DNA from: a virus
Virus record (IMG/VR): IMGVR_UViG_3300013125_000002
Length of the DNA: 64,000 bases
Direction: 5' to 3' (one strand)
Shown piece after piece: positions 1 to 64,000 of the stretch. Positions within the stretch are counted from its first letter, which is position 1. Each line of letters begins with the position of its first letter. The notes under the pieces were generated by a model. It was not told the DNA's origin. It saw only the letters and a program-made list of their open reading frames with translations, and ran no database searches. A program made the translations under genes and the position numbers.

Positions 1-905
1 TGTTCGATCTCACCAAATCCATAACCCTGGATGTAGATGTCCGTGCGCGGATTCCGAATGCCGAAAGTTAGCTCGTCCAGGCTGTAGACATTCTCGATCT
101 GCCCATTGATGATCTGAACGTACTGGACATCCTTGTCGGTCAGAGGATCTCTCGACCCATACTGCTGTCCAGCGTAGAGACCAGCAAATCGCCCAGTCAG
201 TGGTGCCACAGGATTGCGAACGTGATAGCTGAACCCCACACCAGCATCACGGTCTGTTGAGGCCAGTCGGATGGTCGAGGCATCAACCGCCAGAAACTCA
301 AACGGGATGCCGTTATTTCTAGGGACTACCTCGAACGTCACTTGATCATAGTAGAGAGTATCTCTAACGATCTTCTTGAGAAACGCTTCGAAGTCGTCTC
401 GAGGACCACGACTGTACGGGTTCTGGCGGCCAGGCTCACCACAATCGAGGACAAATGCCTCCAACTGCTTGATGAACTGACGCTCAGCTTCTGTCGTCAT
501 GTGCTCAGGGTCTTTGTGCTTGATGATGAACCCAAGAGACTTGGTAGTCCGATAGGGCTGAGAGAACGAAGCAACCTGAGCAATTCGCGTATTGACGATT
601 GCGGCAACGATGGAGAGCTGGTTTGCCACCCGCTTCAGCACATCATAAGTCAACGAGTAGCGACGATCCTTGTACCCCATTGCATACTGAAGAGACAAAG
701 GATCGAAGAACGCTGACTTGGGGCCACGTTGAGGCTTGCCAGGTGCTACTGCTAGTGCCTTCTGCATAGCTCTAGGATCACCCTTAGCTATGGCCGGAAT
801 ATGGGCCGTCAGCTCCTTGAGCCTCTGCACCTCTTCGTAGATCGCATCTGGTGACATCGAGATCGACTTCTGGATGTCAGTGTAGTCCACTGCAGGAGCT
901 GCCAC
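1..905 (-). CDS. Phage portal protein (5' part; runs off window start)
   Basis: Manual translation from GTG 905: ...LSIVAAIVNTRIAQV...FEAFLKKIVRDTLYYDQVTFEVV...FLAVDASTIR...QYVQIINGQIENVYSLDELTFGIRNPRTDIYIQGYGFGEIE, typical of large-myovirus portals. Not in ORF track because it is truncated. Confidence 0.88.
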   Translation of the reverse strand, partial: MAAPAVDYTDIQKSISMSPDAIYEEVQRLKELTAHIPAIAKGDPRAMQKALAVAPGKPQRGPKSAFFDPLSLQYAMGYKDRRYSLTYDVLKRVANQLSIVAAIVNTRIAQVASFSQPYRTTKSLGFIIKHKDPEHMTTEAERQFIKQLEAFVLDCGEPGRQNPYSRGPRDDFEAFLKKIVRDTLYYDQVTFEVVPRNNGIPFEFLAVDASTIRLASTDRDAGVGFSYHVRNPVAPLTGRFAGLYAGQQYGSRDPLTDKDVQYVQIINGQIENVYSLDELTFGIRNPRTDIYIQGYGFGEIE

Positions 906-908
906 GTG

Positions 909-2000
909 CTACCTCCGATTCAAACTGAAGAGAGACTTGCGGATCGTCCCCTGCAGCCAACGATTGAACTCAGCTCTCATCCAAGGAGTGATCTGGACCT
1001 GGCCTGTTTCAACTTCCTCAGGTGAATAACCTTGTGTGAGAAGCCACTCCTTCTCACGCGGAGGAATCAAAGGCCCTTGTGCGAATCTAGGAGCCCCAGA
1101 GAAGCTCTTGATAGCATCCTGAGTCGGGTTCTTAGGCCCAGCGGAAGCTTGCTCTTCCTCGTGTTCAGAGGGTGTTCCTGCCGCCTGAAATGGGGTCTGT
1201 GGATTTGCCCAAACCTTCTGGACTGGACTCTGCTCGTCGCTATCGTCTTGACCACCGCCATCGCTCTGAGCAGAGTCCTGGGGCTCATCTTTGACACCTG
1301 GGACCGTCCCATGCCAATCCCGACCTTGGTCTGGGAGGTCCGGTGTATCACCCCCCGTGATGCCCTGTGCCTGACGTTCAAAGCTGTTGTCGTACTGTCG
1401 TTTGGCCTGTTCTGCAGAGGGGAACGTCGAACGGCCAGCCGACTCAACAGCTGCCCCAGCCTTGATCAAAGACGAATCGTCGAGCAATCGCCATAGATCA
1501 TCCACATGGTGCTGCTCGTCTTCGATATTTGACTCAATGATCTGGCGAGTTCCTTCGTTCTCCCCACACAAGACAAGCACTTCACGGTAAAGCTGAATGC
1601 CCTTCTGCTCTCGGTAGAGAAGTTCTTTCAGAATCTCTTCAGTGTCATGAAGTGTTACTGGACTTTCGATCTCTGTAGATGGGGATGCACCGAGAGCAAC
1701 TACTCTTGAGGCAACACGCTCAGCATGCCTTAGTTCATCGTCTCCATGTGACTTGAACTCTTCTGCGAGCACATCACGGGAATGACCACGAAGAACCAAG
1801 GCATAATGATGGTACCGAAGCCATTGGCTGTATTCAGCACTGACGATTCGATTGAGCTGCTTGATCATCTCAGATAAAGCAGCTGGCTTGAATTGACCCT
1901 CAAGCCTACCGGTTGTGTCCGGTTCTGTCTTCTGCAATGCCTGAGCTGCCTCATCTGGGAACTGGACACTCTTACTCAAGTAGAGTCTCATCGTCATCAC
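909..2000 (-). CDS. Ferritin/bacterioferritin-like diiron domain protein with long acidic C-terminal extension
   Basis: LNRIVSAEY...Y...DELRHAERVASRVVALG...EQKGIQLYRE...IEDEQHH ferritin four-helix ExxH pattern. Confidence 0.8.
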   Translation of the reverse strand: MMTMRLYLSKSVQFPDEAAQALQKTEPDTTGRLEGQFKPAALSEMIKQLNRIVSAEYSQWLRYHHYALVLRGHSRDVLAEEFKSHGDDELRHAERVASRVVALGASPSTEIESPVTLHDTEEILKELLYREQKGIQLYREVLVLCGENEGTRQIIESNIEDEQHHVDDLWRLLDDSSLIKAGAAVESAGRSTFPSAEQAKRQYDNSFERQAQGITGGDTPDLPDQGRDWHGTVPGVKDEPQDSAQSDGGGQDDSDEQSPVQKVWANPQTPFQAAGTPSEHEEEQASAGPKNPTQDAIKSFSGAPRFAQGPLIPPREKEWLLTQGYSPEEVETGQVQITPWMRAEFNRWLQGTIRKSLFSLNRR

Positions 2001-3079
2001 CTTCTGATCCCAGGACGGACCATCGCTGATGCGATGCTGACTGCTTCGAGTGATTTCTGTGTTACAACACCACCGCCCTCACCAAGCTGACGATTGACGA
2101 TCTGCTGTCTCTGGATCTGTCCCTCTCGACCCGACCTGGCGCCCTCGACATGTGAAGCTGTGTGGCGGTTAAGAAGTCCGTGAGCAGCTCCTACTGCTCT
2201 GCCCGCCACCATGTTGAGAGCGGTCGTACCCCCGCCAGGAGTGTTGGCACTTGACCCCAACACATGCCCTGTGTTGTAGGCACCTAGAACATTGATGCCT
2301 CTGCGGGTGCCACTACTTCTGTCAGGTGCTGCGGGAGACAACTCCGGAGTCTTCTTGGTTGGTTTTGATCCTCCATCATCAGAACCACCAGAAGGCTTTG
2401 ATGCACCCGTTGATTCGTGGCCTGGAACCTTTGGAGCAACCATGGCAGTGGGGGTGGCCAAAGCTGCTTGGGGTTTGGATGCTTGTCTTGAAGCTTGGGC
2501 ATAACCCTGTCTGGCTCTGAAAGCATCCGCCTGCTGCTTGAACTGAACTCGACGCTCATCAAGCTTCATTAGCGCCGGAGTCTGTTGGGTCTGTTCTTTA
2601 CTACGAACTGACGAAGTTGAGGTTACAGGAGTGATCTTTGAGGGCTCTTCTGGCTTCTTGAGTTCAACTCGACCTCGAAACCCCGATGGCATCTCTGGAG
2701 TTTGCTGAGACGAAACATGCTGACCAGTTGGGCTTACTAAAGCATGTTCCGGTGAGACGACCTTTGGGGGTGTCTGGCTGGGTTTCATCTCATGAACTGA
2801 TTGTCCAGAAGGTGTGACAAGACTGCGAGCTGGTGAGACGACCTTATTCTTGGGCTGAGTCACATGACCAGCGGCACTTACCAACGGCCCTGTTGGCTTC
2901 TTTGGTTCGTTGGGACTAGAAATCAGTCCTGCCTTGATCAGAACAGCCTTCAGAAGTCCGTCGAAGTAAGACCAGGCAGGCTTCTTCTCTTGAGGATGTT
3001 TGGCTCGCTCCGACTGAAGAGACTTCTCGAGTCTCCCATCAGCTGCCGGCAATGCAATGTAGAGCACCGGGAGACTCAT
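1997..3079 (-). CDS. Low-complexity Ser/Pro-rich hypothetical protein, probable virion/head protein
   Basis: 360-aa ORF coupled to the downstream gene in the head module; repeated (L/V)VSP motifs. Confidence 0.55.
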   Translation of the reverse strand: MSLPVLYIALPAADGRLEKSLQSERAKHPQEKKPAWSYFDGLLKAVLIKAGLISSPNEPKKPTGPLVSAAGHVTQPKNKVVSPARSLVTPSGQSVHEMKPSQTPPKVVSPEHALVSPTGQHVSSQQTPEMPSGFRGRVELKKPEEPSKITPVTSTSSVRSKEQTQQTPALMKLDERRVQFKQQADAFRARQGYAQASRQASKPQAALATPTAMVAPKVPGHESTGASKPSGGSDDGGSKPTKKTPELSPAAPDRSSGTRRGINVLGAYNTGHVLGSSANTPGGGTTALNMVAGRAVGAAHGLLNRHTASHVEGARSGREGQIQRQQIVNRQLGEGGGVVTQKSLEAVSIASAMVRPGIRR

Positions 3080-3088
3080 GAACTTCTC

Positions 3089-3790
3089 CTAGTCTTCAGC
3101 GAAGCCGCCTGCCCCTACAGGCTTGGGGTTGATCCCCGTGACTTGCTGACCTGCTAAGGGAGCCCGTTTCTGTGCAGCAACCCGCCGAACTTTGACCTCT
3201 TCCTTGGCGGAGCTGAGAGCAGTAGCTTGAGCAACCGCTTTCGAAACAGGTCGGCGAGTGACAGAAGGTGCAGCAGGAGCAGGGGCCACAGCCTGTTGAA
3301 TGGTGTTGGTGTGCCCCAACGAGAGCTTCTCGATCTTCGAGAAGTAGTCAGGTCCTTGACAGATGATCAGCTCTGTGTCTTCTGTCCCTGACGAAGCCAG
3401 CTCGTAGACCGCTCCTCGTGGGAGGACGACACTCTGGTGAACTCCTACCTCCTCAGGTGTCTTTCCATCAACAGCAACGAAAAGTCGTCCCGAAAGGACC
3501 CTGACCACACGGTCTTGATCCTTGTTGGTGATCTTTCCAGTGTTGTTTTTGGCACAGAGGTAGTAGTAGAGAACTTCGAAATCTGGACCCTCGAAGATGG
3601 TGATCTTCCACCCATTCTCCGTCGGTGTCCGTCGGGACATGTCAGCTAGCTGGACGGAGTGTGGACCCTGACGATTCATGATCTCACTATGTCTACGCCC
3701 AGCGCGAGGATCGATTTGCCGACGGGGTCTAGCTTGCTTGGCCGCCGCCCGCATGGGATTAAACGACATCATAGTCTCCTGTAGGTCCAT
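3089..3790 (-). CDS. Hypothetical protein with cupin-like beta-barrel domain
   Basis: DRVVRVLSGRLFVAVDG...SVVLPRGAVYEL resembles cupin motifs. Confidence 0.5.
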   Translation of the reverse strand: MDLQETMMSFNPMRAAAKQARPRRQIDPRAGRRHSEIMNRQGPHSVQLADMSRRTPTENGWKITIFEGPDFEVLYYYLCAKNNTGKITNKDQDRVVRVLSGRLFVAVDGKTPEEVGVHQSVVLPRGAVYELASSGTEDTELIICQGPDYFSKIEKLSLGHTNTIQQAVAPAPAAPSVTRRPVSKAVAQATALSSAKEEVKVRRVAAQKRAPLAGQQVTGINPKPVGAGGFAED

Positions 3791-3863
3791 CAGTCGATCA
3801 CAATCTGGTTCTAGGATTGCAGGGACCCTCTAACTTGTCAACGATGTTGAAGAATCGGAAGAA

Positions 3864-4700
3864 CTAGAGAGTTTCGGGGGCGAGCTTGGTCTCGATATAG
3901 GCGACGGGATCGAGACCTGCTTCACGGATGGCACGCTGACGACGTTCCTGGAGCTTATCGATACGTTTCATAGCAACGTGCTTACAGTGTCGAGCGGGGT
4001 GGGACTTGCGGATGAGGTCCTTCTCAGTAGCTTCCTGCTCTGCAAGATACTGCTGGATCTGTTCTCGCTTCTGGGTCAAGGGACCGTCAGCAAACTGCTG
4101 ACGCTCAAGCACCAAAGCTTGGCCTTTTTGCCGCAGCTTCTCGATATTCTCGCTGAGAACTGCGATCTCATCCTCGACCTGCTTCGACCGAACCACATAC
4201 TCCTGCTCAGTCTGAATCATCTGGTCCAGTGCAACGCGACTCTGCGCCAACGCCTCAGCCAATTCCGTCAGCTTCTGGTGATGAGGCAGACCAGCAATGT
4301 CAGCATCAGCCTTGGCGATGATGATCTTTTGGTCATCGATGTTGTCCTCGATCACCGTCAGTCGACCATCAAGCCATCTTTGGATGCGCTCCTGACTCTG
4401 GTCCGGTTGAGTATCCGAAGCTGGCTCCTTGCCTTCCTTAGCCAGCATCTCCGCCTTGACGATCTCTGCAGTCTTGGCTACCCACGCGCGATAGTTCTTT
4501 CGAGCACAGCTGCAGAGAAGCTCCTGCTTGACCGTGTTGTTGCCCTTGACAGTCACCGTCTGCTGGCCGACGACACCACGCCCGTTGCAGTCCTTGCACC
4601 CTGGTTTTGCCCAGTCCACTGGCTTCGAAGAGGGCTTCCTCTTCTCCACCTCAACCATGATGGGTTCCGGAATGTCGCCTTGTACTCTGATCTTTGCCAT
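3864..4700 (-). CDS. Hypothetical protein, N-terminal CxxCxGxG zinc finger plus coiled coil
   Basis: CKDCNGRG...LCSC; heptad-rich C-terminus; GGAGAGG RBS. Confidence 0.6.
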   Translation of the reverse strand: MAKIRVQGDIPEPIMVEVEKRKPSSKPVDWAKPGCKDCNGRGVVGQQTVTVKGNNTVKQELLCSCARKNYRAWVAKTAEIVKAEMLAKEGKEPASDTQPDQSQERIQRWLDGRLTVIEDNIDDQKIIIAKADADIAGLPHHQKLTELAEALAQSRVALDQMIQTEQEYVVRSKQVEDEIAVLSENIEKLRQKGQALVLERQQFADGPLTQKREQIQQYLAEQEATEKDLIRKSHPARHCKHVAMKRIDKLQERRQRAIREAGLDPVAYIETKLAPETL

Positions 4701-5004
4701 GGTTTCCTCTCCAGCAGTAGGTGTGTGCCAACAAGTGGCTAGTGGCTAGGTCTCCGAGACCTTAACTTCCGTAGTTGTCTGATCTCCAAGAATGAGGGCT
4801 GCTGTGCCTCTCTTTGGCGGGCAAGAGCACGCTGAGCTTCACGAGTTGCTGTCTCTTGAGCTTGAGAGCCTGAGCAAGTGCAGGGCTGCACTACTCCAGC
4901 TTCTTCGTAGTAGACAGCCCCGCAAAAGGTACACCTAAAGCTCAGCCCAGATGATGGATTTAATACTGACAACCGATCCCCTCGTGCCCAAAGATGGATC
5001 AGGG

Positions 5005-5030
5005 TAGGCTGGTTCTAGGTAGGTTGTCAA
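5005..5030 (-). promoter_or_regulatory. Sigma70-like promoter (TTGACA-N18-TACCCT) with CTGGTTCTAG element in spacer
   Basis: Perfect -35 upstream of 4739..4972. Confidence 0.4.
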
Positions 5031-5311
5031 GCCCGACTGAATGACTGACCGATGCCTTGACCTTCAAGGATTTCAGCAGCCCAGTGCCCAGGCCAATCAT
5101 GTCGATCTCGAATGAGCCCATTGGGGATCTTCTCGAACAACATGAGACTCGCCTCGATCTTGTCAGAGGGACTCGGTTCCTCTGTGTGAGCACAGCCAGC
5201 TGCAACGAAAGTCCCATCCCCAAGCTGCAGCAGGGCCACCTTCCCCTTACTGGCTTTCACTTTCCCTTCGGAGATCATCTGACACAGTGGACAATCTAGC
5301 ATGTGGATCAC
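5027..5311 (-). CDS. Hypothetical protein (N-terminal CxxC)
   Basis: Fits the minus-strand gene train. Confidence 0.5.
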   Translation of the reverse strand: MIHMLDCPLCQMISEGKVKASKGKVALLQLGDGTFVAAGCAHTEEPSPSDKIEASLMLFEKIPNGLIRDRHDWPGHWAAEILEGQGIGQSFSRA

Positions 5312-5536
5312 CTAGTTCATCTGAGCAGGAAGCTGAGGAATCTTGAAGCTCACCTTACCGTTGTCATCAAACCAACCATAAGCCAGAAGCTGTCCGTCTT
5401 TGGTCCTGACCTCACCAGCCACGTCAGTTGACGTAGCCTCGACCTTCGCAGCAGTACGAAAAACACACTTTGCAGCGAGGAACAAAGCTTGGTTTCGTGC
5501 ATGCACCTGAGTGCGGTCTACTACTTCGATCTTCAT
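5312..5536 (-). CDS. Hypothetical protein
   Basis: ATG with G-rich RBS, abuts neighbours. Confidence 0.5.
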   Translation of the reverse strand: MKIEVVDRTQVHARNQALFLAAKCVFRTAAKVEATSTDVAGEVRTKDGQLLAYGWFDDNGKVSFKIPQLPAQMN

Positions 5537-5545
5537 GGATACCCC

Positions 5546-5770
5546 CTACTCAGACTGAAGTCTCTGGCTAGACTGATGTCTGATCTCTTTATGGAAGTAC
5601 TTCCCTATCGATTCCGCCGAAAGGAGCAGCGGATAGTGGCACGCCAATCCTGGATAGAGATAAGCAGACCCATTCTTGAACTGGACGATCAGGTCATCAT
5701 CTCGGGTACCGATGGCCAGAATGTGTGACGACTCGACCTCAGACCACTCGTTCGCTTCGAATGGGTTCAT
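5546..5770 (-). CDS. KTSC domain protein
   Basis: VESSHILAIG...LIVQFKNGSAYLY...LLSAESIGKYFHKEIR matches KTSC consensus; likely start ATG 5770. Confidence 0.85.
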   Translation of the reverse strand: MNPFEANEWSEVESSHILAIGTRDDDLIVQFKNGSAYLYPGLACHYPLLLSAESIGKYFHKEIRHQSSQRLQSE

Positions 5771-5996
5771 TCCAGACTCGTTTATTGGTGCAGCTCTTAC
5801 AGAGCTTGGTGAGCTTCTCGCCATCCTTCTGCAGCCCGCAACCAACCTCGACCTCTTTACCACAATCCTCACAGAAGTGGCAATGACTTCTGATCTCAGA
5901 AGCTAGCTCCAGCAGTTCTGCCGAAAGCAAAGGAATGTGATTCTTGATTGCTTCTGAGATAGCTGTGATTTTCTGTGAGATTTCCAAAAGCTTCAT
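5739..5996 (-). CDS. Hypothetical zinc-finger protein
   Basis: CEDCG...LCKSC. Confidence 0.5.
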   Translation of the reverse strand: MKLLEISQKITAISEAIKNHIPLLSAELLELASEIRSHCHFCEDCGKEVEVGCGLQKDGEKLTKLCKSCTNKRVWNEPIRSERVV

Positions 5997-6010
5997 TGGT
6001 CACCATGAGA

Positions 6011-6430
6011 AACCACCAGAAACCAAGAATAGTTTCTGGTGGTTCATCTGGAATTTGGGAAAAGGAAGAGGAAAAATGAGGCATCATCGGCCATGGTGTG
6101 CCTCCCCGTCCATCACAGTTTGAGACCGCTAGGCGACTGGGCACGAGGGGGTGACGTGGGAGTCGCTGATTTCTCAAACTGTGATCTCAGAACCATCAAA
6201 CCATCCTCGGTTGCTGGGATGGTCATGATTCTGAGAGCCGAGAACCCCGCCAGATGATAGTTGCTACCATCCTGGGTTCTCGCCCCCGACACCCCACCAC
6301 GAGGGTGAGGATCGTGAGCAGTAGCGGCGGCTGGTACTGCCCCAGCAATCACTCGGTTATGAACCGAGCAGGTCTCTTTCTCCATCCCACCGCAACAGTT
6401 GTCACCAAAGATGATCTTCAATGACAACTC
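6011..6430 (-). ncRNA. Unclassified large structured ncRNA (~420 nt) ending in a terminator-like hairpin
   Basis: Intergenic; about nine helices including perfect 14-bp stem 6112-6125/6172-6185 and long-range pairing 6057-6070/6374-6388. Confidence 0.7.
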
Positions 6431-6459
6431 AAGCACCGTACTCCCCTCTACTCTGAGTG

Positions 6460-6747
6460 TCAACCATCTTTTTGTGAGAGTTGCCGACCGTGAGAGAGCC
6501 CTTCAAGATACCATAGGAAATCACGACGGGGGACTGTCCCCTGACACTTCTTGCACTGATACCGTCGGTCTCGAATGGGCTGGCCAGGGGCAAGAGGTAG
6601 AGGAACAAACTCATGGGGAGCTTGACAGCCACGGAGTCTCTTTCGATTCTCCTCAGCTTCCTTGAAGACTGCTTTGATCCCGTCGAGTGTATCCGACATG
6701 AGATTCCTCCCACTCACCAACCTACCCTCTGATCCCTCCTGTGGCAA
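6460..6747 (-). CDS. Hypothetical protein (CxxC)
   Basis: Gene train; YQCKKCQG. Confidence 0.5.
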   Translation of the reverse strand: MPQEGSEGRLVSGRNLMSDTLDGIKAVFKEAEENRKRLRGCQAPHEFVPLPLAPGQPIRDRRYQCKKCQGTVPRRDFLWYLEGLSHGRQLSQKDG

Positions 6748-6749
6748 CT

Positions 6750-6929
6750 CTACTCCTCGAGATCTCGAGCCTTCAGTGTACCCCGCCCCTCATCGGCTTT
6801 GCAGGTCTGCACCGCCTTGATCACCATCTCACCAACCTTCTTGTTGAGTGCCTCGACGAACTCTGCTGAAGTCCGCAGCTGGGCAACCTTGACCAGCTCC
6901 TTCACCTTGCTGACAACAACCAGAATCAT
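6750..6929 (-). CDS. Bacterial-type histone-fold protein (Bd0055/HBb-like), 59 aa
   Basis: MILVVVSKVKELVKVAQLRTSAEFVEALNKKVGEMVIKAVQTCKADEGRGTLKARDLEE; RxTxxxxD histone motif, AAGGAGAG RBS, own promoter; below ORF-track cutoff. Confidence 0.85.
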   Translation of the reverse strand: MILVVVSKVKELVKVAQLRTSAEFVEALNKKVGEMVIKAVQTCKADEGRGTLKARDLEE

Positions 6930-6957
6930 GGAACTCTCCTTTGTGGGCTCCTACTTT

Positions 6958-6989
6958 TATAATACGAATGAAGGGGCTTTCAGAGACAC
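6958..6989 (-). promoter_or_regulatory. Phage-specific bipartite promoter GTGTC-N16-TTCGTATTATA (copy 1)
   Basis: Same motif and spacing at 4 intergenic sites. Confidence 0.75.
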
Positions 6990-7059
6990 ATCGAGAGGCA
7001 CTTTTTACTGAAGCAACAGAGAGCGTGCGGTACCGCACGTTAAGGGGAGAGTTCTAGAA

Positions 7060-7767
7060 TCAGGCTGTACGTCGATGCAGGTCCAGGAAGAGGTCGGAAG
7101 GTTCGATGGACAGGATGCGTGCTGCCAGACCTTCCACAGCACTCCTACGCTGCTCTGGTGTGTCTCTATCGACATCCCAGGGCATATCAAGAATCGTGAC
7201 CCCCTGCTGACGCAGAACCGCCACCATGTGGTCAATCTCTCGGTCAAGCATCTTGAGGTACTCGAGGTCGATGCCCCTCTCACACTGCCGACCAGTCTGG
7301 TTCTCCATGCGCCTGCTGATACGACGATTGCAGGTTTCAGGATCAACAAGCACCCGCACGCAAACCGTTGGCAAAAGAACCGAAGCAGTCATGGCATGGT
7401 AGATCGACTGATAGGTTGCAAATTCTCGCTCTGACATGAGACCCATCGTCCGCTGTAGCCGTGCGAAGGCAGTGTCCCCGTAATAGCTGCGGTCCAGAAC
7501 AGCACAGCCCTTCATCTGCATCGCATGCCACTGAGCTAGCTGGTGCATCCGAAAGCGCAGACCAAGAAGATGAAGCTGCATGGTGAGAGACCAACGATTT
7601 GGGTCGCTGTAGTAGTCCGCGAGATAGGGGTTTGCTCCCGCCCTCTCATCAGGCTCTTTCAGAGTGAGGGTTGTCGGTCCTAAGGCAGCCCCTAGTTCAG
7701 CAGAGAGTGTTGACTTGCCCGCTCCGATCAAACCTTCTACAGCAATCACTGGCCGGCTGTCTCTCAT
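7060..7767 (-). CDS. Deoxynucleoside kinase (dNK family)
   Basis: IAVEGLIGAGKST P-loop, EP, LDRS, RISRR...R..E, YLKML. Confidence 0.9.
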   Translation of the reverse strand: MRDSRPVIAVEGLIGAGKSTLSAELGAALGPTTLTLKEPDERAGANPYLADYYSDPNRWSLTMQLHLLGLRFRMHQLAQWHAMQMKGCAVLDRSYYGDTAFARLQRTMGLMSEREFATYQSIYHAMTASVLLPTVCVRVLVDPETCNRRISRRMENQTGRQCERGIDLEYLKMLDREIDHMVAVLRQQGVTILDMPWDVDRDTPEQRRSAVEGLAARILSIEPSDLFLDLHRRTA

Positions 7768-8099
7768 GGTGATCTCCTATTCTGACTCATCCATTTGATC
7801 AGCCCACCGTGTTGCATTATCCACAGACCCATTCGGCAGGGCTGACTCCCTCCATGTGACTGGTACTCACCGCACGGTGTCTCACCCCATGGAGTGACCC
7901 AGACGGAACTCCCGTCTTTGATCTTGGAATCTTGCCCATGAACAGAACAGATCGCTTGCAGTCCATCAAAGGTCAGGAACTTACACTGCTGAGGCGGGGC
8001 TTCACCGTGGAGGGAGCCATCTGGCAACACTACTGCCAAATAGGTGCAACACCATCCACAGCGAAGACACTTCATTGTTCCTTCTTGAAAACCTTGCAA
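7764..8099 (-). CDS. YkgJ-like cysteine cluster protein
   Basis: CLRCGWCC...CKFL...CSVH...C. Confidence 0.6.
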   Translation of the reverse strand: MQGFQEGTMKCLRCGWCCTYLAVVLPDGSLHGEAPPQQCKFLTFDGLQAICSVHGQDSKIKDGSSVWVTPWGETPCGEYQSHGGSQPCRMGLWIMQHGGLIKWMSQNRRSP

Positions 8100-8537
8100 C
8101 GGAGAGCGAACGCCAACTCACCCTCATGAACACCGACCACCCTCACTACCGGAGTGCCAGGAAGTCTGATCTCGTATCCATCCTCATGAAGAACCTGGAC
8201 CAGAGCTTCAGCAATCTGCTGTGCCTGGGCTCGCTCTTCAGGTGTCACCGGAAGGGCCGGCTCTTTCTCTTCAGAATCACCAAGGGGCATAGCTTCCTCC
8301 TGCTAGGACAAATCCCAGCTGATGTGAATGGGAAGAACAGGGAGCACACAAATCCAAAGATCGAACTTCTGCAACTCAAGTCTAGTGAATGCACCAACCC
8401 ATAAGTCAGCTAGCTTCAGCTCCAAAGCTACCTGAAGACGACTAGTGATCTTCACACTACCCAGGGTGATCATCCACATTCCCCAGACGTGGGCTTCACC
8501 ATCCTCTACGGATTGGAAACGAAGTTCAAGAGGATTC

Positions 8538-8813
8538 TCAGAGGACCAGCTCGAGAAGACTCACACGTGGCCAATAGAGCTTGGGTCTGGCCTTGGAGCC
8601 AGGCAGAGCCGGGACCTGAACAAGATAGCTGTCATGATCTCGAGACAGGCTCCTCGGATCGACTGAATCCGAGTACTTCACCCGCTCGTCACTCGTGACA
8701 CCAGGCTTCTCATGAGCAGGAACAACCCGAACGACCGTTCCCACCTTGGTCTTCGTGCTCCCTGCGGCCTGGCTTTGCCATCCCACTCGATCTCCCACCT
8801 TGAAGGTCTTCAT
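8538..8813 (-). CDS. Hypothetical phage protein (SH3-like)
   Basis: FKVGDRVGW...YWPRVSLL. Confidence 0.55.
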   Translation of the reverse strand: MKTFKVGDRVGWQSQAAGSTKTKVGTVVRVVPAHEKPGVTSDERVKYSDSVDPRSLSRDHDSYLVQVPALPGSKARPKLYWPRVSLLELVL

Positions 8814-9106
8814 AGTCGTCTCTCCTCATCAATCTTCTTGTTCAAGATCCGCGCTGTTTGCCATCCAACTACACATTTCGGATCAACTGGCCGCGAATGA
8901 CGAGACCGCTTGGGCCATGCAGTGGTCCACAGATCAAGTACATCCTTCCGAAAGACTCGAGTCCGCCAAGACCACCGGCCTGGATTGGGGTACGGAATCC
9001 AAAAGGTCACATTGTAGGCGTACTCGTCTGCCCCAAGAACGATGGCCAAGTAGCCATCTCGGAACCATCTTCTGATCTTGAGAATCGAGTAGCGCGGATA
9101 GGTCAT
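8810..9106 (-). CDS. Hypothetical protein
   Basis: Downstream of promoter copy 2. Confidence 0.5.
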   Translation of the reverse strand: MTYPRYSILKIRRWFRDGYLAIVLGADEYAYNVTFWIPYPNPGRWSWRTRVFRKDVLDLWTTAWPKRSRHSRPVDPKCVVGWQTARILNKKIDEERRL

Positions 9107-9160
9107 CAGTTCAACTGAGACTCGGGTTTCCGTTCAAGGTTGTTCTCTGCCCCTACTATC

Positions 9161-9192
9161 TATAATACGAAGATGACCTATCCGTCGGACAC
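9161..9192 (-). promoter_or_regulatory. Phage-specific promoter GTGTC-N16-TTCGTATTATA (copy 2)
   Basis: Conserved motif and spacing. Confidence 0.75.
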
Positions 9193-9275
9193 CTTGCGCT
9201 TACGAATCCAACGGACAAGAGCAGAGATACCCAACAGGGTCAGCAGCACTTCAAATCCCCCACACAGACAAAGGA

Positions 9276-9581
9276 TCACTCTTCTGCCTCCTTAGCCCGA
9301 GCTGCATCTTCCCTACGGGCTTCAGTCCAATGAACCCGGGATGCAACTCGGACAGACTGCTCAGCAATATCTGCCAGTCTGATCAATGCATTGCCTCTCT
9401 CCCAAGCAGACATTGCTCGAAAGAAGTTGATCAAGCTTGCGTACTGTTCTGGGAGTCCGACAGTAGTCGAGAGAGGATCACAAAGATATGCAATCAGCCA
9501 GAGTGCTTTACTTCCATCATCTGCTGTGAGTCCCTCGAAGCTAGAAACCCACACCTCAACTTGAGTGCGATCATATCCCAT
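9276..9581 (-). CDS. Hypothetical protein
   Basis: ORF track, RBS-like GGGGTGA. Confidence 0.5.
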   Translation of the reverse strand: MGYDRTQVEVWVSSFEGLTADDGSKALWLIAYLCDPLSTTVGLPEQYASLINFFRAMSAWERGNALIRLADIAEQSVRVASRVHWTEARREDAARAKEAEE

Positions 9582-9673
9582 TCGTCACCCCGATGATTTG
9601 GTTACAGTCTCAAAATCATCGGAGAGAGTCAAGCTGATCTTGTAGAGGGAGGATTCTAGAACTTATGAAAAAA

Positions 9674-9754
9674 CGGAAGGCGGAGGAATCGAACCCCAGG
9701 TCTTGCGGCCTCCACCGGGTTCAAGCCGGCTTTGCCACCATGGCGGCGCCTTCC
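9674..9754 (-). tRNA. tRNA-Ser(UGA), atypical 8/4 (allo-tRNA-like) fold
   Basis: GGAAGGCG/CGCCUUCC acceptor, 4-bp T stem, UUCGAUU loop, long V arm, G73. Confidence 0.75.
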
Positions 9755-9978
9755 AAACCCTGAAGCCTTTCAGCCCACTGCTCCATAGCTCGCATCGCTA
9801 ATTGCAGATCAGTGAACTGGGCGTCGAGGGTCAATGTCCACTCGGGGTGCTTGACGATCCCCCGATACTTGATCCCGTCTCCGTACCAAGGTTGCACAAA
9901 AAGAGTCAGAGTAGCAACCCTAGCAATCCATGGTAGCTGGCCAACACCAGTAGGTTGCTGCCAGTCCAGCTTGGCCAC
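9721..9978 (-). CDS. Hypothetical protein (C-terminus overlaps tRNA-Ser)
   Basis: ATG overlaps HNH stop. Confidence 0.45.
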   Translation of the reverse strand: MAKLDWQQPTGVGQLPWIARVATLTLFVQPWYGDGIKYRGIVKHPEWTLTLDAQFTDLQLAMRAMEQWAERLQGLEGAAMVAKPA

Positions 9979-10487
9979 TATGGCACCAACTCAGCGGTCC
10001 AGTACTCTCGCCACTCGACAGGAATCGAGTCCACCTCCCGCAGAGCCACATTGAAGACAGGAACCCATGTCGGTCTCACAGGCTGTGCCCGAAGGGTCAT
10101 TCCTGCCTCACGAAGAGTCAGGTCAGCCTTCTTGTGGTTGCAGCTCTGGCAAGCCATGACGATGTTCTCCCACTCGGTCTTGCCACCCCGAGACTTCGGG
10201 ATGACGTGATCGAAGGTCAGAACTACATCCTTGCCATGGGCTCCACAGTACTGGCAGCGGAACCTATCCCGGGCGAGGACATTCTGACGAGAGAACTTGA
10301 TCCTCTTCTTCTTGGCGTCGATGGCATGCGTGATCCTCACAACCGCCGGCATGCCGACGTTGAAGTGAACCTCACGCCCGTACTCCTCGAGCACCTCTAC
10401 CTTGTTCTTGGCAAGGTAGGCCATCGCCCGTTGCCAGGGCACAGTGTTGATCGGCTGGTACCCCTGATCTAAGACTAAGGTTTGCAC
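9978..10487 (-). CDS. HNH endonuclease (HNH_5/McrA-like family)
   Basis: TLVLDQGYQP...FSRQNVLARDRFRCQYCG...LTFDHVIPKSRGG..WENIVMACQSCNHKK; likely GTG start 10487 (track start lies inside a tRNA). Confidence 0.9.
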   Translation of the reverse strand: MQTLVLDQGYQPINTVPWQRAMAYLAKNKVEVLEEYGREVHFNVGMPAVVRITHAIDAKKKRIKFSRQNVLARDRFRCQYCGAHGKDVVLTFDHVIPKSRGGKTEWENIVMACQSCNHKKADLTLREAGMTLRAQPVRPTWVPVFNVALREVDSIPVEWREYWTAELVP

Positions 10488-10529
10488 GAGATCACCTGTG
10501 AACAGTTGGTCATGGTCGATTGTACCAGA

Positions 10530-10604
10530 TAGAGCGGGTCGGATTCGAACCGACACTGTCCGGAGTTTGAAGCCGGGGCCTCCTACCCGTTGGGCTACCG
10601 CTCC
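10530..10604 (-). tRNA. tRNA-Leu(CAA), short variable loop
   Basis: Cloverleaf; loop UUCAAAC. Confidence 0.8.
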
Positions 10605-10608
10605 ATAA

Positions 10609-10684
10609 TACCAGGGATGGGATTCGAACCCACACTGCCGAGATCCTTAGTCTCGTGCCTCCTACCAAGTTGGGCTACCCTGGC
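10609..10684 (-). tRNA. tRNA-Leu(AAG), short variable loop
   Basis: CGAGA-CUAAGGA-UCUCG. Confidence 0.85.
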
Positions 10685-10688
10685 ATAG

Positions 10689-10762
10689 TCGGGATGACTG
10701 GATTTGAACCAGTGACCTCTTGGACCCCATCCAAGCGTTCTTCCAGGCTGAACTACATCCCG
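10689..10762 (-). tRNA. tRNA-Pro(GGG)
   Basis: CUUGG-AUGGGGU-CCAAG. Confidence 0.9.
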
Positions 10763-10766
10763 TTAG

Positions 10767-10840
10767 TACCCCCGACGCGGCTCGAACGCGCACTTGATCT
10801 CCTTTTAGGGGAGAGCCTCTTCCTCTTGGGCTACAGGGGT
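10767..10840 (-). tRNA. tRNA-Leu(UAA), C33, short variable loop
   Basis: UCUCC-CCUAAAA-GGAGA. Confidence 0.75.
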
Positions 10841-10846
10841 AGAAAC

Positions 10847-10878
10847 TCCCACCTCTGCCAGCGATAACAGAGGTGGGA
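10847..10878 (-). terminator. 11-bp hairpin after Ro60 (terminator/processing site) carrying GUUAUC
   Basis: TCCCACCTCTG/CAGAGGTGGGA inverted repeat. Confidence 0.5.
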
Positions 10879-10885
10879 TCAGAAC

Positions 10886-12538
10886 TTACTGCTTGGCGAA
10901 TTCGCTGATCAGGTTAGGTGCTGCTGTGTCAAACCCGACCACATCCAGCATCCCTGCGTCATCAGGATCAGCAATCGTGAAGTTGTTGGCTACCATCCCC
11001 ACGACTACAAGCTTGGCTGGAATGCCCATCTTCTGCCGATATTGCTGAAGAGCCTGCACCGGCTGAATCTCCCCAGCCCACGTCTCCGAGTCAGTGTAGA
11101 TCTCGAAGAGGTCAACTGGGATCTTGTGCTTTGCTGCATCCAACATTGGCAGCGCACAATCAGTACCACCGAATGACAGCCTCTCCGTGTACCGACAGAT
11201 GTCGTCGAGCCTCATCGTGGGGCTGATCTTCAGCGTCGTGATTGCATTACCTTCGTACCCAAGGCCATGCAATGATGCTCTGCCGCTGGTGAAGCCCTTG
11301 ATCACCCACTGCTGCTCCACCCGTGCCCTCACCATCGCCATTGCTGACGAAGCTACTCGAGGTGTCAGTCCCATAACTCCTGCCACCATCCCACCACCCA
11401 TCGACCCCGAGACATCGAGTGCCAGGTAATGACGCTTGCCAGTCGGCTCCACAGCCCAGAAGGACACGTAGAACGACTCGTTGAGAGCGTCAACTACCTG
11501 CTGGACCAGGTCCCAGGTATTGCTGCCCCGAAGCCCATGACCCGCCGAGTAGGTCAGCATCGCTGTCAGCACCTGGATCGGATGCACCCTTGCCTTCTTG
11601 AGCTGCTCCAGATCGACCAGTCGCTTCGCCACCTCACCAACTGCTAATGCCATTGGCTTGAGCAGCCCAACCCGCGTCATGGTAGCCAGGTTCCGCAGAA
11701 GAGCCGTCAGCCCCAGGCTAGGAAGCATCGCCTCCCAGACCTCGGCGTGATTCAGCATCTCCGTTGGAATCGCTTCCCGAGGCAACCGGTAGTCCTGGAT
11801 CAGCTTGACCATCTCCTTGACGCTGGTGATGGTCTTGGCCTTCTCGAACGCCCAGATGACTCGAGCTGCCTCCGGCACTGCACCAACCTCTGGTAGGTCG
11901 TTCTCCTTGCCCTTGACCATCCAGCGGACGACCGTCTGGTGGTCTGAAGAGCCTGGCTTGACGTGTGCCAGCCTAAGCACGTCTCGATGTGACCAGCCAT
12001 CACGGGCCTGGTACTTGACCGTCTGGTACGCCACATCCTTCGCCTGTTGCTCGTTGTACCAGCGAGCAATCGCCCGACGGGCTCCTGGACCCCAGCCACC
12101 GAAGGCCTGCATCGCCTCGCAAAAGTGGAAGAGGTGTGTTCCGATCCGGCAGACCTTCGGCAGAGCCTGGTAGGCTGCTTGCTTGGTCTCGACATTCCCA
12201 AGCTTGGCTGCCATCGCCAATGCAAAGATCGCCGGATCGTTCTTCGGTGCTCTTCCTGCATCGGAGATGTCAGTGATCAACTTGACCAGGCGAACGCCAT
12301 CAGCCTTGATGCACCGCTCGATGGCCTTGGCGTTCTCCTTGGTGAGCTTACGCTCGGTGGCATAGTAGCTCCCACCCTCACTCCCGAGGATCAGGAACCG
12401 CTGTGCCTGCACCCAGATGTCGACTGGGAAAGTGACTCCCCCTGCCGAGTTCTCCACCATGTCGTTCTCACGACCTGGGATCACCTCGTTCTGCGGAGTC
12501 TGCCGACGGTTGACGTGGGACGAGTACTGAACGGGCAT
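10886..12538 (-). CDS. rsr: Ro60/TROVE-domain RNA-binding protein (Rsr)
   Basis: NSAGG..F...RFLILGSEGGSYY, GRAPKNDPAIFALA, KYQARDGWSHRDVLRLAH, ALLRNL, vWA DVSGSM, GGTDCALPM, TDSET, DVVGFD. Confidence 0.96.
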   Translation of the reverse strand: MPVQYSSHVNRRQTPQNEVIPGRENDMVENSAGGVTFPVDIWVQAQRFLILGSEGGSYYATERKLTKENAKAIERCIKADGVRLVKLITDISDAGRAPKNDPAIFALAMAAKLGNVETKQAAYQALPKVCRIGTHLFHFCEAMQAFGGWGPGARRAIARWYNEQQAKDVAYQTVKYQARDGWSHRDVLRLAHVKPGSSDHQTVVRWMVKGKENDLPEVGAVPEAARVIWAFEKAKTITSVKEMVKLIQDYRLPREAIPTEMLNHAEVWEAMLPSLGLTALLRNLATMTRVGLLKPMALAVGEVAKRLVDLEQLKKARVHPIQVLTAMLTYSAGHGLRGSNTWDLVQQVVDALNESFYVSFWAVEPTGKRHYLALDVSGSMGGGMVAGVMGLTPRVASSAMAMVRARVEQQWVIKGFTSGRASLHGLGYEGNAITTLKISPTMRLDDICRYTERLSFGGTDCALPMLDAAKHKIPVDLFEIYTDSETWAGEIQPVQALQQYRQKMGIPAKLVVVGMVANNFTIADPDDAGMLDVVGFDTAAPNLISEFAKQ

Positions 12539-12578
12539 GTGACCCCTCCTTACCGGCCCTCACTAAGAGAGCAAAAAT

Positions 12579-12643
12579 GATGAGCAAGTTGTTGCCGCTA
12601 GGGTGGCTTCACCAAAGAGGTAACCTAGAAGCTCCGGCCCATC
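12579..12643 (-). ncRNA. Y RNA-like RNA 1 (minimal), directly upstream of Ro60
   Basis: GAUGGGCCGG...GUUACC...CUUGCUCAUC Ro-binding-type stem. Confidence 0.7.
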
Positions 12644-12656
12644 GGTTCATCAGAAC

Positions 12657-12754
12657 AGCTAGCGCCTCAGCGAGGTTGGTGATCCTTGGAGTGCCTTTCG
12701 GCCATATCTCAGCATTGGTAGATAACCAAAGATCATTCGGCCAAGGAGCTAGCT
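12657..12754 (-). ncRNA. Y RNA-like RNA 2
   Basis: UUGGCCGAAUGAUCUUUGGUUAUC...CCAAGGAUCA...CUCGCUGAGG; GAAA hairpin. Confidence 0.7.
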
Positions 12755-12773
12755 ATTCCGATGAAGTAATCCT

Positions 12774-12803
12774 CATATGTTCACAGTACGTCAGACTTGT
12801 CAA
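12774..12803 (-). promoter_or_regulatory. Possible internal sigma70 promoter for Y RNAs and Ro60
   Basis: Perfect TTGACA at 12798-12803, weak -10. Confidence 0.35.
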
Positions 12804-12811
12804 CCACAAAG

Positions 12812-12885
12812 TGGCAGCAGCTGGTAACGATCCAGCAATCTTTCGGTTATGAGCCGAATGAGGAGACCATCTCCTCCCTGCTGCC
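12812..12885 (-). tRNA. tRNA(CAU), atypical (no U8, T-loop AUCGUUA)
   Basis: UUCGG-CUCAUAA-CCGAA; all four stems pair. Confidence 0.7.
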
Positions 12886-12890
12886 ATGGG

Positions 12891-12969
12891 TGCGAGGAGA
12901 GGGAATCGAACCCTCACGCCGAAGCGATAGCTCCTAAGGCTACTGCGTCTACCATTCCGCCATCCTCGC
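12891..12969 (-). tRNA. tRNA-Leu(UAG)
   Basis: Class II cloverleaf. Confidence 0.92.
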
Positions 12970-12970
12970 A

Positions 12971-13048
12971 TGGTACCCCCGGCAGGACTTGAACCTGCAA
13001 GTCTCTCGGTTCGTAGCCGAGTGTCCTAATCCATTAGACGACGGGGGC
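12971..13048 (-). tRNA. tRNA-Arg(ACG), CCA encoded
   Basis: CUCGG-CUACGAA-CCGAG. Confidence 0.92.
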
Positions 13049-13063
13049 GTAGGTAGTAGGCGG

Positions 13064-13135
13064 TTGGCCCAGTCGGATTTGAACCGACGACTCCCAGCTT
13101 GTAAGGCTAGTACTCTTCCACTGAGTTATGGGCCA
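13064..13135 (-). tRNA. tRNA-Val(UAC), replacement copy
   Basis: CUAGC-CUUACAA-GCUGG; UGGCCCA/UGGGCCA acceptor. Confidence 0.88.
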
Positions 13136-13511
13136 AAACACACTTCTGCATTCTGTACCTAGCAACTTCTAATCGATGAGCTTCAGTGCATCGCACGCAA
13201 CGGCATGGTGCGGTTTCACTGCGGTATCTGGTGTCAGTCCCATGTGGGGAAAGACGCTGTAGTCGAGTAGCCTCTTTGTGACACTCCCCACACAACACCA
13301 CACACTTCTTCAACTCCAACTCCCGTCGTTGTTTGGACCAAGACCAAATTCGGTGAGACACTTTCTTGGTCGGGTCTTTGTGATGCACCTCTAGTTGATC
13401 CTCTGATCCGCACCCAACACATGGACCATGCTCTTTAATCCATGCATTACGGTTTTCTGACTTCCATCGGAGTTGGTATTGTTTACGTTCCTCTGGATCT
13501 TTGTAAGGCAT
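13107..13511 (-). CDS. HNH homing endonuclease inserted in tRNA-Val
   Basis: MPYKDP...CVGCG...LEVHHKDP...ELKKCVVLCGECH...HGT..RY...CRC..C; ATG in anticodon stem of the split tRNA. Confidence 0.88.
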   Translation of the reverse strand: MPYKDPEERKQYQLRWKSENRNAWIKEHGPCVGCGSEDQLEVHHKDPTKKVSHRIWSWSKQRRELELKKCVVLCGECHKEATRLQRLSPHGTDTRYRSETAPCRCVRCTEAHRLEVARYRMQKCVLAHNSVEEY

Positions 13512-13538
13512 GCGCTCTTCCAGTTGAGCTAACCGCCC
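13501..13538 (-). pseudogene. 5' half of original tRNA-Val(UAC), split by the HNH insertion
   Basis: GGGCGGU UA GCUC AACUGGAA GAGC G CAUGC CUUACAA; matching acceptor strand ACCGCCU at 13058-13064. Confidence 0.8.
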
Positions 13539-13705
13539 ACAGGACAATCCTGCTGCACGAGTGAAGGCTTGATCTCAACCTTCACACGCTGATGGAGAGT
13601 GAGCTTCTGGCACTTGCCCAGACACTTCAGGGGTACCTGATCCTTGTCGCTCCATCGCTCCCATCTCTGTACATTCCCACACTTCGTACACCTGAACTCT
13701 TCCAT
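13529..13705 (-). CDS. 58-aa zinc-ribbon protein, weakly bL33-like
   Basis: AAGGAGAGG RBS; MEEFRCTKCGNVQRWERWSDKDQVPLKCLGKCQKLTLHQRVK...; below track cutoff. Confidence 0.55.
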   Translation of the reverse strand: MEEFRCTKCGNVQRWERWSDKDQVPLKCLGKCQKLTLHQRVKVEIKPSLVQQDCPVGG

Positions 13706-13720
13706 GATCCTCTCCTTGAG

Positions 13721-13794
13721 TGGTCGTGATAGGATTTGAACCTATGACCTTCTGGGTGTGATCCAGATGTGCTTCCAGGCTACACCACACGACC
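13721..13794 (-). tRNA. tRNA-Val(CAC)
   Basis: UCUGG-AUCACAC-CCAGA. Confidence 0.88.
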
Positions 13795-13799
13795 GATAG

Positions 13800-13872
13800 T
13801 GCTGCTGGGAGGAATTGAACCTCCGTGTGCCGATTCCGGAGACCGGTGCGTTGTCCACTACGCTACAGCAGC
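13800..13872 (-). tRNA. tRNA-Arg(CCG)
   Basis: Loop CUCCGGA. Confidence 0.85.
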
Positions 13873-13876
13873 TCAA

Positions 13877-13948
13877 TACCCCGACCCAGAATCGAACTGG
13901 GACTTGCGGTTTAGGAAACCGCCGTGATCTCCATTTCACTATCGGGGC
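13877..13948 (-). tRNA. tRNA-Arg(CCU)
   Basis: GCGGU-UUCCUAA-ACCGC. Confidence 0.88.
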
Positions 13949-13949
13949 A

Positions 13950-14021
13950 CACCACCGGAAGGAATCGAACCCTCGTCTTCCGGGTAGAAACCGGAGGCCC
14001 TGTCCATTAGACGACGGTGGC
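13950..14021 (-). tRNA. tRNA-Arg(UCU)
   Basis: UCCGG-UUUCUAC-CCGGA. Confidence 0.88.
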
Positions 14022-14026
14022 ACTAG

Positions 14027-14094
14027 AGGCGCCGGAGCGAGTTGAACGCTCCTCCACGGTTTTGCAGACCGTGTTGCTCCCGGAACGCAGCGCC
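14027..14094 (-). tRNA. tRNA-Cys(GCA), truncated D arm (68 nt)
   Basis: ACGGU-CUGCAAA-ACCGU; U73. Confidence 0.75.
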
Positions 14095-14098
14095 ATAC

Positions 14099-14169
14099 AG
14101 CTGGGCAAGGGATGATCTTAGGCATTGGTCAGATTAGAAGTCTGGTAACCTATGATCTTCGGCTCAGCT
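14099..14169 (-). ncRNA. Y RNA-like RNA 3 with Arg(UCU)-like anticodon hairpin
   Basis: AGCUGAGCCGAAGAUCAUAGGUUA-CCAGACUUCUAAUCUGA-...CCUAAGAUC..CUUGCCCAGCU. Confidence 0.78.
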
Positions 14170-14172
14170 CGG

Positions 14173-14240
14173 CAGGTCACCGGAGACTCGAACTCCGCAA
14201 GCTGGGTTTTGGAGACCCGGCCGTACCCTGTACGTGACCC
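14173..14240 (-). tRNA. tRNA-Trp(CCA), truncated D arm (68 nt)
   Basis: Loop CUCCAAA; D arm GUAC-AGG-GUAC; G73. Confidence 0.75.
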
Positions 14241-14387
14241 ACGATGACCTCTGATCGCACCCACTCAACGCTGCCCCTGCACCTCGGGAATACAGATGAG
14301 AAAGTAACGATCAACCGGTGTGCTCTGGCCGAGGTCTCCGCCAGCCGGTAGAGGCGCGGATGTCATGCCTGACTCGCCTTCCTCTAG

Positions 14388-14460
14388 AGCCGCCACCGAG
14401 AATCGAACTCGGCCTTTCAGTTTACCAAACTGATGTCCCGACCACGTGGACCTTGGCGGC
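14388..14460 (-). tRNA. tRNA-Thr(GGU)
   Basis: UCAGU-UUGGUAA-ACUGA. Confidence 0.88.
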
Positions 14461-14467
14461 AAAACTT

Positions 14468-14540
14468 TGGAGCCAGCGAGGATCGAACTCGCAACCTCTG
14501 CCGTGCAAAGGCAGCGCTCTCCCAATTGAGCTATGACCCC
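14468..14540 (-). tRNA. tRNA-Ala(UGC)
   Basis: G3:U70; CUGCC-UUUGCAC-GGCAG. Confidence 0.92.
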
Positions 14541-14547
14541 GAGTCAG

Positions 14548-14649
14548 TGGAATGGCCAGGAGTTGAACCCAGCTCCCCTTAGGCAGCTCCTGCAAGCCAC
14601 CCATCAGGGATCGCGCCAAGTGGTGCAGGCCACCCTCTCGCGACACCCC
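14548..14649 (-). ncRNA. tRNA-like RNA with T arm and acceptor but no canonical anticodon arm
   Basis: GGGGUG...CUGGG-UUCAACU-CCUGG-CCAUUCCA; internal repeat GGGUGGC(C/U)UGCA. Confidence 0.5.
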
Positions 14650-14656
14650 ATAACAG

Positions 14657-14728
14657 TGGGCACTACTGGAATCGAACCAGTGGTCTCCTGCGTGTCGAGC
14701 AGGTGTCTTTCCATTCGACCAAGCGCCC
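14657..14728 (-). tRNA. tRNA-Val(GAC), C33
   Basis: CCUGC-UCGACAC-GCAGG. Confidence 0.85.
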
Positions 14729-14731
14729 ATT

Positions 14732-14804
14732 TACTCCCAACGGGGTTCGAACCCGTGATCTCCGGCTTGAAAGGCCAGCGACTTGACCGCTCGTCCATGG
14801 GAGC
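14732..14804 (-). tRNA. tRNA-Glu(UUC)
   Basis: Loop CUUUCAA. Confidence 0.88.
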
Positions 14805-14808
14805 ATAG

Positions 14809-14880
14809 TGATCCTGGAGGGAGTCGAACCCTCATTTCCTGATCGAGAGTCAGGTTGCCTACCGTTAGCAAGACAGGACC
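14809..14880 (-). tRNA. tRNA-Glu(CUC)
   Basis: CCUGA-CUCUCGA-UCAGG. Confidence 0.85.
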
Positions 14881-14881
14881 A

Positions 14882-14957
14882 TGGAGCTGGCTATCGGACT
14901 TGAACCGATCACCTGCTGCTTACAAGGCAGCTGCTCTACCGGATGGGCTAAGCCAGC
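14882..14957 (-). tRNA. tRNA-Thr(UGU), CCA encoded
   Basis: Loop CUUGUAA. Confidence 0.92.
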
Positions 14958-14962
14958 ACGAG

Positions 14963-15034
14963 AGCCCTCATTCGGAATCGAACCGAATTCTCGGCCTTAC
15001 GAGAGCCGCGCGTCACCATTTACGCTTTGAGGGC
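14963..15034 (-). tRNA. tRNA-Thr(CGU)
   Basis: Loop CUCGUAA. Confidence 0.85.
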
Positions 15035-15069
15035 ATGACTCACCAACTTTGACCCCTTCGTTGGTGATC

Positions 15070-15150
15070 GCGCAGCCTTTACCAGTCTAGCCTTTCGGCA
15101 GCAAGCCGGACGAATCCGACACGATCTTGAGATCATCAGGGGCCCTGCGC
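15070..15150 (-). ncRNA. Unclassified multibranch small RNA in tRNA spacer
   Basis: GCGCAG/CUGCGC closing stem with UUCG and GAAA tetraloop hairpins. Confidence 0.5.
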
Positions 15151-15152
15151 AG

Positions 15153-15227
15153 TACCACCGAGAGGATTTGAACCTCCAACCTCCTCGACCTGAACGAGGC
15201 GCCTCTACCAAATTGGGCTACGGTGGC
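15153..15227 (-). tRNA. tRNA-Leu(CAG), short variable loop
   Basis: CCUCG-UUCAGGU-CGAGG. Confidence 0.85.
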
Positions 15228-15233
15228 ATGTAG

Positions 15234-15307
15234 TCGAGGTGGTCAGATTCGAACTGACGTGCTCCTGCTCCCGAAGCAGGCGAGGGACCAGACTCCTCTA
15301 CACCTCG
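15234..15307 (-). tRNA. tRNA-Pro(CGG)
   Basis: CCUGC-UUCGGGA-GCAGG. Confidence 0.9.
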
Positions 15308-15312
15308 ATAAG

Positions 15313-15384
15313 AGCGAGTGGAGGGAATTGAACCCTCGACCAACTGGTTGGAAGCCAGTGACTCTGCCACTGAGTTACACTCGC
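15313..15384 (-). tRNA. tRNA-Gly(UCC)
   Basis: ACUGG-CUUCCAA-CCAGU. Confidence 0.92.
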
Positions 15385-15393
15385 AAAGATCAA

Positions 15394-15465
15394 AGTGACC
15401 GGAGGGAGTTGAACCCTCTCTTCAGGCTTGGGAAGCCCGCGTGCCTCCGTGAACACCCCGGTCAC
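15394..15465 (-). tRNA. tRNA-Gly(CCC)
   Basis: Loop UUCCCAA. Confidence 0.85.
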
Positions 15466-15471
15466 AAGTTA

Positions 15472-15558
15472 GGGCCGCCAACGATGAGGACTGGACTGAT
15501 CTTTCAGTGAGTCGACGGCACTGATTGACCAGGGTTGATCTCATCATTGGCTAAGCCC
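15472..15558 (-). ncRNA. Unclassified rod-like small RNA in tRNA spacer
   Basis: GCCAAUGAUGAG/CUCAUCGUUGGC stem, internal bubble, UCAGUG/CACUGA apex. Confidence 0.5.
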
Positions 15559-15560
15559 AG

Positions 15561-15644
15561 CGGAGAGCCTGGGAATCGAACCCAGCGGGTCTTTCGGCCC
15601 TCCCGCGCTTCCAACGCGGTTGCGCACCTTGCTTCTCGCTCTCC
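15561..15644 (-). tRNA. tRNA-Ser(GGA), atypical D arm
   Basis: CCGCG-UUGGAAG-CGCGG; V arm GGCCGAAAGACC. Confidence 0.8.
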
Positions 15645-15652
15645 AAGATCAG

Positions 15653-15734
15653 CGGAAGGTGCAGGAATCGAACCTGCTGCGTCTTTCGGCGCTGATGGCT
15701 TCAAACCACTCCCGTACCTTACGGGTCACCTTCC
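15653..15734 (-). tRNA. tRNA-Ser(UGA), 6-bp D stem
   Basis: D arm CCCGUA-AGG-UACGGG; loop UUUGAAG. Confidence 0.8.
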
Positions 15735-15805
15735 AGCTAACCGATCTCCTCTGAGTCACAAAGAGTGTAGTCCTTGCGATTGACCATACTCAGCGAGATC
15801 GGCAA

Positions 15806-15877
15806 TGCAGCTGCCGGGAGTTGAACCCGGGCCTCAACCTTGGCAAGGTCGCATGCGGCCACCAACACTTCAGCTGC
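15806..15877 (-). tRNA. tRNA-Gly(GCC)
   Basis: Loop UUGCCAA. Confidence 0.82.
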
Positions 15878-15879
15878 GT

Positions 15880-15949
15880 AGCGGGAAAAGGAGTTGAACC
15901 TTGTCCTCTGGGTTATGAACCCAGCGTGCAGCCACTACACTATTCCCGC
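15880..15949 (-). tRNA. tRNA(CAU) Met/Ile2
   Basis: CUGGG-UUCAUAA-CCCAG (3 G-C pairs, initiator-like). Confidence 0.8.
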
Positions 15950-15951
15950 AG

Positions 15952-16023
15952 CGGGCACGAAGGGGATCGAACCCTCCTCGGCGGATCGACAGTCCGCTGG
16001 CCTCACCAGATGCCTACGTGCCC
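15952..16023 (-). tRNA. tRNA-Asp(GUC)
   Basis: GCGGA-CUGUCGA-UCCGC; G73. Confidence 0.85.
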
Positions 16024-16088
16024 ATTCACCGGCTTGTTCTGGGCTTAATAAGATGATCCCGGCAAACCGGCCAATCCAAGATCATCAG

Positions 16089-16170
16089 CGGAAGCTAGAC
16101 GAATCGAACGCCCGGTCTTTCGGCCGCCCTCGGGTTCGAGCCGAGTTAGGGACCCTCCCTGGTAGCTTCC
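16089..16170 (-). tRNA. tRNA-Ser(CGA), atypical D arm
   Basis: CUCGG-CUCGAAC-CCGAG; long V arm; G73. Confidence 0.8.
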
Positions 16171-16175
16171 AGAGC

Positions 16176-16274
16176 GCCGCCGCTTCATCGTCAAGGTCCT
16201 TGTCCAAGTTGATCAGACTCTTCCTCAGACCTCTTGGCCTTCAAAGGGCCGCGTTGGTCACGAATGAAGCAGCG
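16176..16274 (-). ncRNA. Unclassified structured RNA in tRNA spacer
   Basis: CGCUGCUUCAU/AUGAAGCGGCG closing stem. Confidence 0.45.
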
Positions 16275-16276
16275 AG

Positions 16277-16347
16277 TGGACCCACTGGGATTTGAACCCA
16301 GAATACAGCCATGCCGAGGCTGCGTGATCCCATTTCACTATGAGCCC
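16277..16347 (-). tRNA. tRNA-Ala(GGC), C33
   Basis: G3:U70; CAGCC-UCGGCAU-GGCUG. Confidence 0.85.
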
Positions 16348-16420
16348 GAGATGCTCCCCGCTTAGACTCACCTGCGCTGCTTTTGCCCGCTTCGGTAAAT
16401 CTGCGCTAGAGCAATGAGAT

Positions 16421-16549
16421 GAGTGAGCAAGGGGGAGAGTTGGATGTTTTAGTGTCCTTCCATTAGACGACAGAACCCGTGGGTCCCGCTGGGACTCGAA
16501 CCCAGATCACTCGCTTAGCAGGCGATAACCCAACTCAATCGGCCCACTC
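16421..16549 (-). ncRNA. YrlA-like Y RNA 4 with circularly permuted tRNA domain and GCU anticodon hairpin
   Basis: GAGUGGGCCGA..GUUA-UCGC-CUGCUAA-GCGA, T arm, closed acceptor, D arm, ..CUUGCUCACUC. Confidence 0.85.
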
Positions 16550-16551
16550 GG

Positions 16552-16623
16552 TGGAGTCGGAGGGAGTCGAACCCTCACCTCAGCGTTGCGAACGCCGCGT
16601 GCTCCCGCTAGCACTACGACCCC
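16552..16623 (-). tRNA. tRNA-Ala(CGC)
   Basis: G3:U70; loop UUCGCAA. Confidence 0.88.
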
Positions 16624-16630
16624 AAAAGAT

Positions 16631-16770
16631 CGAAGCAGGCAAGGGGTTGACCTGAGCGTTGAGATTGGATTCGAACCAACGTCTCCGGGTTTATTGGACC
16701 CGGCGCTCTACCTCTAAGCTACTCCTGTAGGGTTTGGCACAGGATAACTCAGATCATTCGGCTTGCTTCG
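16631..16770 (-). ncRNA. Y RNA-like RNA 5 with non-permuted D/anticodon/T tRNA module
   Basis: CGAAGCAAGCCGAA..GUUAUC..UAGCUUAGAGGUAGAGC-CCGGGUCCAAUAAACCCGG-GUUGGUUCGAAUCCAAU..CUUGCCUGCUUCG. Confidence 0.8.
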
Positions 16771-16771
16771 G

Positions 16772-16844
16772 GGCGGGGGAGGGGAGTCGAACCCCCTAAT
16801 GCCAGGGCCACAACCTGGTGCTTAGCCGTTTAGCTTCCCTCGCC
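16772..16844 (-). tRNA. tRNA-His(GUG) with G-1
   Basis: CCAGG-UUGUGGC-CCUGG; C73. Confidence 0.88.
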
Positions 16845-16849
16845 ATGAG

Positions 16850-16920
16850 TCGCTGGAGACAGAGTCGAACTGTCGTTTACCGGTTATCGGCCGATCGTTC
16901 TTCCGTTGAACTACCCAGCG
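16850..16920 (-). tRNA. tRNA-Ile(GAU), C33
   Basis: AUCGG-CCGAUAA-CCGGU. Confidence 0.82.
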
Positions 16921-16928
16921 ATCTTTAG

Positions 16929-16999
16929 CTCCGAGACCGGGATTCGAACCCAGAAGTCGTGGTTAACAGCCACGCATGATTCCATTTCATCATCTCGGA
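16929..16999 (-). tRNA. tRNA-Asn(GUU)
   Basis: CGUGG-CUGUUAA-CCACG. Confidence 0.88.
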
Positions 17000-17014
17000 A
17001 TGATCCTACACTAG

Positions 17015-17088
17015 CGAGTCGGACAGGATTTGAACCTGTGTCAGGTGGGTTAACGGCCCACTGCTCAACCAGACTGAGCTACCGACCC
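17015..17088 (-). tRNA. tRNA-Asn(GUU), second copy, C33
   Basis: GUGGG-CCGUUAA-CCCAC. Confidence 0.85.
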
Positions 17089-17091
17089 ATG

Positions 17092-17190
17092 CGATGGGCA
17101 AAGAATGATGCTGGTGCCTCCATAGGCGATGCCCCATAGATTGGGGCATTCTGGAATCGAACCGGATAATCCAACACCAACGGCTCATCG
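17092..17190 (-). ncRNA. YrlA-like Y RNA 6 (T arm, closed acceptor, D arm)
   Basis: CGAUGAGCCGUUGGUGUUGGAUUAUCCGGUUCGAUUCCAG-AUGCCCC/GGGGCAU-GCCUAUGGAGGC-CCAGCAUCA..UUUGCCCAUCG. Confidence 0.82.
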
Positions 17191-17193
17191 TAG

Positions 17194-17267
17194 TCGGGGA
17201 GACAGGATTTGAACCTGCGGCATCTAGCTCCCAAAGCTAGCGTTCTACCAGGCTGAACTACTCCCCG
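17194..17267 (-). tRNA. tRNA-Pro(UGG)
   Basis: CUAGC-UUUGGGA-GCUAG. Confidence 0.92.
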
Positions 17268-17289
17268 ATTTGCCCAAGTGAGCTTTACG

Positions 17290-17506
17290 TCGTGCATCTA
17301 CTCTAATCAGTGGATCTCAAGATGCAGCATGGGGTGATGTCTGGAGCTAGCACGACTTGCCGCCAGATCATGAGTCCCACCTAAGTCCTGAGTCACTGGA
17401 TCGGCCTTGGGCATCCGATCTCGACTCCGTGGTTGCGGAGTCTTCACTGAGCATCAACAGCCGGCCTTACCCTACCCTACCGGAGGTGTACCGGATCAGT
17501 TGATGC
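17290..17506 (-). ncRNA. Unclassified ~215-nt structured RNA (serial hairpins)
   Basis: TGCATCT/AGATGCA, GATCGG/CCGATC, GACTCCG/CGGAGTC, GCATCAAC/GTTGATGC inverted repeats. Confidence 0.45.
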
Positions 17507-17508
17507 AG

Positions 17509-17582
17509 ATCCCCCAGTTGGATTCGAACCAACGACCTTCGGGTTCAAAGCCCGACGCTACCGCCAGCTGAGCTATGGGGGA
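17509..17582 (-). tRNA. tRNA-Gln(UUG)
   Basis: U1-A72; loop CUUUGAA. Confidence 0.88.
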
Positions 17583-17587
17583 AGAAG

Positions 17588-17660
17588 TGGAGCGAAGTGG
17601 AGTCGAACCACTGTATCGGCATTTTCAGTGCCGCGCCTTGTCCGCATCGGCCATCGCTCC
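17588..17660 (-). tRNA. tRNA-Phe(GAA)
   Basis: CGGCA-CUGAAAA-UGCCG. Confidence 0.88.
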
Positions 17661-17665
17661 ATGTG

Positions 17666-17736
17666 TGGACCCGGAGTGAATCGAACACTCACCCACCGGT
17701 TATGAGCCAGCTGCTCGACCTTCGAGCTACGGGTCC
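17666..17736 (-). tRNA. tRNA(CAU) Ile2/Met
   Basis: Loop CUCAUAA. Confidence 0.85.
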
Positions 17737-17751
17737 ATCGACCATGATCAA

Positions 17752-17771
17752 CTATTCAGTTGTCAAGATCA
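17752..17771 (-). promoter_or_regulatory. boxA-like antitermination element (GATCTTGACAACTGAATAG)
   Basis: Resembles rrn/tRNA-operon boxA, located early in a long untranslated operon. Confidence 0.5.
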
Positions 17772-17834
17772 GCGAAGCACTGAGAAACGGTCTCAGCTCC
17801 CATCAGCAGGCAGCCTACTGATGCTTCCTTCTAG

Positions 17835-17906
17835 TTCCGGGACAAGGGTTCGAACCTTGATTGGCGGAGTCAGAGTCCGCTGTCCTGCCAATTGAACGAC
17901 CCCGGA
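17835..17906 (-). tRNA. tRNA-Gln(CUG)
   Basis: GCGGA-CUCUGAC-UCCGC. Confidence 0.9.
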
Positions 17907-18065
17907 TCAATGAATCAAATACCTCCAACCTCGACGTTGACTTTTACTCCAACGTCTCTTCCACCACCAGCGTTTTCTTGGTCCCCTTCCATGCACCTGA
18001 CCACAGTTGGAACAGCCACCTCTGAGAATGAACCGCATCCAACTTCGGTCAGGATCAGCCATCAG

Positions 18066-18137
18066 TGGGCTCGGACGGATTCGAACCGTCACCTCATCGG
18101 GTAAGAGCCGAGAATGCAGCCGTAACACCTCGAGCCC
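18066..18137 (-). tRNA. tRNA-Lys(CUU)
   Basis: Loop CUCUUAC. Confidence 0.85.
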
Positions 18138-18173
18138 AGTACTTCCACGCCTGGATCAGTTCCTCAAGCATCG

Positions 18174-18249
18174 TGGTGCCTCCGGCAGGACTCGAACCTG
18201 CGTCTCGATGGGTAAAAGCCATGTGCGCTGGCCGCTGCGCCACGGAGGC
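18174..18249 (-). tRNA. tRNA-Lys(UUU), CCA encoded
   Basis: Loop CUUUUAC. Confidence 0.88.
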
Positions 18250-18302
18250 AATAGCTCTCGAACCAACCGGTGCATTTGAGCTTGTGCATGATCTTGCCTC
18301 CG

Positions 18303-18374
18303 TGGGTGGTCTAGGAGTCGAACCTAGATTTGCGGGGTTACGGCCCGGTGCTCTACCAGTTGAACTAACCACCC
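18303..18374 (-). tRNA. tRNA-Tyr(GUA), C33, short variable loop; first tRNA of operon
   Basis: CGGG-CCGUAAC-CCCG. Confidence 0.8.
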
Positions 18375-18375
18375 C

Positions 18376-18411
18376 AAATGCGAAAAGGCCGCCAGGTTTC
18401 CCAGGCGGCCT
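18376..18411 (-). terminator. Intrinsic terminator/attenuator ahead of the tRNA operon
   Basis: AGGCCGCCUGG-GAAA-CCUGGCGGCCU followed by UUUCGCAUUU. Confidence 0.8.
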
Positions 18412-18438
18412 CTCGAGTTCTACTCTGCTTCCTCTCGA

Positions 18439-18591
18439 TTAGCCGCCTGGCGCTCCATGCTCGAGAGGATTCGGGTACTGCTTGGTACCCAGATCCACCG
18501 AGCTGACGGGGCGCGCACTAAACGCACACGTCCCGCGCCAGCTCTGAATGGCTGCCCTGGACAATGTGCGTTTGGCGGCTTCGCGTCTCAT
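18439..18591 (-). CDS. Attenuator leader peptide, 50 aa, all 20 amino acids, 40 distinct codons
   Basis: MRREAAKRTLSRAAIQSWRGTCAFSARPVSSVDLGTKQYPNPLEHGAPGG*; last codons CCAGGCGGC complementary to terminator 5' arm. Confidence 0.72.
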   Translation of the reverse strand: MRREAAKRTLSRAAIQSWRGTCAFSARPVSSVDLGTKQYPNPLEHGAPGG

Positions 18592-18599
18592 GATTCTTC

Positions 18600-18629
18600 A
18601 CTTGTGAACCATGTGGTCGCGTTTGTCAA
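18600..18629 (-). promoter_or_regulatory. Sigma70-like promoter of the leader/tRNA operon
   Basis: TTGACA at 18624-18629, weak -10; ATG about 9 nt past -10 (near-leaderless). Confidence 0.55.
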
Positions 18630-18946
18630 TCCCCTTTTTTGAACTTTCCGTTTGACTTGATCTTCGTAGTCGGGAGCGTCTGGTACAGCCCCAGCCGTAG
18701 GTAGCTCCAGCCCCGGCTATCACACACCCGACGAACACTGGAATGGCCCGCGGTCGCGAACCCTGCACACGGACGGGCTCGAACGACGTGAGCGAGAACG
18801 TGTATGCCGGGTGGCGTAGCGCCTCGCGCTTGGTTGCAAACCGTGCGGCGTCGGCAACGTTCTGGGTACAGCGCGGCCCGATACCCGTCCACTCTCTGAA
18901 GTAGCCGCTCCGCGGACATTTGAGAACCCAGTTCCGCTTGGTCATC

Positions 18947-19345
18947 TTACGCCTCCCTTTCCAGATCAGTCGGCTCTACACGCTGAGGCAGGACCGGCGA
19001 GATGAACAGACCCAGCGCGTTGCGTCGGCCATGCTCGGTCTCGTTGGCCTTGCTACGCTTCTGGATCTGGAAGTCCACCGGCAGACCTGAATGCTGCGAG
19101 AGGTAGAGTGAGATCGACGAGCACATGACCGACCACAGGGCGTTGTGCTGCTGGTGGCAGTCGGGGAAGAGCCGGTCGTACTCCTCGTCATCAAGGATCG
19201 CACGCACGTCCACATCACGGTAGTCGCGGCGCTCGAGGCAGGACCCCACGAGGAACACGCCGCCATTGAACGCCTGCGCGATCACACAGCACGCCTGATT
19301 CAGATTGAAGAAGTGTGGGGCTGGCAGCCAGTTTGCGCGTTCCAT
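18947..19345 (-). CDS. Minimal nucleotidyltransferase (Pol-beta superfamily)
   Basis: VFLVGS...RDYRDVDVR...PVDFQ = GS-xn-DxD...D. Confidence 0.7.
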   Translation of the reverse strand: MERANWLPAPHFFNLNQACCVIAQAFNGGVFLVGSCLERRDYRDVDVRAILDDEEYDRLFPDCHQQHNALWSVMCSSISLYLSQHSGLPVDFQIQKRSKANETEHGRRNALGLFISPVLPQRVEPTDLEREA

Positions 19346-19347
19346 GC

Positions 19348-19980
19348 TTACCTCTTTTTGGATATGCGACTGCCTAGCGCAGGCAAAAGCCGCAGGTTAC
19401 CGGTGACGAGTCGCCGCTCCAAATCCTTGGCTTCGACGAGCTCGTCAAGACGTTTCTTGACCGCCTCAATCGCTTTGCGGATCTCAAGCACCGTGCGCCA
19501 GGCCGCGTGAGAGTAGGGAATCACCGTCCCGCTCTCCCCCCAGAACTTTTTCGTGGTGTGGACTGGAGTACCGTCGTGCATGGTTGGCGGTTCTTCTGGT
19601 TCTGGGTCGCCGGCCGTGGTCCGAAAGAAGTCACGCTCGATCTGCCCGCCCTTGGTGTCTGCTATCTCGTGGCGAGACGCCGTAAACTCGAGCTGACTGG
19701 TATCGTCCTGGCCGTGGTAAGTGGGCGATCCGGAGATCATGATGATCTGGCGCCAGACGATTTCGCGGAGCGTCTCGGCCAGAGTGCGAGTTTCTCGCTT
19801 GCACTGATCTAGCGTGTCCGCCTCGGCACGCTGACCCTTCACCTCGCCGAAGAACAGCTTCTTGTCGCGATCGAAGAAAATCCGGATGCGACCGTTAACG
19901 GAATCGTAGATCGAGTCCACTTCATACGGCTTGAGCTTACGTGGCATGGTCGTCATCCTCGGGCGCGAGGCCCAACTCAC
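19348..19980 (-). CDS. Hypothetical protein
   Basis: 210-aa ORF in gene train. Confidence 0.55.
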   Translation of the reverse strand: MSWASRPRMTTMPRKLKPYEVDSIYDSVNGRIRIFFDRDKKLFFGEVKGQRAEADTLDQCKRETRTLAETLREIVWRQIIMISGSPTYHGQDDTSQLEFTASRHEIADTKGGQIERDFFRTTAGDPEPEEPPTMHDGTPVHTTKKFWGESGTVIPYSHAAWRTVLEIRKAIEAVKKRLDELVEAKDLERRLVTGNLRLLPALGSRISKKR

Positions 19981-20475
19981 GCAGCTGCTCCTGCCAATTC
20001 AGGAGCATCTCCATTCGCGAGCAGTCGTTGTTTTGCCCGTAGCTGTACCACCGTCCAGGCGCATCGGCTGGTACGCGTAGAGCAGAGCCAGCCGGCTGTG
20101 CCGAGCGGCAAGCTCCGGTTGGCGACGTGAGTGTCCTTCGCCGTGAAGGGCTTGCCGTCGGCTCGGGTAGGCCCGCAGGCCAGGCGCATGTGTAGAGATA
20201 GGCAACCTGCTGAGCCCCACGCAATGCTGGACGTGCTTCAATTGCTCCAAGAGTAGGGACGTACATCCGCTGGCCAATGAATCTCAGACACTCAACCAAC
20301 TTCTCACTGTCGACGTAGTTGGGGGGCACCTTCCTCACTTCTGTCTTGCCTCTATGATCTTTGCCCTCACCTTTGTTCAGAATCCAGTACTCATAGCTTT
20401 CCCAGATCGCTTCTGGCGAACAGGGAAGAGGAAAACATCGACAACAAAGGCTGGTTGATGCTGGCACCCGAGCAC

Positions 20476-21291
20476 CTATCGCTTTCTGTCTTGAAGTGGC
20501 TGACCAGAAGCGATGAAGGCCTCCAGCTCTTCCTGGGTCATCCAGCCATCGATCTGAGTAGTCCGACCAGTGTTCACCCAGAAGTGAAGTGAACCATCCT
20601 TCCGACGGTTGGGAGAGCAACAGAGTGCTGTTGGGTAGTACCTACCGTTGGAGGTCTTTTTGATCGCCTCGTTGATCCGTTTGAGGAGGTCTTTGCCAAG
20701 ATCCTCATCAGCAAACTGCTGATCAACTTCTGCTTCGGTTTCCTTGGCGATCTTCTGTACCGCCAAGAACTTCCGGTAGGCTCGGTTATCGGGTGGTTCG
20801 GAAAAGGGGTTCCAATTGAAGAAAGTCGAAAGAGCATTGCCCCCAAAAACACCACCACAGTGGGCTGCCCCCAACACCTCAAGAAGCTTCTCCTCAGGGG
20901 CACCCACAGCACTGCTAGCCGCCTTCGTCATCGAGGCAACAGGATCGTTTGGGTCCCATTCCAGGACGACATGGGTGATGAGTTTAGCAAGCTTCGCACA
21001 TTCCTTCTTCTGATCTTGCCCTGGGTGGTAATACCCATCAAAGTAGCAAGAACCCGTTCCAAGAACGAGATCACCAACACCAGGGAGGTTGCACCCACCC
21101 TCGCTCTTGTAGATGCTGCACTCATGCGTGTGGAACGCACCAGTGAGATGGTAGGTCCCAACTTGTGAGATCACAGTTTGGAACAATCTCGAGACATGAA
21201 AAAGAAGCTTTGGGACTGGTTCGAATCCATAAGCCCCAGGACGACCATCCTCGTCTAGCTTCTTGGGCTTGGCTTCGTTGGTGAACGTCAT
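20476..21291 (-). CDS. Hypothetical protein
   Basis: 271 aa; AAGGGGAAG RBS. Confidence 0.6.
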   Translation of the reverse strand: MTFTNEAKPKKLDEDGRPGAYGFEPVPKLLFHVSRLFQTVISQVGTYHLTGAFHTHECSIYKSEGGCNLPGVGDLVLGTGSCYFDGYYHPGQDQKKECAKLAKLITHVVLEWDPNDPVASMTKAASSAVGAPEEKLLEVLGAAHCGGVFGGNALSTFFNWNPFSEPPDNRAYRKFLAVQKIAKETEAEVDQQFADEDLGKDLLKRINEAIKKTSNGRYYPTALCCSPNRRKDGSLHFWVNTGRTTQIDGWMTQEELEAFIASGQPLQDRKR

Positions 21292-22415
21292 TAGTCTTCC
21301 CCTTCCTTCTTGTCCGTGTAGAGATGAGCCAGACGCTCACCCTCGGTTGGTCCCTTCCAGAATGCCTCAATCCACATCCGCTTGCGAAGCGTCCTTCCTG
21401 GTCCATAGGCCTGGTCCCGCCAGTGCCCACGCACCACGAAACGCTTCTTGATTGTCCAGGCTGACTCGTCCAAATACTGAGACCGAGCCGCTTGAACTAG
21501 CTCCTTGGAAAGTTTGATCTCCTTGCCGAGGAGCCAAACTATAGGCTTCCTCTCGAAGGTAGTTTCGGTCTTGGAAGCTCGCCGCTTGGCCTTCTTGGTC
21601 GTGTACTGAACTTGCCTCTCTCCCTTGCCTCGCTCTGCAACATAGAGACAGAGATTGATGATGAGCTTCCAGCAACGATTCATGTTCTCGATCTCCTCTG
21701 CCGAAAGTGCAAAGGAGTCTGGGCCTCCGATCTCATTCTGGTTAGAGCGGCTGATGTTCTCGAGCCACTCACCAAGAGTCATCGAAGAGTCTTCATCCGG
21801 CAGGCGTACCTGAGAGAACGAGATCGAACCACGCTTCCCGAGCATCAGAAGCATGGCTGATGGTTCCTTGAAGAGAGTAGAGCCCCTTGTCACAACCGCC
21901 ATGGTGACAGGATCGGGTTGGCTATCATAGGGGCTGATCATGGCCAACAAGGCGACGGACAGCGCTGCCAGCTGCAGCAACCGCTTCCGCAGCTCTACTT
22001 TGGCGTGCGGGTTGTCACGCTGCACCTCATCTAGCTTCACCACGCGCTTTCGGAGCATGCGACGCCACTCCTCGATTCCCCACGTCCCGTTAGCCTCCCC
22101 CCACAAGAACGTCTGGATCTCCCTCGCGGCACAAATCGCATCCCTGATCTTCGCGTCCTCTACATCGACCAGCCCCGCCTCCAACTCCGCGACCCGCTTC
22201 TCAGCCACACGGAGGTTCAACACCAGCTCTTCGCAGCGTACTTTGTAGGTCTGATCCGGAAAGTGATGCTCACCTAAGTAGGCAAGCTTCTCCAGCTCAG
22301 CGATCTGCTGCTTGAGCTGAGCTGTATCCTCTTCCTTTGTGAGCGCATCTCGACAGCCACGAACATAGCAGTCACATGCACCGCCACAGTCCTCGTGGTC
22401 ACACCTCTTGTCCAT
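21291..22415 (-). CDS. Mosaic hypothetical phage protein
   Basis: Coiled coil, MazG-like helical segment (ELRKRLLQLAAL), C-terminal VRGHWR..YGP motif. Confidence 0.55.
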   Translation of the reverse strand: MDKRCDHEDCGGACDCYVRGCRDALTKEEDTAQLKQQIAELEKLAYLGEHHFPDQTYKVRCEELVLNLRVAEKRVAELEAGLVDVEDAKIRDAICAAREIQTFLWGEANGTWGIEEWRRMLRKRVVKLDEVQRDNPHAKVELRKRLLQLAALSVALLAMISPYDSQPDPVTMAVVTRGSTLFKEPSAMLLMLGKRGSISFSQVRLPDEDSSMTLGEWLENISRSNQNEIGGPDSFALSAEEIENMNRCWKLIINLCLYVAERGKGERQVQYTTKKAKRRASKTETTFERKPIVWLLGKEIKLSKELVQAARSQYLDESAWTIKKRFVVRGHWRDQAYGPGRTLRKRMWIEAFWKGPTEGERLAHLYTDKKEGED

Positions 22416-22419
22416 GGCC

Positions 22420-22902
22420 CTACTCCTTGCCGATGATCTTCTTCACCAGGTCCACCGGAACTACCACACTTGACAACCTGCCATCAACAAAAACACCACC
22501 TGCCTTGGGGTCCGTGTAGAGCTTCTTCAGCTCCTCGACTGCAGACACATGCTGGTTGAAGAGATCCGACAGTCCCTTGAAGGCCTTGTGCCACATCTCA
22601 TGGAGCATGTGATCTCCATGGATGTCCTTCACACCCTCTGGGACAGTCGGCTCAGGCTGCCACCAGTTCTCACCCTCCTCCTGGTGGTATGCTTGATCCT
22701 CTGGGTGGGGCGCAGGATAGATCACGAAAGCTGGTGCTCCAATGGAACACCCATCCAGCATCGAGAGCACACTGAAAATAGCCCCAGCCACCTTGTCCTC
22801 AGCTGTTACAGCGCGTGCCTCTCTGATCCAGTACTTGGCGATCACCACCAAGTGCTCGAGGAACATCTCCCGCATCTCTTCCTGCGTGTACTGTCGGCTC
22901 AT
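22420..22902 (-). CDS. Hypothetical phage protein
   Basis: 160 aa with RBS. Confidence 0.6.
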   Translation of the reverse strand: MSRQYTQEEMREMFLEHLVVIAKYWIREARAVTAEDKVAGAIFSVLSMLDGCSIGAPAFVIYPAPHPEDQAYHQEEGENWWQPEPTVPEGVKDIHGDHMLHEMWHKAFKGLSDLFNQHVSAVEELKKLYTDPKAGGVFVDGRLSSVVVPVDLVKKIIGKE

Positions 22903-23332
22903 CTCAGTCTCCGCTAGGCTTCTTCTGGGTCATGGAGGCGATGAAACTACGAATCTGAGCACCGCCCTTGGAGTCACTTCTGGCTGCTTCCTTCTCGAGC
23001 GTGTCCAGAAACATCGACATCACTCTTCGCTTGTTGTCCTCTCTATGCCTCTCCACGTTCTGGATCAGATTTTCAACCTGCTCTGCACGCTCCCGCTTCA
23101 CATCACCTGGTGTCCGCGTCGAGGTCAACTTGAGACCCTGCAGTCGCTCGTAGTCAACCCGAAGCTCCCGGAGCTTCTCAACCCCCCAGCTCCTGGTTCA
23201 TATCGTTCCAGCGCATCTCAAGAAGGAGCTTCAGGCTCTCGAAGCCATTGTTCCCGGCAAGAAGTGCCAGCCGAACATACTGCTCCGAGAGCCCAAACTT
23301 CTCGAAGAGCGGGATGATCTCAGAGAGCTTCA

Positions 23333-23704
23333 TCAGATGATCCCCAGGTAGTCTTCCAGAAGGTCATGAAGAATAGCTGCTGCCTCACGGGGCAGAACTA
23401 GCACTTGAAGCTCACCTCCCCGAGTAGAAAAGGTCAGCATCACGGACCCCATCTGGGGCAGGTTCTCTGGCAGCTCGACAAGGCTGACGAGCCGCTCACT
23501 GAACTTCGGATTCCCAGCTGCATCAAGCTTCTCAGCAACCTGGAACTTGACTGCCTTGGAGAAGAGAATCTGACCCTCGACCTGCTGCATCTTTGCATCA
23601 GAGTCATCTTTGTGCTCGATGACTGCCTTCTGCTCTTCGATCTTGTTTTCCATGTCGTCCACCCTTTTTGTGATCCCCCTTTGGAACCCCCACCAAGCAT
23701 TCAA
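23333..23704 (-). CDS. Hypothetical protein
   Basis: Likely internal ATG start with AGGGTGG RBS. Confidence 0.5.
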   Translation of the reverse strand: MNAWWGFQRGITKRVDDMENKIEEQKAVIEHKDDSDAKMQQVEGQILFSKAVKFQVAEKLDAAGNPKFSERLVSLVELPENLPQMGSVMLTFSTRGGELQVLVLPREAAAILHDLLEDYLGII

Positions 23705-24311
23705 CTCGATGGGGGCTGATCCTACATTTTATTTATCCCACCTATCCGCACCTCGTCCCACCATCCCGCCCGTCCCCAGTTCCAACCCTAACACCAGCCT
23801 CCTATCTCCTATACGTCCTTCCAGCCCCGCAATTGATCCTATGCCCCTTCATTCGGGCATCCCTTCTCGTCAGGCCCAACCCCCAACAGACCGCTACTGA
23901 TCCACCTTAGCAACGAACAGGCTAACCCACGCACAAGCCAACAAACTAACGCACGGCCAGACGTTCATCCGCCCCTACTCCCCAGTCTGCCCTCCGCGCC
24001 TCCCCACCTGCTGCCAACCAGACCCGGGGAGACCGTGCTCAACATGCTAGTTTGCCGCGTGTTCCCTCGAAAGCACTCTTTGCCGGTCGATGGCCACGCA
24101 AGCGGGGATCTAGCGGATCAGCGAACACCAGGATGGGGCCGGTCAGGTCAGCCTCGAAATGCAGAACCGGGGCGAGCAAGGGCCACTGCTCCAGGTCGCG
24201 ATCCGACGCCGCCGCCCTCACCATCATTTTCTGCTGGTCCCGGGAGGCGCCGGGCACCTCCTCAAAGCCGCGTACCGTGGACAGCTGGATGGTGCGTCCG
24301 GGGCCCGCCGG

Positions 24312-24378
24312 TGTTCACATGGGGATTGACATGTTCACGAATATGGACAATTGTTCATGAATGGCCAGAGATGTTCAC
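24312..24378. repeat. Four TGTTCA(C/T) boxes phased at exactly 20 bp
   Basis: Boxes at 24312, 24332, 24352, 24372. Confidence 0.75.
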
Positions 24379-24410
24379 GGACCGTCCGGGCTCCCACACC
24401 GCCCCACGGA

Positions 24411-24767
24411 TCAGTCCTTCTTGTCCTGATCCTGTTGAGTCTCATCGACCACCAAGATCTGGACAGCCGCCATCACCTTGGAGATGAGTGCAGTCTTCAC
24501 CTCAATCACAGCGTCCTTCAGAGCGTTGTGCATGGCCGTGTAGATCTTGCCATCGAACCGCTTTTTCATCTCCTCATAGACCCCAGTGCAGTAGTCAGAG
24601 ACGAGCTGCTCGAAGCTCACCCGCACCCGCTTCTGAATCTCCTCCGCAAGGTCCTGGCGAAGAGTAATCTTGGTGATTCGACCCCAGCTGTCATGTGCTG
24701 TCTGACCGACTGTCTCCTCCACGTACTTCTTGACGGTCTCACCGATCTCCCTGGTGTAGTTCCTCAC
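24411..24767 (-). CDS. Hypothetical protein
   Basis: 118-aa helical ORF. Confidence 0.5.
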   Translation of the reverse strand: MRNYTREIGETVKKYVEETVGQTAHDSWGRITKITLRQDLAEEIQKRVRVSFEQLVSDYCTGVYEEMKKRFDGKIYTAMHNALKDAVIEVKTALISKVMAAVQILVVDETQQDQDKKD

Positions 24768-25289
24768 CTCGAACTTGATATCGTTCTCAAAGTGGTCACG
24801 GACGAAGGCTTTGGCGACCGACCTCCTTTGTGAAGATCAGCTTCCGATCCAACGTTCCATCAGACGTTTCTTCCGTCCGACTTAACACCCCTCGCGAGGC
24901 CTGCCATTCTCCCGTTCAAGCAAACATTCCGACAACTAATCAAGCCTCAATCCGTTCGGACTTCTCAACGTCCCAGCGGCCGTCCCTTCCTTCACCACCT
25001 AGCTCCATTCGCACGTTCTCACCAACACACCACCGCGCCCTTATTCCTATCTAGTGATCTCGCAAACCTGCGCGCCGACAACCAACCTGTCCGCTACCTC
25101 TCGCCCGATCCTATCGCCCTTCGCTATTCCGAGCACTCAGACCGACCTACTGGCATTCTGTCCGTTGCTCGATCACAACCCCGCACTAGCGAACCTGCCA
25201 CCATTCCGTCGAACTGGCCCTCCAACAAACCGGCCGACACAGCCTCCTACCTCCAATCGCCCAATCCCGGCCACGTACTCCATCACCCT

Positions 25290-25321
25290 TATAATACGAA
25301 TGGCCCCTCCCTCTCGGACAC
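25290..25321 (-). promoter_or_regulatory. Phage-specific promoter GTGTC-N16-TTCGTATTATA (copy 3)
   Basis: Conserved motif and spacing. Confidence 0.75.
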
Positions 25322-25379
25322 CGGACACTACTTCCCCCATCTTTCCTCATCCCCCTGAGAACATGGGTCCTAGCTCAGG

Positions 25380-25800
25380 CACTGGTTCTAGAACTCAGCC
25401 TCGCATAGATGAACAGCATCATTCAGCCGGGATTATCCTGACCGATAGTCCGTCCTACTACACAGTCCCTCCGGGGACCCGCTGAGAAGGTTCCTTCCCC
25501 ATTTTGATCCCCCCTCATTCATGGGTGGGGGTACCTCCGAGAGGCGACTCAACTTAGACGTGGCTTCCCCTCTCAAACTGGTTCTAGGTTTCACCAGCTG
25601 CTACCCACAATATATTTGACAATTTATCAACGATTTAATTGACCATTTAATCGCATATTGTGTTCTGGTTCTAGATTCGGTCTTACGGGGGTCATACACC
25701 AAAAATCGCCTACGCCAAGGAAGTCGGTCTGCTAAGGGTGGGGTCTAGCCTCCAGTGTTTGTGCCATGGGGGTCACCACAACATGGCCTATATCGCTTCT
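25380..25800. other. Candidate replication origin or genome terminus region
   Basis: Non-coding; AT-rich core ~25609-25660; three CTGGTTCTAG boxes; C-rich to G/T-rich skew switch. Confidence 0.4.
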
Positions 25801-26390
25801 CAGCTGCAATACACGCTACATTGTGGTTCATAGTCGCTAGGACTTAGGGGTAGCTGGGGAGCTGGTTCAACACTCTCACATGGGCACTCGCACACGAGGA
25901 GGCTTTGGTTCGGGTCACTCATGGGCACATGGGATCTGGTTCGCTTTGAGGGAAGGAGAAGAGGAAGGAAGGAGCTTAGGGACTCCGGAGCTTCCCTTGT
26001 TGGTTGCTTGTGTCCTTTGAATCTTCCCCTGGGCATTACCTCTTGCCTTAGGTCTCTTCCTGCTTGCCTTTTGCGATCTCATTGCGACCCTTTTAGGTAG
26101 GCTATTGCGAGATCTGAATTGCGTTGTATGTGCTTGATCTTATTGCGAGAATTGGGATGTATGTATGGTAAAGCGAGGGCAGGATCGGAGTATCGTAAAG
26201 CCCTTGAAATGATAGGTATATCGGAGACATTGATCCTCACGTATAGTATGGTGAGAAGCTGTGAGTGATCTGGCTGTGGTGCTTTGGTGATACAGGGGCT
26301 GTATGTAAGATATGTAGTTGGATCTTATTGAAAAGAGAGCGTATAGATGAGGATTCTAGAATCCATAGATCTAGAGCCTGCGTAGCTCCT

Positions 26391-26768
26391 TCATGGTGTT
26401 GTATGCGTGACCAGAACCATGTCATCTGGCTTGAGAGCTTTGAGACAGGTGCTGCATCTCCACTCATCCGGGAGCTTGTCACTGACTCTCCCTGGGGCCT
26501 TGATTGCCCTGCCTCCATCCTCCTTGTGCCTTGGTATGGGGCTTTGGTGGACTGCTTGCTGCTCACACCTCCAGACCTGGGACCAATACCTCAGAGACTT
26601 CTCATCCTGTATGCGTAGGGCCTCCTGGTAAGCTGTATAGGCTGCGTTCCCTGGTAAGTGATAGTTCGAGAGCCTCATCTCCTTCTGGATGGCTTGGAGG
26701 GCTTCATCGAGCCGTATGTGGGCTTGGAGAAACTCCGATAGATAGTCATTGTGCGCTGGCTCTGGCAT
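26391..26768 (-). CDS. Hypothetical protein
   Basis: AGAGGA RBS; CSTC. Confidence 0.5.
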   Translation of the reverse strand: MPEPAHNDYLSEFLQAHIRLDEALQAIQKEMRLSNYHLPGNAAYTAYQEALRIQDEKSLRYWSQVWRCEQQAVHQSPIPRHKEDGGRAIKAPGRVSDKLPDEWRCSTCLKALKPDDMVLVTHTTP

Positions 26769-27670
26769 GGGCTTTTCCTCTTTAGGTATGTAGGATGATG
26801 TGAGACTACTTGGTATAGAGGCTGGCCAGGTCAGCTAGCAGCCTCTTGATCACGGGATCACTTGTATAGTGGTCGAGTGTCGGGAGCAGTGCCTGGGCTC
26901 GGCTGACCAAGTTGTCAATATCATTCAGAAGCGGCTCGAGCTGCTGCTGTATGGGTCTTGTGGCCTGTATAGCTGCTGAGGGCTTGGGCTTTCGGTAGAT
27001 CTGCTTGCTCATAGCACAGGCTGGAAGCTTGTTCGTATGCCCCAGTGGCTATTGCACCCAGGGCAAGCGTATAGGGACTCGAACTCGATCCTGTGGACAG
27101 TAGGAGTGTATAGGACAGCTCCGGCTGACAAGATCAGCAACTGGCAACAAGGGCACTTGGAGTAGTTGTGGCCTGCGGCCACGTTCCTGCGGAGTATAGG
27201 TCGCTTGGGATTGCCCAGGGTCTTCATGATGCTTTGCCTTTGCTCAAAGCCTGTATGGCTTCATCCGGGGACATGGTGGGATTGATCTTGCCTTCACTCA
27301 CGTATCGATCAATGTCCCTATATGTGAGATTGCCAGCTGCGTTCCACAGCTCGAGCCTCCAGATGCAGCTAACGCACTGCGTCTTCCACGTATGGTTTCT
27401 TCATGGCAGCTCCCAGTATGTATGGGCTCTTCTGATCTTCATTGCTGGTGTGGTGTGAAGCTTTCGCAGCACAGCGAGCGTTGCTATGAAGTCCTCACGT
27501 GCAGTGGCGGTTGCCTCAGTCGTTGGAAGCGCTGAGGGATAGTCGATGATCAAAGTCCCAGCTGTTATGGCAGGTGGCGGTTTGAAGAAGTCCACTCGCG
27601 CTTTGAACTTCTCGCACTCAAAGAACAATTCATCATGCTTGATCCAACCAGCTGGCTGTATAGCCATGAC

Positions 27671-27994
27671 TCATCTGGAGCTGAGGAGCTGAGAGACAGT
27701 GCTAAGGGCCTCTCTCAGCATGCGTAGCGTTCGCTCGGAGTTGGTCTCATCCCACAGCCCCTTGGGTATGGATTCTAGAACTAGTATGGCTGTGGTGAGA
27801 GCGATCTCCTCGTCCTGGAGCTGCTGTATGTTGCCCTTGAGATCCTTGACGTATGTGGTGCCAAGGATGTGCTCGGACAAAGGATCATCCACTTGCTTCT
27901 CGAAGTTGTCCAGTATGGCTTGGAGCTTGGGCTGACATTCCTCGATCCTCCGCTCCATGATCCTCAAGCACTCGATGACTCGTTCCTTTTTCAT
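27671..27994 (-). CDS. Hypothetical protein
   Basis: Gene train. Confidence 0.5.
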   Translation of the reverse strand: MKKERVIECLRIMERRIEECQPKLQAILDNFEKQVDDPLSEHILGTTYVKDLKGNIQQLQDEEIALTTAILVLESIPKGLWDETNSERTLRMLREALSTVSQLLSSR

Positions 27995-28216
27995 AGCGCT
28001 AGCTCCGGGACCTCGTGCTCATGCTTCTTGTTCTCTTCGATATACAGCTCCATCAGCTTGCAGGTGAGCTTTGGGATCAGGTCTTTGGGCAAGCGCAGGC
28101 TGTGTGAGGTAGACCCCTGTATTGTCTTCCCTTTTGACCCCATGGTCACATCATCCCTGATGTATGTGATCTTCACCCTGTCTGGATCGAATGGATCTTT
28201 CTCGACAGTAATGCGC

Positions 28217-28498
28217 TCACTCGTTGGCATCCTGCTCCGCTCCTTGGGGTAGATGTATGTGGTTGAGTCGTGCCATGTCGACCACGAACTTATAGCCATC
28301 CGAGGCCTTGCGTAGGGACAGCACAGCTTCCTTGAAGGACTCGAAGGCAGGACCCTCGTTGGTCTTATTGCCGATGGCCTTTCGCAGCTCAGAGAGCCGG
28401 TAGTCGTGTTGGTCCCAGGCTTGCTGCAGGGCTCGATGTGCATCTCGGTAAGCGCGAGTGATGATGGACTCAGCGGCTGTGGCGGTTTCAGGTGGCAT
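28217..28498 (-). CDS. Hypothetical protein
   Basis: AAGGA RBS. Confidence 0.5.
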   Translation of the reverse strand: MPPETATAAESIITRAYRDAHRALQQAWDQHDYRLSELRKAIGNKTNEGPAFESFKEAVLSLRKASDGYKFVVDMARLNHIHLPQGAEQDANE

Positions 28499-29503
28499 GT
28501 ATGTGATCCTTAGAACATGGGCTGCTCATCCAGAGGGATCTCATTGTGTGACCACACAATACCCTGTTGGTCGACCATGAACAACAAGATCGTCAAGTCA
28601 ATTCCCATGGCCTTGTATGGCTTAGCAAACGATCTGAGCTTACTCACGATCAGCATTTCCATTTCATTGGATGTATCGCCCAGCTCGCCTGTTGCGACCA
28701 ACGCATCCCAATCGAACTCGAGCAGCAGCTCAAGATGGTGCTTTGCCGGCTGTATGAGGGAAGCTGGATTTGGTGGAAGTGCTTATTTGAAGCCTTTTGT
28801 CTCACACACCTCAATGTGCGAGAGGTGTCTGTTGAAGATCGATTTCAGCTCAGGCTCAAGGTGTTGAGCAACCTTAGGATCTGTTCCGAACCTCTGTATT
28901 GCTGTCTCACACAGGATCATTTGGTTACCCCGAGGCCCAGCTGGGAAACTAACCAAGTATGCGTATGGTGGTACCCCGATCTTTATGATCTTTCCCAACC
29001 AGCGCTGAGTTTCGGAAATGGTTGCTCGCACATACTCACCCACTTTGTACATGGGCTCAGAGTGGGCTGGTGCTGGTGGTTGGGTCGACCCCACCCAGAA
29101 AGCCCCCTCAGCTCGACGTTTTTGCACTTCCTTGAATGCGATCTTCTTTGCCATCACTCGTGCCATCGCAGAAGCTCTCAGCTTAGCGATCTCGATCCTC
29201 AACAGGAGATTACACTCGGCCACCGTAAAGATCAACTTTCAAGTCACGTATGGAGCAGTATTCCCCAGCCTTCCTCCGTGCGACGTATGCTCGCAGCAAT
29301 CGCTGCTATTTTCCCAAAGTGATCTTAATACGCTGCTTATCTACAGGTCGAGGAAACCGTAGCTGCTCAACAGCAAGCTGGTAGATCTGAGTCTCAGTCT
29401 TGACGTTGTGTATGTCCGCCCCAGCAACGGCCAGAGCTTCGAGGATGAGCCATGCATCCTCGGCACGAAGTTGCACCATGGGCCACCCCCTCCAATCCCC
29501 AAC

Positions 29504-30064
29504 TCAAAGTTGCCAATAGGCATTGCGCTTCCTCGCTTCGACCTTCCGTACCCACACCTCATAGAAGTAGTGGATGGATGCTTCCTCTTCCTTAAGAACC
29601 TGCTCGGTTGGGTAGATAGTATTGATCCTACTCAAAGCCAACCCTGCCTTGAGCTTTGCGATCTCGTATTGCTGCTTTTTGGTAGGCCTTGGAGGTCCTT
29701 CCTCTTTGCCAGCGTAGTATATGGGGTCAACACCAAGAGCTACACCTTCCCACCCAGGAACTGGAACACTCGGTCTGTATGGTGACCCCAGGATGCGTTG
29801 ACGTAACTCATTGGCCGACTCTCCATGCCTGCGCGAGACAGGCATGGGTGATGTTGCAGGGGCTGGCTGTATGGGGCCCGCTTTCGGCTCACCCTTTCGG
29901 CTGAGGCGCGAGATGTCAATAGCACGAGCGCTAGGATAGCCATCAATCTGGATTCTGATCTTACCCCACCCAGATTGATAATCCTCAACCACAGTGGCCA
30001 TGCACCCGAGGCACATGTTGCCCCCAGTGATCTGGACACGCTCGCCCTTGAGAAAGAGTGGCAT
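29504..30064 (-). CDS. Hypothetical protein, N-terminal KOW/SH3-like
   Basis: FLKGERVQITGG...G..ATV. Confidence 0.5.
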   Translation of the reverse strand: MPLFLKGERVQITGGNMCLGCMATVVEDYQSGWGKIRIQIDGYPSARAIDISRLSRKGEPKAGPIQPAPATSPMPVSRRHGESANELRQRILGSPYRPSVPVPGWEGVALGVDPIYYAGKEEGPPRPTKKQQYEIAKLKAGLALSRINTIYPTEQVLKEEEASIHYFYEVWVRKVEARKRNAYWQL

Positions 30065-30900
30065 CAGCTCGTCTTGCCCTTCACAGCCCAGTATGCGTCC
30101 TGCCTCTCGATCTTTTGCTTTTCAAAACTCGAAGTCAGATCAGTAAGAGGGATCGATTGGGATGGGAACATAGGTAGCACAGCTTCGATCCCCTGGTCAG
30201 CTATTGCACTCAGAATGCGCTTCAGATCTGACTCGCGTATAAGGCACTCTCCTACTTGAGGTCGATCATCACAACTCTTCAGCGTACAGAGACATCTTCC
30301 TGTCTCATCCCAACTATCTGTAACTTCCCAAACAGTCATCCGAGGGATCGGATAGTGAAACGAGTTTGTATGTGAAGTCGGCTCACCAAATGAAAACTCC
30401 ACTTGGGTTTCATCACCCACAAATCCTGCTCCACGAAGGTACCACCCCTCAGACGCCCACGTGCAACTAGGCAATTCTTGAGTTTCAAGAGTCATAATGA
30501 TCAACTTCGCTAAATTAGAAAGATCAGGACAGGGAATATTGAACTGGGACTGGGTAGATCGAACGATCCTCTCAGCAAACCATCCTGCATCAGGATCACC
30601 AGGAAGCCATAATAGGCCAGGAGGCAACGAGTCACCCTTTAGACCACAGGCTACAAGCCACGATGTGAATGTGGAGCGCACAGCAGCATTAGTCACAACC
30701 TGAGAGAACACGGACGCATCAAATGCGATGTGCAGAGTGAGCATCTGGATTGGGCGGCCAAGCCCATCTCCATACAGCTCCCACTCTGCATTCGTTAGCG
30801 AGAAGCCACAGGGCTTCAACTCATCATGAAGCTTCCGATGAACTAGGCTCGTGTTCGCTGCTGGAATTAACACCCATGTCGGGTGTGACCCCCTGGGCAT
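30064..30900 (-). CDS. Hypothetical protein
   Basis: 278-aa ORF coupled to neighbour. Confidence 0.55.
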   Translation of the reverse strand: MPRGSHPTWVLIPAANTSLVHRKLHDELKPCGFSLTNAEWELYGDGLGRPIQMLTLHIAFDASVFSQVVTNAAVRSTFTSWLVACGLKGDSLPPGLLWLPGDPDAGWFAERIVRSTQSQFNIPCPDLSNLAKLIIMTLETQELPSCTWASEGWYLRGAGFVGDETQVEFSFGEPTSHTNSFHYPIPRMTVWEVTDSWDETGRCLCTLKSCDDRPQVGECLIRESDLKRILSAIADQGIEAVLPMFPSQSIPLTDLTSSFEKQKIERQDAYWAVKGKTS

Positions 30901-31522
30901 CGCACTCCTCCGCCGTTGTATCGATCACAAGTTCAGGCACAGGATCAGCGGGTGGAGAGAGCTTGGCCTTGAGGATAGCCATGGCCACGAGCGCTTGAGC
31001 CTCTGGGCTCCAGTGTTCAATGGCATCAGTTCGCACTGTGACATCGACCTTGTGTGGCTCTTTGCTCACGAGCCCAATGTCAGTCAGCAGTTTGATCTGG
31101 TTGTTGCGAGCATTCTGGATCACATCCAAGAACTGCCGACGCTGCACAGAACCCTTGTCAGCATCGTGGTAGTCCTGCCAGGCTCGCAATTCGACCTCCT
31201 CGAATACCGAGAGGCTTTCTCCAATCATCTGGGCGTGCTCAAACCCAGATACCCGACGCTTGTTCTCTTCGCGAATTGCCTCAAGATCACGTTTGATGGT
31301 CATGTGACCAACGTTGAGGATCTTCGCAATAGAACGGTAGCCCAAACCACGTAGACGTAAGCGGGCGACTTGTTTTCGACGGTCTTCGATCTCTTCCTTG
31401 GACGCTTTTGCAGGTGGCCTGAGCTTGGCGGGTCGGCGTCTTGGGATCAGCACAGGGGGCAAGGGTGTTGTGTTGGCCTGTTGAACCATAGCTTTCATTG
31501 GAGTTCTGGCCATTTGGAGCAC
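30824..31522 (-). CDS. HTH protein, candidate terminase small subunit
   Basis: RRKQVARLRLRGLGYRSIAKILNVGHMTIKRDL HTH; IKLLTDIGL..EPHKVDV. Confidence 0.55.
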   Translation of the reverse strand: MLQMARTPMKAMVQQANTTPLPPVLIPRRRPAKLRPPAKASKEEIEDRRKQVARLRLRGLGYRSIAKILNVGHMTIKRDLEAIREENKRRVSGFEHAQMIGESLSVFEEVELRAWQDYHDADKGSVQRRQFLDVIQNARNNQIKLLTDIGLVSKEPHKVDVTVRTDAIEHWSPEAQALVAMAILKAKLSPPADPVPELVIDTTAEECDAQGVTPDMGVNSSSEHEPSSSEAS

Positions 31523-31556
31523 TACCCTTGCGTTACAGGTGTACCATTAGTTCCAG

Positions 31557-31586
31557 CTATACACGAGTTGGACTTGGTACGTCAAG
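31557..31586 (-). promoter_or_regulatory. Sigma70-like promoter TTGACG-N18-TATAGC
   Basis: Intergenic, upstream of HTH gene. Confidence 0.45.
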
Positions 31587-31833
31587 CGTCATGTCGGAGG
31601 AAGTGTATGGAATCGACAGGCGATGCTCGATGCCAAACAGTGGATCTCGATCTCTGTGAGCACACTCACGTGGCGAGCACACCACTCCCCCCGGAAGAAT
31701 GAACAAGTGCCACAGACCCGACCCTTTGCTTCCTTGATGATCCCTTCTGCTGCCTTTTGTAGAAGAGCCATGAACTTCTTGTGGGCATCAGATGCAGGCC
31801 CTACGACAAAAGAGGTTTTGCGCGCCATACAGA

Positions 31834-32340
31834 TCACCACGAGAGGTCGTCATCCCCGTGAATCTCGCATGCCTTGGCTTTGCGTAGTTCCTCCAGCTCA
31901 GCCTGAATAGCAGGATCTTCGTAGACACTGCGAGAGAGTGAATCCACTCCTGTGTTCTTCTCCCGTGGGATCCATTTGAATGTGACCGACTTGCCGAACT
32001 TGCGTACTGCCTGCTTGACCAGACGATTCAGCTCCATGAGCTTCTCGTCATTGACGCTCCACACACCAGAGCACTGATTGACGATCAATTGCGAGTCCGA
32101 TTGTACGATGACAGATCGCCTTTGATCTTCTGGCATCTTGAGCATCCACAAAAGCGCAGCGATGACTGCGTAGTACTCACCTTGGTTGTTGGTGTTGTCA
32201 GGATGTCCGTGATTGGCAATCCCAGCAGCTCGATGAATCTCACCCTTCTCTTTGCCGACGCTCTTCACGATGAATGCCCAGGAGAGAATGCCACCTGGGT
32301 TATGTGGCTCGATGGATGAGTCAGTATTGATGATATACAC
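31834..32340 (-). CDS. Ribonuclease HI-like protein
   Basis: IINTDSS..NPG...TNNQGEYYAVIAAL...SDSQLIVNQ...WIPREKN..VDSLS. Confidence 0.88.
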   Translation of the reverse strand: MYIINTDSSIEPHNPGGILSWAFIVKSVGKEKGEIHRAAGIANHGHPDNTNNQGEYYAVIAALLWMLKMPEDQRRSVIVQSDSQLIVNQCSGVWSVNDEKLMELNRLVKQAVRKFGKSVTFKWIPREKNTGVDSLSRSVYEDPAIQAELEELRKAKACEIHGDDDLSW

Positions 32341-32343
32341 GGG

Positions 32344-32712
32344 CTACCTTGCCTTCCTGACTTCATCCAGAGCTGTTTCGAGGCAGAGGACCTCCGCTCG
32401 AGTCATGTGCTCCTTTGCCTTTGTGGTAATGAGCTTTCTGATTCTTCTCTTCTGCCAGAAAGACAAAGCTATCCTGATTCGGTTGATAGTCATGTCAACC
32501 TGGTAAAGCTCACCGTGAGGAACGGCACCCAATACCACTGACTTGCAGCTGATCTCCCACTTACTACTGAGATTGCTGCGTATCCCCTCGTTGCCGGTTG
32601 CTTCGATGTCCTTTCCAGCCAGAGCAGTAATGAGATCGTCAATGATCTCTTTAGGAACCCGAGGCTTGTCCACGACCTCAATCTCCACCACAGCAGATGT
32701 TCTGTAGGGCAT
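32344..32712 (-). CDS. Hypothetical protein
   Basis: Gene train. Confidence 0.5.
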   Translation of the reverse strand: MPYRTSAVVEIEVVDKPRVPKEIIDDLITALAGKDIEATGNEGIRSNLSSKWEISCKSVVLGAVPHGELYQVDMTINRIRIALSFWQKRRIRKLITTKAKEHMTRAEVLCLETALDEVRKAR

Positions 32713-33107
32713 CGGTCACAACCCTCCCTTTGGGAGGTAGGACACACATGCGAGCCACTCCAGCCCGACCTTCTTCTTCCACTTCTCCAACTCGCACAGG
32801 AAGGCAGCGCTATCTCGGTTCCACTGGCATCGGGTGCAGCTGTCGCACGTTCCCTGCACAGGTTTGAGACCGAGCTGAGGTTTCATCGTTATTTCGAGCA
32901 TGGGAATCTCTGTCGGCATTCATCCACCTTCCATGTCCACTGCATCTTGATCTGAGCAGTACCAATTGCAATCGACCACGCATGTGGCCAGGTGTCATGC
33001 CCCTTGAGCCAGATCGAAACTGCGACACAGGGTATCATGAGATAGTGGCGTCTGCGCCACACCTTCACATACCAAGGTTGGAACTGGTAGCGTGGATCTC
33101 TCATGTC

Positions 33108-33515
33108 TTAACCCTCCTTGAGGGTCTTCTCTCCTGCTTCAATGATCTTCTTGGCCTGGGCCTCACTCACCACAGTAAGCTTGGGTGAGTGAATACGCTT
33201 GCCGCCACCTCTTTTCTTGAGACGAGCCAGCTTCTCCTTGTTATCAGCCTTCTGCTCTTCCTCATCGATCCCAGGGAAGCGAATTGGAAAACCACAGTGG
33301 CAGATGAAGCAATTGGCATTGATCACATCTTGCTTCTCGATGTTGTGCTCAGCGCAGAACTCGATGATCTTGCCAGAGAACGGAGTCAGAAAGCAAGGCT
33401 GTCCCTTGTGGTTGATGTAGAAAGGGTGCGTGGAATTGCACCTCTTGCAGATCATCGCAAAGAACTCGATCTTGAAGCACTCAGCTACCGGAACATTACC
33501 GAAGTCGTAGGCCAT
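33108..33515 (-). CDS. Hypothetical zinc-binding protein
   Basis: CKRC...CHC; AGGAGA RBS. Confidence 0.55.
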   Translation of the reverse strand: MAYDFGNVPVAECFKIEFFAMICKRCNSTHPFYINHKGQPCFLTPFSGKIIEFCAEHNIEKQDVINANCFICHCGFPIRFPGIDEEEQKADNKEKLARLKKRGGGKRIHSPKLTVVSEAQAKKIIEAGEKTLKEG

Positions 33516-33527
33516 TGTGATCTCCTA

Positions 33528-34124
33528 TCACCACTTGTCAGAACCAATGCTTCCCTCTGGGGCAAAGGCTTCATCCCCAAGGACAACGTTGAGAAGCTTG
33601 TACTCCAGATCGATGGAGAACTCATTGCCTCCACCCAGAAGTTGAGCTGCCTTCGCCACACGAGCTGATGGAAATGGGTAGACCACCAACAACGAACGCT
33701 CGAATGTGGGCTCCACTCTTGCCAGGGGAACAATCATGGCCTCAGCCAGAACCCCGAAATCAAGAAGACCCTTATCAACAAGCATGTTGAACATTCGTGC
33801 CATCTCATCGAAGTACTGCTCCGGAATGCTTGTTCCTTCTTTGTGTTGCACCACCTTCGAGAAGAACACGCAAGGACGAATGTGGCGTTCACCATTCTCC
33901 TCGTACTCGATGATCGTATTCTTTTGTGGTGTTTGGTAGATCTTGCGTGCCTTCTCTGACAGTCGTTCTGCAAACTTCGGCACTTTCCGGATTCCCAACT
34001 GCTGTACTTTCTCCATCATCTGTTCCCTATTCAAGATGAGGATCAGAGGCAGTGTCTTGGGGTTCCCAGCAGCATCATCGTCCCTGATCAAAGTCATCAC
34101 TTTACCTGTGCTGTCAAAGTACAT
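33528..34124 (-). CDS. Hypothetical protein
   Basis: 198 aa, coupled. Confidence 0.6.
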   Translation of the reverse strand: MYFDSTGKVMTLIRDDDAAGNPKTLPLILILNREQMMEKVQQLGIRKVPKFAERLSEKARKIYQTPQKNTIIEYEENGERHIRPCVFFSKVVQHKEGTSIPEQYFDEMARMFNMLVDKGLLDFGVLAEAMIVPLARVEPTFERSLLVVYPFPSARVAKAAQLLGGGNEFSIDLEYKLLNVVLGDEAFAPEGSIGSDKW

Positions 34125-34453
34125 CAGATCCTCTTCCCACCATGTCGGTATGGTCTGGTTCTGTTGTAGGACATCTTCTCGAGGATCGCCTGTTCTAGGT
34201 CAATCCCATGATGAGCTGCTGTTCCCGCTATTCGGATCACAACATCAGCGAACTCAGCTGGAACACCCTCAGGCTTCCCATCCTCGCGGTAGTACATCTC
34301 TGTAGCAGCGTGCCCATTGTGAGACTCCTCTAGGGCCTCCGAAAGCTCGCTGTGCATCAGAGCAATGTCAACAGCGAGGTCCTTCTCCTGCTCTCGAAAA
34401 CCATGAGCCACCGCAATCTCCTGAGACTCCTTCATCAGTGCCTTCAGATCCAC
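34124..34453 (-). CDS. MazG-like NTP pyrophosphohydrolase
   Basis: ALMHSELSEALE...EGVPAEFADVVIR...KMSYNRTRPYRHGGK. Confidence 0.88.
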   Translation of the reverse strand: MDLKALMKESQEIAVAHGFREQEKDLAVDIALMHSELSEALEESHNGHAATEMYYREDGKPEGVPAEFADVVIRIAGTAAHHGIDLEQAILEKMSYNRTRPYRHGGKRI

Positions 34454-34463
34454 TTCTGATCTC

Positions 34464-36302
34464 CTATGCGAAAGTCATGATGGGTGTTCTTCTGAGTCGT
34501 TCCAGTGCAACGTTGCAGTAGTTGAGTGCATGCACGCTGTGTGGGTCAAGACCCAAATTGACCCACTCCATCTTGAAGCGACCGGTCTCCTCATCCTGGA
34601 CCGTCTTCTGTCGCACGATGCTCTTCATGTGCAGGTAGAAGTGCGTCTCGAAGATGTGGAGTGGTTCGTAGCGACCTGACTTTGGGCTCCGGCACACTTG
34701 AACAAGTGCCCGAGGGTGTGGCCATTCGAAGTCACGATCAGCAATCGATTTCATCGCCATCTCGATGGTGAGGTAGCGACTGAGAAGCACCGAGTACTTG
34801 AACTTGATCTTGGGTCCACCCTTCTTGACCGTTTGCTTCCACTTGGCTCGATCACCCCACTGGGCTACTTCCCTTTGCTGCTCGATGTACCAGGAGACAA
34901 AGACACGCTTTGGGTGATCTCGTGCGAACTCCATAGCCTCGTTGGCATTCGGCATCGCATCGATGATGCAGAGATCAACATCGTATTCCTTCATCAGCTG
35001 GTAGAGGCGCTTGAAAGGGGACTGTGGTTTCCCAGCTTCCCAGTAGAGCTGGTTGTGGTCATCAATGATCTCGAAATGGACAATGCGCTTCTTGTTCCCA
35101 AAGCGCTGGGCAATGACCACGTAAATGACACCGCTCATCTGATCCACACCCATGGCAGTGTGGCTCTTGCCCCCACCCCACATCAAATCAGTGTTCTCAC
35201 ACGCAATGAGATCATCATCAGTGACCGGAACATTCTCCTCGTCAACGTAGGGCTTGCCCAGTTTGGCGTTGAAAAACTCCTTGATGTTCTGGGTAGTCTG
35301 GTAGGCCTCCCAGATCTCAGCAGCAGTGATGAACTTCGAGAGCATCTGGTGGATGTGATAGCTGTGAACATTCGCTCCAGGATTGTGGGGGATGAACTGC
35401 CCATTCTGGGGATCGATGATCTTCATCTTGCAGCGTGGGCAGCGATAGTAGACCTCCCCTTTTTGAGTGAGAGCAATGCAATCTGGGAAGACCTCACTCA
35501 GGATCACTCCATCAGGGCAGTTACAGCGGGTATGCCAGAAGTTCTGAGTCCCTCGGAGGAACTGCTTGTGGATGTCGGCGTTAGGATAGCCAGCAGTTGA
35601 GACCTGGAGAACGTACTTGTAGGAGCTATGACTGATGCGCTCACGCGCCTGATCGATGTCTGCTGGATTGAGCAGTCGCACCTCATCGAATGCGATCATA
35701 TCGAAGGGTGTGGAGTCCTTCGACGCAATGCCACCCAGGTGTCTGAGGTAGAGCGCACTCTCCTTGCCAACCTGCTTGTAACCCAGGGTGTCAGAGTCCT
35801 TGACGGCCTCCTTCAACTCAGCATTGGAGTCGATGAGGGGAGACATACGATCTTTGCTGAGGAGTGTGACACCATCTTGGGTCGGGAAGAAGAAGCAGGC
35901 CTTGACAGCATTGTACATGCAGAAATGCAGTAGCTTGGTCAGCTCGAAGATCGTTGCCCCCATCTGAGCTGACTTCATAAGGGTGAACTCATGGGCTGTG
36001 TCGAGGTAGAGGGGGATCAAATAACGATGCTTGTCGAAGTCAAAAGGCCGGTGGTCAACTTTGAGACCGCTTGTAGCAACCCATAGCGCCAGGTTGACCT
36101 TGGTCAGAGCTCGTATCTGCTCTGGTGTGATGTTCTGCAGCCCCGAAGACTGTCCTAAGCTGCTCAAGTCAATCCCAGAGGGCGCCAGAGACGAGAAGAG
36201 GTCGTTAGCAGCCCCTGCACCTTTCGGCAGCTGTACAGGCGTCCTGGAGAGCTGCTGAATCGGTTTGGTGTAGGGTGTGCGTTTTGCGGTTGGGCTGCTC
36301 AT
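34464..36302 (-). CDS. Terminase large subunit (GpA-like)
   Basis: KSAQMGAT Walker A, IAFDE Walker B, VST motif, CxC/CPRC zinc sites, FFNAKLGKPY, MGVD nuclease. Confidence 0.88.
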   Translation of the reverse strand: MSSPTAKRTPYTKPIQQLSRTPVQLPKGAGAANDLFSSLAPSGIDLSSLGQSSGLQNITPEQIRALTKVNLALWVATSGLKVDHRPFDFDKHRYLIPLYLDTAHEFTLMKSAQMGATIFELTKLLHFCMYNAVKACFFFPTQDGVTLLSKDRMSPLIDSNAELKEAVKDSDTLGYKQVGKESALYLRHLGGIASKDSTPFDMIAFDEVRLLNPADIDQARERISHSSYKYVLQVSTAGYPNADIHKQFLRGTQNFWHTRCNCPDGVILSEVFPDCIALTQKGEVYYRCPRCKMKIIDPQNGQFIPHNPGANVHSYHIHQMLSKFITAAEIWEAYQTTQNIKEFFNAKLGKPYVDEENVPVTDDDLIACENTDLMWGGGKSHTAMGVDQMSGVIYVVIAQRFGNKKRIVHFEIIDDHNQLYWEAGKPQSPFKRLYQLMKEYDVDLCIIDAMPNANEAMEFARDHPKRVFVSWYIEQQREVAQWGDRAKWKQTVKKGGPKIKFKYSVLLSRYLTIEMAMKSIADRDFEWPHPRALVQVCRSPKSGRYEPLHIFETHFYLHMKSIVRQKTVQDEETGRFKMEWVNLGLDPHSVHALNYCNVALERLRRTPIMTFA

Positions 36303-36308
36303 GGTCCG

Positions 36309-37151
36309 TTACACACCAGGTGGGGGTCCGACAGGTGACCTCAACTCACTGTCATCCTCTTCATTGGTACCACGCTCTTCGATCTCCTCAATCTCAGGCG
36401 GCCCTGAGATGAAGCTCATCGACTCCATTCCTGCATCAAGAAGCCCCGGAAGGACCACGTTGATGTCGAGTCCATCTTCCACACACTTCTTGGAGATCTT
36501 CTCGATCAAGCGCTTCAACTTGTTGTTCATCTGGACCATGAGGTGCATCTTTGATCCAAAGGTGAAGAACATGAAGTTGAAGGGAACGGTATCCCCGTAG
36601 TCTGTGAACAGTCGATTCAGGATGTAGGAGAGATTGTCGATCAGCTTGAGCTGAGCGTTGGCCTCATCTGCTACCTTTCGAACCTTCTTCTCTTTGGCCT
36701 TCCGCTCTTCCTTGTAGTACTCCATCATCTCGTCGAGATCTTTGAAGCCCATCATCTCCTGCAGGACTTCAGTATCAAGGCTCTCTTCGTTGATGATCTC
36801 GTTTGCAAAACGAGTGAACTTGGTCGGGTCCAGCTCGCCCTTGAGACGATTGCGACGAATGACCTTGATCTTAGCTGTCAGTTCGTCCCAGTTATCCTTG
36901 ACGACTGCCGGTAGCTCCTCGTAGTCAAGGACACGAGCCGCTTTGTACCGATGGTTTCCCGAAACGATGCGGAACTCTTCAGGACCAAGATCAGGAGCGG
37001 GCACTACCTGGATGGGCTCATCAAAGCCATCCATCTCGATCTCTTGGACGAGATTGTTGAAGGTTTCGTTATCCTGCTCCTGTGGATTGCCCTCGAACTC
37101 GTGGAGGTGATCCACATGGATGTACTTGATATCAATCTCAGCACGCTTCAC
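36309..37151 (-). CDS. ParB/Srx-like domain protein
   Basis: NPQ...GFDEPIQV...IVSGNHRYKAA...N..KGE. Confidence 0.85.
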   Translation of the reverse strand: MKRAEIDIKYIHVDHLHEFEGNPQEQDNETFNNLVQEIEMDGFDEPIQVVPAPDLGPEEFRIVSGNHRYKAARVLDYEELPAVVKDNWDELTAKIKVIRRNRLKGELDPTKFTRFANEIINEESLDTEVLQEMMGFKDLDEMMEYYKEERKAKEKKVRKVADEANAQLKLIDNLSYILNRLFTDYGDTVPFNFMFFTFGSKMHLMVQMNNKLKRLIEKISKKCVEDGLDINVVLPGLLDAGMESMSFISGPPEIEEIEERGTNEEDDSELRSPVGPPPGV

Positions 37152-37873
37152 AGGTAACCTCCAATCAGGTGCCCACCAATGCGGTACAGGGTTTTGAAGT
37201 GGGCAGCATAAGGCACTCCCAAACGACTTCCGATCTCCTGTGCTCGAAGCGTGAGCATCTCAGGATGCCAAGGGTGCTCAAACCTTGGGGGCACCTCGGG
37301 GGTGTAGGCCTCCATGGCTTGCCGCTGGGCTTTGACGTGGCGTTTCTCGAGCGGCACAAACGTATCCCACTCGAGAGGAGCAGCCTCGATGTTGGGAATC
37401 TCATAGGCAAGAACTTCCAACGAACGGAAGTGGTGAGCAAGAAGAGCATCCGAGAATGGACGAACAGCCACAAGTGTGGCCATGGCTGCAACACGATGAT
37501 CCTGATGGAGGCACAAAGGATGATGAGTGTAGATCACAACATCATCTGCTTTGTATTTCAGAATCTCATCCATGATCACCGGAGCGATGCATCCAATCTC
37601 TGTCGTGCCCAATTGGCTTGTGGGCTTGAAGTCATGAACCTTTCGATCATGAACACCCAATGCTGCGTCCACCTTTCGGTATGCCTCCGAAATCTGATAT
37701 CTCATCTCGGACGTATATCGAGAGGTGTACGTTGTAGTGATCAGATGCACTACGACATGGGCTCCAGCCTCAGCATGAGCGGCCAGGGCTGCCCCCGGTC
37801 CAATCACTTCATCGTCAGCATGACAGCCAACTGCAATTACGAGCTTCATGCACCACTCCAGAGAAGGATGCAC
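37148..37873 (-). CDS. PIG-L/LmbE family deacetylase
   Basis: VGCHADDEVIG...YTHH...HQDH...YE. Confidence 0.85.
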   Translation of the reverse strand: MHPSLEWCMKLVIAVGCHADDEVIGPGAALAAHAEAGAHVVVHLITTTYTSRYTSEMRYQISEAYRKVDAALGVHDRKVHDFKPTSQLGTTEIGCIAPVIMDEILKYKADDVVIYTHHPLCLHQDHRVAAMATLVAVRPFSDALLAHHFRSLEVLAYEIPNIEAAPLEWDTFVPLEKRHVKAQRQAMEAYTPEVPPRFEHPWHPEMLTLRAQEIGSRLGVPYAAHFKTLYRIGGHLIGGYL

Positions 37874-38616
37874 ACATCCTTTGTGACGATGAATGGTTGC
37901 AACTGAGTGGCCATCATCATGAAGTCGTGCTTCAGATCACACATTTTGTAGAAGCTCGAACTGGTGAGATAGTTTCTGATCTCCTCACCATCTGTCAACT
38001 CGATCTTGCTTCGGATGTCAAAACGACCGACCTTCCCTGGCCAGCTTCGGAGCAGTGGCTCTACTACATGTTCTTGGGATCCATAGAGCTTCTTGAGAAC
38101 TGGAGGAACAGTTCCACAGGATTCTAGAATCCTCATCAATTCCTGGTTGCAGGTCTCAGCCGATGACGTGACACAAAGTAGACCATTTCGCTTGAGACAG
38201 GACCTGGCTTCCTCCAATGCAGCTTTGAGATCATTCAGGTAGTAGAGCGAATAGGAGGCCACGACCACTTCCCAGTGGTGCTTGGGGACGGGCCACGGAT
38301 ACTGATTGAGATCGTGCTTAATGACGTGACAACCTTGATCTTTTGCTCTAGCGATGAGGTCAGCATCGTTATCCAAGCCAACAGCCTCAACACCAAACAA
38401 TCCCTTAGCCCAGCCCAGAAATCTCCCCTCGCCACACCCAACATCGAGAAGAGAGGAAGGACGACGGTGCCAGTATGAAGATCGTGTGACATGCTCAAAC
38501 ACAACACGATCAACATCAAGCAATCGTCCACGATTGATCCTGTTCCAACAGTCCAATCCATCCCACGGCTTACTCATGAGCCAATCTCCCTGATGACTGG
38601 CCATTCCTCCTGGCAA
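37846..38616 (-). CDS. Class I SAM-dependent methyltransferase
   Basis: LLDVGCGEG...GLD...SLYYL...LKRNG. Confidence 0.88.
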   Translation of the reverse strand: MPGGMASHQGDWLMSKPWDGLDCWNRINRGRLLDVDRVVFEHVTRSSYWHRRPSSLLDVGCGEGRFLGWAKGLFGVEAVGLDNDADLIARAKDQGCHVIKHDLNQYPWPVPKHHWEVVVASYSLYYLNDLKAALEEARSCLKRNGLLCVTSSAETCNQELMRILESCGTVPPVLKKLYGSQEHVVEPLLRSWPGKVGRFDIRSKIELTDGEEIRNYLTSSSFYKMCDLKHDFMMMATQLQPFIVTKDVCILLWSGA

Positions 38617-40070
38617 TCATCGTAGAGCCCAATCTGATGGAGCCGAGACATCCATTCAGCACGGTTCACTTCGGTGGTGGGATAGCGCAGAGCGTGGCGA
38701 TTGAAGTCCCAAGGAGACTCCATAACGTTCGTGATGCGCTGAGCGAAGTCAGCAAAGGAGATCGGGAACTTGGCGCCTTGCTTGGCAGCCTTGAGGATCT
38801 CCGTCCACTGAGTTTCCTTCACCCTCTTCTTACCAGCGAAGTACTTCTCTCTGATCCACTCCAAAGTGCGCTGGTTATTATCCGGAGAGTGGTAGTGGGC
38901 TCGGATGTACTTCTTCACATCCTTCAGTGCATCTTGGACTGAGTCATCCTTCCAGTGATCTTTCATCCACAAGATCATCTGAAGGACTTCCTTATCAGAA
39001 TCACACTTGTAGGGCCACGTGGGGAGCATCTGCTGGCTCCAAGGAGCCTTCCGCATGATCACCGGCACACCCATGTAGAGCAGCTCACAGGTTGTGTGAG
39101 AACCCTCAGCGTACTGGGCGAGATTCAGGGACACGTGGCAAGAGGCTGCCCGTCTCACGTACTCGTCACGTGGACAAGGAGCTTTGATATCGAAGTGCTT
39201 GTACTTGGAATCCCACTCCTCTTTGGTGATGCTACGGGGTCTGATTCTTCCACTGGGGGAATTGATCACAACACGGATCTTGTCTTTCGAGAGGACATAG
39301 GCTCGATTGATGATCTCCAGCCCATCCTCGAATCGGTACAGAGCGTAGGTTCGGAAAGACCAATTGATCGAGAACAAAGGGTCCTTCTCGATCTTCTTGG
39401 CATCCTCTTCTAGCTGGTCACAATTGAAACCAGAGTAGATGAAGGTACTTCGTTCCTGAAATTGACGAACCACATGTGGCTTGAAGAAGCTTCGCAAGAC
39501 AGCTTCAGCTCGGTGTAGTTGATTCTCAGCGTCGAAGATATTGTAGCCGATCAACCAACCCACACACTGGGCATAAAGCAGCCAGGGAACGATGTCATTA
39601 GCCAGCATGTCTTGGTCGAAGACATAGCCATTGCGAGAGCAGAAGACAAAGGACGGTGAGAAACGACCCAAAGTCCACGGTGTGATTGACGACAGCATCG
39701 TTGCTGCCATCGGAATGCGATTCGTCAAGAACACATCGAAGTGATACCCGGGCCGGAGGAAGTTGAAGTCGTTGTAGAGACTCAGAACTCCAGGGTTCCT
39801 CATCTCCTCACGCTGTCGTACAGCTTCATCCCAGAACAGCAATTTGATCCTGGGGTGCTTCAATATCTCGAGGTCTTTGAGTGGAAGCTTCCAGTAATAC
39901 TCGTACTTATGCCGAGGCCTCGGTACGCGATTGGGGGCCACCAAATACCAGAAGTCCTCAGGGTAGAGCCTCACCCCATCAGCAGCCATGTCTCGGTCAA
40001 CACGCCAGATGTGATCACTGGACATGCTGTTGGAGTTACTCAATACGGAGTAGCACAGGAATCGCATCAT
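38574..40070 (-). CDS. Putative glycosyltransferase (GT-B)
   Basis: REEY-like PRDEY...EG..TTCELLYMGVPVI GT4-like C-domain. Confidence 0.65.
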   Translation of the reverse strand: MMRFLCYSVLSNSNSMSSDHIWRVDRDMAADGVRLYPEDFWYLVAPNRVPRPRHKYEYYWKLPLKDLEILKHPRIKLLFWDEAVRQREEMRNPGVLSLYNDFNFLRPGYHFDVFLTNRIPMAATMLSSITPWTLGRFSPSFVFCSRNGYVFDQDMLANDIVPWLLYAQCVGWLIGYNIFDAENQLHRAEAVLRSFFKPHVVRQFQERSTFIYSGFNCDQLEEDAKKIEKDPLFSINWSFRTYALYRFEDGLEIINRAYVLSKDKIRVVINSPSGRIRPRSITKEEWDSKYKHFDIKAPCPRDEYVRRAASCHVSLNLAQYAEGSHTTCELLYMGVPVIMRKAPWSQQMLPTWPYKCDSDKEVLQMILWMKDHWKDDSVQDALKDVKKYIRAHYHSPDNNQRTLEWIREKYFAGKKRVKETQWTEILKAAKQGAKFPISFADFAQRITNVMESPWDFNRHALRYPTTEVNRAEWMSRLHQIGLYDDCQEEWPVIREIGS

Positions 40071-40078
40071 CCACCAGA

Positions 40079-41227
40079 TCAGATGAAGTTAGCGTGCAGG
40101 CGAAGACTGCTCTCCCTCACGTAGTTGAGAACCTCATTGAGATAATCGTATCGACACGCCGAACACCTACGAACAAAAGACGAGTCACTTTCGATCTTCT
40201 CGATGATTGACTTCCTACGTTCTCCGAACCAGATCGACTTGAAATCTTGATCGTGGATATTGCCAAAGTAGAAATCATCCGAAGCGAAGCTAAGTGGACA
40301 GCAAAGGAACACAGCCCCATTTGATGAGATCGAAGCTACGAAATGGTGACTGAAGCAGTGCTGGAACTGGCGCAGGCGAATGTCGAAGTACTCCATGCGA
40401 GTGAAGAACACACGAAAGCGGTCGCTCTCGTTGTACTTCAATTGGATCTTATTGATCTGTTCAAAACCAAAGTGGTAGACGGCATGGAGTGGAGGCTTGA
40501 TGGTGGTCCCTGTACCAGGACTCTCCATGTAAATGGGCTTGAACTGAATGTAGTCCAGCCCTATCTCCCTCACCTTTGACACCAGTTCATCAATTGCTAT
40601 CAGATCGTTATTGATCTGAGAGATGATGTACGACACCCCCACAACAAGGGGTCGTTTCCCATTCTGACGGTCTCTGCCTGCTGCTCGGCGAGCCTGGACT
40701 AGCTGTCTCAGGTTGCCCCAGAGCCGCTCCCAATCTGTCTGCCTTCCTCGATGAGCCAACTGGTATTGCTCTGGCGTGGCTGCATCCAAGCTGATCCTTA
40801 CGAACTCAGCATCAGCAACGATGCGCTTGAGAATGCCCTCTGAGAAAAGAATTCCATTGGTCAGGTAGGAGACATTGAGCCCAGCGTCCACCGCCAGATC
40901 ATGGAACGAGCAGATGTTGGGGTGGAGAAGTGGCTCACCGCCACCTGTGAACAGCATTGCTCGAGTGCTGAGGGCCTTGGCATCCCGACAGAGCCCACGG
41001 AAGGCATCGAACTCAAGTCGGCTACGCCCGGGGCCACTATTGACTCCAGCGTAAGCACACCACGAGCAATGATGATTGCAGGCCCCTGTTGGTGAGACTT
41101 CGATCAAGATGGGGCTGCAGTCTCCTGTCTCTTCCCACTCTTGGATGGTTGCTCGGTTCTGCCGATCCCACAACTTCATTGCCGATTCAATGACGGAGTA
41201 CCGAGTTTCCATGATCCCTAGTCGCAC
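40079..41227 (-). CDS. Radical SAM protein with SPASM/twitch domain
   Basis: CNHHCSWC, TGGGEP, TNG, RISLDA; C..G.V..CC...GNI...C..C. Confidence 0.92.
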   Translation of the reverse strand: MRLGIMETRYSVIESAMKLWDRQNRATIQEWEETGDCSPILIEVSPTGACNHHCSWCAYAGVNSGPGRSRLEFDAFRGLCRDAKALSTRAMLFTGGGEPLLHPNICSFHDLAVDAGLNVSYLTNGILFSEGILKRIVADAEFVRISLDAATPEQYQLAHRGRQTDWERLWGNLRQLVQARRAAGRDRQNGKRPLVVGVSYIISQINNDLIAIDELVSKVREIGLDYIQFKPIYMESPGTGTTIKPPLHAVYHFGFEQINKIQLKYNESDRFRVFFTRMEYFDIRLRQFQHCFSHHFVASISSNGAVFLCCPLSFASDDFYFGNIHDQDFKSIWFGERRKSIIEKIESDSSFVRRCSACRYDYLNEVLNYVRESSLRLHANFI

Positions 41228-41835
41228 TTCTCGAGGTAAATGTCACCCTCAGAGAGAAAGAAGAGGTGGTTGGCGGCCGAGAAGAGACACTGTGAAGCTG
41301 TGCGCTGGAAAGTGTAGACCTCCACTCGCCGTCCTCGTTCCTGCACAGTCTGGATCAGAGGCAGATAGTCACCATCACCACTGACGATCACCAATGTATC
41401 GAAGGTGCCAAGCGCCTCCATGGTGTCGACAGCAATGCCTACATCCCAATCAGTGTGGAAGGGCTTGGTGATGCCCTTCTCGTAACGCATCTGGCGGATC
41501 TTGACTTCGTAGCCAAAGCGCTGAAGGGATTCCTGGAACTTCTCAGGACGAGGAAGCGCTTCTTTGATCTTACCGCTAGAGGTTACTTTGCGATGGGGAG
41601 CCAAAACTGTGTAGGCAACAGCTCGTATCTCACGACTCAGGCCTGGATAGACATCCTGTTTGATCCTATCCAGAAGGCCAGCATAGTTGACCCTGGCCGA
41701 TTGACCAAAAGCCTCTCGGCAGGATCGCCACAAGTTGCTCACGTCTACTGCAACGTGAACACGCTCAGTGGCTACTTCTTGAGGTCGTTGTGGCTGCACT
41801 GGCACTGGGTCAGAGGTTTCTGGCAGGTTGCGCAC
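41218..41835 (-). CDS. NYN-domain (LabA/DUF88) protein
   Basis: VDVSN...DWDVGIAVD...VSGDGDY.PL...GRRVEV. Confidence 0.88.
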   Translation of the reverse strand: MRNLPETSDPVPVQPQRPQEVATERVHVAVDVSNLWRSCREAFGQSARVNYAGLLDRIKQDVYPGLSREIRAVAYTVLAPHRKVTSSGKIKEALPRPEKFQESLQRFGYEVKIRQMRYEKGITKPFHTDWDVGIAVDTMEALGTFDTLVIVSGDGDYLPLIQTVQERGRRVEVYTFQRTASQCLFSAANHLFFLSEGDIYLEKCD

Positions 41836-41899
41836 TTGGGGATCGAGACTGGTTCTGGCTTTGTTCCAGACGCTGGCTTAGGCTGCTGCTCTGCCACAA

Positions 41900-42463
41900 T
41901 CACACCGCCTTCTTGACTGGAGTTCGTTTGGGCTCACTGATCTTGTTGTCAATCACAAGCCCATAGTAGGCGAGAAGAGCTGCATCCGCACGACCATCCA
42001 ACGATGCAACCTTGCCTTTGGGTTTGGTAAGAGGGAGTGCCGGAAACAGTCGCTGACACTTGGCAACTGATCTTGCTTTAGTGTCATCACCACCTACTCC
42101 CGTCACTACACGTTTCATCCAGGTCTGTGCCGGCACAATCTCATAAGAGAGCTTGAGCCCTGCCAAGATCCCCTTCCAGAGACCAAAGCCCTCACCAGTC
42201 TTGAATGTCGAGGAAACCCCCTGCTTGGTCATGGGTCGTGCCTGCTCCAACATCACCATGACCGGCATTCCCAGCGCCGACTTCACGACCTCCTCGAGCC
42301 TGGACACCATCTCCTGCTCGAGAAACGCATTCTTGGTCTTGCCCTTCGCCCCAAGATCAATGATAGGCGTATCGAAGTAGGCAAAGACCTCTAGCGTGTT
42401 TGTGATTGCTACGACAGCCCCGTGGAGCCCGCCATCAATCCCGACTGATAGCCAACTGGCCAT
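41900..42463 (-). CDS. RuvC-like Holliday junction resolvase
   Basis: VGIDGG..GA...LEQ...QGVSSTF..G..FG...P.TW...DGRADAALLA. Confidence 0.85.
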   Translation of the reverse strand: MASWLSVGIDGGLHGAVVAITNTLEVFAYFDTPIIDLGAKGKTKNAFLEQEMVSRLEEVVKSALGMPVMVMLEQARPMTKQGVSSTFKTGEGFGLWKGILAGLKLSYEIVPAQTWMKRVVTGVGGDDTKARSVAKCQRLFPALPLTKPKGKVASLDGRADAALLAYYGLVIDNKISEPKRTPVKKAV

Positions 42464-42496
42464 GAAGATCTCCCAATGATTGATCTCATGGGCCTG

Positions 42497-42526
42497 ACTC
42501 TACACCCAGCTGGTTCTAGGAGTCAA
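42497..42526 (-). promoter_or_regulatory. Sigma70-like promoter TTGACT-N18-TAGAGT with CTGGTTCTAG in spacer
   Basis: Upstream of the RuvC-modification-terminase operon. Confidence 0.55.
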
Positions 42527-42888
42527 TCACTAGATACTTCCTTGAGAAGACGGTCCACATAGCCTCGACGCTCGCCCACGCACCACCAACGAAGGAAGGT
42601 ATTCTCGTCCCGAAGAGCTTGTAGCTCTGAAGGATTAAGCTGTGGAGCAACCTCAGCAACCACGTTGGCGACCACTGCCGGAAGCGTGACTCCAGTGTCT
42701 TTCTCACGTTGCACCAGGGCTTTCTGGGCCTTCAACAGAAGATGTTCCGATTGAGAGACCTTCATCACCCAGTTTCGGGCACTCACCCGGCTCACACTGA
42801 AGTGTCGTCCAATCTGAGCCAGATCGAAACCACGCTGCTTCATCACCCAAGACTTGATTGCCTTCGCATCTGTGTACTTCTTGCTCAC
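42523..42888 (-). CDS. Hypothetical HTH-like protein
   Basis: LAQIGRHFSVSRVSARNWV. Confidence 0.5.
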   Translation of the reverse strand: MSKKYTDAKAIKSWVMKQRGFDLAQIGRHFSVSRVSARNWVMKVSQSEHLLLKAQKALVQREKDTGVTLPAVVANVVAEVAPQLNPSELQALRDENTFLRWWCVGERRGYVDRLLKEVSSD

Positions 42889-44257
42889 GACTTCCTCCGT
42901 TTCTCTGCAAGAGCTGCAAGAACTCGACGTTGCTCAGCCCGCTCCAGACGAGCTTTGGCCTCTTCGATCTCCTCAGCTACTTGTTTCTGCAGTGAGCGAT
43001 CCAACCTGAACTTGCGGAGGAAGTCATTGATCTGAATGTACAGGCTTATCTTGGTCCCTGGATCAACCGGTGTCAAAATGAGCACCGGCATCTGATAGAA
43101 CATGGCGATGATCCTAAATGTGGTCTTCGCCAAGTTGCGGTAGATCACCGCTTGCCGATGCTTTAGGCCAAAACGCTTGGCCTCCCTTTCTAGAAATCGT
43201 TGATTCCAGGACACCCTCCGCAGATCTTGATCTGCCTCCAGTGCCACAAAATCGAGTGGTGCAGCTACATCTGACATTGATCACCTCGTGACATGACATC
43301 CTCTTACTAAGACCTTCACGTCTGTTGTGTTAGTGTCCTCAATGGCCTCACGTAACTTCTTGAGTAGTTCTTCCCCCTCAATGTGGGTATCTGAAAAGTC
43401 GATCAGCACACTTCGCGGACGGTGAACCTGCAGCTTGACCGACTCAGGAGTCACTACAAATAAAGGCTTGTCATTCAGCTTGCTGTGCGTCTCACTTGCC
43501 CACTTTGCCAAACGTTTCACTCGTTCTTCACTATACGAGTCATCAGGCAGAGTGATTTGAATGAGAGCTTGATTGGGGCCAAGATCTACTTGATGTGCTT
43601 TAGCTTCCGGAATGACAACAACAGAATCAGGCATGCTCCAGAATGCAGAACGTGACGACATCTATGACCCCAGGTTGTACCCTTCCGCCCAATAGCCTTT
43701 CGGGTCTGGACCGAAACCTGTATGTCCTCTTTCTCTGCCTTGATCTCAGCCACAATCTGCCGAAGCTGGAACACTTCCTTTGGGACCGTGAGGTCCAACT
43801 GCAGAGAGAATGCTCCCTTGGGCGCCCGCTGCATGACCCTGACCGCCTTGAACCCCACGACCTCTCGACTCCCATAGCGGGAGTAAACGGGTTCTAGAAC
43901 AAGGTAGCACGTCGACTTCAGGTCTTCAGTCTTCATCGGCTTCCTTCCGGTAATGCATGATAGCCTGAACGATCTCTACCACAAGATCAGAGATGATGAG
44001 CAACACCAGAATCGTCAAGACTGGATGCTCAGCAGCAAAGTCAAGGATCAACTTCTTGAAGTCCATTCTCTCAGGCATCCTCTTCCAGTACTGCTACATA
44101 TCGACGCAGCTCTTCGATCAATACAGCATCCGTGTACTCTGTCTTGTGATCTTCGAGAACATTCATGATGCCCTGACGAAGGAAAACAACACGTTCTTCA
44201 GCACGCTCCGCCCGACACAGATGCTTGAACCGTTCGAATCTCCGTTTTCGACCCCGC

Positions 44258-44629
44258 TCAGCCTTTCGTGCCATTGTCATGGTCAGTGTCACGTCCTTCC
44301 ATGATGGCCAGGGCTACCTGCATCGCTTCCTGGCGACCCCGTTCAAACTCCGAAGCGTAAAAGTTGTAGGGGTGGCTGCGTAGCTCTGCCAGCCGCTTCT
44401 CCCAGCGATTGGCCTCTTCATTCCCACCGATGGACCGGTTGGCAGCCGCTACCTCAGCTACCATTACTTTCGACTTGGCTACGATATCATCACACAATTC
44501 AGCCAGTAGCACCTGTGCAGTGGCCATGGCTTCAGCATGACCCTGTGCCCAACCATCATCTTTGCCGTCCTCAAGCCCTCGTTCGTAACTCTCACGAGCG
44601 TAGAAGCTCACATTATCGTCGAATGGCAT
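44258..44629 (-). CDS. Hypothetical protein
   Basis: GGAGA RBS. Confidence 0.5.
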   Translation of the reverse strand: MPFDDNVSFYARESYERGLEDGKDDGWAQGHAEAMATAQVLLAELCDDIVAKSKVMVAEVAAANRSIGGNEEANRWEKRLAELRSHPYNFYASEFERGRQEAMQVALAIMEGRDTDHDNGTKG

Positions 44630-44797
44630 CTGATCTCCACTGCAGATGGCGTCTGAAACACCACCTAATGGTCTTCACTCCAGGTTGTGCTTCACGGTAG
44701 TCCAAGATGACCACCCGCTCTCCACGGTCCTTACTCACCCTGCGAGTGATCCTATACCAGAACCGCCGTGCCCGTAGCCGCTTCCTTCGACGAGGTG

Positions 44798-46525
44798 TCA
44801 TTGAGCAGAACCAAAGACTTCGGGGCACTCAATGACCAGAAGGTCCCGAATGAGCCCTGCGACCTCACGCATCTGTGGATGAGCTTTCGGCGAAGTCCGC
44901 AACTTGATGAAGTGCAGCCACTCGCGGAAGTTGGCAGTGACCACGAACTCCGTCTTGAGGCAAGTCGGAAGCACAGAGCGAGCTATCTCAGGCTTGCAGC
45001 CGTGTTCGATCATGTTCAGATAACAACGCTCGGCAGTCTCAACAGAGAGTCGCCACTGGTCTCGGTTGAATCCAGTGCCCATCTCAGCCAGACCTGGCGG
45101 TTCGATGACAGTGATCTCCCCACCAAACTTGGCTTTGGAGTAGTTGCAGTACCGCGAACTCTCCTGAGAGTAGCTTGCTAGCCGATGTCGAACGAACTCG
45201 TGTGAATTACCAGACCAGCATGGCCGCCCATTCCTCCTCACATACAGCAGGTGATTTGGCACTGTCACACAGTATACGTTGCCGTGATATTCCTCCCATC
45301 GTTCGTGCGGCTCTCCGTGGAACATCTTTTCGCCGTGATTGACTAGTGGAGTATTTCTACCTGTCACGTAGGAGATCACGTGACAAGGATGTCTATGAGT
45401 CAATCCAGACAAGCCACCAAGTTTCCCAACACGATCATCTATCCATGTCGTGGCGGATATCCCAGCATACAAGGCCGCCTCCTGAAGGTCGTCAGCCAAC
45501 CCCGGCGAGATCGTGTACGCCTGCATGTGCCCAGTCTTGCTGTGTACTGAGCCATCACCCACAACATGACATAGAAGAAGTTGCAGAAGATCAGCCCCTG
45601 AGAAGTTTTGGAGAACTGACCTTGGAATACGCTTGTTTATTGCACCATGATATGGGAGCAAATAGTGGTAGAGAGCTACGTCACAGATCGAAATCTGTTT
45701 GTTGATTTCGGATCCATTGTTGGCAATCGCTGGCTCGTAGCCCATTTCTCGCAAGACGACAAGCATATCTTGCAGGGCAGGTCCCACATTTTGATACAGC
45801 TGGATCTGATAGGAGGAGCCCGCTGTGTGCTCTAGCCCTCCCTCAGCAAGCCAGTAGCCAAGAAACTTGGCAAACAGACCGGTGGGAAAGGTACGGCCGC
45901 GTCGTGTATGAGGACTAATCGTGCCATGCCTATTCCCCTGCTCAGTTATGAAGTCATCAATCGTGATCTGGTTCCAACCACCTGACCTCCGCAAAGCATC
46001 ACGTTTGTAGCTGACTCGTTTCCCTGCGATCTTCTCAGCAGACAGCAACTGCCAACCTTCCTCACCACGTCGAGCCGCTTGCGTATCGTGCTTCTGGACG
46101 TACATGCTGTGCTCTGGCGTCACGAGCAAGTTGATCAGGCTAGTTCTGATATTGTACATCTCACCGTCGTACCGCTGCCTAATCAATACAGACGCCGGTT
46201 GAAATTCTACTTGCCCGTGTGGCCCCAGTGTAGCAAACCGCTCATCACCACATACATCCGGCCAGGACCGCCACCCTTCAGACGTGAGGACATCAGTGTC
46301 ATCAGAGTAGCAACAACCACGATCACAGATCACTCGGAAGCTGGCCACGGCATGCTCGACCACAGATTCGTGTCCGCGCTCGTGGATCATCTTGACGAAT
46401 GCCGTCGCACTGTCCTTTGTGATCTTGTCTTCACTCTTGTAGCAGGTTCTCCCTGCTCGCTCAAGAAACTGAGCAGCGTTGGGAGTGATGAACAGTAGCT
46501 CTACTGACTGCGGAACGATCTTCAT
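44798..46525 (-). CDS. thyX: Flavin-dependent thymidylate synthase ThyX, intein-containing
   Basis: AGRTCYKS, GHESVVEH, SHEFVRHRLASYSQESSRY, ARSVLP, NFREW.HF..LR; start ATG 46525. Confidence 0.93.
   Translation of the reverse strand: MKIVPQSVELLFITPNAAQFLERAGRTCYKSEDKITKDSATAFVKMIHERGHESVVEHAVASFRVICDRGCCYSDDTDVLTSEGWRSWPDVCGDERFATLGPHGQVEFQPASVLIRQRYDGEMYNIRTSLINLLVTPEHSMYVQKHDTQAARRGEEGWQLLSAEKIAGKRVSYKRDALRRSGGWNQITIDDFITEQGNRHGTISPHTRRGRTFPTGLFAKFLGYWLAEGGLEHTAGSSYQIQLYQNVGPALQDMLVVLREMGYEPAIANNGSEINKQISICDVALYHYLLPYHGAINKRIPRSVLQNFSGADLLQLLLCHVVGDGSVHSKTGHMQAYTISPGLADDLQEAALYAGISATTWIDDRVGKLGGLSGLTHRHPCHVISYVTGRNTPLVNHGEKMFHGEPHERWEEYHGNVYCVTVPNHLLYVRRNGRPCWSGNSHEFVRHRLASYSQESSRYCNYSKAKFGGEITVIEPPGLAEMGTGFNRDQWRLSVETAERCYLNMIEHGCKPEIARSVLPTCLKTEFVVTANFREWLHFIKLRTSPKAHPQMREVAGLIRDLLVIECPEVFGSAQ
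45206..46312 (-). mobile_element. Intein (369 aa) with LAGLIDADG homing endonuclease
   Basis: CYSDDTDVLT...VTPEH...LGYWLAEG...VVGDG...VYCVTVPN..LYVRRNG...SGN|S. Confidence 0.92.
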
Positions 46526-46624
46526 TGTCGACTCCTCAGTACTTCCCACGTCGATAGTTGCCCAGCCGTAACCCAGACCAAAGACAACTACCATGCAAAG
46601 GACAAAGGTTGTGCAAGTCATGGC

Positions 46625-46822
46625 TCAGATCAATCCATTCGACTCAGCCCACCACTTCTTCACGGCCAGGAGACCTTGGCTGTTGTCTTCATCATCGTAG
46701 ACTTCCGAGTCATCATGGATGACCGACTTTGGTACCCAGATGTCCTCCCCATCGATCTCACACAGGAGGGCCTTCTCGGTTGCCCGCTTTGCTACTACAT
46801 CGTGAAACTCTGCCTTTGCCAT
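46625..46822 (-). CDS. Small hypothetical phage protein
   Basis: TEKALL...WVPKS motif; GAGGAG RBS. Confidence 0.65.
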   Translation of the reverse strand: MAKAEFHDVVAKRATEKALLCEIDGEDIWVPKSVIHDDSEVYDDEDNSQGLLAVKKWWAESNGLI

Positions 46823-46829
46823 GGTCTCC

Positions 46830-48737
46830 TCAGAAGATGAACTTCGTCTGGCCGTTTTCCTTCACGACCTGGATGGTCTTGTTGAAGAATGACTTCAAAT
46901 GGTCCTCGTGAGTGATGACAAAGATCGACCCACTTGTGGCCACCATACTGCTGAGAAGCTGCATCACACTTTCGACCCCAGGCTCATCCAGCCCCTCGAA
47001 TGGCTCATCAAACCATCGCTGAGGTAACGACTTCCGAGACCTGGCTGACACAAGATCAGATATGGTGAAGTTGATCGAAAGGTCTGCACGTCTTCTCTCC
47101 CCACCACTGTTGCCCGCGTAGTTCTCAGCTCCGGCTTTGTTCTGCACCGAAACGTTGAATTGCTCTCTTGTCTCACCGCTCTTCAGAGTCGTTTGGGTTT
47201 GGAACTTGATCTCAAGATCGCCTTCCGTCAGTGCTTCACTGTACTCCGCGACCTTTCGATTCATGTACGGGACCACGTTACCAAGAACGAAGCTCTTGAG
47301 TCCACGGTTACTAAAGCCCGACACCCAGAACTCGAGGTACTGCTTCTCGAGACTGACAGCACGGATCTTGGGAACCAGTGGAATGAGTTTCGCCTGAGCC
47401 TGGTGGTGCTGTTCCTCAGCCTCTTCGATCAGCTCAAGGAACCCAGAGGTCTTGGCCTTCACTCGTTCGATGTCTTGTTCGAGGTCGTGACGGTCACTCT
47501 CGTAACCATCAATGACACTTTGCTGGCTCTTGGCTTGAGCCAACTCTGACTCAAGCTGGTGCTTTTGCTCCTGAGCCTGCTCCAGGAGCTTCCTGCCATC
47601 CTCCAGAGACTCCTCACGTGACTTCTCACCCTGTTCAGCAAGCTCTGTAGCCTCCCGAAGAGCTTCTGTAAGGCGGGGAAGCGCCATACCCGTCTGATCA
47701 GCCTCAGCCTGTAGAGCGTCGATAACAGACGCCTGGCTTTCGGCTGTCACTTCCTGACCACAAGTAGGACAAGTTCCAATCCTCCCCAGAGCCTTCAGCC
47801 GTTCCTTATCCAGGCGTTCTAGCTCGCGTATGACTGCCATGCGATCAATAATCGCCTGATTCTTGTAAACCGAGAGCTTCCTCAGCTCAAGTTGACTTGT
47901 GGTTGTGTACTTCTGGTAGATATCCGTCATCCCCTCGAGCTTACTGCAAGCAGCTACGAGGTCTTTCTCAACCTGCTTCACGTCACGCTGAGCTGCCTTG
48001 AGCTGACTGAGTTTCTGATCAAGCACTTGCAGTTTGGATTCTAGAACCCTTACTTCCTCTTGTTTCGCGGAATCAAACTGTTGATGCAGCTGGTTGTACC
48101 GAGATACTTCACCTTCGGCCCAAGCAATCTTCTGCTCCAGAGCCTCGCGAACCCCAAGCCAACCATTGAGTTCAAGAGTGAGCGCAGCGACCCGCTTCTT
48201 CACGTTGTCATGAGCTTTTGCGATGGTGGCAACCTGCACCGCTCGCTCAAGCACATTCTTGATCTCAGAGTCTGTCATCTCACTGAAGCGCTTGAAGCTC
48301 CCCTGTGGGAGCATCGGCCCCTGGATGAAAGTCTCGAAATCAATGCCAAGAATCTTGTGGATCTCAGCCTGCGTGTCAGCTGTAGTTGCCTTCGTGAGAT
48401 CAGCAAGAGGAGTGCCAATATCATCTACCAAATGAAGCTCGAGCCGATTCTTGTACTGACTGTGCTTGCGATAGCGAGCCACACGATAGTGGGCATTATT
48501 CTCCGAGACGTACCCCACAACGTGGCAGTTCTTGCCAACGGAGCGGTTCACTACCTCATCTGCTGTGTAGCCTCGGACAGTCTGCCCAAAGTAGCACCAG
48601 CAGATCGCTTCATAGATAGTGGACTTGCCATGACCATTCTCACCTGTGACCAGAACTAGGCCCTGGTTAGCAAGCGGAATGATCTGACGATCACCAACTC
48701 GGAAGAAGTTCTCGATCTCTATCTGTTCGAAGATCAT
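46830..48737 (-). CDS. SbcC/Rad50-like ATPase (gp46-like)
   Basis: GENGHGKST, CPTCG zinc hook, SGGE, FDEPF, ITH. Confidence 0.93.
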   Translation of the reverse strand: MIFEQIEIENFFRVGDRQIIPLANQGLVLVTGENGHGKSTIYEAICWCYFGQTVRGYTADEVVNRSVGKNCHVVGYVSENNAHYRVARYRKHSQYKNRLELHLVDDIGTPLADLTKATTADTQAEIHKILGIDFETFIQGPMLPQGSFKRFSEMTDSEIKNVLERAVQVATIAKAHDNVKKRVAALTLELNGWLGVREALEQKIAWAEGEVSRYNQLHQQFDSAKQEEVRVLESKLQVLDQKLSQLKAAQRDVKQVEKDLVAACSKLEGMTDIYQKYTTTSQLELRKLSVYKNQAIIDRMAVIRELERLDKERLKALGRIGTCPTCGQEVTAESQASVIDALQAEADQTGMALPRLTEALREATELAEQGEKSREESLEDGRKLLEQAQEQKHQLESELAQAKSQQSVIDGYESDRHDLEQDIERVKAKTSGFLELIEEAEEQHHQAQAKLIPLVPKIRAVSLEKQYLEFWVSGFSNRGLKSFVLGNVVPYMNRKVAEYSEALTEGDLEIKFQTQTTLKSGETREQFNVSVQNKAGAENYAGNSGGERRRADLSINFTISDLVSARSRKSLPQRWFDEPFEGLDEPGVESVMQLLSSMVATSGSIFVITHEDHLKSFFNKTIQVVKENGQTKFIF

Positions 48738-49321
48738 GGCCGGCGCTGAGCAAAGGCAAGAAGGTCTTGAAGCTGTGTCTTGAGGTGCTCCATGGTACCG
48801 TTGTTGTCGAGAACGTAGTCCCAGTCCTTGTAGTCCTCGAGATCTACCTCTGACCGGTGAGTATCCATCACAGGGTCAAATGGAAGGTTGCGCTCGCACT
48901 TGACGACCAACCCACCAAGGTTGTGGATCGCCACTGCCTCGTTCTTGAAACGAAGGTCTGTCACCAACAGACTCACGTTCGACTCAGCCTGGTAGCGACG
49001 AGCCAGAGACTTGACCCAAACATCAGGATCAATGTGAGTCCGAAACAGCTCCGTTCCTACCTGCTGGAGAGCCCATCTCGGCGTGAAACCCCAGAACGCA
49101 TCAGGAGTGCCCTTCAGGTCACCATTGACCTGCTCCTCGTTGAACCCGAACACGACCTTGCAGATCTCCTTGAGTGGAGCTGCAAACGCATCGAGCCTCA
49201 CTGGCAGACACTGGATCTGGAGAAAGTACTTCATCCACTCAGCAGCGGTATTCTTCCCCCGCATTCTCCGGTGACCAAACGCGATCAGGATCTTTTTCAT
49301 CTCATCCCTCGAGAGCAACAA
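48734..49321 (-). CDS. Deoxynucleoside monophosphate kinase (T4 gp1-like)
   Basis: GK.TAA, FAAPLK, TPRWALQQVGTE, TDLRF.NE, H.SE. Confidence 0.88.
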   Translation of the reverse strand: MLLSRDEMKKILIAFGHRRMRGKNTAAEWMKYFLQIQCLPVRLDAFAAPLKEICKVVFGFNEEQVNGDLKGTPDAFWGFTPRWALQQVGTELFRTHIDPDVWVKSLARRYQAESNVSLLVTDLRFKNEAVAIHNLGGLVVKCERNLPFDPVMDTHRSEVDLEDYKDWDYVLDNNGTMEHLKTQLQDLLAFAQRRP

Positions 49322-50408
49322 CTTCGTTGTACCAGTGCATCCCCACTTCGATCAAGTACTCAGGATCAAGATCTTGAATGTCCTGAGTCTCGACAAATTC
49401 AGTGATCATGTTCTCCATGTCCATGCCTGCCTGGAAGACCCCACCAGACTGTGAAAGTTGTTGCACCCCTTCCTCGACAAACTCCACAGCTCGGACACCC
49501 TGCTGGAGCATCTCTGTCTTGATTTGATCTTCATCAGAAGGTCTCTCACCCGCCGGCCAGACCACACGCACGAAGTGACCCTTCAACCCTCCAGCCGTTA
49601 ATGCAGCAGGCAGTCCAACAGAACCAATCTTGATGAACTGAGGGCTCGACAGGGGATGGAACTCAACTGTTCGCGAGTCCGTATCCCAGATAAAACATCC
49701 CCGGTCCTGCCCAGCATCCCCCCAGTTGTGTTGCATTGCAGCCCCCACATAGCGAACGTTGGGGGCAAGCTGCTGGGGCTCATGGTAGTGCCCCAAAAAC
49801 ACCTGGTCGAACTCCTCTGGGAAGAGATCAGATACCTCCAGCAGCTCCTTGTCCGTGAGAACAAAGTTGGACCCTGCGAGGGCTCCACTTACTCCAATGT
49901 GGCCCAATAGAACCCGAGGTCCACGCTCTAGGGGTGCATTACCTTTCGACAGAGCTTTTTTGATCCCATCGACAAGAACATGCCGCTCAGCACGATAGGG
50001 TACCGCCAAGACCAACAAGTACCCATGCCCATTCTTCACTGGGAACCGGTACCAGCCAATCTCATCCATGACGGTTGTCATGGACTTAAACGTATGGATG
50101 CTGTGGATAGACCCGCCACGATCCACCTGGTCGTGATTGCCAACCAGAAGACCTAGCGGCTTTCCGATCTTGAGAGTTGCCATCATCTCAAAGACCAAGT
50201 TGAAGGACTGGACGTTGATGATCCTTCGCACATGAAACAGGTCACCACCGAACAGGATTGCATCCACTCTCTCCTGTTCGGTGATGACCTTGATCTCTTT
50301 CAGTACGTTAAGCGAGTCCATGAGCCTGGAGTTGACCCCAGACGGAAGCATTTCGGAGTAGTGCTTGAAGGTGTGTGCGTGAAGATCAGAGAAGACCAGG
50401 ACTCTCAC
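49302..50408 (-). CDS. SbcD/Mre11-like nuclease (gp47-like)
   Basis: SDLH, GGDLF, GNHD, LGHYH. Confidence 0.92.
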   Translation of the reverse strand: MRVLVFSDLHAHTFKHYSEMLPSGVNSRLMDSLNVLKEIKVITEQERVDAILFGGDLFHVRRIINVQSFNLVFEMMATLKIGKPLGLLVGNHDQVDRGGSIHSIHTFKSMTTVMDEIGWYRFPVKNGHGYLLVLAVPYRAERHVLVDGIKKALSKGNAPLERGPRVLLGHIGVSGALAGSNFVLTDKELLEVSDLFPEEFDQVFLGHYHEPQQLAPNVRYVGAAMQHNWGDAGQDRGCFIWDTDSRTVEFHPLSSPQFIKIGSVGLPAALTAGGLKGHFVRVVWPAGERPSDEDQIKTEMLQQGVRAVEFVEEGVQQLSQSGGVFQAGMDMENMITEFVETQDIQDLDPEYLIEVGMHWYNEVVALEG

Positions 50409-50425
50409 AGGCTCGCTCCGTTCAG

Positions 50426-51580
50426 CTACTTGACCACCATCTTCGAGTAGTAGTTCTTGACCACCTCAGAAACCAACTCCGGGTACTCTGGATGGGTCAT
50501 CACCTTCTCTCTGAACCCTCGCCAGCCCTGGAACTTGATCTCCGTCTTTCCAGTCTTCCAGGTCTTCCAGGTCGTGCCCGCGATGATCCCTTGCTTCTGC
50601 CCCTGCTCGAAGACTGAGTAATCCAAACTGAACCCAAAGCCACCGATGCACGGGACCTCTACCGTCCTCAAGATCGGAGCCATCTTGTTCTTGAGGATCT
50701 TCACCTTGATCTTATGGCCGATGGTGGTCTTCTCTTCGTCCGTACCTTCACTGATCGCTCCGATGCTCTGAAGACGAATACGAAGAGTGGCGAAGAACTT
50801 CATCTTCTCCCCACCATAGGTTTCCCACGGATCACCATACTTCACATCCATCTTGCGATAGAGATGGTTGGTGATCACAAAGGCGATGCGCTGCTTGCTG
50901 ATCTTGTTGACGACCCTCTGCAGGTTCTGCCCAACTACCTTGGCAGCTTCTGCATAGAACTTGTCATCTGCTGCAGCTGCCTCCTGAGCCTTGGTAGGAG
51001 TACCTCCGAGGGAATCCCAGCCAAGGCAGATGAGCCGCTCATCCCCAGCATCACGAATGACCTCAATCAGAGCCTCATCCTTCTCGAATACTTCCTCGAT
51101 GGTAGCTGCCGGAACAATGATGAGACGTTCGAGATCGACTCCCAGCTGCTCCCAGTAGGCAAGGTCCAACGCCTGCTCGGTGTCTGAGACAGCCGCGATG
51201 CCGCCTGTTGCCTGAGTCTCAGCCACGATCATACCAAGCAATGTGGTCTTGCCGGTACTGTTGAGCCCACTGATCTCCGTCATCCTCCCGAAAGGAACAA
51301 GCGGACGGGGCATAGGCAAGCCACCAGCGATGGCAGAGTCGATCAGGAAGTTGCGGGTCGAGACCGAGTGCTCAACCTTGCAGAGGATGGTTCCGGAATT
51401 GGGGATGAATGCGGACTCCTTGCCGAACTTCTTCTCCATCTTGTGGACGACATCGGCGATGAAGTCAGCATCTCTGGCACGCTCTGGATCAACCTGTGGT
51501 TCTTCCTGCTCGGCCACCTCTTCTACCTCGACCTCAGACTCTTCTTCCAAAGAAGCTCGCTTGACTGCCTGCCTTGCCAT
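50426..51580 (-). CDS. recA: RecA/UvsX-like recombinase
   Basis: GRMTEISGLNSTGKTT, DTE.ALD, WDS, TYGG..KF.A..R, KNKMAP. Confidence 0.92.
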   Translation of the reverse strand: MARQAVKRASLEEESEVEVEEVAEQEEPQVDPERARDADFIADVVHKMEKKFGKESAFIPNSGTILCKVEHSVSTRNFLIDSAIAGGLPMPRPLVPFGRMTEISGLNSTGKTTLLGMIVAETQATGGIAAVSDTEQALDLAYWEQLGVDLERLIIVPAATIEEVFEKDEALIEVIRDAGDERLICLGWDSLGGTPTKAQEAAAADDKFYAEAAKVVGQNLQRVVNKISKQRIAFVITNHLYRKMDVKYGDPWETYGGEKMKFFATLRIRLQSIGAISEGTDEEKTTIGHKIKVKILKNKMAPILRTVEVPCIGGFGFSLDYSVFEQGQKQGIIAGTTWKTWKTGKTEIKFQGWRGFREKVMTHPEYPELVSEVVKNYYSKMVVK

Positions 51581-51595
51581 TCCGATCTCCTAAAC

Positions 51596-51653
51596 AAAAA
51601 GGGTAGTCTAGCGAGTTGGCACTACAGCTAGCCACATCTCGCTAGACTACCCT
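51596..51653 (-). terminator. Intrinsic terminator after SSB
   Basis: AGGGTAGTCTAGCGAG/CTCGCTAGACTACCCT plus U-tract on minus strand. Confidence 0.8.
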
Positions 51654-51671
51654 CGCGGTGCTGAAGGTGAA

Positions 51672-52850
51672 CTACTTCTGACCGACGGCTGCCCTCATCT
51701 GGGCAACCAAATCTTCGGCTCCTCCGACTGCCTTCCCGGTAGCAGGAGACGCCTTGGCCGCAGGCTTCGCAGCGGGCTTTGCAGCTGCTGCCTGACGCTT
51801 GGGCTTGGGGGGCTCATCCTCGATGCCGCAGGCCTTCTTGCACTCCGCGAAGAGCTGGCAGTCGGCGTTGCAGACAGAGTCCTTGGGGTCACACTCCTTG
51901 CCGTAGCAAGGCGGGTACTCGAGCTGCTCTGCGCCCTCCAGCTCCGCCTCGAGCTGCTGCTCATCCTCCTGCTGCCCCTCCTCCTGACCCTCACCAGCAG
52001 CCTCCTGTGGCTCCTCAGCGGCCTGCTCCTCTCCACCCTCCTGGGACTCCTCAGCCTGCTGCTCGGCCTCTTCCGTGCCTGCCTCGAGCTGCTTGGCCTC
52101 CTCCGGGTCCACACCCTCCATGAGAGCCCTCATCTCCGAGGGCTCCTTGAACGCCATCAGCTGGTCGAGATCGAAGAGGGTTGGCTCGGTCTTGACCGGG
52201 GCCTTGCTCTGCTTCGGGTTGAGGATGACACGGTAGTCCGTCTGGAGCCCAGTCCCCTCACGGGTGATGATCACATCGTAACCCGACTCGAGGTCCGTGA
52301 AGTCGATCTCCTCGGTGTAGAAGTCGAGCAGCTGCTTCATGATCTTCGGACCGTAGCTGAAGACCTGAACCTTCGGGGCACCCACCTTCGGCAGGCTGTC
52401 CTTGTCAGCACCACCAGCCACCAGCTCCTCGATGTCCTCCTTCTTCCAGATCGGGTCATCGAGATCGATGATGTTCGAGTAGGCACGCTGCTTGGCCCGC
52501 ATCTGCTTGGCCAGCTCGACATCAGCTGGGTCACTCGACTTCTTGTGCTGCTCAGCCTCTTCACAGACCGGGCATGGGCCCTTGGGGCCATCCTGCGAGA
52601 GCTTGGGGCACGGCAAGTGAACCGTGTTCTCCTCATCGGGACCGACGTTCCAGTGGACATACAGCTCCCGCCAGAACTGGTAGCTGTTCGGCCCCTTGTC
52701 AGTCCAGGGGGGCATGATCCTGATGCGGTTCTTGCCCTGTTCCGGGGACCAGTACCGCCGCGACGGATTGCCGCGAGAGGCTGCCTTGGCAGCCTCAGCA
52801 GCTGCCTTCTTCTTCGCCTTACCCATATCTGTCTTGAAAGCCACGCTCAA
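51672..52850 (-). CDS. gp32-like single-stranded DNA-binding protein with Cys-rich C-terminal domain
   Basis: NRIRIMPP...H...CP...CPVC...GYDVIITREGTG..TDY; acidic tail. Confidence 0.8.
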   Translation of the reverse strand: MSVAFKTDMGKAKKKAAAEAAKAASRGNPSRRYWSPEQGKNRIRIMPPWTDKGPNSYQFWRELYVHWNVGPDEENTVHLPCPKLSQDGPKGPCPVCEEAEQHKKSSDPADVELAKQMRAKQRAYSNIIDLDDPIWKKEDIEELVAGGADKDSLPKVGAPKVQVFSYGPKIMKQLLDFYTEEIDFTDLESGYDVIITREGTGLQTDYRVILNPKQSKAPVKTEPTLFDLDQLMAFKEPSEMRALMEGVDPEEAKQLEAGTEEAEQQAEESQEGGEEQAAEEPQEAAGEGQEEGQQEDEQQLEAELEGAEQLEYPPCYGKECDPKDSVCNADCQLFAECKKACGIEDEPPKPKRQAAAAKPAAKPAAKASPATGKAVGGAEDLVAQMRAAVGQK

Positions 52851-53422
52851 TCCTCCTGTGCAGCAGCCTTGACCGGCTGCCGTGTTGATGTAGCTGCCGT
52901 CCGCACTGGCTGTCTCGCGGGTGGCTGCTGCTTGTTCTCTGCTTTCGCCTTCGCTATCGCTGCCGCTTTCTGCTTTGCCATCTCCTGCAAGATCACTGGA
53001 TCAGCGTTACCCTCAGCACGATAGTTCGCGCCAAGTGAGATCAGCATCTCCTTACGCTGAGTGAATGCTTCTCTACCGGCCTGAAGCACCCCATACTGCC
53101 GTTTGCTCTCCAGGTACTCCTTCATCTTGGCCTGGTACCGCTTGTCCGTGATCACCTCGTTCTCGACCATCTTCTCAGTGAGCTTGACCTTGGCGACGAG
53201 TGCCTGACTTCGCTTTTCGTGGTCCAGCTGTGCGTAGAGGATGTCGAGATCGTACTTCTGCTTGGAGACCAAGTCCTTCGCCATCTCACTCAGGATTGCC
53301 CACCAAGCATACTTCCGAGACTGCTCCACGAACTCCGCATCAAGATCAGATGGATCGATCTTGATGTCGTCTTCCAGACTGGAAGAGTAGGAAATGCCAT
53401 TGATCGTGACCTGAACATCCAA
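52847..53422 (-). CDS. UvsY-like recombination mediator
   Basis: Position between polymerase and SSB; KLTEKMVEN.V..D..Y...AFTQRKEMLISLG. Confidence 0.6.
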   Translation of the reverse strand: MDVQVTINGISYSSSLEDDIKIDPSDLDAEFVEQSRKYAWWAILSEMAKDLVSKQKYDLDILYAQLDHEKRSQALVAKVKLTEKMVENEVITDKRYQAKMKEYLESKRQYGVLQAGREAFTQRKEMLISLGANYRAEGNADPVILQEMAKQKAAAIAKAKAENKQQPPARQPVRTAATSTRQPVKAAAQED

Positions 53423-53449
53423 CCCTTAAAAGCTATTCATGATCACTCC

Positions 53450-53758
53450 AAACCTGCCCGTCTCTCCGGGCCGTCACGCCGATTAGCGCCTGACGTTTGG
53501 CCACCCAGTTCGCATCCCGTTTATGGGGTCGGCTGAAACCAGGCTAAGGAGTCACTCCCCACAAGAGCCGGATGGGTCAAGGGACTCATCCGGCGGGCAC
53601 TACAAGAGCTCTTCATCACAAAGTTTGATCATCTGGTGGCAAGAGCGTTTACAGCGCTCGAGTCCACCACAGGTAGGGTTTCTTTTTCAAGTTAGTTCAC
53701 CTCTCAGCGTGTGGTGCTTCTTCAGGAACCGTCCGCCGGCCGGTCAGTACGGCCCCCA
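53450..53758 (-). ncRNA. Structured ~310-nt non-coding RNA or long 5' leader
   Basis: Starts right after promoter copy 4; multiple hairpins; no convincing minus-strand ORF. Confidence 0.5.
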
Positions 53759-53765
53759 GCATCTC

Positions 53766-53797
53766 TATCATACGAACGAGCACCCCCGGCCAGACAC
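53766..53797 (-). promoter_or_regulatory. Phage-specific promoter GTGTC-N16-TTCGTATGATA (copy 4)
   Basis: Conserved motif and spacing. Confidence 0.72.
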
Positions 53798-53798
53798 C

Positions 53799-55901
53799 TC
53801 AGGCAGCCATCTTGAGCGGTTTCTTTTCAGCCCAGTTAGTCAGGGAGTAGGAGACCTCAGCCGTCATGGGAACCTTGAAGTGGAAGTCCTCCATTTGCTT
53901 GACGATTTCCGAAAGGAGGGAGATCTCCTCACGGTGCATGTAGAAGACCATCTCGTCGTGAATTGGCATCACAAGACGTGACCTAGCTTGCGCTTTTTTG
54001 AGCACCTCATTGACCCTGACCATGGCAATCTTGAAGAGATCAGCACATGATCCCTGGATCAGATAGTTGACTGCCTGACGCTCGCAACGCTCGATCTTCC
54101 ACTTGTTGACCCTCTCACTCCGCAACAAAGCCCTAAGTTCCGGGAACCTACGGTACCTTCCAAAGTAGTTCTGGACCTCCCCATTCTGCCGCAACCAGAG
54201 CTTGGTATTGGTGATCCACTTCTTCACACCTTTGAGCTTCTGGAAGTACTGATCAATGAAGACCTGGCACTGCTTCTCGGTGTATTGCTTCTTGGGGGTG
54301 CTGATTCTAGCAGCGAGTGTTCGAGCCTGACCGCCATAGATAATCAAGAAGTTGATCATCTTGGCAACCTTACGCATGAAGGACAGCTCTGCGTAGTCTG
54401 GGTGCTTCTCATCCTCCAGGATCTTCACTGCCTCATCGTAGTTGTACCCGAACATCTCGCACATAGTTCGGGTGTGAACGTCCTCACCTGTGACATTGTA
54501 GACCTCGAGCAGAATGGGATCTTCACTGTAGTGGGCTGTCATGCGGACTTCCATCTGACTGTAGTCCGCAAAGATCATAATGAAGTCGTCTGTTGAAACG
54601 ACGTGCCCCCCACAATGAGGACAGGTGCTGGGAATGACCAAAGCCTGACCAAGGTAGCCGCATGGCTTGTGATCAGCACTTCCTATGCAGGCAAGAGCCT
54701 TGGGCGGAATGAATGCCCTACGGATCGCCTTGTCTTTGGCCGGGATGTTCTGAAGATTCGGCTGTTTTGACGACATGCGGCCTGTCGTCACATTCTGGTT
54801 GTATTCACAGTGGAGCTTGAGCTGCTCGGTGAGCTTCTCCAAGATCGAATCCACATAGGTGGACTTCTTCTTGGTGATTGACCGGTACTCCAGAAGGTCT
54901 TCACAGACCTGGTACTTGGTTGCCAACATGGAGAGGACTTCGTGATCCAGAGATGGGCGCTGACTAGTTTTCGTTGTCTTGGTCAGCTTAACTCCGATCT
55001 TCTGGAGCGCAGGGATGAGAGAGATGTTGCTGTTGACGTTCACCTTTCCCAACTGGTCAATGATCTTCTGCTTCAGCTCCGCTGCTTCTTGGTCCAGCCC
55101 TGGCCCAGCTTTGCTCAGGTAGTCACGGTTGATGTAGACCCCCTCATGCTCGATCATGAGAAGCACCCGCATGAGCATGTTCTCGACCAGGTACAGCTCC
55201 ATCAGGTAGGGGTCCTCCATGATGAGCTTCAGCTTCTTCTTGTAAAGGACCCATTCATAGTGAGCATCACTGCCGGCGTAGGGGGTCATCATGTCCAGTG
55301 GGATCAGCCCATAGTGGACATCGTTCTTCTTCATCTTGTTCTTGCGTGCATACTCTGCACGCCAAAGATCGATTGCCTTCTCCCACTTGTCAGCGTCGGG
55401 ATGGATCTCGACCGTGGACAAGTACTTCAGCCCCGCTGGCCCATTCTCATTGATCAAGCTGTGCATAAGGCGGGTGTCGTGGACCAGCCCCCGAGGCATC
55501 AGGTTGATCTTAGAGAGATGGTGCCCATCGTGCTTGAAGTTGTGCCAAGCAGTAACCCGCTTCGGATTGAAGTAGAACTCTTCGAGGTCTGGTCTGATCT
55601 TCTCCAGCTCGAGCTGTTTCTCGTTGGTCGAGTGCCCTACTGGAACGTAGTAGCTCTCCTCAGGACCCCACGAAAAGCTGAACCCAATGATGTGGCTGGT
55701 GACAAATGAAAGCCCATCAGACTCTGTGTCTGATCCTACTTCCATTTGTGCATTGAGGCGCGGAAAGAACTCGCGCCATAGAGCCATCGTATTGATCAGG
55801 TGATACCGGCCACCCGCCACCCCCTCCCACGTCCTTGGTTTCTGGGGTAAGGCATGAAACGCTTGCCTCACCGTCTGTGCCTGCGACGCAGGTCTTTGCA
55901 T
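53799..55901 (-). CDS. polA: Family A DNA polymerase (3'-5' exo plus polymerase)
   Basis: DTE, HN.K.D, YA..D; TGRMSS..PNLQN, ADYSQMEVR, R..AK..NF...YG, QGS.AD, IHDE. Confidence 0.95.
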   Translation of the reverse strand: MQRPASQAQTVRQAFHALPQKPRTWEGVAGGRYHLINTMALWREFFPRLNAQMEVGSDTESDGLSFVTSHIIGFSFSWGPEESYYVPVGHSTNEKQLELEKIRPDLEEFYFNPKRVTAWHNFKHDGHHLSKINLMPRGLVHDTRLMHSLINENGPAGLKYLSTVEIHPDADKWEKAIDLWRAEYARKNKMKKNDVHYGLIPLDMMTPYAGSDAHYEWVLYKKKLKLIMEDPYLMELYLVENMLMRVLLMIEHEGVYINRDYLSKAGPGLDQEAAELKQKIIDQLGKVNVNSNISLIPALQKIGVKLTKTTKTSQRPSLDHEVLSMLATKYQVCEDLLEYRSITKKKSTYVDSILEKLTEQLKLHCEYNQNVTTGRMSSKQPNLQNIPAKDKAIRRAFIPPKALACIGSADHKPCGYLGQALVIPSTCPHCGGHVVSTDDFIMIFADYSQMEVRMTAHYSEDPILLEVYNVTGEDVHTRTMCEMFGYNYDEAVKILEDEKHPDYAELSFMRKVAKMINFLIIYGGQARTLAARISTPKKQYTEKQCQVFIDQYFQKLKGVKKWITNTKLWLRQNGEVQNYFGRYRRFPELRALLRSERVNKWKIERCERQAVNYLIQGSCADLFKIAMVRVNEVLKKAQARSRLVMPIHDEMVFYMHREEISLLSEIVKQMEDFHFKVPMTAEVSYSLTNWAEKKPLKMAA

Positions 55902-55922
55902 GTGAGGATCTCCTTGTCAGAG

Positions 55923-56189
55923 CTACTTGATCTTACCTTGGGCCTTCAACCTCTCGATAGCTTCCCCTCTGGTACGGTTGGAGTGGTCCACGCTCCGCTT
56001 CTTCAGAACCTCAGTTCTGACTCCAGGATCGTGGCATTTAGTAGGGAGACCACCCGGGATGGTTGAGACCAGCAGAGAACCACACTCTGGGCACCCTGAC
56101 AAGTCCTTCTCGCTTTGCCCAGGCATGATGAGGTCTTCCCAGCAATGCTCACAAGTCTCACATCTGCGATCAATCAAGCGGTGTGGCAT
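55923..56189 (-). CDS. FmdB-like zinc ribbon protein
   Basis: RCETCEH.WE...CPECGS. Confidence 0.6.
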   Translation of the reverse strand: MPHRLIDRRCETCEHCWEDLIMPGQSEKDLSGCPECGSLLVSTIPGGLPTKCHDPGVRTEVLKKRSVDHSNRTRGEAIERLKAQGKIK

Positions 56190-56243
56190 GAAGTAGCTCC
56201 TGGCTCGGCCTACAAAGGGTATCAAATCGCTGGAACAGCATAG

Positions 56244-56284
56244 AAAAAGGGCGCACCTGGGATCAAGCCCAGGATGCGCCCTTT
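56244..56284 (-). terminator. Intrinsic terminator
   Basis: AAAGGGCGCA.CCTGGG/CCCAGG.TGCGCCCTTT plus U-tract. Confidence 0.75.
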
Positions 56285-56301
56285 GATAGCGGTGTGAATT
56301 C

Positions 56302-56874
56302 TCACGCCTTCTTGACTGGCGTGCGGACTACTGGTGTGCGCCGGATTGGTTGTGGCTGCGGAGATACCGGAGCCTGTGCTGCTGCCCGAGTCATGGGTGT
56401 GCGTTTGACTGGCGTCTTGCGCACCGCTGTCCGTTCCACCTTCGGCTGTTCCAGCTTCTCCTTGATCTTCTCGATCTGCTTCGCCTGTTCCTCCTTCAGA
56501 AGACTGGCTTCCTCTGCGAGTAGTGTGTCGATGAAGACCTCGGGGGCCTGGCGAGCTGCCTTGGCAGTGCTACCCTCGAGCACCTCGCACTGCTTGACCG
56601 ACCATACCTGGTCCTTGATCGTAGGCAGCTTGATCTTCGGATACCGCTTCAGAAGAGCAGTGTAGATGACCTCCACTGCTACTGAATGCCCGTAGATGTC
56701 AAAGCCATCCTTGGTCTTGCGCTCTGGCCGAGTGATTCCCAGTGACTCACCACAGCGAAGTAGTGTGCCAGCTCTCAGAGGTGATGGGTTGTCACCACTC
56801 ACGATCTTGTCCTCACTGCGTCGCGTACACCTCCCGAGAACCGGGAAGTCGAAGATGACTGCCTCGTACATCAC
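56302..56874 (-). CDS. Hypothetical protein with RTPV repeats
   Basis: C-terminal (R/K)TP(V/M) repeats. Confidence 0.6.
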   Translation of the reverse strand: MMYEAVIFDFPVLGRCTRRSEDKIVSGDNPSPLRAGTLLRCGESLGITRPERKTKDGFDIYGHSVAVEVIYTALLKRYPKIKLPTIKDQVWSVKQCEVLEGSTAKAARQAPEVFIDTLLAEEASLLKEEQAKQIEKIKEKLEQPKVERTAVRKTPVKRTPMTRAAAQAPVSPQPQPIRRTPVVRTPVKKA

Positions 56875-57536
56875 TCAGCAGTGTGGTTCTCGGTGTTGTT
56901 CTCCGCAGAGGCCTGAGCCGCACGACGGGCAGCCTCAGCAGCCTTCTCCTGAGCCGCCTTCTTGCCAGCTCGCTGAGCCGCCTCCTTGGCCTTCTCCTTG
57001 GCCGCCGCCTTGCCATCCCCATTCGAGCCGTTCGCCGGCTTGGCCTCCTTGGGCGCCTTGGCAGCCTTCTTCACCGGCTCCTTCTTGGCAGCCTTGGCGA
57101 CCTTCTTGACCTTCTCCTTGGGAGCCTTGGCAGCCTTCTTGGTGGTCTTGGGGGCCTTCTTCGCAGCCGCCTCCTTCTTGGCCTTGGGCTGACGCTTGGG
57201 CTTGTCCTCACTGGCCGAAGCCGTCACGTCCACCTTCTGGGCCGTCCACTCCTTGCCCTTTCTCGAGAGCTGGTAGGTGCCACGACCGAGGCTGGCCTTG
57301 GTGTGCGGGCCGTCCACCCAACCGTCCCTGCAGAGCCGACGGACGGAGTTGCGGACGAAGCTCTGCGCCTGGGCATCGACCTCCTTGTCACCCCAGCCCT
57401 TCTCGTAGGTCACGGCGCAGCGAGCCTTGGCATCCTTCACGAAGAGCTTCTTCAGCTCACGGATGTCGTGCTGCTCCCCGTCCTTGAGAACGTCGTACAG
57501 CTTCTGCTCTTTGTCGTTGAACCCCTTGATCTTCAT
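56871..57536 (-). CDS. Winged-helix DNA-binding protein with histone H1-like Lys/Ala tail
   Basis: VRNSVRRL.RDGWV...GRGTYQL wHTH; KKAAKAPK repeats. Confidence 0.65.
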   Translation of the reverse strand: MKIKGFNDKEQKLYDVLKDGEQHDIRELKKLFVKDAKARCAVTYEKGWGDKEVDAQAQSFVRNSVRRLCRDGWVDGPHTKASLGRGTYQLSRKGKEWTAQKVDVTASASEDKPKRQPKAKKEAAAKKAPKTTKKAAKAPKEKVKKVAKAAKKEPVKKAAKAPKEAKPANGSNGDGKAAAKEKAKEAAQRAGKKAAQEKAAEAARRAAQASAENNTENHTAE

Positions 57537-58267
57537 CTCCCACTCCTCTGGTGTGCAGCGAACGTCGCTGCCATGTTTCTTGCTTGTTGGAGATCAGTTT
57601 CGTTCCATCTCTCTTCCCACCCATCCCACGGCTTCGGCTCTGTCACACTGATCTCCTTTTGTGAAGACCGAAGGAACTCTTGGAACTTCTTGTCCAGCCA
57701 GGGTGGAGTCCAGCACCCTGACCTGCAAACGTGAATCGTGTCGATCTTTGGCTTGCACCCAAGTGCCTCTCGCAACTTCTCCAACCTCGTAACAGTGATC
57801 TGTTCTCGTATCTTCTTTGGCACTCCTTTCAGTGTGAGGTTCTTTTGCCACTTGGGCTTCACCCAGAACATATGAAGCGGATTGCGCTTGTATCTCCCCA
57901 TTCGTAGCCACACACGAACCCAATTTGCACAGTCGATCCTGTGTGGGTTCTCATCCCAAGGCAAACAATCGTGATGTGCGTCTACGAGGATGAGTCGATC
58001 ATGTCTATCCACCAGGTGAAAGCAACTCGAGTGAGAGTCTGATACATCGATCTTGGTGCATTTGTCAAGATCGACGATCTCTCTCATCCTCTCCCAAAAC
58101 GAATCCTCCTGTCCAGAGGTTTTCCACACCTCCATAAGTGTGGCACGAGTGAACCACACGAACTTCAGAAAGAGAGTGGACTCTCGGTGACCAGCATCCC
58201 AGATTGGATCCTCGGGCACGAACCAATCCCAGTCGACACTGAGGATCCACCTATCATTTATCCCCAT
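57533..58267 (-). CDS. UPF0489/arginase-fold-like metallohydrolase
   Basis: LSVDWDWF, VDAHHD, CRSGCWTPP. Confidence 0.5.
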   Translation of the reverse strand: MGINDRWILSVDWDWFVPEDPIWDAGHRESTLFLKFVWFTRATLMEVWKTSGQEDSFWERMREIVDLDKCTKIDVSDSHSSCFHLVDRHDRLILVDAHHDCLPWDENPHRIDCANWVRVWLRMGRYKRNPLHMFWVKPKWQKNLTLKGVPKKIREQITVTRLEKLREALGCKPKIDTIHVCRSGCWTPPWLDKKFQEFLRSSQKEISVTEPKPWDGWEERWNETDLQQARNMAATFAAHQRSGR

Positions 58268-58797
58268 TCGACTCCATCCAGGGAACCCGCTACTTGTGGT
58301 CTCCAGTCCTGTTCTTCCTTCTTCTCACCATCCTCGCTGGCAGAACTTCTGATCTCATCAGCGACTGAATCAAAAGAATCAAAAGCTGCCTCTGCTTGGT
58401 CCACGTACTCCTGCAGGGTGTCAACCACTGGACTGCCATTGGGGAATGCATCCTGAACATTCGAGAGCTTGTCTTCGGTCTCACTCTTGAGACTCTCGAG
58501 TTCCTCCTTGATGCAATCCAACTCATCAGCCACATCCTCAGCTGATTCATAGTTGGCTAGATCAGTGGCAAGATCGGAGAACCTCTCCTGCAGCTCATAG
58601 AACTGTGACAGAAACTCACTCTGAGTGAGCTGACTGGGTCTCGGTCGGGTCTTCGAGAACCTCTTGACACTACTTCGACCGACACGAAACTGCCACCACC
58701 AGTAGCTGTCCCCTTTCTTGATATCGTGATCAGGATTATCCTTACGGGCAGATTTCACAAAATGGGCACGAGCCATGAGCAGAAACTCCTTACTCAT
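58258..58797 (-). CDS. Hypothetical phage protein
   Basis: IKKGDSYWWW..R...PRPSQLT motif; acidic coiled coil. Confidence 0.6.
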   Translation of the reverse strand: MSKEFLLMARAHFVKSARKDNPDHDIKKGDSYWWWQFRVGRSSVKRFSKTRPRPSQLTQSEFLSQFYELQERFSDLATDLANYESAEDVADELDCIKEELESLKSETEDKLSNVQDAFPNGSPVVDTLQEYVDQAEAAFDSFDSVADEIRSSASEDGEKKEEQDWRPQVAGSLDGVEWG

Positions 58798-59374
58798 ATG
58801 TCCGAACTACTCGATCCTCTCTCAGCCTCTGACTGAACCACTGCTTGCAGAAAGGCAGTAGCGTATTCCTCAAGAAAAGCGTCTGCCCATCGGGGGCACA
58901 GACCAGATACTCGTACAGAGGATCGAACTCCTTCGACAAGAACTCAGGAGCATCCCGTACAAATGTCTCTGGTCCTGAATCCCAATCACACTGATCGAGT
59001 TCCTCCTTCACCAGCTCTAAGTAGTCAGACTTGTCCACCTCTGACGAATGGATGCACCCCTGATCCAACCTCTGCTGAGCATGCTCCAAGATGAGCTTCC
59101 GAGTGTCTTCAGGGCTCCACGGATCCCGCTTCCCCATAGTCAACTTCCCAGTGAGATAGTGATTGTCTGCACTAAGAAGAAAGTGCTTCAGGCTTGGCTC
59201 GTCATGACTCCGAGGCAGCCAGTAGTATGACCACCTGCCCCAGTCGGACTCGATGCTGAACAACCCCATCGACTCGTCGATCACAATCACAGCCCAGCCA
59301 CTTGGCTGAAACCAGAACTTGTAGACCTCCGCCTCACCCCTCTCTTCCTTCCTGAGGATCAACTCTTGGTTCAC
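58790..59374 (-). CDS. Hypothetical phage protein
   Basis: SDWG.W.Y.W...L..FL...YL..KL motif. Confidence 0.6.
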   Translation of the reverse strand: MNQELILRKEERGEAEVYKFWFQPSGWAVIVIDESMGLFSIESDWGRWSYYWLPRSHDEPSLKHFLLSADNHYLTGKLTMGKRDPWSPEDTRKLILEHAQQRLDQGCIHSSEVDKSDYLELVKEELDQCDWDSGPETFVRDAPEFLSKEFDPLYEYLVCAPDGQTLFLRNTLLPFCKQWFSQRLREDRVVRTYE

Positions 59375-59763
59375 GTATCCTCCTCCCTAGCCTTCAAGTA
59401 CTCCTCAAGAAGGCCACGCTGGCATGCCTCTCGTTGCTGATTGAAAAGAGAGGATGAGCACCCAGCCCCAATGGCCATCCCTTCCTTGAGTCTCTCGACT
59501 GTAGGTGCTGGCTCTTCCAGAACCGCTTGGCACCAAAAGCGGCCCTCCTTCTGATCCCAAACCAAACCCTTGCACGGCTCGGGGTGTCTGTCCCAGCCCC
59601 TGAGGAAGGCTACCCGACAGGGCACCTTGCAGCAGCAGTAGCCACAGCCCACACAAGGCTCATAGTAGGGATCAATGCCGAACTTGATCCAATCAATCTC
59701 TTTTTGGTTCACCCCACTTCTCCCTACTTGATCACCTGCTCGAAGTCCTCGACCGCCAGCCAT
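59371..59763 (-). CDS. Cysteine cluster protein (YkgJ-like)
   Basis: CVGCGYCC...C...C..L.W...RFWC...IGAGC. Confidence 0.6.
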   Translation of the reverse strand: MAGGRGLRAGDQVGRSGVNQKEIDWIKFGIDPYYEPCVGCGYCCCKVPCRVAFLRGWDRHPEPCKGLVWDQKEGRFWCQAVLEEPAPTVERLKEGMAIGAGCSSSLFNQQREACQRGLLEEYLKAREEDT

Positions 59764-60623
59764 TCCTTCAGCTTCGGTTTGATCTCCTCGACAGTTTGCA
59801 GGAACTTTTGGTTCTCCTCAGTTCCCTCCGTTGTCGACGCACGCAGAAAAGAGAAGACCTCACCAGCTGGTGCCTCTCTGTCGAACTTGAGATAGGACAG
59901 CAGCTCCAGAGAAGTTGTCCGACAGCGATACTCGAAGTCCGGAACGTGCTTCACCAGAAGCTTAGGGCTATCCCACTCGAAGTCCATCAGATGGAAGTCG
60001 AAGACAGTCCTCGCATAGCCAGCCAAGGCTGGGACCCCCAGCTTCCCTAAGGCTCGCTCCCAGATGCGACCTCGCTCCTTCCACTTCTGGTAACCCTTGC
60101 CGTCGGTCATCCCCTCAGGAGGATCGGTATTATTCCAATACCCAAAGGGCACAACTCCTGGCATCGAGTTCCAGATCTTCTCGAACTCCTTCTGCTGTGT
60201 GTAGAGCAGTGCCAGAATCCGCTGCCCCTGAGCCGGAACCAACACCACCTCACATGCGAAGTCCAGATCACTTCGACCTGAGTTCCTCCCTGCCTCAAGA
60301 ACACCTTGGAACAGCTGGCTCTTCACCATGAGCCAAACAACTGCCCCACTCTGAGTTCGCATGTGTTCTGGAACCGGCACATTCACAGCTGTGAAGTCGA
60401 TGAGAGCAGTGCAGGAGGCTGCCACCTGCTTACGGAACATCCTGTCAGCCACCGGCTTCAGCTTGTCCCTGAACTTCGTCAGCAGCCGATGAACCGAAGG
60501 CCAGCTCTTTGATGTACAGCAATATCCGTTGTAGATCTTTGTGCTCATGGTCAAACCTTGGGCTCGATAGTAGTGAGCCAGAGATCCTCCTTGAAGACCT
60601 TCTCTCGACCAGTCAGACGCCAC
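59724..60623 (-). CDS. Hypothetical phage protein
   Basis: MSTKIYNG (likely real start)...YWNNTDPP. Confidence 0.6.
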   Translation of the reverse strand: MASDWSREGLQGGSLAHYYRAQGLTMSTKIYNGYCCTSKSWPSVHRLLTKFRDKLKPVADRMFRKQVAASCTALIDFTAVNVPVPEHMRTQSGAVVWLMVKSQLFQGVLEAGRNSGRSDLDFACEVVLVPAQGQRILALLYTQQKEFEKIWNSMPGVVPFGYWNNTDPPEGMTDGKGYQKWKERGRIWERALGKLGVPALAGYARTVFDFHLMDFEWDSPKLLVKHVPDFEYRCRTTSLELLSYLKFDREAPAGEVFSFLRASTTEGTEENQKFLQTVEEIKPKLKEWLAVEDFEQVIK

Positions 60624-61030
60624 TTCCGCTCAGCTCGGAGATGTGCTTCTGCTAGCTTCTTGTTGTCGTAGATACCCCGGAAGCCACCAGGCTCGACATG
60701 AAGACATGCTGTCTTGAGAGCCTTCACCAGAGCATCCGGAGCTTTGCTGAACGGCAGGTAACCAATGGTCAAGATCTCCTCGTACTGCCAAGTGACAATG
60801 TAGAGCTTGTTGGGCTTCTTCATGGCCACTGACCCCTCCAAACTAATCCAGTGGGTCTCCCACATGGCGGACGTGAGGGTTACGCGATCTATTCGGATCT
60901 TCGGGGTGGTTCCACTTACTCGCGACACCCCTACTCCTTCTACCCCACCTGGCCTCGCCAGTTTGTCGTGGTCTTGGACACCGCAACGCCCTGGCTGTGT
61001 GGTGCAAACGACCCACTGGACTAGACTGAT

Positions 61031-61387
61031 CTACTTCTTGCTCTTGGCCTTCTTTGGCTCTGCCAGCTTGATCAGATCCTTGAGGTCAAGATCGACCGTG
61101 GCCTCGACCCACCAGTGATGATGGCCTTCTTCAGGCACCTCCGGAGCGCTGTGCTCCATGCCCTGTTGGCGATTGGTTCTGATCTCCTCATTCGAGATGA
61201 TGCCACTCTCCTCCGCCGCGATGAAGTCCAGCCCCACCACCTGATCGAAGATGTCTTTCGCTGAATCCAGCCCGAACTTCCTGTCGTTGTAGACGAGGAA
61301 CACCTTGAGGATGTCATCGCCCTTCTGCTTTGCGAGCTGTTGCAACCACTGCTCGTCTGCTTCACCCAGAAGATCACTGACTCTCAT
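61031..61387 (-). CDS. Hypothetical protein
   Basis: GAGGAGG RBS. Confidence 0.55.
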   Translation of the reverse strand: MRVSDLLGEADEQWLQQLAKQKGDDILKVFLVYNDRKFGLDSAKDIFDQVVGLDFIAAEESGIISNEEIRTNRQQGMEHSAPEVPEEGHHHWWVEATVDLDLKDLIKLAEPKKAKSKK

Positions 61388-61399
61388 GGCATCCTCCTC

Positions 61400-62509
61400 T
61401 TACTGAACGATCATCTTGTTAGCGGTCTTCTTCAGCGCATCGAGCACATCATCGATCTGAGTCTGTGTCAGCAGCTTCATGCGCTGCGGGAAGAACTCAT
61501 AGGTGTGCTTGATGCTCTTCTTGGGCGTGGGCTCGAGCGAGTGACCACGCTTTCTCATCTCCTCTGCGAGGAACGGGTTCATGTCGAGCCAGCCACCACC
61601 AGCCGCATTCACCCAGAGCCTCATCACATGCATGCCGTTGTAGAAGTAGATGTGGTAGCTCGCACGCTGGGAAAACTGGTATCCCTTCCCGTACTTGTCC
61701 ACGAACCACTTCTGACCGTACTCCCGCTGCTCCTTGGTGCCGACGCTCCAGTAGATCCAATTGTCAGGCAGCGTCTTGGGCTCGATCTTCTCCTGGAGCT
61801 GTCTCGCCAGATCATCAATCGGACGGTTCTGGTCGACGTAGGGGCGCCGCACCTTCTTCTTGGTCGGGTCGGTCTCCTTCTTCGCCTTGGCAGCCTTCTT
61901 CTTGGCCTTCTTGTTGAGCTTTCGGTTCTTGGTGTTCTTGGCGAAGTCGTCCTGGACCTTCTTGCCAGTACCCCCATGAACGAGCTTCATGAGCTTGGCA
62001 CCGTCCTCCTGGTCCAGCTCTGCCAGCTCCTCCTTCGCCGCGACATCCTCCTCGACCGATCCGATGGCCTGCGTGTGGACCGCCTCACAGAGCGTCCGCA
62101 ACCCACACTCGACCTCTGGGCAGTAGTTCTTCTCATCTGGTGAGTACCAGAGCTTGCCAAAGCACTCCGTCCCCTGGATGGCATCCCTGACCGAAGGACT
62201 CTGTGACTTGAGAATCCTCTTGATCACCGGCTCGAAGGGGTCCTCCTCCTTGGCCTGCTCCTCCGACTCATCCGGAAGATCATCAGGCAGGTCCTCCCCA
62301 TCCTCCGTCTCATCGTCCTCGATCAGCTGCCGAACCTGCTTCTTGCCACTCACGATACTATCCCCGAGAGCCTCCGACGAAGCCGGAACACTCAGAATCG
62401 GGGCTGGATCGAACTCGTCTTGCTTCAAGGCGCTACTCCCAACACGGGTCATGTTGTTCTCCAATGTCCTCGATGACTGCTTTGACGACTTCTCTGATTT
62501 TCGAGACAA
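61400..62509 (-). CDS. Hypothetical protein with Cys cluster (CFG...C...C...C)
   Basis: 369-aa ORF. Confidence 0.6.
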   Translation of the reverse strand: MSRKSEKSSKQSSRTLENNMTRVGSSALKQDEFDPAPILSVPASSEALGDSIVSGKKQVRQLIEDDETEDGEDLPDDLPDESEEQAKEEDPFEPVIKRILKSQSPSVRDAIQGTECFGKLWYSPDEKNYCPEVECGLRTLCEAVHTQAIGSVEEDVAAKEELAELDQEDGAKLMKLVHGGTGKKVQDDFAKNTKNRKLNKKAKKKAAKAKKETDPTKKKVRRPYVDQNRPIDDLARQLQEKIEPKTLPDNWIYWSVGTKEQREYGQKWFVDKYGKGYQFSQRASYHIYFYNGMHVMRLWVNAAGGGWLDMNPFLAEEMRKRGHSLEPTPKKSIKHTYEFFPQRMKLLTQTQIDDVLDALKKTANKMIVQ

Positions 62510-62963
62510 CGCGGCTCACCTTTCTTGGGTGCATCTGGAGAAGCTTGGCATAGCACAGCTGCTCACCGCACGTTGCCGTCTTGACCTTGGACACGAATTC
62601 CGGTGATGTGTTGAGCATCAACCGAAAGACTTCGATCTCTTCCACCCTGAGGTAACGCTCCGCCTCCTGGCAAAGAGTATCAAAGCCACGCTCGACGGGG
62701 GGCATGGTCTCTTCGACAGTAGCAAGGAGGTGCATCGGGAACCTCACCCGGTACACTCTCGCTTTCTGCATGTCTTTTCGATACCACGTCAACCTTCGGT
62801 GGAGGTAGCTAGAGAACTTCCCCGATCCCGCCTTCCACCGTCTCTCTGTCTCAACCGCTAGCAACCACAGGTCTCCGCGAATGTCATCCGGATCTAGGTC
62901 AGGGCAATCTCGTGCGATGAGATGAGTGAACTTGTGGATCATCTTCGCGCACGAGAGCAGCAT
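62433..62963 (-). CDS. Sigma-70-family (region 2/4-like) phage sigma factor candidate
   Basis: DDIRGDLWL..VE..RRW....KFSSYL..RL; C-terminal HTH; ATG 62963 overlaps CobT stop region. Confidence 0.6.
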   Translation of the reverse strand: MLLSCAKMIHKFTHLIARDCPDLDPDDIRGDLWLLAVETERRWKAGSGKFSSYLHRRLTWYRKDMQKARVYRVRFPMHLLATVEETMPPVERGFDTLCQEAERYLRVEEIEVFRLMLNTSPEFVSKVKTATCGEQLCYAKLLQMHPRKVSRVVSKIREVVKAVIEDIGEQHDPCWE

Positions 62964-62965
62964 TT

Positions 62966-64000
62966 TCACCCTGCCTTCTTGATGAGGTTCGTTCCCTTCC
63001 GCAACATCTGATCCAACTGCTGCAACATGACCTGTGGCAGCTCCTCGAGACTGCTGATCGTCACTGCATTCGAGTAGTACTGCTTGACGCTGCTGCTCTG
63101 AATGCCGATGGCGAACAGCTCGACGAGCTTCTCGACCTCCTTGGCGATCTCCTTCAGGTAGCGCCTGTGCTGCTCGATGTGTCCAGGCAGATGTCCCAGG
63201 TTCGGACAAGGCTCCCCATCGTTGAAGACGAAGAGGATGCGCCGATCTTCCTTCCGCTGAAGGAGCCTGGCCGCTGCCATCCGCACCGACTCACCATCGT
63301 AGGTGTTGAACTTCTGATTGCGAGCCATGTTCGCACAGTGGTGCTTCACCATGCGCCAGTCGTCGCTGAAGCTCTTGTAGACACCCACCCAGAGATTCCC
63401 GAAGCGGCTGAAGATCTTCCTCTCGTCCTTGGTGGCCTTGTCGTGGCGTTGGACACCCGTGTTGTAGTCGACCGTCGAGTAGCCACAGACCTCGAACGGA
63501 ATCCCCAGCTCGTCGAGGACCTCTCCAAAGAGAATGGCTGCCTTCTCAGCCATCTCCAGCTTGTAGCCCTCCATGCTCCCCGAATGATCGATCCAGAGTG
63601 AGCAGACCGTGTTGAAGCTCGGAGCCGTCACCTTCTGACGGAAGACTCTCTTGCTGGTCCCAAGGGGGACACGGAAGATCGCCTTGGGGTTGACGTGACC
63701 CCTCCGCTTGTCCGCCACCCACTTCGACCTCGCAATGGAGAGCAGGTTCATTCTCATCTTCTTGAGGAGCACGTTGACCATACCCCTCGCCTCGAGCAGG
63801 AACTGATGAACCTGCACCCTATCCCCATCACTGATCTTCTCGACCTGGTCACCTTCGGTGGTGTAGATGAGGTATCGATCCTCATCAGTCATCTCTTGCT
63901 TCGCGGCGTTCCGAAGCATGTTGTGGCGAGAAGTCAGCTGCTCGTCCTTCTCCAGCTCCTGGTCCGAGACGTTGAGCGGGTCCCCGTCCCCCTCACCATC
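62966..64000 (-). CDS. CobT-like vWA-domain protein (3' part)
   Basis: IDHSGSM MIDAS, N.DGESV..AA.RL..R.E.RRIL.V.NDG.P; frame appears open to the window end. Confidence 0.85.
   Translation of the reverse strand, partial: DGEGDGDPLNVSDQELEKDEQLTSRHNMLRNAAKQEMTDEDRYLIYTTEGDQVEKISDGDRVQVHQFLLEARGMVNVLLKKMRMNLLSIARSKWVADKRRGHVNPKAIFRVPLGTSKRVFRQKVTAPSFNTVCSLWIDHSGSMEGYKLEMAEKAAILFGEVLDELGIPFEVCGYSTVDYNTGVQRHDKATKDERKIFSRFGNLWVGVYKSFSDDWRMVKHHCANMARNQKFNTYDGESVRMAAARLLQRKEDRRILFVFNDGEPCPNLGHLPGHIEQHRRYLKEIAKEVEKLVELFAIGIQSSSVKQYYSNAVTISSLEELPQVMLQQLDQMLRKGTNLIKKAG

What the first reader, a model, noticed from the sequence alone, without database searches (positions are those of the whole stretch)
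6011..6430. Unclassified ~420-nt highly structured RNA with a Met-anticodon-like hairpin
Seen: the gap between two genes is filled by helices. These include a perfect 14-bp stem (6112-6125/6172-6185), TCTCAGAA/TTCTGAGA, CGAGAACCC/GGGTTCTCG with a GCAA tetraloop, and a long-range closing helix (6057-6070/6374-6388). There is also a C-rich loop that could pseudoknot with G-runs, a hairpin CUCGG-UUCAUAA-CCGAG (6352-6368) identical in form to a CAU anticodon arm, and a 13-bp terminal hairpin. I see no RNase P, tmRNA or group I/II hallmarks. Candidate new large phage ncRNA.
Basis: partly seen in the sequence, partly recalled or inferred. Interest (0 to 1): 0.72.

Follow-up and report, generated by a model that had tools for sequence, protein, structure and literature searches.

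The report
Hairpin-rich phage RNA with tRNA relic
A 460-base gap between two small genes of an uncultured giant phage is a string of very stable RNA hairpins led by a worn-down copy of the phage's own methionine-type tRNA. It matches no known RNA family and has no relatives in any collection searched, so its role is untested.

Summary
The helices are real. The gap 5997-6459 folds far better than shuffles (minus strand z -6.8; three-hairpin core z -7.5) and ranks first of 532 stretches of the window for GC-corrected fold energy. Rfam at two thresholds and ARAGORN find no known family. The 116-codon ORF inside it has no relative among 5.8 billion protein clusters and folds poorly, so coding is unlikely.

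New here: the "Met-anticodon hairpin" belongs to a 72-nt tRNA-like element (6394-6323, minus strand). It is a diverged copy of the phage's own tRNA(CAU) at 12885-12811: 49/72 identical, and three stem pairs changed on both sides while keeping pairing. The D arm is lost and the T loop is non-canonical.

The rest is a modular run of local hairpins, not one closed 420-nt fold.

No homologue turned up in phage, IMG/VR, metagenome or genome collections, by sequence or by covariance model. Covariation across genomes therefore cannot be tested.

Best guess (inferred): the tRNA relic is a cutting handle for tRNA-processing enzymes, releasing a hairpin-rich RNA. A tRNA decoy and a functionless fossil remain live rivals.

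The parts
6958..6989 (-). Phage-specific promoter-like motif GTGTC-N16-TTCGTATTATA. It is the only promoter candidate upstream of the region.
Evidence: Four copies in the window against 0.04 expected. The sigma-70 scan finds none in 5400-7300.
6460..6699 (-). Upstream gene: 79-aa zinc-ribbon-like protein (C-x3-H...C-x2-C, WYxxGLxHGR), full length.
   Evidence: GGAGG-type ribosome-binding site and ATG at 6699. 382 relatives, mostly 70-95 aa, aligned end to end. phrog_9844, function unknown.
6397..6429 (-). HpA: 15-bp hairpin with a 3-nt loop and three G-U pairs. It ends 2 nt before the tRNA-like element.
   Evidence: Mean pair probability 0.97. On the plus strand it breaks into 8 + 4 bp.
6323..6394 (-). 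tRNA-like element (TLS), a diverged paralogue of tRNA(CAU) 12885-12811. Acceptor, anticodon and T stems are kept. The D arm is lost and the T loop is GGCAGUA.
   Evidence: 49/72 identical. Alignment score 71 against 25 +/- 4.6 for shuffles (maximum 47 of 2000); the next-best tRNA scores 50. Pair counts. No tRNA CM hit at E<=10. ARAGORN calls it only in mitochondrial mode.
6351..6369 (-). Anticodon arm of the TLS: stem CUCGG/CCGAG, loop UUCAUAA (U33, CAU, A37).
   Evidence: Pair probability 0.99. The loop matches that of tRNA 12811 at 6 of 7 positions.
6283..6322 (-). G-rich/C-rich linker with a weak hairpin. It carries one of two CCCUCGUG copies.
   Evidence: Fold z only -1.5. It pairs differently in the full-length fold. 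Repeat D4.
6239..6282 (-). HpC: 9-bp perfect outer stem and 9-bp inner stem (two G-U), CAA loop.
   Evidence: Pair probabilities 0.96-0.97.
6186..6235 (-). HpD: 11 + 8 bp hairpin with a 2-nt bulge. Its 3' end abuts HpE, and three unpaired nucleotides (6238-6236) separate its 5' end from HpC. It shares the 13-mer AACC(C/G)AGGAUGGU with HpC.
   Evidence: Pair probabilities 0.97-0.98. Repeat D2.
6112..6185 (-). HpE: 14-bp perfect stem, internal loops, 6-bp and 4-bp stems, C-rich 9-nt loop.
   Evidence: Pair probabilities 0.97-0.99. Inverted repeat I1.
6044..6094 (-). 16-codon mini-ORF MADDASFFLFLFPNSR behind GGAGG (6-nt spacing). It lies in a weak hairpin and a pyrimidine tract (6076-6057), and its stop abuts the end hairpin.
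   Evidence: The local fold is not better than shuffles (z -0.4). Coding status is unknown.
6010..6045 (-). HpT: 16-bp end hairpin (13 bp perfect), UUCU loop, tail CUCAUGG without a U-run. It ends 13 nt before the next start codon.
   Evidence: Pair probability 0.98. The terminator scan does not flag it.
5739..5996 (-). Downstream gene: 85-aa protein with CxxC...CxxC motifs.
   Evidence: No relative found among longer proteins of the collection, nor in IMG/VR viral contigs; proteins of similar length in the protein collection were not searched.

Best explanation
What it is (fairly secure): the 463-nt gap 5997-6459 is non-coding and acts as RNA read from the minus strand. It is most probably the tail of the transcript that starts at the phage promoter motif 6989-6958. 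That transcript carries the histone-like gene and the 79-aa zinc-ribbon gene.

The gap is a modular string, not one closed fold. In order:
- hairpin HpA;
- a 72-nt tRNA-like element that is a diverged copy of the phage's own tRNA(CAU), with the D arm lost, the T loop non-canonical, and the acceptor, anticodon and T stems kept;
- a G/C-rich linker;
- three long hairpins in a row (HpD abuts HpE; 3 nt separate HpC from HpD);
- a weak hairpin with a 16-codon mini-ORF;
- a 16-bp end hairpin.

How it works (inferred, not shown): the tRNA-like element serves as a handle for the host's tRNA end-processing enzymes. RNase P would cut at about 6394/6393, which has the usual U(-1)/G(+1) context. RNase Z or an equivalent would cut at about 6323/6322. 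Flanking tRNAs must do the same for the Y RNAs in this phage's tRNA array.

Cutting would leave the upstream mRNA ending in the protective hairpin HpA. It would also release a ~310-nt hairpin-rich RNA (6322-6010). That RNA either accumulates as a stable RNA or forms the protected 5' end of the downstream message.
For: - Structure far above chance and the strongest in the window.
- Strand: all genes and the tRNA array lie on the minus strand. The tRNA-like element has that orientation. The minus strand is 25 kcal/mol more stable. The six shared hairpins hold 10 G-U pairs on the minus strand against 1 on the plus.
- Non-coding: the ORF has only own-contig copies among 5.8 billion clusters, no Pfam or PHROG match and pLDDT 44.5.
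- tRNA origin: 68% identity to tRNA 12811, about 10 sd above shuffles.
- Stems kept under divergence: two acceptor pairs and one anticodon-stem pair changed on both sides, one more changed to G-U, and the T stem is identical. In contrast, 4-5 of 7 D-stem pairs are broken.
- The cloverleaf costs only 1.6 kcal/mol above the MFE.
- HpA ends 2 nt before the element.
- The only promoter-like site is upstream of the two-gene unit.
- Relatives of the 79-aa gene sit directly beside true tRNAs in other phages, for example 36 nt before a tRNA in L114.
Against: - A single sequence: no homologue anywhere, so no covariation across genomes.
- No expression or end-mapping data.
- Loss of the D arm and of the UUC T loop removes the tRNA elbow that RNase P normally reads.
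- A processing handle does not need an anticodon arm, yet that arm is the best-kept part. This fits a mimic or decoy better.
- The changes that keep pairing could date from when the copy was still a working tRNA.
- The strand asymmetry of G-U pairs is moderate (p about 0.006-0.05).
- The end hairpin lacks a U-run, so the 3' end of the RNA is undefined.
Confidence: 0.35

Rival explanations
1. tRNA decoy or mimic. The processed or unprocessed RNA is a stable trans-acting RNA. Its tRNA-like element presents a tRNA-Met/Ile2-type anticodon arm and acceptor helix to a protein that reads tRNA(CAU). Candidates are a host anticodon nuclease or toxin, a modification enzyme or a synthetase. The hairpin body gives nuclease resistance.
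For: - The anticodon stem-loop is the most conserved and most certain part (probability 0.99, loop 6/7 identical, one stem pair changed on both sides).
- Losing the elbow and breaking pair 1-72 would disable decoding while keeping recognition surfaces.
- The phage already invests in tRNA mimicry, with Ro60 plus six Y RNAs, some with tRNA modules (earlier notes).
- Phage tRNAs are known to counter tRNA-cleaving defences (PMC10264068, PMC11555353).
Against: No partner protein is identified. There is no homologue and no expression data. The Ro-binding motifs of this phage's Y RNAs are absent. Nothing ties the hairpins functionally to the element.
Confidence: 0.2
2. Fossil plus ordinary punctuation. 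The tRNA-like element is a dead tRNA gene left beside a gene family that often travels in tRNA arrays. The hairpins are unrelated transcript-stabilising or RNase III/terminator-type stem-loops. There is no integrated RNA machine.
For: - The element fails the tRNA CM and bacterial ARAGORN, with D arm, T loop and pair 1-72 degraded.
- Relatives of the 79-aa gene lie next to true tRNAs.
- Only local hairpins are robust.
- There is no conservation anywhere.
Against: - Decay is not uniform: 16 of 17 pairs in three stems survive 32% divergence, while one arm is wiped out.
- A 463-nt non-coding gap that is the most structured stretch in 64 kb of a compact phage genome is hard to see as junk.
- HpD and HpE abut exactly.
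Confidence: 0.25
3. Regulatory leader of the downstream genes. The Phe/Leu-rich mini-ORF (6094-6044), whose stop abuts the end hairpin, acts with that hairpin as an attenuator or translational switch for the gene starting at 5996.
For: GGAGG with 6-nt spacing, six consecutive Phe/Leu codons, and the stop codon at the foot of a 16-bp hairpin that lies 13 nt before the next start codon. A leader-peptide attenuator was proposed elsewhere in this genome.
Against: The hairpin has no U-run. No alternative anti-terminator pairing was found by eye. The local fold around the ORF is not better than shuffles. It explains only the last ~100 nt.
Confidence: 0.07
4. DNA-level element, such as palindromic protein-binding sites, a replication origin or a packaging site.
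For: Several arms are perfect inverted repeats. A 15-nt copy of the HpE arm occurs once more at 21166-21180.
Against: Stems are extended by G-U pairs mainly on one strand (10 against 1). There are no iterons and no AT-rich tract; GC is 0.54, like the flanks. The tRNA-derived element points to RNA.
Confidence: 0.04
5. Protein-coding gene: ORF 6113-6463 (116 aa from TTG, 107 aa from GTG as gene callers annotate it).
For: An open frame of 116 codons. Its codon-usage score of 0.056 lies between real genes (0.305 +/- 0.125) and off-frames (-0.20), and is close to the 0.10-0.15 of two neighbouring real genes.
Against: Only own-contig copies in the protein collection. No Pfam or PHROG family. AlphaFold pLDDT 44.5. 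The frame runs through a tRNA-derived element and about 100 highly probable base pairs.
Confidence: 0.04
6. Self-splicing intron or mobile insertion that split one gene into the 79-aa and 85-aa ORFs.
For: A 12/14 direct repeat (5970-5983 and 6469-6482) flanks the gap and encodes xSQK in both ORFs.
Against: - The 79-aa protein is a complete member of a 70-95-aa family whose members end where it ends.
- No longer protein matches the 85-aa ORF.
- No group I or II signal even at E<=10.
- A repeat of that quality is expected about 0.7 times by chance in 650 nt (own estimate).
Confidence: 0.02

Closest known systems
Bacterial and phage Y RNAs with tRNA-like modules (YrlA; PMC4201824), including the six Y RNAs of this same phage
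   Same: A phage-borne non-coding RNA that embeds a tRNA-derived module. It occurs in a genome that also encodes Ro60 and a large tRNA set, and flanking tRNA processing is the presumed route of release.
   Different: There is no Ro-binding closing stem, and the GCCG.../(G/A)UUA(U/C)C motifs shared by this phage's Y RNAs are absent. YrlA keeps the D/T elbow and lacks the anticodon arm, whereas here the elbow is lost and the anticodon arm kept. The RNA is 3-4 times longer and lies 4 kb outside the array.
tRNA-like processing handles: mascRNA at the MALAT1 3' end and the tRNA-like/hairpin TMER transcripts of murid herpesvirus 68 (own knowledge, not checked in the library)
   Same: A non-chargeable tRNA-like element inside a longer transcript, followed (TMER) or preceded (MALAT1) by stable structures. 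RNase P/Z cuts define the ends. This is the proposed working analogy.
   Different: Those are eukaryotic or animal-virus systems. No cleavage has been shown here, and no such module is described for phages to my knowledge.
Phage T4 stable RNAs 'species 1 and 2' (RNA C and D) of the tRNA cluster (own knowledge)
   Same: Phage-encoded stable RNAs of unknown function associated with tRNA genes, with partial tRNA-like features, matured by tRNA-processing enzymes.
   Different: The T4 RNAs are about 120-140 nt and lie inside the tRNA cluster. No sequence or CM relationship was testable here.
tmRNA (standard and two-piece)
   Same: A tRNA-like part plus a short ORF plus several helices, of similar overall length. 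It would make sense in a phage with 45 tRNAs.
   Different: ARAGORN finds none even at relaxed settings. The best Rfam tmRNA hit is 6.8 bits. The tRNA-like part is contiguous with a full anticodon arm, has no G3:U70, and the mini-ORF does not end in a hydrophobic Ala-rich tag.
Large ornate RNAs often found in phages near tRNAs: GOLLD, ROOL; also OLE, HEARO, raiA (PMC12286853, PMC5737381)
   Same: A length of several hundred nt, many helices, and a phage and tRNA-rich context.
   Different: No hit to any of these covariance models at E<=10. Here the long, nearly perfect local hairpins dominate rather than an ornate multi-junction fold.

Membership tests
tRNA (RF00005) | Covariance-model score at or above the gathering threshold (29 bits) | tested here: not met
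   No tRNA hit in 6300-6420 even at E<=10. The paralogue 12812-12885 scores 48 bits.
tRNA (RF00005) | Four-arm cloverleaf with a D stem and a UUC-type T loop | tested here: not met
   Acceptor, anticodon and T stems pair. 4-5 of 7 D-stem pairs are broken, the T loop is GGCAGUA, and pair 1-72 is U.U. ARAGORN calls it only in mitochondrial mode.
tRNA-derived paralogue of the phage's tRNA(CAU) 12811-12885 | Full-length sequence similarity above chance, and closer to that tRNA than to the other tRNAs | tested here: met
   49/72 identical. Score 71 against shuffles 25 +/- 4.6 (maximum 47 of 2000) and against 9272 background windows (maximum 49). The next-best tRNA scores 50.
tmRNA | Detection by ARAGORN or the Rfam tmRNA models; split tRNA-like domain with G3:U70; tag ORF | tested here: not met
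   (none, also with relaxed scores); alpha_tmRNA 6.8 bits against 50 needed. The acceptor has no G3:U70.
Y RNA / YrlA | Closing Ro60-binding stem; the motifs shared by this phage's six Y RNAs (5' GCCGN, (G/A)UUA(U/C)C, 3' YUYGC) | tested here: not met
   There is no (G/A)TTA(T/C)C and no YTYGC/CTCGC in 5997-6470, and only one GCCGA. All seven motif copies lie in the array. The motif definition comes from an earlier unverified note.
GOLLD, ROOL, OLE, HEARO, raiA, RNase P RNA, 6S, group I and II introns (Rfam 15) | Covariance-model match | tested here: not met
   Nothing at gathering thresholds in the window except tRNAs. In 5700-6800 at E<=10 there are only chance-level hits of 17 bits or less.
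Group I/II intron or insertion in a split gene | Flanking ORFs are halves of one protein | tested here: not met
   The upstream ORF is a complete family member. No longer relative exists for the downstream ORF.
Intrinsic terminator (end hairpin 6045-6010) | GC-rich stem followed by a U-run | tested here: not met
   The stem is present, but the tail is CUCAUGG. The scan does not flag it.
Conserved structured RNA family of its own | Homologues in other genomes with covarying pairs | tested here: inconclusive
   No homologue by blastn, nhmmer or CM R1 in the phage database, about 1 Mb of related loci or 5 whole related viral records.
RNase P / RNase Z substrate (proposed mechanism) | Cleavage at the 5' and 3' ends of the tRNA-like element | not testable with these tools
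   Only the context can be read: U(-1)/G(+1), and a coaxial acceptor plus T helix of 11-12 bp.

The most novel reading that the evidence does not exclude
The element is a new kind of phage RNA. A disabled copy of a tRNA(CAU) is fused to a nuclease-resistant hairpin body and made in quantity. It would soak up a host factor that attacks or reads Met/Ile2-type tRNAs, such as an anticodon nuclease or toxin. Equally new for phages would be a tRNA-punctuation device that cuts a phage mRNA and caps both products with hairpins.
Probability: 0.12. Interest if true: 0.75.

Novelty: new variant of a known kind. Interest (0 to 1): 0.42.

Why it matters
If the RNA is real and processed as proposed, it would show that phages reuse worn-out tRNA copies as signals or decoys outside their tRNA arrays. 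That would add to the picture of tRNA mimicry in a phage that already carries Ro60, Y RNAs and 45 tRNAs. It would also give a concrete, small object to test: 72 nt plus three hairpins. For now its value is that of a well-characterised orphan. The structure signal is strong and the tRNA ancestry is clear, but function and even expression are unshown.

Tried and rejected
- Known families: Rfam at gathering and at E<=10, and ARAGORN in tRNA, tmRNA and relaxed modes, gave nothing.
- Homologues by sequence:
  - the phage database gave no match;
  - 22 + 80 loci anchored on the deoxynucleoside kinase 600 nt upstream showed that only the kinase is shared, with no synteny;
  - five whole related viral records gave only chance hits.
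- Exact patterns: the 17-nt anticodon hairpin gave two chance hits. A 23-base tRNA-like pattern gave none in viral or genome contigs.
- Homologues through neighbours: the 85-aa and 79-aa proteins have no close relatives in the viral or metagenome collections.
- Nineteen distant loci of the 79-aa family showed no conserved structured gap downstream and no CM hit.
- A covariance model of the three-hairpin core found only itself.
- Coding: see the rival explanation. Codon usage alone was ambiguous.
- Split gene or intron: rejected.
- Y RNA membership: rejected on motifs.
- HpC/HpD as clean duplicates with changes on both sides of pairs: two incompatible alignments exist, so I make no such claim.
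- GAUGG enrichment (6 copies) is not convincing after multiple testing.
- My first count of '10 G-U against 0' was too generous. The corrected count is 10 against 1-3.
The 77%-identity relatives seen in the protein search could therefore not be fetched.
- Earlier notes of this scan hold no look-alike stretch in other genomes.

Full report
**Context.** The window is part of an uncultured large phage. All genes in the first 20 kb run on the minus strand, and 45 tRNA genes lie at 10.5-18.4 kb. Earlier notes of this scan describe Ro60 and six Y RNAs in that array, a histone-like gene at 6750-6929, and a phage promoter motif.

I confirmed the motif GTGTC-N16-TTCGTATTATA: four copies against 0.04 expected, one of them at 6989-6958. 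A terminator-like hairpin at 7039-7024 follows the deoxynucleoside kinase gene. The local unit therefore reads: promoter, histone-like gene, a 79-aa gene (6699-6460, with a good ribosome-binding site), then the 463-nt gap 6459-5997, then an 85-aa gene starting at 5996. No whole genome is held for the window.

**Observation.**
- The minus strand of 6005-6465 folds at -205.1 kcal/mol against -160.7 +/- 6.5 for shuffles (z -6.8). The plus strand folds at -179.3 (z -4.9).
- The three-hairpin core 6112-6282 has z -7.5.
- In a scan of the whole window, 6001-6240 ranks first of 532 stretches on both strands for GC-corrected fold energy, ahead of the tRNA array.
- Only 17 long inverted repeats exist in the 64 kb, and two are here.

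With base-pair probabilities, the certain parts (above 0.9) are local:
- HpA 6429-6397;
- the CAU hairpin 6369-6351;
- HpC 6282-6239;
- HpD 6235-6186;
- HpE 6185-6112;
- the end hairpin 6045-6010.

The long-range closing helix is not robust. It disappears when the ends move by five bases, has about 0.1 probability on the minus strand, and costs 0.7 kcal/mol when forced. The 'GCAA tetraloop' is really a CAA triloop on an inner 9-bp stem.

**Not a known family.** Rfam finds only tRNAs in the window at gathering thresholds. At E<=10 in 5700-6800 it finds nothing but chance hits of 17 bits or less. ARAGORN finds no tmRNA, even at relaxed scores.

**Probably not coding.** The 116-codon ORF 6113-6463 matches only copies from this same contig among 5.8 billion protein clusters. 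It has no Pfam or PHROG family, and its AlphaFold pLDDT is 44.5. Codon usage alone is ambiguous: 0.056 against 0.305 +/- 0.125 for genes and -0.20 off-frame. I leave about 4% for coding.

**The main new result.** A self-comparison of the window showed that 6342-6367 resembles the anticodon region of the tRNA(CAU) at 12811-12885. Aligned in full, 6394-6323 (minus) matches that tRNA over its whole length: 49 of 72 identical, score 71. Shuffles give 25 +/- 4.6 (maximum 47 of 2000), 9272 background windows reach at most 49, and the next-best tRNA scores 50.

On the cloverleaf of the tRNA:
- Acceptor stem: two pairs changed on both sides (A-U to G-C, twice), one C-G to U-G change, and one broken pair (1-72, U.U).
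- Anticodon stem: one pair changed on both sides (U-A to C-G).
- T stem: identical.
- D stem: loses 4-5 of its 7 pairs.
- T loop: GGCAGUA instead of a UUC-type loop.

The tRNA model does not see the element even at E<=10, whereas its paralogue scores 48 bits. ARAGORN calls it only in its mitochondrial mode. Forcing the three-arm fold costs 1.6 kcal/mol.

The 'Met-anticodon-like hairpin' is thus a real anticodon arm of a tRNA-derived, D-armless element. The uneven decay argues that most of the divergence happened under selection for those stems: three stems are intact after 32% divergence, while one arm and its tertiary partner loop are gone. It cannot show that selection still acts.

**Strand.** Gene and tRNA orientation, the orientation of the tRNA-like element, the 25 kcal/mol difference, and the G-U pairs all favour minus-strand RNA. 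The six shared hairpins contain 10 G-U pairs on the minus strand. On the plus strand those hairpins break up and hold one, or three if a weak hairpin is counted. This is moderate evidence, not decisive.

**Relatives.** None were found.
- The phage database gave no match.
- 102 loci around kinase relatives at 30-71% identity share only the kinase.
- Five whole related viral records gave nothing by BLAST or by a covariance model of the core.
- Exact patterns gave only chance hits or none.

**A false lead.** A 12/14 direct repeat flanks the gap and encodes xSQK in both neighbours, which suggested a split gene. The 79-aa protein, however, is a complete member of a family of 70-95-aa proteins with 382 hits (conserved C-x3-H, C-x2-C, WYxxGLxHGR) that end where it ends. 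The 85-aa protein has no longer relative. I reject the intron or insertion reading.

A useful by-product came from this. In 3 of 19 IMG/VR loci the family gene sits inside or beside a tRNA array on the same strand, once 36 nt upstream of a tRNA. A tRNA-derived element just downstream of this gene therefore has a natural origin. No conserved structured gap follows the gene elsewhere.

**Mechanism.** The shown facts are the anatomy, the tRNA ancestry, the strand preference and the lack of any known family. Everything about function is inference.
- My preferred reading (0.35): the tRNA relic is a handle for RNase P and RNase Z. The upstream mRNA would end in HpA, and a hairpin-rich RNA would be released or would protect the 5' end of the downstream message.
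- Decoy or mimic rival (0.20): the best-kept part is the anticodon arm, which such a handle does not need. This is the strongest point for this reading.
- Fossil rival (0.25): a dead tRNA plus ordinary stem-loops cannot be excluded for a singleton.
- Minor rivals: an attenuator built on the Phe/Leu-rich mini-ORF (0.07), a DNA-level element (0.04), coding (0.04) and an intron (0.02).

**Comparison and verdict.** The element works most like tRNA-like processing handles or tRNA-module RNAs (Y RNAs, T4 stable RNAs). It is a member of none of them: the tRNA, tmRNA, Y RNA, GOLLD/ROOL and intron criteria were all tested and not met. I class it as a new variant of a known kind, namely phage RNAs built around tRNA-derived modules, supported by one sequence only. 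Interest is moderate. The structure and the tRNA ancestry are solid, but expression, processing and conservation are all open.

Noticed in passing
window 6460-6699 (-); L113 2897-3115, L114 3001-3198, L129 3001-3216: The 79-aa protein belongs to a widespread family of 70-95-aa phage proteins (C-x3-H...C-x2-C, WYxxGLxHGR; 382 hits; phrog_9844, function unknown). In 3 of 19 IMG/VR loci the gene sits inside or right beside a tRNA array on the same strand. This hints at a tRNA-related role.
   Followed up: partly
window 6044-6094 (-): A 16-codon mini-ORF, MADDASFFLFLFPNSR, lies behind a GGAGG site. It has six consecutive Phe/Leu codons in a pyrimidine tract, and its stop abuts the 16-bp end hairpin 13 nt before the next gene. 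It could be a leader peptide or chance.
   Followed up: partly
window 6175-6189 and 21166-21180: The 5' arm of HpE (GAGAUCACAGUUUGA) is perfectly complementary over 15 nt to the mRNA of ORF 20476-21291 (271 aa, no Pfam family), about 37 codons into it. The within-window E-value is about 0.02-0.05, so it may be chance or an antisense target.
   Followed up: partly
window 12811-12885 (-): The tRNA(CAU) parent copy is itself unusual. It has a 7-bp D stem with a 3-nt loop in the MFE, and a T loop AUCGUUA with positions 54/58 swapped to A/U. The whole-window Rfam pass missed it, but it scores 48 bits when searched alone.
   Followed up: partly
L129 3217-3372: Downstream of the closest IMG/VR relative of the 79-aa gene lies a run of small tandem hairpins (three of ACAACC/GGUUGU, plus two others), z -4.7. 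It shows no sequence or CM similarity to the window's hairpins.
   Followed up: partly
window 6200-6212 / 6266-6278 and 6142-6149 / 6298-6305: There are internal repeats inside the RNA. AACC(C/G)AGGAUGGU plays different structural roles in HpC and HpD, and CCCUCGUG occurs in the HpE apex and in the linker. Both allow alternative pairings, so a possible switch. The apical loops of HpC and HpD both show AGCAAC.
   Followed up: partly
window 5970-5983 and 6469-6482: A 12/14 direct repeat flanks the gap, in frame in both neighbouring genes (xSQK). It is judged to be chance after the split-gene test failed.
   Followed up: yes
window 7024-7039 (-): A terminator-like hairpin directly follows the deoxynucleoside kinase gene, just upstream of the promoter motif at 6989-6958. 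Together they delimit a small transcription unit.
   Followed up: no

What the first reader, a model, noticed from the sequence alone, without database searches (positions are those of the whole stretch)
6750..6989. Phage-encoded bacterial histone under a phage-specific promoter
Seen: a 59-aa ORF missed by the track, closely resembling Bdellovibrio Bd0055-type histones (LVV.SKVK..K....TSAE....L...V..AKADGR.T..ARD), with its own promoter and RBS. The window also encodes an H1-like Lys/Ala-tailed wHTH protein (56871-57536). Inference: phage chromatinisation for protection or packaging; hints at a host lineage with such histones.
Basis: partly seen in the sequence, partly recalled or inferred. 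Interest (0 to 1): 0.75.

Follow-up and report, generated by a model that had tools for sequence, protein, structure and literature searches.

The report
Phage-encoded Bd0055-type bacterial histone
An uncultured lake-water phage of about 150 kb carries a real 59-residue copy of the small bacterial histone first found in Bdellovibrio, switched on by the same phage-specific promoter as its DNA-recombination genes; such phage histones were listed by a 2025 survey, so this is a well-supported new member, not a new kind.

Summary
Window 6750-6929 (-) is a 59-aa ORF with an AAGGAG ribosome site 6 nt before its ATG. It matches Bdellovibrio histone HBb/Bd0055 by sequence (E 3.4e-9; family profile 2e-19). 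Its predicted fold (pLDDT 92.8) matches HBb at TM 0.90 and rmsd 1.0 Å. The RxTxxxxD clamp, the alpha-1 lysines and the dimer-core hydrophobics are kept; HBb contact residues K52 and T8 are not.

The upstream "phage promoter" is also real. GTGTCY-N15-TTCGTATKATA occurs four times in the window, always intergenic and on the coding strand (0.07-0.2 expected). One copy heads the SSB/UvsX/SbcCD operon. In a related phage the histone gene lies between SSB and UvsX.

I therefore read it as a phage-made DNA-bending architectural protein, expressed with the replication and recombination genes. That fits better than a packaging protein.

Host inference from the histone fails. It falls in a phage-type clade, apart from the Elusimicrobiota and Bd0055 clades.

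Bd0055-like histone-fold proteins in tailed phages were already catalogued (hLife 2025, PMC13681535), without functional work. This is a new member of a known kind. The scan also noted this same stretch in an overlapping window (e1-5782454), not on other DNA.

The parts
6750..6929 (-). 59-aa HBb/Bd0055-type alpha3-truncated histone-fold gene (6.5 kDa, pI 8.9)
   Evidence: ORF. phmmer to HBb E 3.4e-9. AF2 pLDDT 92.8 with helices 6-15, 22-45 and a one-turn helix at 54-56. Foldseek TM 0.90 and rmsd 1.0-1.1 to 9f0e, 9ezz and 8fvx.
6936..6941 (-). Shine-Dalgarno AAGGAG, 6 nt before the ATG
   Evidence: Read from the sequence.
6958..6989 (-). Bipartite promoter-like motif GTGTCT-N15-TTCGTATTATA, with a -10-like TATTAT at 6964-6959. 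It would give a leader of about 23 nt.
   Evidence: Four copies with identical spacing against 0.07-0.2 expected. No sigma-70 consensus site in 4500-9500.
7024..7039 (-). Perfect palindromic hairpin CGTGCGGTACCGCACG after the dNK gene. It is only weakly terminator-like because no T-run follows.
   Evidence: sequence.
7060..7767 (-). Deoxynucleoside kinase gene directly upstream of the histone promoter
   Evidence: Pfam dNK listed on the identical contig; PHROG 761.
9161..9192 (-). Second copy of the promoter motif, 55 nt before the ATG of ORF 8810-9106
25290..25321 (-). Third copy of the promoter motif, followed by about 520 nt without a long minus-strand ORF
53766..53797 (-). Fourth copy (TATGAT variant), directly after the PolA stop. 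It heads the 191-aa / gp32-like SSB / UvsX / SbcD / SbcC gene row.
   Evidence: PHROG hits.
56871..57536 (-). H1-like architecture: a winged-helix-like N-domain plus a 100-residue Lys/Ala/Pro tail (net +23)
   Evidence: PHROG 2440 'transcriptional regulator' E 6.5e-5; no Pfam hit.
56302..56874 (-). 190-aa protein of no known family. Its homologues lie directly downstream of the histone gene in two other phage contigs.
   Evidence: blastp 30-37% identity, E 3e-12 and 5e-15; alignment A3.

Best explanation
The ORF encodes a genuine HBb/Bd0055-type ('bacterial dimer', alpha3-truncated) histone-fold protein made by an uncultured tailed phage of about 150 kb.

Shown:
- Sequence and fold membership.
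- Retention of the RD clamp (R49-D56, plus D46).
- Retention of the loop threonine (T51).
- Retention of the S-K-V-K start of helix 1 (S7, K8, K10, K14).
- Retention of loop-1 T20/S21 and of R55.
- Retention of the hydrophobic handshake residues (V9, L28, V32, M35, L57).
- A promoter-like motif shared with three other sites, one of which heads the SSB/UvsX/SbcCD genes.

Inferred:
- It forms a homodimer.
- It binds DNA without sequence preference through backbone and minor-groove contacts, and bends or coats it as HBb does.
- It is produced together with the replication and recombination proteins.
- It acts as the phage's own nucleoid-associated architectural protein on replicating or recombining phage DNA. 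The functional counterpart would be a phage-encoded HU such as SPO1 TF1, not a capsid packaging histone.
For: Identity:
- phmmer to HBb E 3.4e-9.
- Family profile to HBb 2e-19, HTkC 5e-19, HLp 1e-16, and classical HMfA/B about 1e-4.
- AF2 pLDDT 92.8; Foldseek top five hits are all HBb, TM 0.88-0.91 and rmsd 1.0-1.1.

DNA contacts:
- HBb contact residues come from PMC11317129. Mapped through the alignment, 7 of 10 are identical, N22 becomes R19, and 2 are lost.

Expression signals:
- SD site and motif geometry.
- The motif occurs 4 times against 0.07-0.2 expected, always intergenic and on the coding strand.
- One copy heads the 191-aa/SSB/UvsX/SbcD/SbcC row.

Context in relatives:
- L016, L017 and L086: the histone gene lies between SSB and UvsX, downstream of PolA.
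- P0004: 1.4 kb upstream of PolA and RecA.
- L015: after dNMP kinase and ThyX.
- L083: directly before a Helicase_C_2 helicase.
- The window itself: after dNK.
- No context lies beside structural genes.
Against: - No experiment, and no dimer or DNA-complex model (tool unavailable).
- K52 of HBb, the K of the 'RKT' DNA-contact motif, is G50 here, and T8 is V6. Affinity or binding mode may therefore differ.
- Net charge is only +2.
- The promoter assignment rests on motif recurrence and geometry alone. Neither the timing class nor the recognising factor is known.
- A candidate sigma ORF at 62433-62963 has no HMM support.
- Gene neighbourhood gives association, not function.
- The SSB-histone-UvsX order was seen in one phage lineage only.
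- Whether the target is phage DNA or host DNA is not resolved.
Confidence: 0.6

Rival explanations
1. Host-takeover factor. The phage histone coats or compacts the host nucleoid to shut down host transcription or replication, and does not organise phage DNA.
For: HBb-type binding is not sequence-specific (PMC11317129), so host DNA is an equally possible target. In L010 and L081 the gene is the first gene at a divergent junction among many small unannotated ORFs, a layout typical of early regions.
Against: In this phage it shares its promoter motif with the recombination operon. In a relative it is embedded between SSB and UvsX. Both point to phage DNA metabolism. Nothing discriminates the two targets directly.
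Confidence: 0.15
2. Interference with a host histone. The host itself uses Bd0055-type histones, and the phage copy heterodimerises with or displaces them, either as a dominant-negative or to redirect them.
For: The handshake-interface residues are conserved with bacterial homologues. Identity to Endomicrobiia and Elusimicrobiota histones reaches 56-61%. 17 of the 22 relatives in the phage-type clade (18 of 23 rows counting the window's own two-residue EE) carry acidic C-terminal tails that bacterial copies lack, which could alter the properties of mixed dimers.
Against: The host is unknown. The tree places the protein in a phage-type clade and not inside any bacterial clade, so recent capture from a host is not indicated. 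The window's own protein has only a two-residue 'EE' tail.
Confidence: 0.08
3. Virion chromatin. The histone is packaged with, or condenses, the genome in the capsid.
For: Giant-virus histones do this (background cited in PMC11390915).
Against: The gene is more than 27 kb from TerL (34464-36302), and the head module lies outside the window. No homologue sits by structural genes. From general knowledge, tailed-phage terminases thread naked duplex DNA through the portal, so DNA-bound dimers could not be co-translocated.
Confidence: 0.07
4. Histone-fold adaptor without DNA binding. It would be a protein-protein module, as in TAF or NF-Y type uses, or an otherwise neutral remnant.
For: Loss of K52 and T8 equivalents and a low net charge of +2. 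Some relatives are acidic overall, with pI 4.7-4.9.
Against: Eight of ten HBb DNA-contact positions are kept or made more basic, and the RD clamp is intact. The same positions are conserved across 31 relatives.
Confidence: 0.06

Closest known systems
HBb / Bd0055 of Bdellovibrio bacteriovorus (PDB 8fvx, 8cmp, 9ezz, 9f0e; Hocher 2023; Hu et al. 2024, PMC11317129)
   Same: - Same length class and the same alpha3-truncated histone fold (TM 0.90).
- 43-49% identity.
- RxTxxxxD clamp with the extra Asp.
- S-K-V-K start of helix 1, loop-1 T-S, and R in helix 3.
- Conserved hydrophobic dimer core.
   Different: - Encoded by a phage, not a bacterial chromosome.
- K52 becomes G50 and T8 becomes V6.
- One-residue insertion (E47) in the turn before loop 2, and one residue fewer in loop 1.
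- No Pfam PF00808 hit.
[quoted passage not shown]
   Same: The same kind of object: HBb-like singlet histone folds on tailed-phage metagenome contigs, predicted to be dimers, with function unknown.
   Different: That paper describes a C-terminal helix. This protein ends two residues after helix 3, whereas its closest relatives carry acidic tails. I could not check whether this very contig is among their 84 proteins, because no supplement is held. The promoter sharing and the SSB/UvsX linkage are, as far as the searches show, not described.
'Phage histones' category of Schwab et al. 2024 (PMC11390915)
   Same: An alpha3-type histone fold encoded by tailed phages.
   Different: That category has a C-terminal tetramerisation helix and lacks RxTxxxD. 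This protein has the motif and no C-terminal domain, so it is not a member.
Face-to-face histones HTkC (9f2c) and HLp (9qt0/9qt1)
   Same: The same alpha3-truncated fold (TM 0.80-0.85). Profile E-values are 5e-19 (HTkC) and 1e-16 (HLp).
   Different: The tetramerisation Arg and Asn of the face-to-face logo (R48, N52) correspond to T42 and E47 here. The single-sequence scores are also lower than to HBb: 29 bits (HTkC) and 18.5 bits (HLp) against 40 bits (HBb).
Phage-encoded HU-type protein TF1 of Bacillus phage SPO1 (from general knowledge, not tested here)
   Same: A small dimeric DNA-bending protein made by a large lytic phage and needed for its DNA metabolism. HBb is reported to bend DNA like HU/IHF (PMC11317129).
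   Different: An unrelated fold (HU versus histone). A preference for modified DNA is known for TF1 and only conjectural here.

Membership tests
HBb/Bd0055-type 'bacterial dimer' alpha3 histones | Significant sequence similarity to HBb and its cluster | tested here: met
   phmmer E 3.4e-9; profile of 31 relatives against HBb E 2e-19.
HBb/Bd0055-type 'bacterial dimer' alpha3 histones | Histone fold with a shortened alpha2 and a one-turn alpha3 | tested here: met
   AF2 pLDDT 92.8 with helices 6-15, 22-45 and 54-56. TM 0.90 and rmsd 1.0-1.1 to HBb chains.
HBb/Bd0055-type 'bacterial dimer' alpha3 histones | RxTxxxxD motif (RD clamp R51-D58 with T53) plus D49 | tested here: met
   R49, T51, D56 and D46, by the alignment. 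Motif definition from PMC11317129.
HBb/Bd0055-type 'bacterial dimer' alpha3 histones | Lysine of the R-K-T DNA-contact motif (HBb K52) | tested here: not met
   Gly50 at that position. Several phage-clade relatives also have G, A or M there.
HBb/Bd0055-type 'bacterial dimer' alpha3 histones | Conserved helix-1 lysines (logo K11, K13, K17; HBb K10, K12, K16) | tested here: met
   K8, K10 and K14 (definition).
HBb/Bd0055-type 'bacterial dimer' alpha3 histones | Lacks the face-to-face tetramerisation residues (R48, N52 of the FtF logo) | tested here: met
   T42 and E47 at the aligned positions (alignment to HTkC; definition).
HBb/Bd0055-type 'bacterial dimer' alpha3 histones | Forms a handshake homodimer and no higher oligomer | not testable with these tools
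The only indirect evidence is conservation of interface residues V9, L28, V32, M35 and L57.
HBb/Bd0055-type 'bacterial dimer' alpha3 histones | Binds and bends DNA | not testable with these tools
   Needs EMSA, TPM or a crystal structure.
[quoted passage not shown] | Encoded on a Caudoviricetes genome, with an HMM match to the Bd0055 profile | tested here: met
   TerL, PolA, SSB, UvsX and SbcCD in the window; match to HBb.
[quoted passage not shown] | C-terminus forms an extra helix (paper's description) | tested here: not met
   The protein ends at E59, two residues after alpha3. Relatives carry acidic tails of 5-28 residues.
Schwab 2024 'phage histone' category | C-terminal tetramerisation helix, and no RxTxxxD motif | tested here: not met
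   No C-terminal domain, and the motif is present.
Pfam PF00808 CBFD_NFYB_HMF | Match to the Pfam model at gathering score | tested here: not met
   No hit even at E<=10. NCBIfam and PHROGs also gave nothing.

The most novel reading that the evidence does not exclude
The histone, the H1-like winged-helix/Lys-Ala-tail protein (56871-57536) and the family-less 190-aa protein (56302-56874) would together form a phage-encoded chromatin system. In other phages the 190-aa protein's homologue travels directly behind the histone gene. The system would be switched on with the replication and recombination genes and would coat newly made phage DNA, for example to organise concatemers or to shield them from host nucleases. 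That would be a protein-based alternative to DNA modification or a phage nucleus.
Probability: 0.12. Interest if true: 0.8.

Novelty: new member of a known kind. Interest (0 to 1): 0.45.

Why it matters
Bacterial histones were recognised only in 2023, and their phage-borne copies have been listed but never studied.

This locus gives a concrete and compact test case. It is a 59-residue protein with a near-HBb fold and a defined promoter class shared with the SSB/UvsX/SbcCD genes. Relatives place the gene inside that same operon.

The resulting hypothesis is testable: the histone is an architectural factor of phage DNA replication and recombination. It also comes with candidate partners, namely an H1-like protein and a conserved 190-aa neighbour.

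The work also shows that the histone cannot be used to guess the host.

Tried and rejected
Searches that found nothing:
- Pfam, NCBIfam and PHROGs have no family for the histone.
- tblastn against 50,697 cultured-phage records: no match.
- The word-index protein search found only the protein itself.
- No whole genome is held for this window.
- A viral-contig scan with P0002 found nothing. A scan with the L016 histone found only the same phage lineage.
- The promoter motif is absent from all related loci except copies of the same phage at 99.97% identity. Those copies therefore give no information on selection either.

Tools or data unavailable:
- Complex prediction for the homodimer was unavailable.
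It was repeated with 5 rows.
- The single-sequence AF2 model was mediocre (pLDDT 74.5) and was superseded by the alignment-based model.
- The supplement of the hLife paper is not held, so I could not check whether this contig is in their list.

Ideas tested and dropped:
- Candidate sigma ORF 62433-62963/63209: no HMM support.
- The 190-aa neighbour: no family and no usable Atlas hit.
- Elusimicrobiota host. The genome scan returned 58 of 62 loci titled Elusimicrobia/Elusimicrobiota/Endomicrobia (3 more titled only 'bacterium', 1 Brocadiia/Planctomycetota). That scan was driven by one peptide pattern, VVSK[VI]Kx[LM][AV]K, which Bd0055 itself does not match. The tree does not nest the phage protein among them, so the idea was rejected as unsupported.
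- A CRISPR-spacer hunt for the host was considered and not run, because the expected yield was low.

Full report
**1. What is there**

On the minus strand, 6929-6750 is an ATG-started 59-codon ORF ending in TAG. AAGGAG lies at 6941-6936, six bases before the ATG. The same protein is called as a gene on seven public contigs:
- JGI samples 3300013138 (144.8 kb) and 3300013136 (134.5 kb);
- four Logan assemblies.

These contigs are 99.96-100% identical to the window. They are therefore the same phage and say nothing about selection.

**2. Is it a histone?**

Sequence:
- phmmer against all PDB chains puts Bdellovibrio HBb/Bd0055 first (8fvx, 8cmp; E 3.4e-9, residues 2-57).
- Next come archaeal HTkC (9.3e-6) and Leptospira HLp (0.025).
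- An exhaustive HMMER scan of 1.84 billion representatives finds 66 relatives at E<=1e-3. The closest are 64, 60, 58 and 57% identical.
- A profile of 31 of them hits HBb at 2e-19, HTkC at 5e-19 and HLp at 1e-16.
- The same profile also reaches classical histones: Methanopyrus histone-fold protein 2e-7, HMfA/B about 1e-4, and NF-YB.

Structure:
- AlphaFold2 with that alignment gives pLDDT 92.8. Helices are at 6-15 and 22-45, with a one-turn helix at 54-56.
- Foldseek's five best PDB hits are all HBb chains, at TM 0.88-0.91 and rmsd 1.0-1.1 Å.
- HLp and HTkC follow. Nucleosomal and NF-Y histone folds come next at TM about 0.6.

Curated libraries: no curated family library recognises the protein.

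Residue mapping through the alignment:
- HBb's RD clamp R51-D58 and the auxiliary D49 (PMC11317129) are R49-D56 and D46 here.
- Of the ten HBb residues with most DNA contacts, seven are identical: S9, K10, K12, K16, S24, T53, R57.
- N22 is Arg19 here. T8 is V6 and K52 is G50.
- The dimer-core residues V11, L31, I35, L38 and I59 are V9, L28, V32, M35 and L57.
- The Arg and Asn that build the face-to-face tetramer are T42 and E47.

The protein therefore belongs with the HBb-type 'bacterial dimer' group, with one defining contact (the K of RKT) missing. The dimer itself could not be modelled.

**3. Is it a phage?**

Yes. The window encodes:
- a large terminase, family-A DNA polymerase, gp32-like SSB, UvsX and SbcC/SbcD;
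- a thymidylate-synthase-like protein and a Ro60/TROVE protein.

TerL is only about 30% identical to any cultured phage.

**4. The promoter**

An AT-rich-island scan led to the 11-mer TTCGTATTATA. It occurs three times exactly and once with one mismatch, always on the minus strand. All four copies are preceded at exactly 15 nt by GTGTCY. The combined motif scores 4 observed against 0.07 or 0.21 expected, and no shuffle reached 4.

All four sites are intergenic:
- before the histone gene;
- before ORF 8810-9106;
- before an ORF-poor 520-nt tract;
- directly after the PolA stop, ahead of the 191-aa/SSB/UvsX/SbcD/SbcC row.

The motif contains a good -10 hexamer (TATKAT, 5 of 6). GTGTCY lies 19 nt upstream of it and is unlike TTGACA. 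A sigma-70 consensus scan finds nothing in 4500-9500.

The layout recalls T4 middle promoters, which combine a host -10 with an activator box (general knowledge), or an alternative sigma. Which factor reads it is unknown, and a proposed sigma ORF has no HMM support. The motif is absent from related phages. 'Phage-specific promoter' is thus supported as a motif class, not as a demonstrated promoter. Other first-stage notes list the same four sites (e1-5782476). I found them independently.

**5. Relatives and their contexts**

The closest relatives are phage-borne.
- P0002 (64%) lies two genes before a KTSC-domain gene, as in the window.
- L012 (55%, a 115-kb viral contig) is syntenic with window 3089-8099.
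- P0004 lies 1.4 kb upstream of PolA and RecA.
- In L016, L017 and L086 (PolA 51% identical to the window's) the histone gene sits between SSB and UvsX.
- In L015 it follows dNMP kinase and ThyX.
- In L083 it precedes a Helicase_C_2 helicase.
- In L010 and L081 it opens a rightward operon and is directly followed by a homologue of window ORF 56302-56874.

In the window, ORF 56302-56874 lies directly behind the H1-like gene. No copy is beside structural genes.

Two independent lines therefore tie the histone to the replication and recombination programme: a shared promoter motif in this phage, and physical insertion in the SSB-UvsX operon in a relative.

**6. Phylogeny and host**

A GTDB genome scan returned 62 loci, 58 of them titled Elusimicrobia/Elusimicrobiota/Endomicrobia, with 3 titled only 'bacterium' and 1 Brocadiia. 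The scan used a single peptide pattern that excludes Bd0055-like N-termini, so this enrichment is partly an artefact.

The tree has 116 rows and 61 columns, so resolution is low. It puts the window protein in a 23-row group (SH-aLRT 93, unstarred) with the phage-context sequences P0002, P0004, L012, L016 and L017. This group is separate from the Elusimicrobiota group and from the Bd0055 group. Three other viral copies (L013, L014, L015) sit at the base of the Elusimicrobiota group. The histone therefore gives no host assignment.

A clade feature: 17 of the 22 relatives in the phage-type clade (18 of 23 rows counting the window's own two-residue EE) have acidic C-terminal tails, net -2 to -15. 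The bacterial type ends 0-1 residue after alpha3. The window's protein has only 'EE'.

**7. Mechanism**

Most likely (0.6) it is a homodimeric, sequence-independent DNA-bending or coating protein, made with the DNA-metabolism genes and acting on phage DNA. Fold, motifs and the regulatory and neighbourhood links are shown. Dimerisation, DNA binding, timing and target are inferred.

Rivals:
- host-nucleoid takeover (0.15);
- interference with a host histone (0.08);
- virion packaging (0.07);
- a non-DNA-binding adaptor (0.06).

**8. Novelty**

- Schwab et al. 2024 (PMC11390915) defined the bacterial-dimer class and a different 'phage histone' class.
- The hLife 2025 survey (PMC13681535) reported 84 bacterial-like histone-fold proteins in Caudoviricetes, including Bd0055-like ones, from HMM searches and structure prediction only.
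- No functional study of phage Bd0055-like histones turned up.

This is therefore a new member of a known kind. The added context is the promoter class, the recombination-operon linkage, the acidic-tail clade feature and the conserved 190-aa neighbour. Interest 0.45.

Noticed in passing
window 56871-57536 (-): A 221-aa protein with linker-histone-like architecture. The N-domain has winged-helix structural neighbours (Mrr_N, MarR and ArsR types, TM about 0.6). Residues 106-205 hold 30 K, 31 A and 7 P, net +23. There is no Pfam or PDB sequence match.
   Followed up: partly
window 56302-56874 (-); L010:2108-2548; L081:5295-5765: A family-less 190-aa protein with a basic tail rich in R-T-P. In the window it lies directly behind the H1-like gene. 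Its homologues (30-37% identity) lie directly behind the Bd0055-like histone gene in two other phage contigs. It is a candidate conserved partner of phage chromatin-type proteins.
   Followed up: partly
L016:4495-7719 (also L017, L086): A related phage has the gene order PolA, 191-aa protein, gp32-like SSB, histone, UvsX.
   Followed up: yes
L013:5863-6171 and L014:5794-6171: In two viral contigs of 187-190 kb, the histone reading frame continues upstream without a stop into a Cys-rich segment (CxxC, CxxxxxC and CxC motifs). This resembles the ZZ-finger-histone fusions of Schwab et al. 2024. An internal ATG could also start a stand-alone histone.
   Followed up: no
phage-type clade of the tree (P0002, P0004, P0005, P0016, P0047, P0059, L012, L016 and others): 17 of the 22 relatives (18 of 23 rows with the window's own 'EE') carry acidic C-terminal tails of up to 28 residues (net charge to -15). 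These tails are absent from the 62 bacterial MAG copies. They are reminiscent of the acidic tails of phage SSBs.
   Followed up: partly
L018-L079 (GTDB genome contigs): Elusimicrobiota and Endomicrobiia MAGs carry a very uniform histone ending in G-K-K-K-T-L-G-A-E-D-L. Its loop is one residue longer than in Bd0055, the same loop length as in the window's protein.
   Followed up: partly
window 25290-25321 (-) and downstream to about 24770: A copy of the promoter motif is followed by about 520 nt without a long minus-strand ORF, possibly a non-coding RNA or leader.
   Followed up: no
hits P0006, P0007, P0009-P0011, P0013, P0015, P0018, P0021 and others: About a quarter of the 66 relatives are proteins of 118-189 aa that match the query in two stretches. 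These are tandem (doublet) versions of the alpha3 histone fold.
   Followed up: no
window 7024-7039 (-): A perfect 16-nt palindrome, CGTGCGGTACCGCACG, lies between the dNK stop and the histone promoter. No T-run follows, so it is at best a weak terminator.
   Followed up: no

What the first reader, a model, noticed from the sequence alone, without database searches (positions are those of the whole stretch)
9674..18374. Integrated translation-rescue island: near-complete tRNA set, Ro60 and six Y RNAs in one phage operon
Seen: 46 co-oriented tRNA genes covering all 20 amino acids and almost every anticodon, interleaved with six Y-like RNAs, a full-length Ro60/Rsr and several other structured RNAs. 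A boxA-like element lies near the start, and only 3 of 46 tRNAs encode CCA. Established: bacterial rsr-yrl loci respond to tRNA cleavage, usually with RtcB. No rtcB is visible in this window. Inference: a coordinated counter-defence against tRNA-destroying immunity.
Basis: partly seen in the sequence, partly recalled or inferred. Interest (0 to 1): 0.85.

Follow-up and report, generated by a model that had tools for sequence, protein, structure and literature searches.

The report
Phage tRNA array with Ro60, Y RNAs
An uncultured large phage carries a 9-kb accessory cassette, probably one transcription unit, holding 46 tRNA genes, a Ro60 RNA-binding protein and six Y RNAs; it is a rich new example of a module already seen in actinobacterial phages, and its role in infection is still untested.

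Summary
On the minus strand, 9674-18374 contains 45 ARAGORN tRNAs plus one tRNA-Ser(UGA) found by homology. They cover all 20 amino acids and 42 distinct anticodons; only Ser-GCU is missing. Only three encode CCA. A full-length Ro60 (TROVE + vWA) lies inside the array. A covariance model built only from relatives finds exactly six Y-like RNAs in the 64-kb window. The boxA claim is not supported. No RtcB, RNA ligase, Pnkp or CCA-adding enzyme is in the window.

Four Y RNAs sit 0-9 nt from at least one neighbouring tRNA, and no sigma-70-type promoter or internal terminator was found. Co-transcription and shared processing are therefore likely.

The kind is known. Ro60 occurs in 356 phage records. 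Gordonia phage Sixama has Ro60, tmRNA and about five Y RNAs in a 30-tRNA array, and Streptomyces BE2 phages have 44 tRNAs plus Ro. Two phages of the same lineage lack the cassette at the syntenic site, so it is accessory.

The counter-defence reading is plausible but untested. The earlier scan had already noted the Y RNAs, the C33 tRNAs and the leader attenuator on this genome. My verdict is a new member of a known kind, of moderate interest.

The parts
18375..18629 (-). Leader: TTGACA box (18624-18629), 50-codon ORF (18439-18591) and a terminator-like hairpin with a U-run (18383-18414). It ends 8 nt before tRNA-Tyr.
   Evidence: Sequence read. It aligns with L001 upstream of its tRNA-Tyr, with indels in multiples of 3 inside the ORF. 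The peptide contains all 20 amino acids. An alternative pairing joins the last codons to the 5' arm of the terminator (-31.5 kcal/mol).
12811..18374 (-). Main tRNA block: 41 tRNA genes, Tyr first and Met last, interleaved with Y1-Y4, one HNH gene and structured spacers.
   Evidence: ARAGORN, Rfam tRNA. Gene order is largely syntenic with L001 and L014.
17092..17190 (-). Y1: Y-like RNA of 99 nt with a stem / CG-bulge / stem core and apical hairpins. It lies 2 nt after tRNA-Pro(UGG) and 3 nt before tRNA-Asn.
   Evidence: Model R1: 23.5 bits, E 0.0046, full length. Fold z -2.9. L014 56-125 sits at the same position, before its tRNA-Asn.
16633..16768 (-). Y2: Y-like RNA of 136 nt whose apical part is a tRNA body in native order (D arm, anticodon-like arm, T arm). 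It lies 1 nt after tRNA-His and 9 nt before tRNA-Ala(CGC).
   Evidence: R1: 30.3 bits, E 1.4e-4. Rfam tRNA: 41.9 bits over model positions 5-66 at 16661-16724. z -4.1. L014 3654-3784 has the same architecture.
16421..16549 (-). Y3: YrlA-type Y RNA of 129 nt (hairpin, T arm, acceptor-like stem, D arm). It directly abuts tRNA-Ala(CGC).
   Evidence: R1: 31.1 bits, E 8.9e-5. Rfam YrlA matches full length (1-114) but at only 21.9 bits, against a gathering score of 69.
14099..14169 (-). Y4: minimal Y-like RNA of 71 nt. It lies 1 nt after tRNA-Trp and 4 nt before tRNA-Cys.
   Evidence: R1: 36.0 bits, E 7.1e-6. z -3.7. Carries the GCCGAAG motif.
13107..13538 (-). HNH endonuclease gene (ATG at 13511). 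It starts inside a 5' half of a tRNA-Val(UAC)-like sequence (13538 onward) and ends inside the intact tRNA-Val(UAC).
   Evidence: phrog_4234 HNH endonuclease, E 6.9e-32. Frames read.
12664..12747 (-). Y5: Y-like RNA of 84 nt, the first of two directly upstream of Ro60.
   Evidence: R1: 23.9 bits, E 0.0037. GCCGAAUG motif. L005 508-594 is the likely orthologue.
12578..12644 (-). Y6: minimal Y-like RNA of 67 nt, ending 39 nt before the Ro60 start codon.
   Evidence: R1: 43.2 bits, E 1.7e-7. L005 619-684 and L001 9870-9936 are the likely orthologues.
10886..12538 (-). Ro60/Rsr gene, 550 aa, with an AAGGAGG ribosome-binding site upstream.
   Evidence: Pfam TROVE and vWA_Ro60. PDB 2nvo, 9nen and 1yvp at E <= 1e-119; the MIDAS DVSGSM motif is aligned.
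10841..10885 (-). A 14-bp GC-rich hairpin that fills the whole gap between the Ro60 stop codon and tRNA-Leu(UAA).
   Evidence: Fold -24.3 kcal/mol. No T-run follows it, so it is more likely a 3' stabiliser or weak pause site than a full terminator (inference).
10528..10840 (-). Four distal tRNAs: Leu-UAA, Pro-GGG, Leu-AAG and Leu-CAA.
   Evidence: ARAGORN.
9721..10556 (-). Second HNH endonuclease (9978-10556) and an 85-aa ORF (9721-9978) that is also called next to the HNH gene in L004 and L005.
   Evidence: Pfam HNH, E 1.2e-16. phrog_16726, E 2e-38. The HNH protein is 77% identical to its L001 counterpart. Gene calls.
9668..9755 (-). The 46th tRNA, an atypical tRNA-Ser(UGA) with a short D arm, followed by a T6 run. 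This is the likely end of the transcription unit.
   Evidence: Rfam tRNA-Sec: 35.7 bits, below threshold. Orthologue of L001 tRNA-Ser(UGA) at 9453-9536. It is the only terminator-like site on the minus strand in 9000-19500.

Best explanation
This is an accessory translation-supply cassette of an uncultured large phage.

Shown:
- 46 tRNA genes, enough to read every sense codon except AGY.
- A full-length Ro60 gene.
- Six RNAs with the Y-RNA core: a terminal stem, a bulge carrying the CGAA-type motif, and a second stem.

Inferred from the anatomy:
- The cassette is transcribed as one long precursor. It starts at a conserved leader holding a 50-codon ORF and a terminator/antiterminator, and ends at a T-run after the last tRNA.
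- Host RNase P and 3'-end enzymes cut the precursor into tRNAs and Y RNAs and free the Ro60 mRNA.
- Host CCA-adding enzyme completes 43 of the 46 tRNAs.

Inferred from the families:
- The tRNAs keep phage translation going when the host tRNA pool is inadequate or is being destroyed.
- Ro60 binds the six Y RNAs. The resulting RNPs act on RNA 3'-end metabolism, most likely by engaging host PNPase as in D. radiodurans, Salmonella and Thermus phage phiLo.
- This would either shield the flood of CCA-less phage tRNA precursors and phage RNA from decay, or clear misfolded ones.

The cassette is not an Rtc-type ligase repair module.
For: Parts are shown.

One transcription unit:
- Y1, Y2 and Y4 lie 1-9 nt from tRNAs on both sides, and Y3 abuts one (coordinates).
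- The 45-nt gap between Ro60 and the next tRNA is filled by a hairpin.
- The scan found 0 sigma-70-like promoters against 3.8 expected, and the only minus-strand terminator-like site is at 9681-9698.
- The leader ORF and hairpin are conserved in L001, with an antiterminator alternative.

Link between Ro60, Y RNAs and tRNA arrays is recurrent:
- Sixama has Ro60, tmRNA, 30 annotated tRNAs and about five Y RNAs.
- L001, L005, L008, L010, L013, L014 and L023 also show it.
- Streptomyces BE2 phages carry 44 tRNAs, a tmRNA and a Ro-like protein (PMC13191466).

Biochemical precedents:
- A phage Ro60 with two Yrls binds host PNPase and reduces its activity by about 70-76% in vitro (PMC12135203).
- A YrlA is cut by RNase P, receives CCA and is processed from a single precursor with YrlB (PMC4201824).

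Dependence on the host remains: only 3 tRNAs encode CCA, no CCA-adding enzyme is in the window, and AGY codons make up 2% of codons with no phage tRNA to read them.
Against: - There are no expression data of any kind.
- Internal promoters of a phage-specific type cannot be excluded. A TTGACAA box lies upstream of Y5 at 12797-12803, and relatives have promoter-like boxes upstream of their Y-Ro60 cassettes.
- The PNPase link is by analogy only. The host is unknown, and no host PNPase could be examined.
- Ro60 sits at three different places in otherwise syntenic arrays. It may therefore be a mobile passenger rather than a functional partner of the tRNAs.
- The rest of the roughly 152-kb genome was not available, so repair enzymes could lie outside the window.
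Confidence: 0.5

Rival explanations
1. Dedicated counter-defence. The phage tRNAs are nuclease-resistant replacements for host tRNAs that are cleaved by anticodon nucleases. The tRNA-like Y RNAs, held by Ro60, act as decoys or competitive inhibitors of those nucleases. The leader ORF switches the cassette on when decoding stalls.
For: - Six tRNAs carry C33 instead of U33: Tyr-GUA, one Asn-GUU, Ile-GAU, Ala-GGC, Val-GAC and Leu-UAA.
- C33 is also found in the L001 Tyr, Ile, Ala-GGC and Val-GAC tRNAs. Another lineage, L010, has 9 of 25 with C33, while Sixama has 0 of 29.
- The cassette is accessory: absent at the syntenic site in two phages of the same lineage, as expected of a host-specific adaptation.
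- The leader ORF with all 20 amino acids, plus terminator and antiterminator, fits induction by slow decoding.
Against: - No nuclease target is known, because the host is unknown.
- C33 has not been shown to block any nuclease. My literature search found no paper on C33 in phage tRNAs.
- Three of the six Y RNAs have no tRNA-like part.
- All 20 amino acids in a 50-aa peptide is only mildly unusual (P about 0.05 by composition; 24 of 924 real 50-aa windows).
- Near-complete tRNA sets are also explained by host shut-off and tRNA turnover.
Confidence: 0.25
2. The tRNA array is ordinary translational supplementation: codon-usage matching and replacement of a decaying host pool during lytic growth. 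Ro60 with its Y RNAs is an independent mobile passenger. It lands in tRNA arrays because these are permissive, HNH-rich recombination hot spots, and it has no functional coupling to the tRNAs.
For: - The Ro60 cassette, with two or three Y RNAs just upstream, sits at three different positions in syntenic arrays: between Met and Leu-UAA in the window, between Thr-UGU and Glu-CUC in L014, and after the array in L001.
- Relatives have promoter-like boxes in front of their own Y-Ro60 cassettes.
- Two HNH genes lie in the array.
- Ro60 also occurs in phages away from any large tRNA cluster, for example Rizal, where only two tRNAs lie about 3 kb upstream, and the small (52-63 kb) phages Cashline and Sparky.
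Against: - Four Y RNAs lie 1.6-4.7 kb from Ro60, wedged between tRNAs with 0-9 nt spacers. They therefore depend on array transcription and tRNA-processing enzymes.
- The association of Ro60 with tRNA arrays recurs in unrelated phage groups.
Confidence: 0.15
3. An Rtc-like RNA repair module. Ro60 and the Y RNAs present broken tRNAs to an RNA ligase (RtcB or Rnl with Pnkp) that is encoded elsewhere in the phage or supplied by the host.
For: Bacterial rsr-yrl genes are often next to rtcBA and are induced by tRNA halves (PMC7790460). Comparative work places TROVE proteins of jumbo phages among RNA-repair systems (PMC7824862). Only 64 kb of a genome of about 152 kb was visible.
Against: No RtcB, RNA ligase, Pnkp or CCA-adding enzyme was found among the window ORFs scanned. 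RtcB and PolyA_pol are absent from the complete Sixama genome and from the 109.6-kb L001 record, both of which carry Ro60, Y RNAs and tRNA arrays.
Confidence: 0.07

Closest known systems
Gordonia phage Sixama and relatives (Forza, Boopy, Mareelih): Ro-like protein at the head of a tRNA array
   Same: Ro60 is 47% identical. It is co-oriented with 30 annotated tRNAs, HNH genes lie in the array, and Y-like RNAs with the same GCCGA...GGUUAUC core sit between tRNAs. R1 finds 4 of them and Rfam YrlA finds one more at 46.8 bits. Neither phage has RtcB or a CCA-adding enzyme.
   Different: Sixama also has a tmRNA (88 bits), and none was found here. Sixama has fewer tRNAs and no C33 tRNAs. Its Ro60 gene lies upstream of the array rather than inside it. 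The phage backbone appears unrelated: the best TerL matches to cultured phages are about 30% identical, and none of the best listed hits is an actinobacteriophage. The Y RNAs of Sixama are not annotated in its record.
Streptomyces BE2 phages (Jay2Jay, CeilingFan, Mugiwara) and mycobacteriophage cluster C1 (Bxz1, Rizal, ET08)
   Same: These are large lytic phages with 30-44 tRNAs and a Ro-like protein (PMC13191466). YrlA-type RNAs near Ro60 were reported in 22 phages (PMC4201824). R1 finds two Y-like RNAs directly upstream of the Rizal Ro gene.
   Different: In those phages the tRNAs are spread among small ORFs (Jay2Jay), or Ro lies away from the main cluster (Rizal). Here everything is packed into one 9-kb array with almost no spacers, and there are six Y RNAs.
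Thermus phage phiLo Ro60 with Yrl1 and Yrl2 (PMC12135203)
   Same: Y-like RNAs lie upstream of a phage Ro60 and have a stem-bulge-stem fold with a CGAA motif that is needed for binding. This is the only phage Ro60 RNP with biochemistry: it forms a complex with host PNPase.
   Different: phiLo is not reported with a tRNA array. It has two Y RNAs rather than six, and tRNA-like modules are not described for them. No sequence comparison with phiLo was made here.
Salmonella rsr-yrlBA-rtcBA operon and the D. radiodurans Rsr-Y RNA-PNPase complex (RYPER)
   Same: Ro60 orthologue (E 3e-124 to Rsr). At least two Y RNAs are encoded on the same strand nearby, one with a tRNA-like module. There is a functional tie to tRNA damage or structured-RNA decay.
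   Different: Here there is no RtcB, RtcA or RtcR. The Y RNAs fall far below the Rfam YrlA threshold (21.9 against 69 bits). The setting is a viral tRNA array rather than a stress operon.

Membership tests
Ro60 / Rsr (TROVE family) | N-terminal TROVE (HEAT-repeat ring) domain | tested here: met
   PF05731, E 4.7e-42, residues 28-327.
Ro60 / Rsr (TROVE family) | C-terminal von Willebrand A domain with a MIDAS motif, and full-length collinearity with solved Ro60 structures | tested here: met
   PF25045, E 1.8e-58. 2nvo aligns over residues 10-549 with E 3e-124, and DVSGSM is aligned.
Ro60 / Rsr (TROVE family) | Binds Y RNAs and misfolded RNAs | not testable with these tools
   Needs EMSA or immunoprecipitation.
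Bacterial/phage Y RNA (YrlA/YrlB class) | Encoded on the same strand as Ro60, within about 4 kb of it (criterion of PMC4201824) | tested here: met
   All six are on the Ro60 strand. Y6, Y5, Y4 and Y3 begin 40 nt to 3.9 kb upstream. Y2 and Y1 begin 4.1 and 4.6 kb upstream, slightly beyond the criterion.
Bacterial/phage Y RNA (YrlA/YrlB class) | 5'/3' terminal stem with the GNCGAA(N0-1)G Ro-binding motif in a bulge | tested here: met
   The exact motif is present in Y2, Y4 and Y5. Y1 (GCCGUUGG), Y3 (GCCGAUUG) and Y6 (GCCGGAG) carry variants. The stem-bulge-stem consensus from relatives has compensatory changes in 11 of 15 pairs. A model built without the window's sequences finds all six at E 1.7e-7 to 4.6e-3, and the next hit is at E 0.34.
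Bacterial/phage Y RNA (YrlA/YrlB class) | At least one Y RNA with a tRNA-like module (T and D arms) | tested here: met
   Y3 aligns to Rfam YrlA full length with T, acceptor-like and D arms. Y2 holds a tRNA body at 41.9 bits on RF00005, positions 5-66.
Bacterial/phage Y RNA (YrlA/YrlB class) | Reaches the Rfam YrlA (RF02553) gathering score | tested here: not met
   The best hit is 21.9 bits against 69. Sixama's best hit is also below threshold at 46.8 bits. I therefore file these as Y-like RNAs of a divergent phage subgroup, not as RF02553 members.
rsr-yrl-rtcBA RNA repair operon | RtcB ligase (with or without RtcA) adjacent, and an RtcR/sigma-54 activator | tested here: not met
   No RtcB or sigma-54 activator was found among the window ORFs scanned. 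PF01139 is absent from Sixama and from the L001 record. The rest of this genome was not available.
Phage tRNA array | Dense co-oriented cluster of more than 20 tRNA genes, often with HNH homing endonucleases | tested here: met
   45 + 1 tRNAs in 8.7 kb. Two HNH genes.
Phage tRNA array | An accompanying tmRNA, as in Sixama, the C1 phages and the BE2 phages | tested here: not met
   No tmRNA was found by ARAGORN or Rfam in the window.
rrn/lambda-type boxA antitermination | A boxA consensus near the start of the unit, on the transcribed strand | tested here: not met
   There is no match with up to 3 mismatches on the minus strand in 18375-19000. Window-wide, 43 matches were found against 38 expected. 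Only the E. coli consensus was tried.
Leader-peptide transcription attenuator | A short ORF whose translation chooses between terminator and antiterminator hairpins directly upstream of the regulated genes | tested here: inconclusive
   The ORF, the hairpin with U-run and the competing pairing are present and are also found in L001. There is no expression evidence, and the all-20-amino-acid content is only mildly improbable.

The most novel reading that the evidence does not exclude
The cassette is a self-regulating anti-tRNase system. A leader ORF containing all 20 amino acids senses failing decoding and opens transcription. The array then delivers a full set of tRNAs, some hardened by C33 anticodon loops. 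The Ro60-bound Y RNAs, with their tRNA-like modules in native and permuted order, act as decoys or sponges for host tRNA-targeting nucleases, or disarm host PNPase. On this reading Y RNAs would be a viral immune-evasion device.
Probability: 0.18. Interest if true: 0.8.

Novelty: new member of a known kind. Interest (0 to 1): 0.5.

Why it matters
What Ro60-Y RNA particles do in bacteria and phages is still open. This cassette packs every relevant part into 9 kb:
- A near-complete tRNA set.
- Ro60.
- Six Y RNAs of three architectures.
- A candidate decoding-sensitive leader.

Natural relatives without the cassette also exist. That makes it a compact test bed for three questions:
- Do phage Y RNPs protect or police phage tRNAs?
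- Do they retarget host PNPase?
- Do they blunt tRNA-cleaving defences?

The comparison also shows that unannotated Y RNAs are probably common inside phage tRNA arrays, where genome annotators currently leave gaps or call small ORFs.

Tried and rejected
- **Rfam YrlA.** It gives only one weak hit in the window (21.9 bits), so membership in RF02553 is rejected. I replaced it with a model built from relatives.
- **boxA.** The E. coli consensus search was at chance level.
- **Sigma-70 promoter scan.** It found nothing in 9000-19500. The eight minus-strand TTGACAA boxes share no common -10 element.
- **DNA-level relatives.** Megablast of the island against cultured phages matched only one tRNA. 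An exact-pattern scan of viral contigs for the Y motif found nothing.
- **Whole genome.** None is held for this window. The 152-kb contig that carries the identical Ro60 could not be fetched; only a 6.9-kb copy was returned. Two other Ro60 homologue contigs came back without DNA.
- **Host.** A TerL search of prokaryote genomes found no prophage relative, so the host stays unknown.
- **tmRNA.** The structured region at 4700-7100 has no tmRNA or other Rfam match.
- **Arm pairing.** The cognate versus non-cognate arm test is only moderately discriminating (-20.7 against -13.5 kcal/mol, with overlap).
- **MAFFT alignment A2.** It put stem II out of register between sequences, so I did not count pairs on it.
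- **Literature.** My search for C33 in phage tRNAs found nothing relevant.

Full report
**What the window is.** The window is phage DNA. It encodes a large terminase (34464-36302), a family-A DNA polymerase (53799-55901), SbcCD-like nucleases, a UvsX-like recombinase and an SSB, nearly all on the minus strand. No whole genome is held for it. An identical Ro60 protein is on record on a 152-kb contig. The terminase is only about 30% identical to that of any cultured phage, so this is an uncultured lineage with an unknown host.

**Checking the observation: tRNAs.**
- ARAGORN finds 45 tRNA genes, all on the minus strand between 10528 and 18374. Rfam agrees.
- They cover all 20 amino acids with 42 different anticodons. 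CAU occurs three times and GUU twice.
It aligns end to end with a normal tRNA-Ser(UGA) at the same place in a related phage (A1), so I accept it as an atypical tRNA.
- The same alignment shows that the window's other tRNA-Ser(UGA), at 15652-15734, is the orthologue of the relative's tRNA-Ser(GCU) with a remoulded anticodon arm. This is why Ser-GCU is the one missing decoder.
- AGY codons are not avoided. They make up 34% of Ser codons, or 20 per 1000 codons, so the phage still needs one host tRNA.
- Only Lys-UUU, Thr-UGU and Arg-ACG encode CCA.

**Checking the observation: Ro60, boxA and repair enzymes.**
- The 550-aa ORF at 10886-12538 is a complete Ro60. It has the TROVE and vWA domains and aligns over its full length to Rsr and to vertebrate Ro60, with the MIDAS motif in place.
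- The boxA element is not supported.
- No RtcB, RNA ligase, Pnkp or CCA-adding enzyme is among the ORFs scanned.

**The six Y RNAs.**
- Rfam's YrlA model gives only one weak hit (21.9 bits), so I tested the claim independently.
- A motif of the form GNCG..G..GGUUAYC occurs six times on the minus strand of the island. It occurs once, as a loose match, in the rest of both strands of the window. It recurs next to Ro60 genes in many other loci.
- I took short Y-like RNAs from relatives only: L001, L014, L005, L007 and Gordonia phage Sixama. Their consensus fold is an 8-bp terminal stem, an internal loop with the CGAA-type motif, and a 7-bp second stem. Eleven of the 15 pairs show compensatory changes.
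- A covariance model of that alignment (R1) finds exactly six full-length hits in the 64-kb window at E 1.7e-7 to 4.6e-3. They fall at the six predicted places. The next hit, at E 0.34, is part of a tRNA-Ser.
- Three are minimal: Y4, Y5 and Y6, of 67-84 nt.
- Y3 has the permuted T / acceptor-like / D arrangement of YrlA.
- Y2 encloses a tRNA body in native order, scoring 41.9 bits on the tRNA model over positions 5-66. L014 3654-3784 has the same design.
- Y1 carries other hairpins in its apical part.
- The core matches the GNCGAA(N0-1)G motif described for bacterial Y RNAs (PMC4201824). It also matches the CGAA bulge that is required for binding by a phage Ro60 (PMC12135203).

**Is it one transcription unit?**
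- Y1, Y2 and Y4 are separated from the flanking tRNAs by 1-9 nt on both sides, and Y3 abuts tRNA-Ala(CGC). There is no room for promoters or terminators.
- The 45 nt between the Ro60 stop codon and the next tRNA are filled by a single hairpin. The four distal tRNAs therefore need read-through from the Ro60 message.
- The consensus scan finds no sigma-70-like promoter in 9000-19500, against 3.8 expected. It finds one terminator-like site on the minus strand, the T-run after the last tRNA.
- Directly upstream of the first tRNA lies a TTGACA box, a 50-codon ORF and a strong hairpin with a U-run.
- That whole leader is also present in L001, and the indels inside the ORF are multiples of three. The last codons can pair with the 5' arm of the hairpin.
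I confirm the anatomy, not the function. The peptide's all-20-amino-acid content is only mildly unusual (P about 0.05).
- A phage-specific internal promoter upstream of Y5 cannot be excluded.

**Relatives of the same phage lineage.**
- L001 is a 109.6-kb viral contig. Its terminase is 66% identical to the window's and its Ro60 is 47% identical.
- It has 41 tRNAs in almost the same order, four R1-positive Y RNAs, the same HNH (77% identical) and the same leader.
- L014 and L005 are fragments of further relatives.
- The Ro60 gene, always with two or three Y RNAs just upstream, sits at a different place in each array. It therefore behaves as a movable sub-cassette.
- Two other phages of the lineage are G002 (terminase 71% identical, polymerase 61%) and G003 (terminase 74-78%, polymerase 69%). 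In 115 kb and 78 kb of sequence they have no Ro60 and zero or one tRNA.
- In G003, genes that flank the region lie about 6.7 kb apart, against about 20.7 kb in the window. No tRNA lies between them.
- The island is therefore accessory. The caveat is that both contigs are incomplete (68% and 53%).

**Cultured phages.**
- Ro60 is found in 356 phage records, mostly from Mycobacterium, Streptomyces, Gordonia and Microbacterium.
- In Gordonia phage Sixama, Ro60 heads a co-oriented array of 30 annotated tRNAs with HNH genes, a tmRNA and about five Y-like RNAs lying between tRNAs.
- Streptomyces BE2 phages have 44 tRNAs, a tmRNA and a Ro-like protein (PMC13191466).
- Rizal has two Y-like RNAs directly upstream of its Ro gene.
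- Neither Sixama's complete genome nor the L001 record has RtcB or a CCA-adding enzyme.
- Chen et al. (2014) reported YrlA RNAs near Ro60 in 22 phages. Iyer et al. (2021) grouped phage TROVE proteins with tRNA-related RNA repair.

**How it most likely works.** The parts are shown. The single precursor is inferred from the anatomy. Everything else is inferred from what is known of the families.
- The tRNA set lets the phage translate almost independently of the host pool.
- The precursor must be cut by host RNase P and 3'-end enzymes, and 43 of the 46 tRNAs need host CCA addition.
- Ro60 should bind the six Y RNAs through the conserved bulged helix.
- The only activities shown for such RNPs are tethering or damping of PNPase and help in structured-RNA decay or maturation.
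- I therefore favour a role in controlling 3'-exonuclease action on the burst of phage tRNA precursors and other phage RNA (confidence about 0.5).

**The rival readings.**
It gains some support from six tRNAs with C33 in place of U33, four of which are also C33 in L001. It also fits the accessory nature of the island and the published idea that YrlA might inhibit an anticodon nuclease.
- A passenger model, with no functional coupling between Ro60 and the tRNAs, stands at about 0.15.
- An Rtc-type repair model stands at about 0.07. The absence of ligases weakens it.

**Novelty and limits.**
- The kind, a phage Ro60 with several Y RNAs tied to a tRNA cluster, is known from databases and partly from the literature.
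- This is a new and unusually dense member in an unrelated phage lineage. Its useful extras are six Y RNAs of three designs, Ro60 inside the array, a candidate attenuator, and natural relatives that lack the cassette.
- All functional statements are inference.
- The host, the rest of the genome and all expression data are missing.

Noticed in passing
window 18375-18629 (minus strand); L001 4540-4883: A leader lies upstream of the tRNA array: a TTGACA box, a 50/51-codon ORF containing all 20 amino acids, and a terminator hairpin whose 5' arm can pair with the last codons of the ORF instead. It is also present in L001.
   Followed up: partly
window 15652-15734 (minus strand) compared with L001 6529-6615: This tRNA-Ser(UGA) is the orthologue of the relative's tRNA-Ser(GCU). 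The acceptor, D and T arms are nearly identical, but the anticodon arm is remoulded. The phage is left with two Ser-UGA tRNAs and no Ser-GCU, although AGY makes up 34% of its Ser codons.
   Followed up: yes
window tRNAs at 18302, 17014, 16849, 16276, 14656 and 10766 (minus strand): Six tRNAs have C at position 33 instead of the usually conserved U, and five of them are followed by G34. C33 is also found in the Tyr, Ile, Ala-GGC and Val-GAC tRNAs of L001. It occurs in 9 of 25 tRNAs of the unrelated locus L010 and in none of the Sixama tRNAs.
   Followed up: partly
window 13107-13538 (minus strand): An HNH endonuclease gene starts at an ATG inside the anticodon stem of a 5' half of a tRNA-Val(UAC)-like sequence and stops inside the intact tRNA-Val(UAC) downstream. 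This looks like a homing insertion with a replacement tRNA. A 58-aa ORF with paired cysteines lies just upstream, at 13529-13705.
   Followed up: partly
window 15466-15559, 15735-15805, 17737-17833, 14541-14655 (minus strand): These spacers in the array fold far better than shuffled controls (z -6.0, -4.5, -3.1 and -2.6). The first two begin with GCCAAUG and GCCGAUC, which resemble the Y-RNA motif, but they form perfect hairpins. The last is a 115-nt four-way junction with a T-arm-like hairpin. None matches Rfam or model R1.
   Followed up: partly
window 16500-16525 (Y3); L001 7118-7250: The first hairpin of Y3 has a 7-nt loop, CUGCUAA, which is an anticodon-loop look-alike with GCU at the anticodon position. 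GCU is the one anticodon missing from the array. The L001 YrlA-type RNA has AUGCUAA at the same place, while the L014 one does not.
   Followed up: no
window 41218-41835 and 31834-32340 (minus strand): There is a NYN-domain (PIN-like RNase) protein (E 7e-24) and an RNase H-like protein elsewhere in the window. The NYN protein is another possible RNA-processing factor of the phage.
   Followed up: no
L006 (Logan contig, 10 kb): Another phage-like contig carries a Ro60 (64% identical), four R1-positive Y-like RNAs packed just upstream of it, and genes with ribosomal protein S12 and RF-1 domains.
   Followed up: no
G003:C1:28378-31272: In this relative the terminase matches in two pieces about 1 kb apart within one 981-aa open frame. 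This suggests an intein or another in-frame insertion in TerL.
   Followed up: no
window 3835-3841 and 5024-5030 (minus strand): Two intergenic TTGACAA boxes are each followed by the same CCTAGAACCAG element. A similar TTCTAGAATCC lies just downstream of the island, in the 9501-9673 spacer. This may be a phage-specific promoter or operator motif.
   Followed up: no
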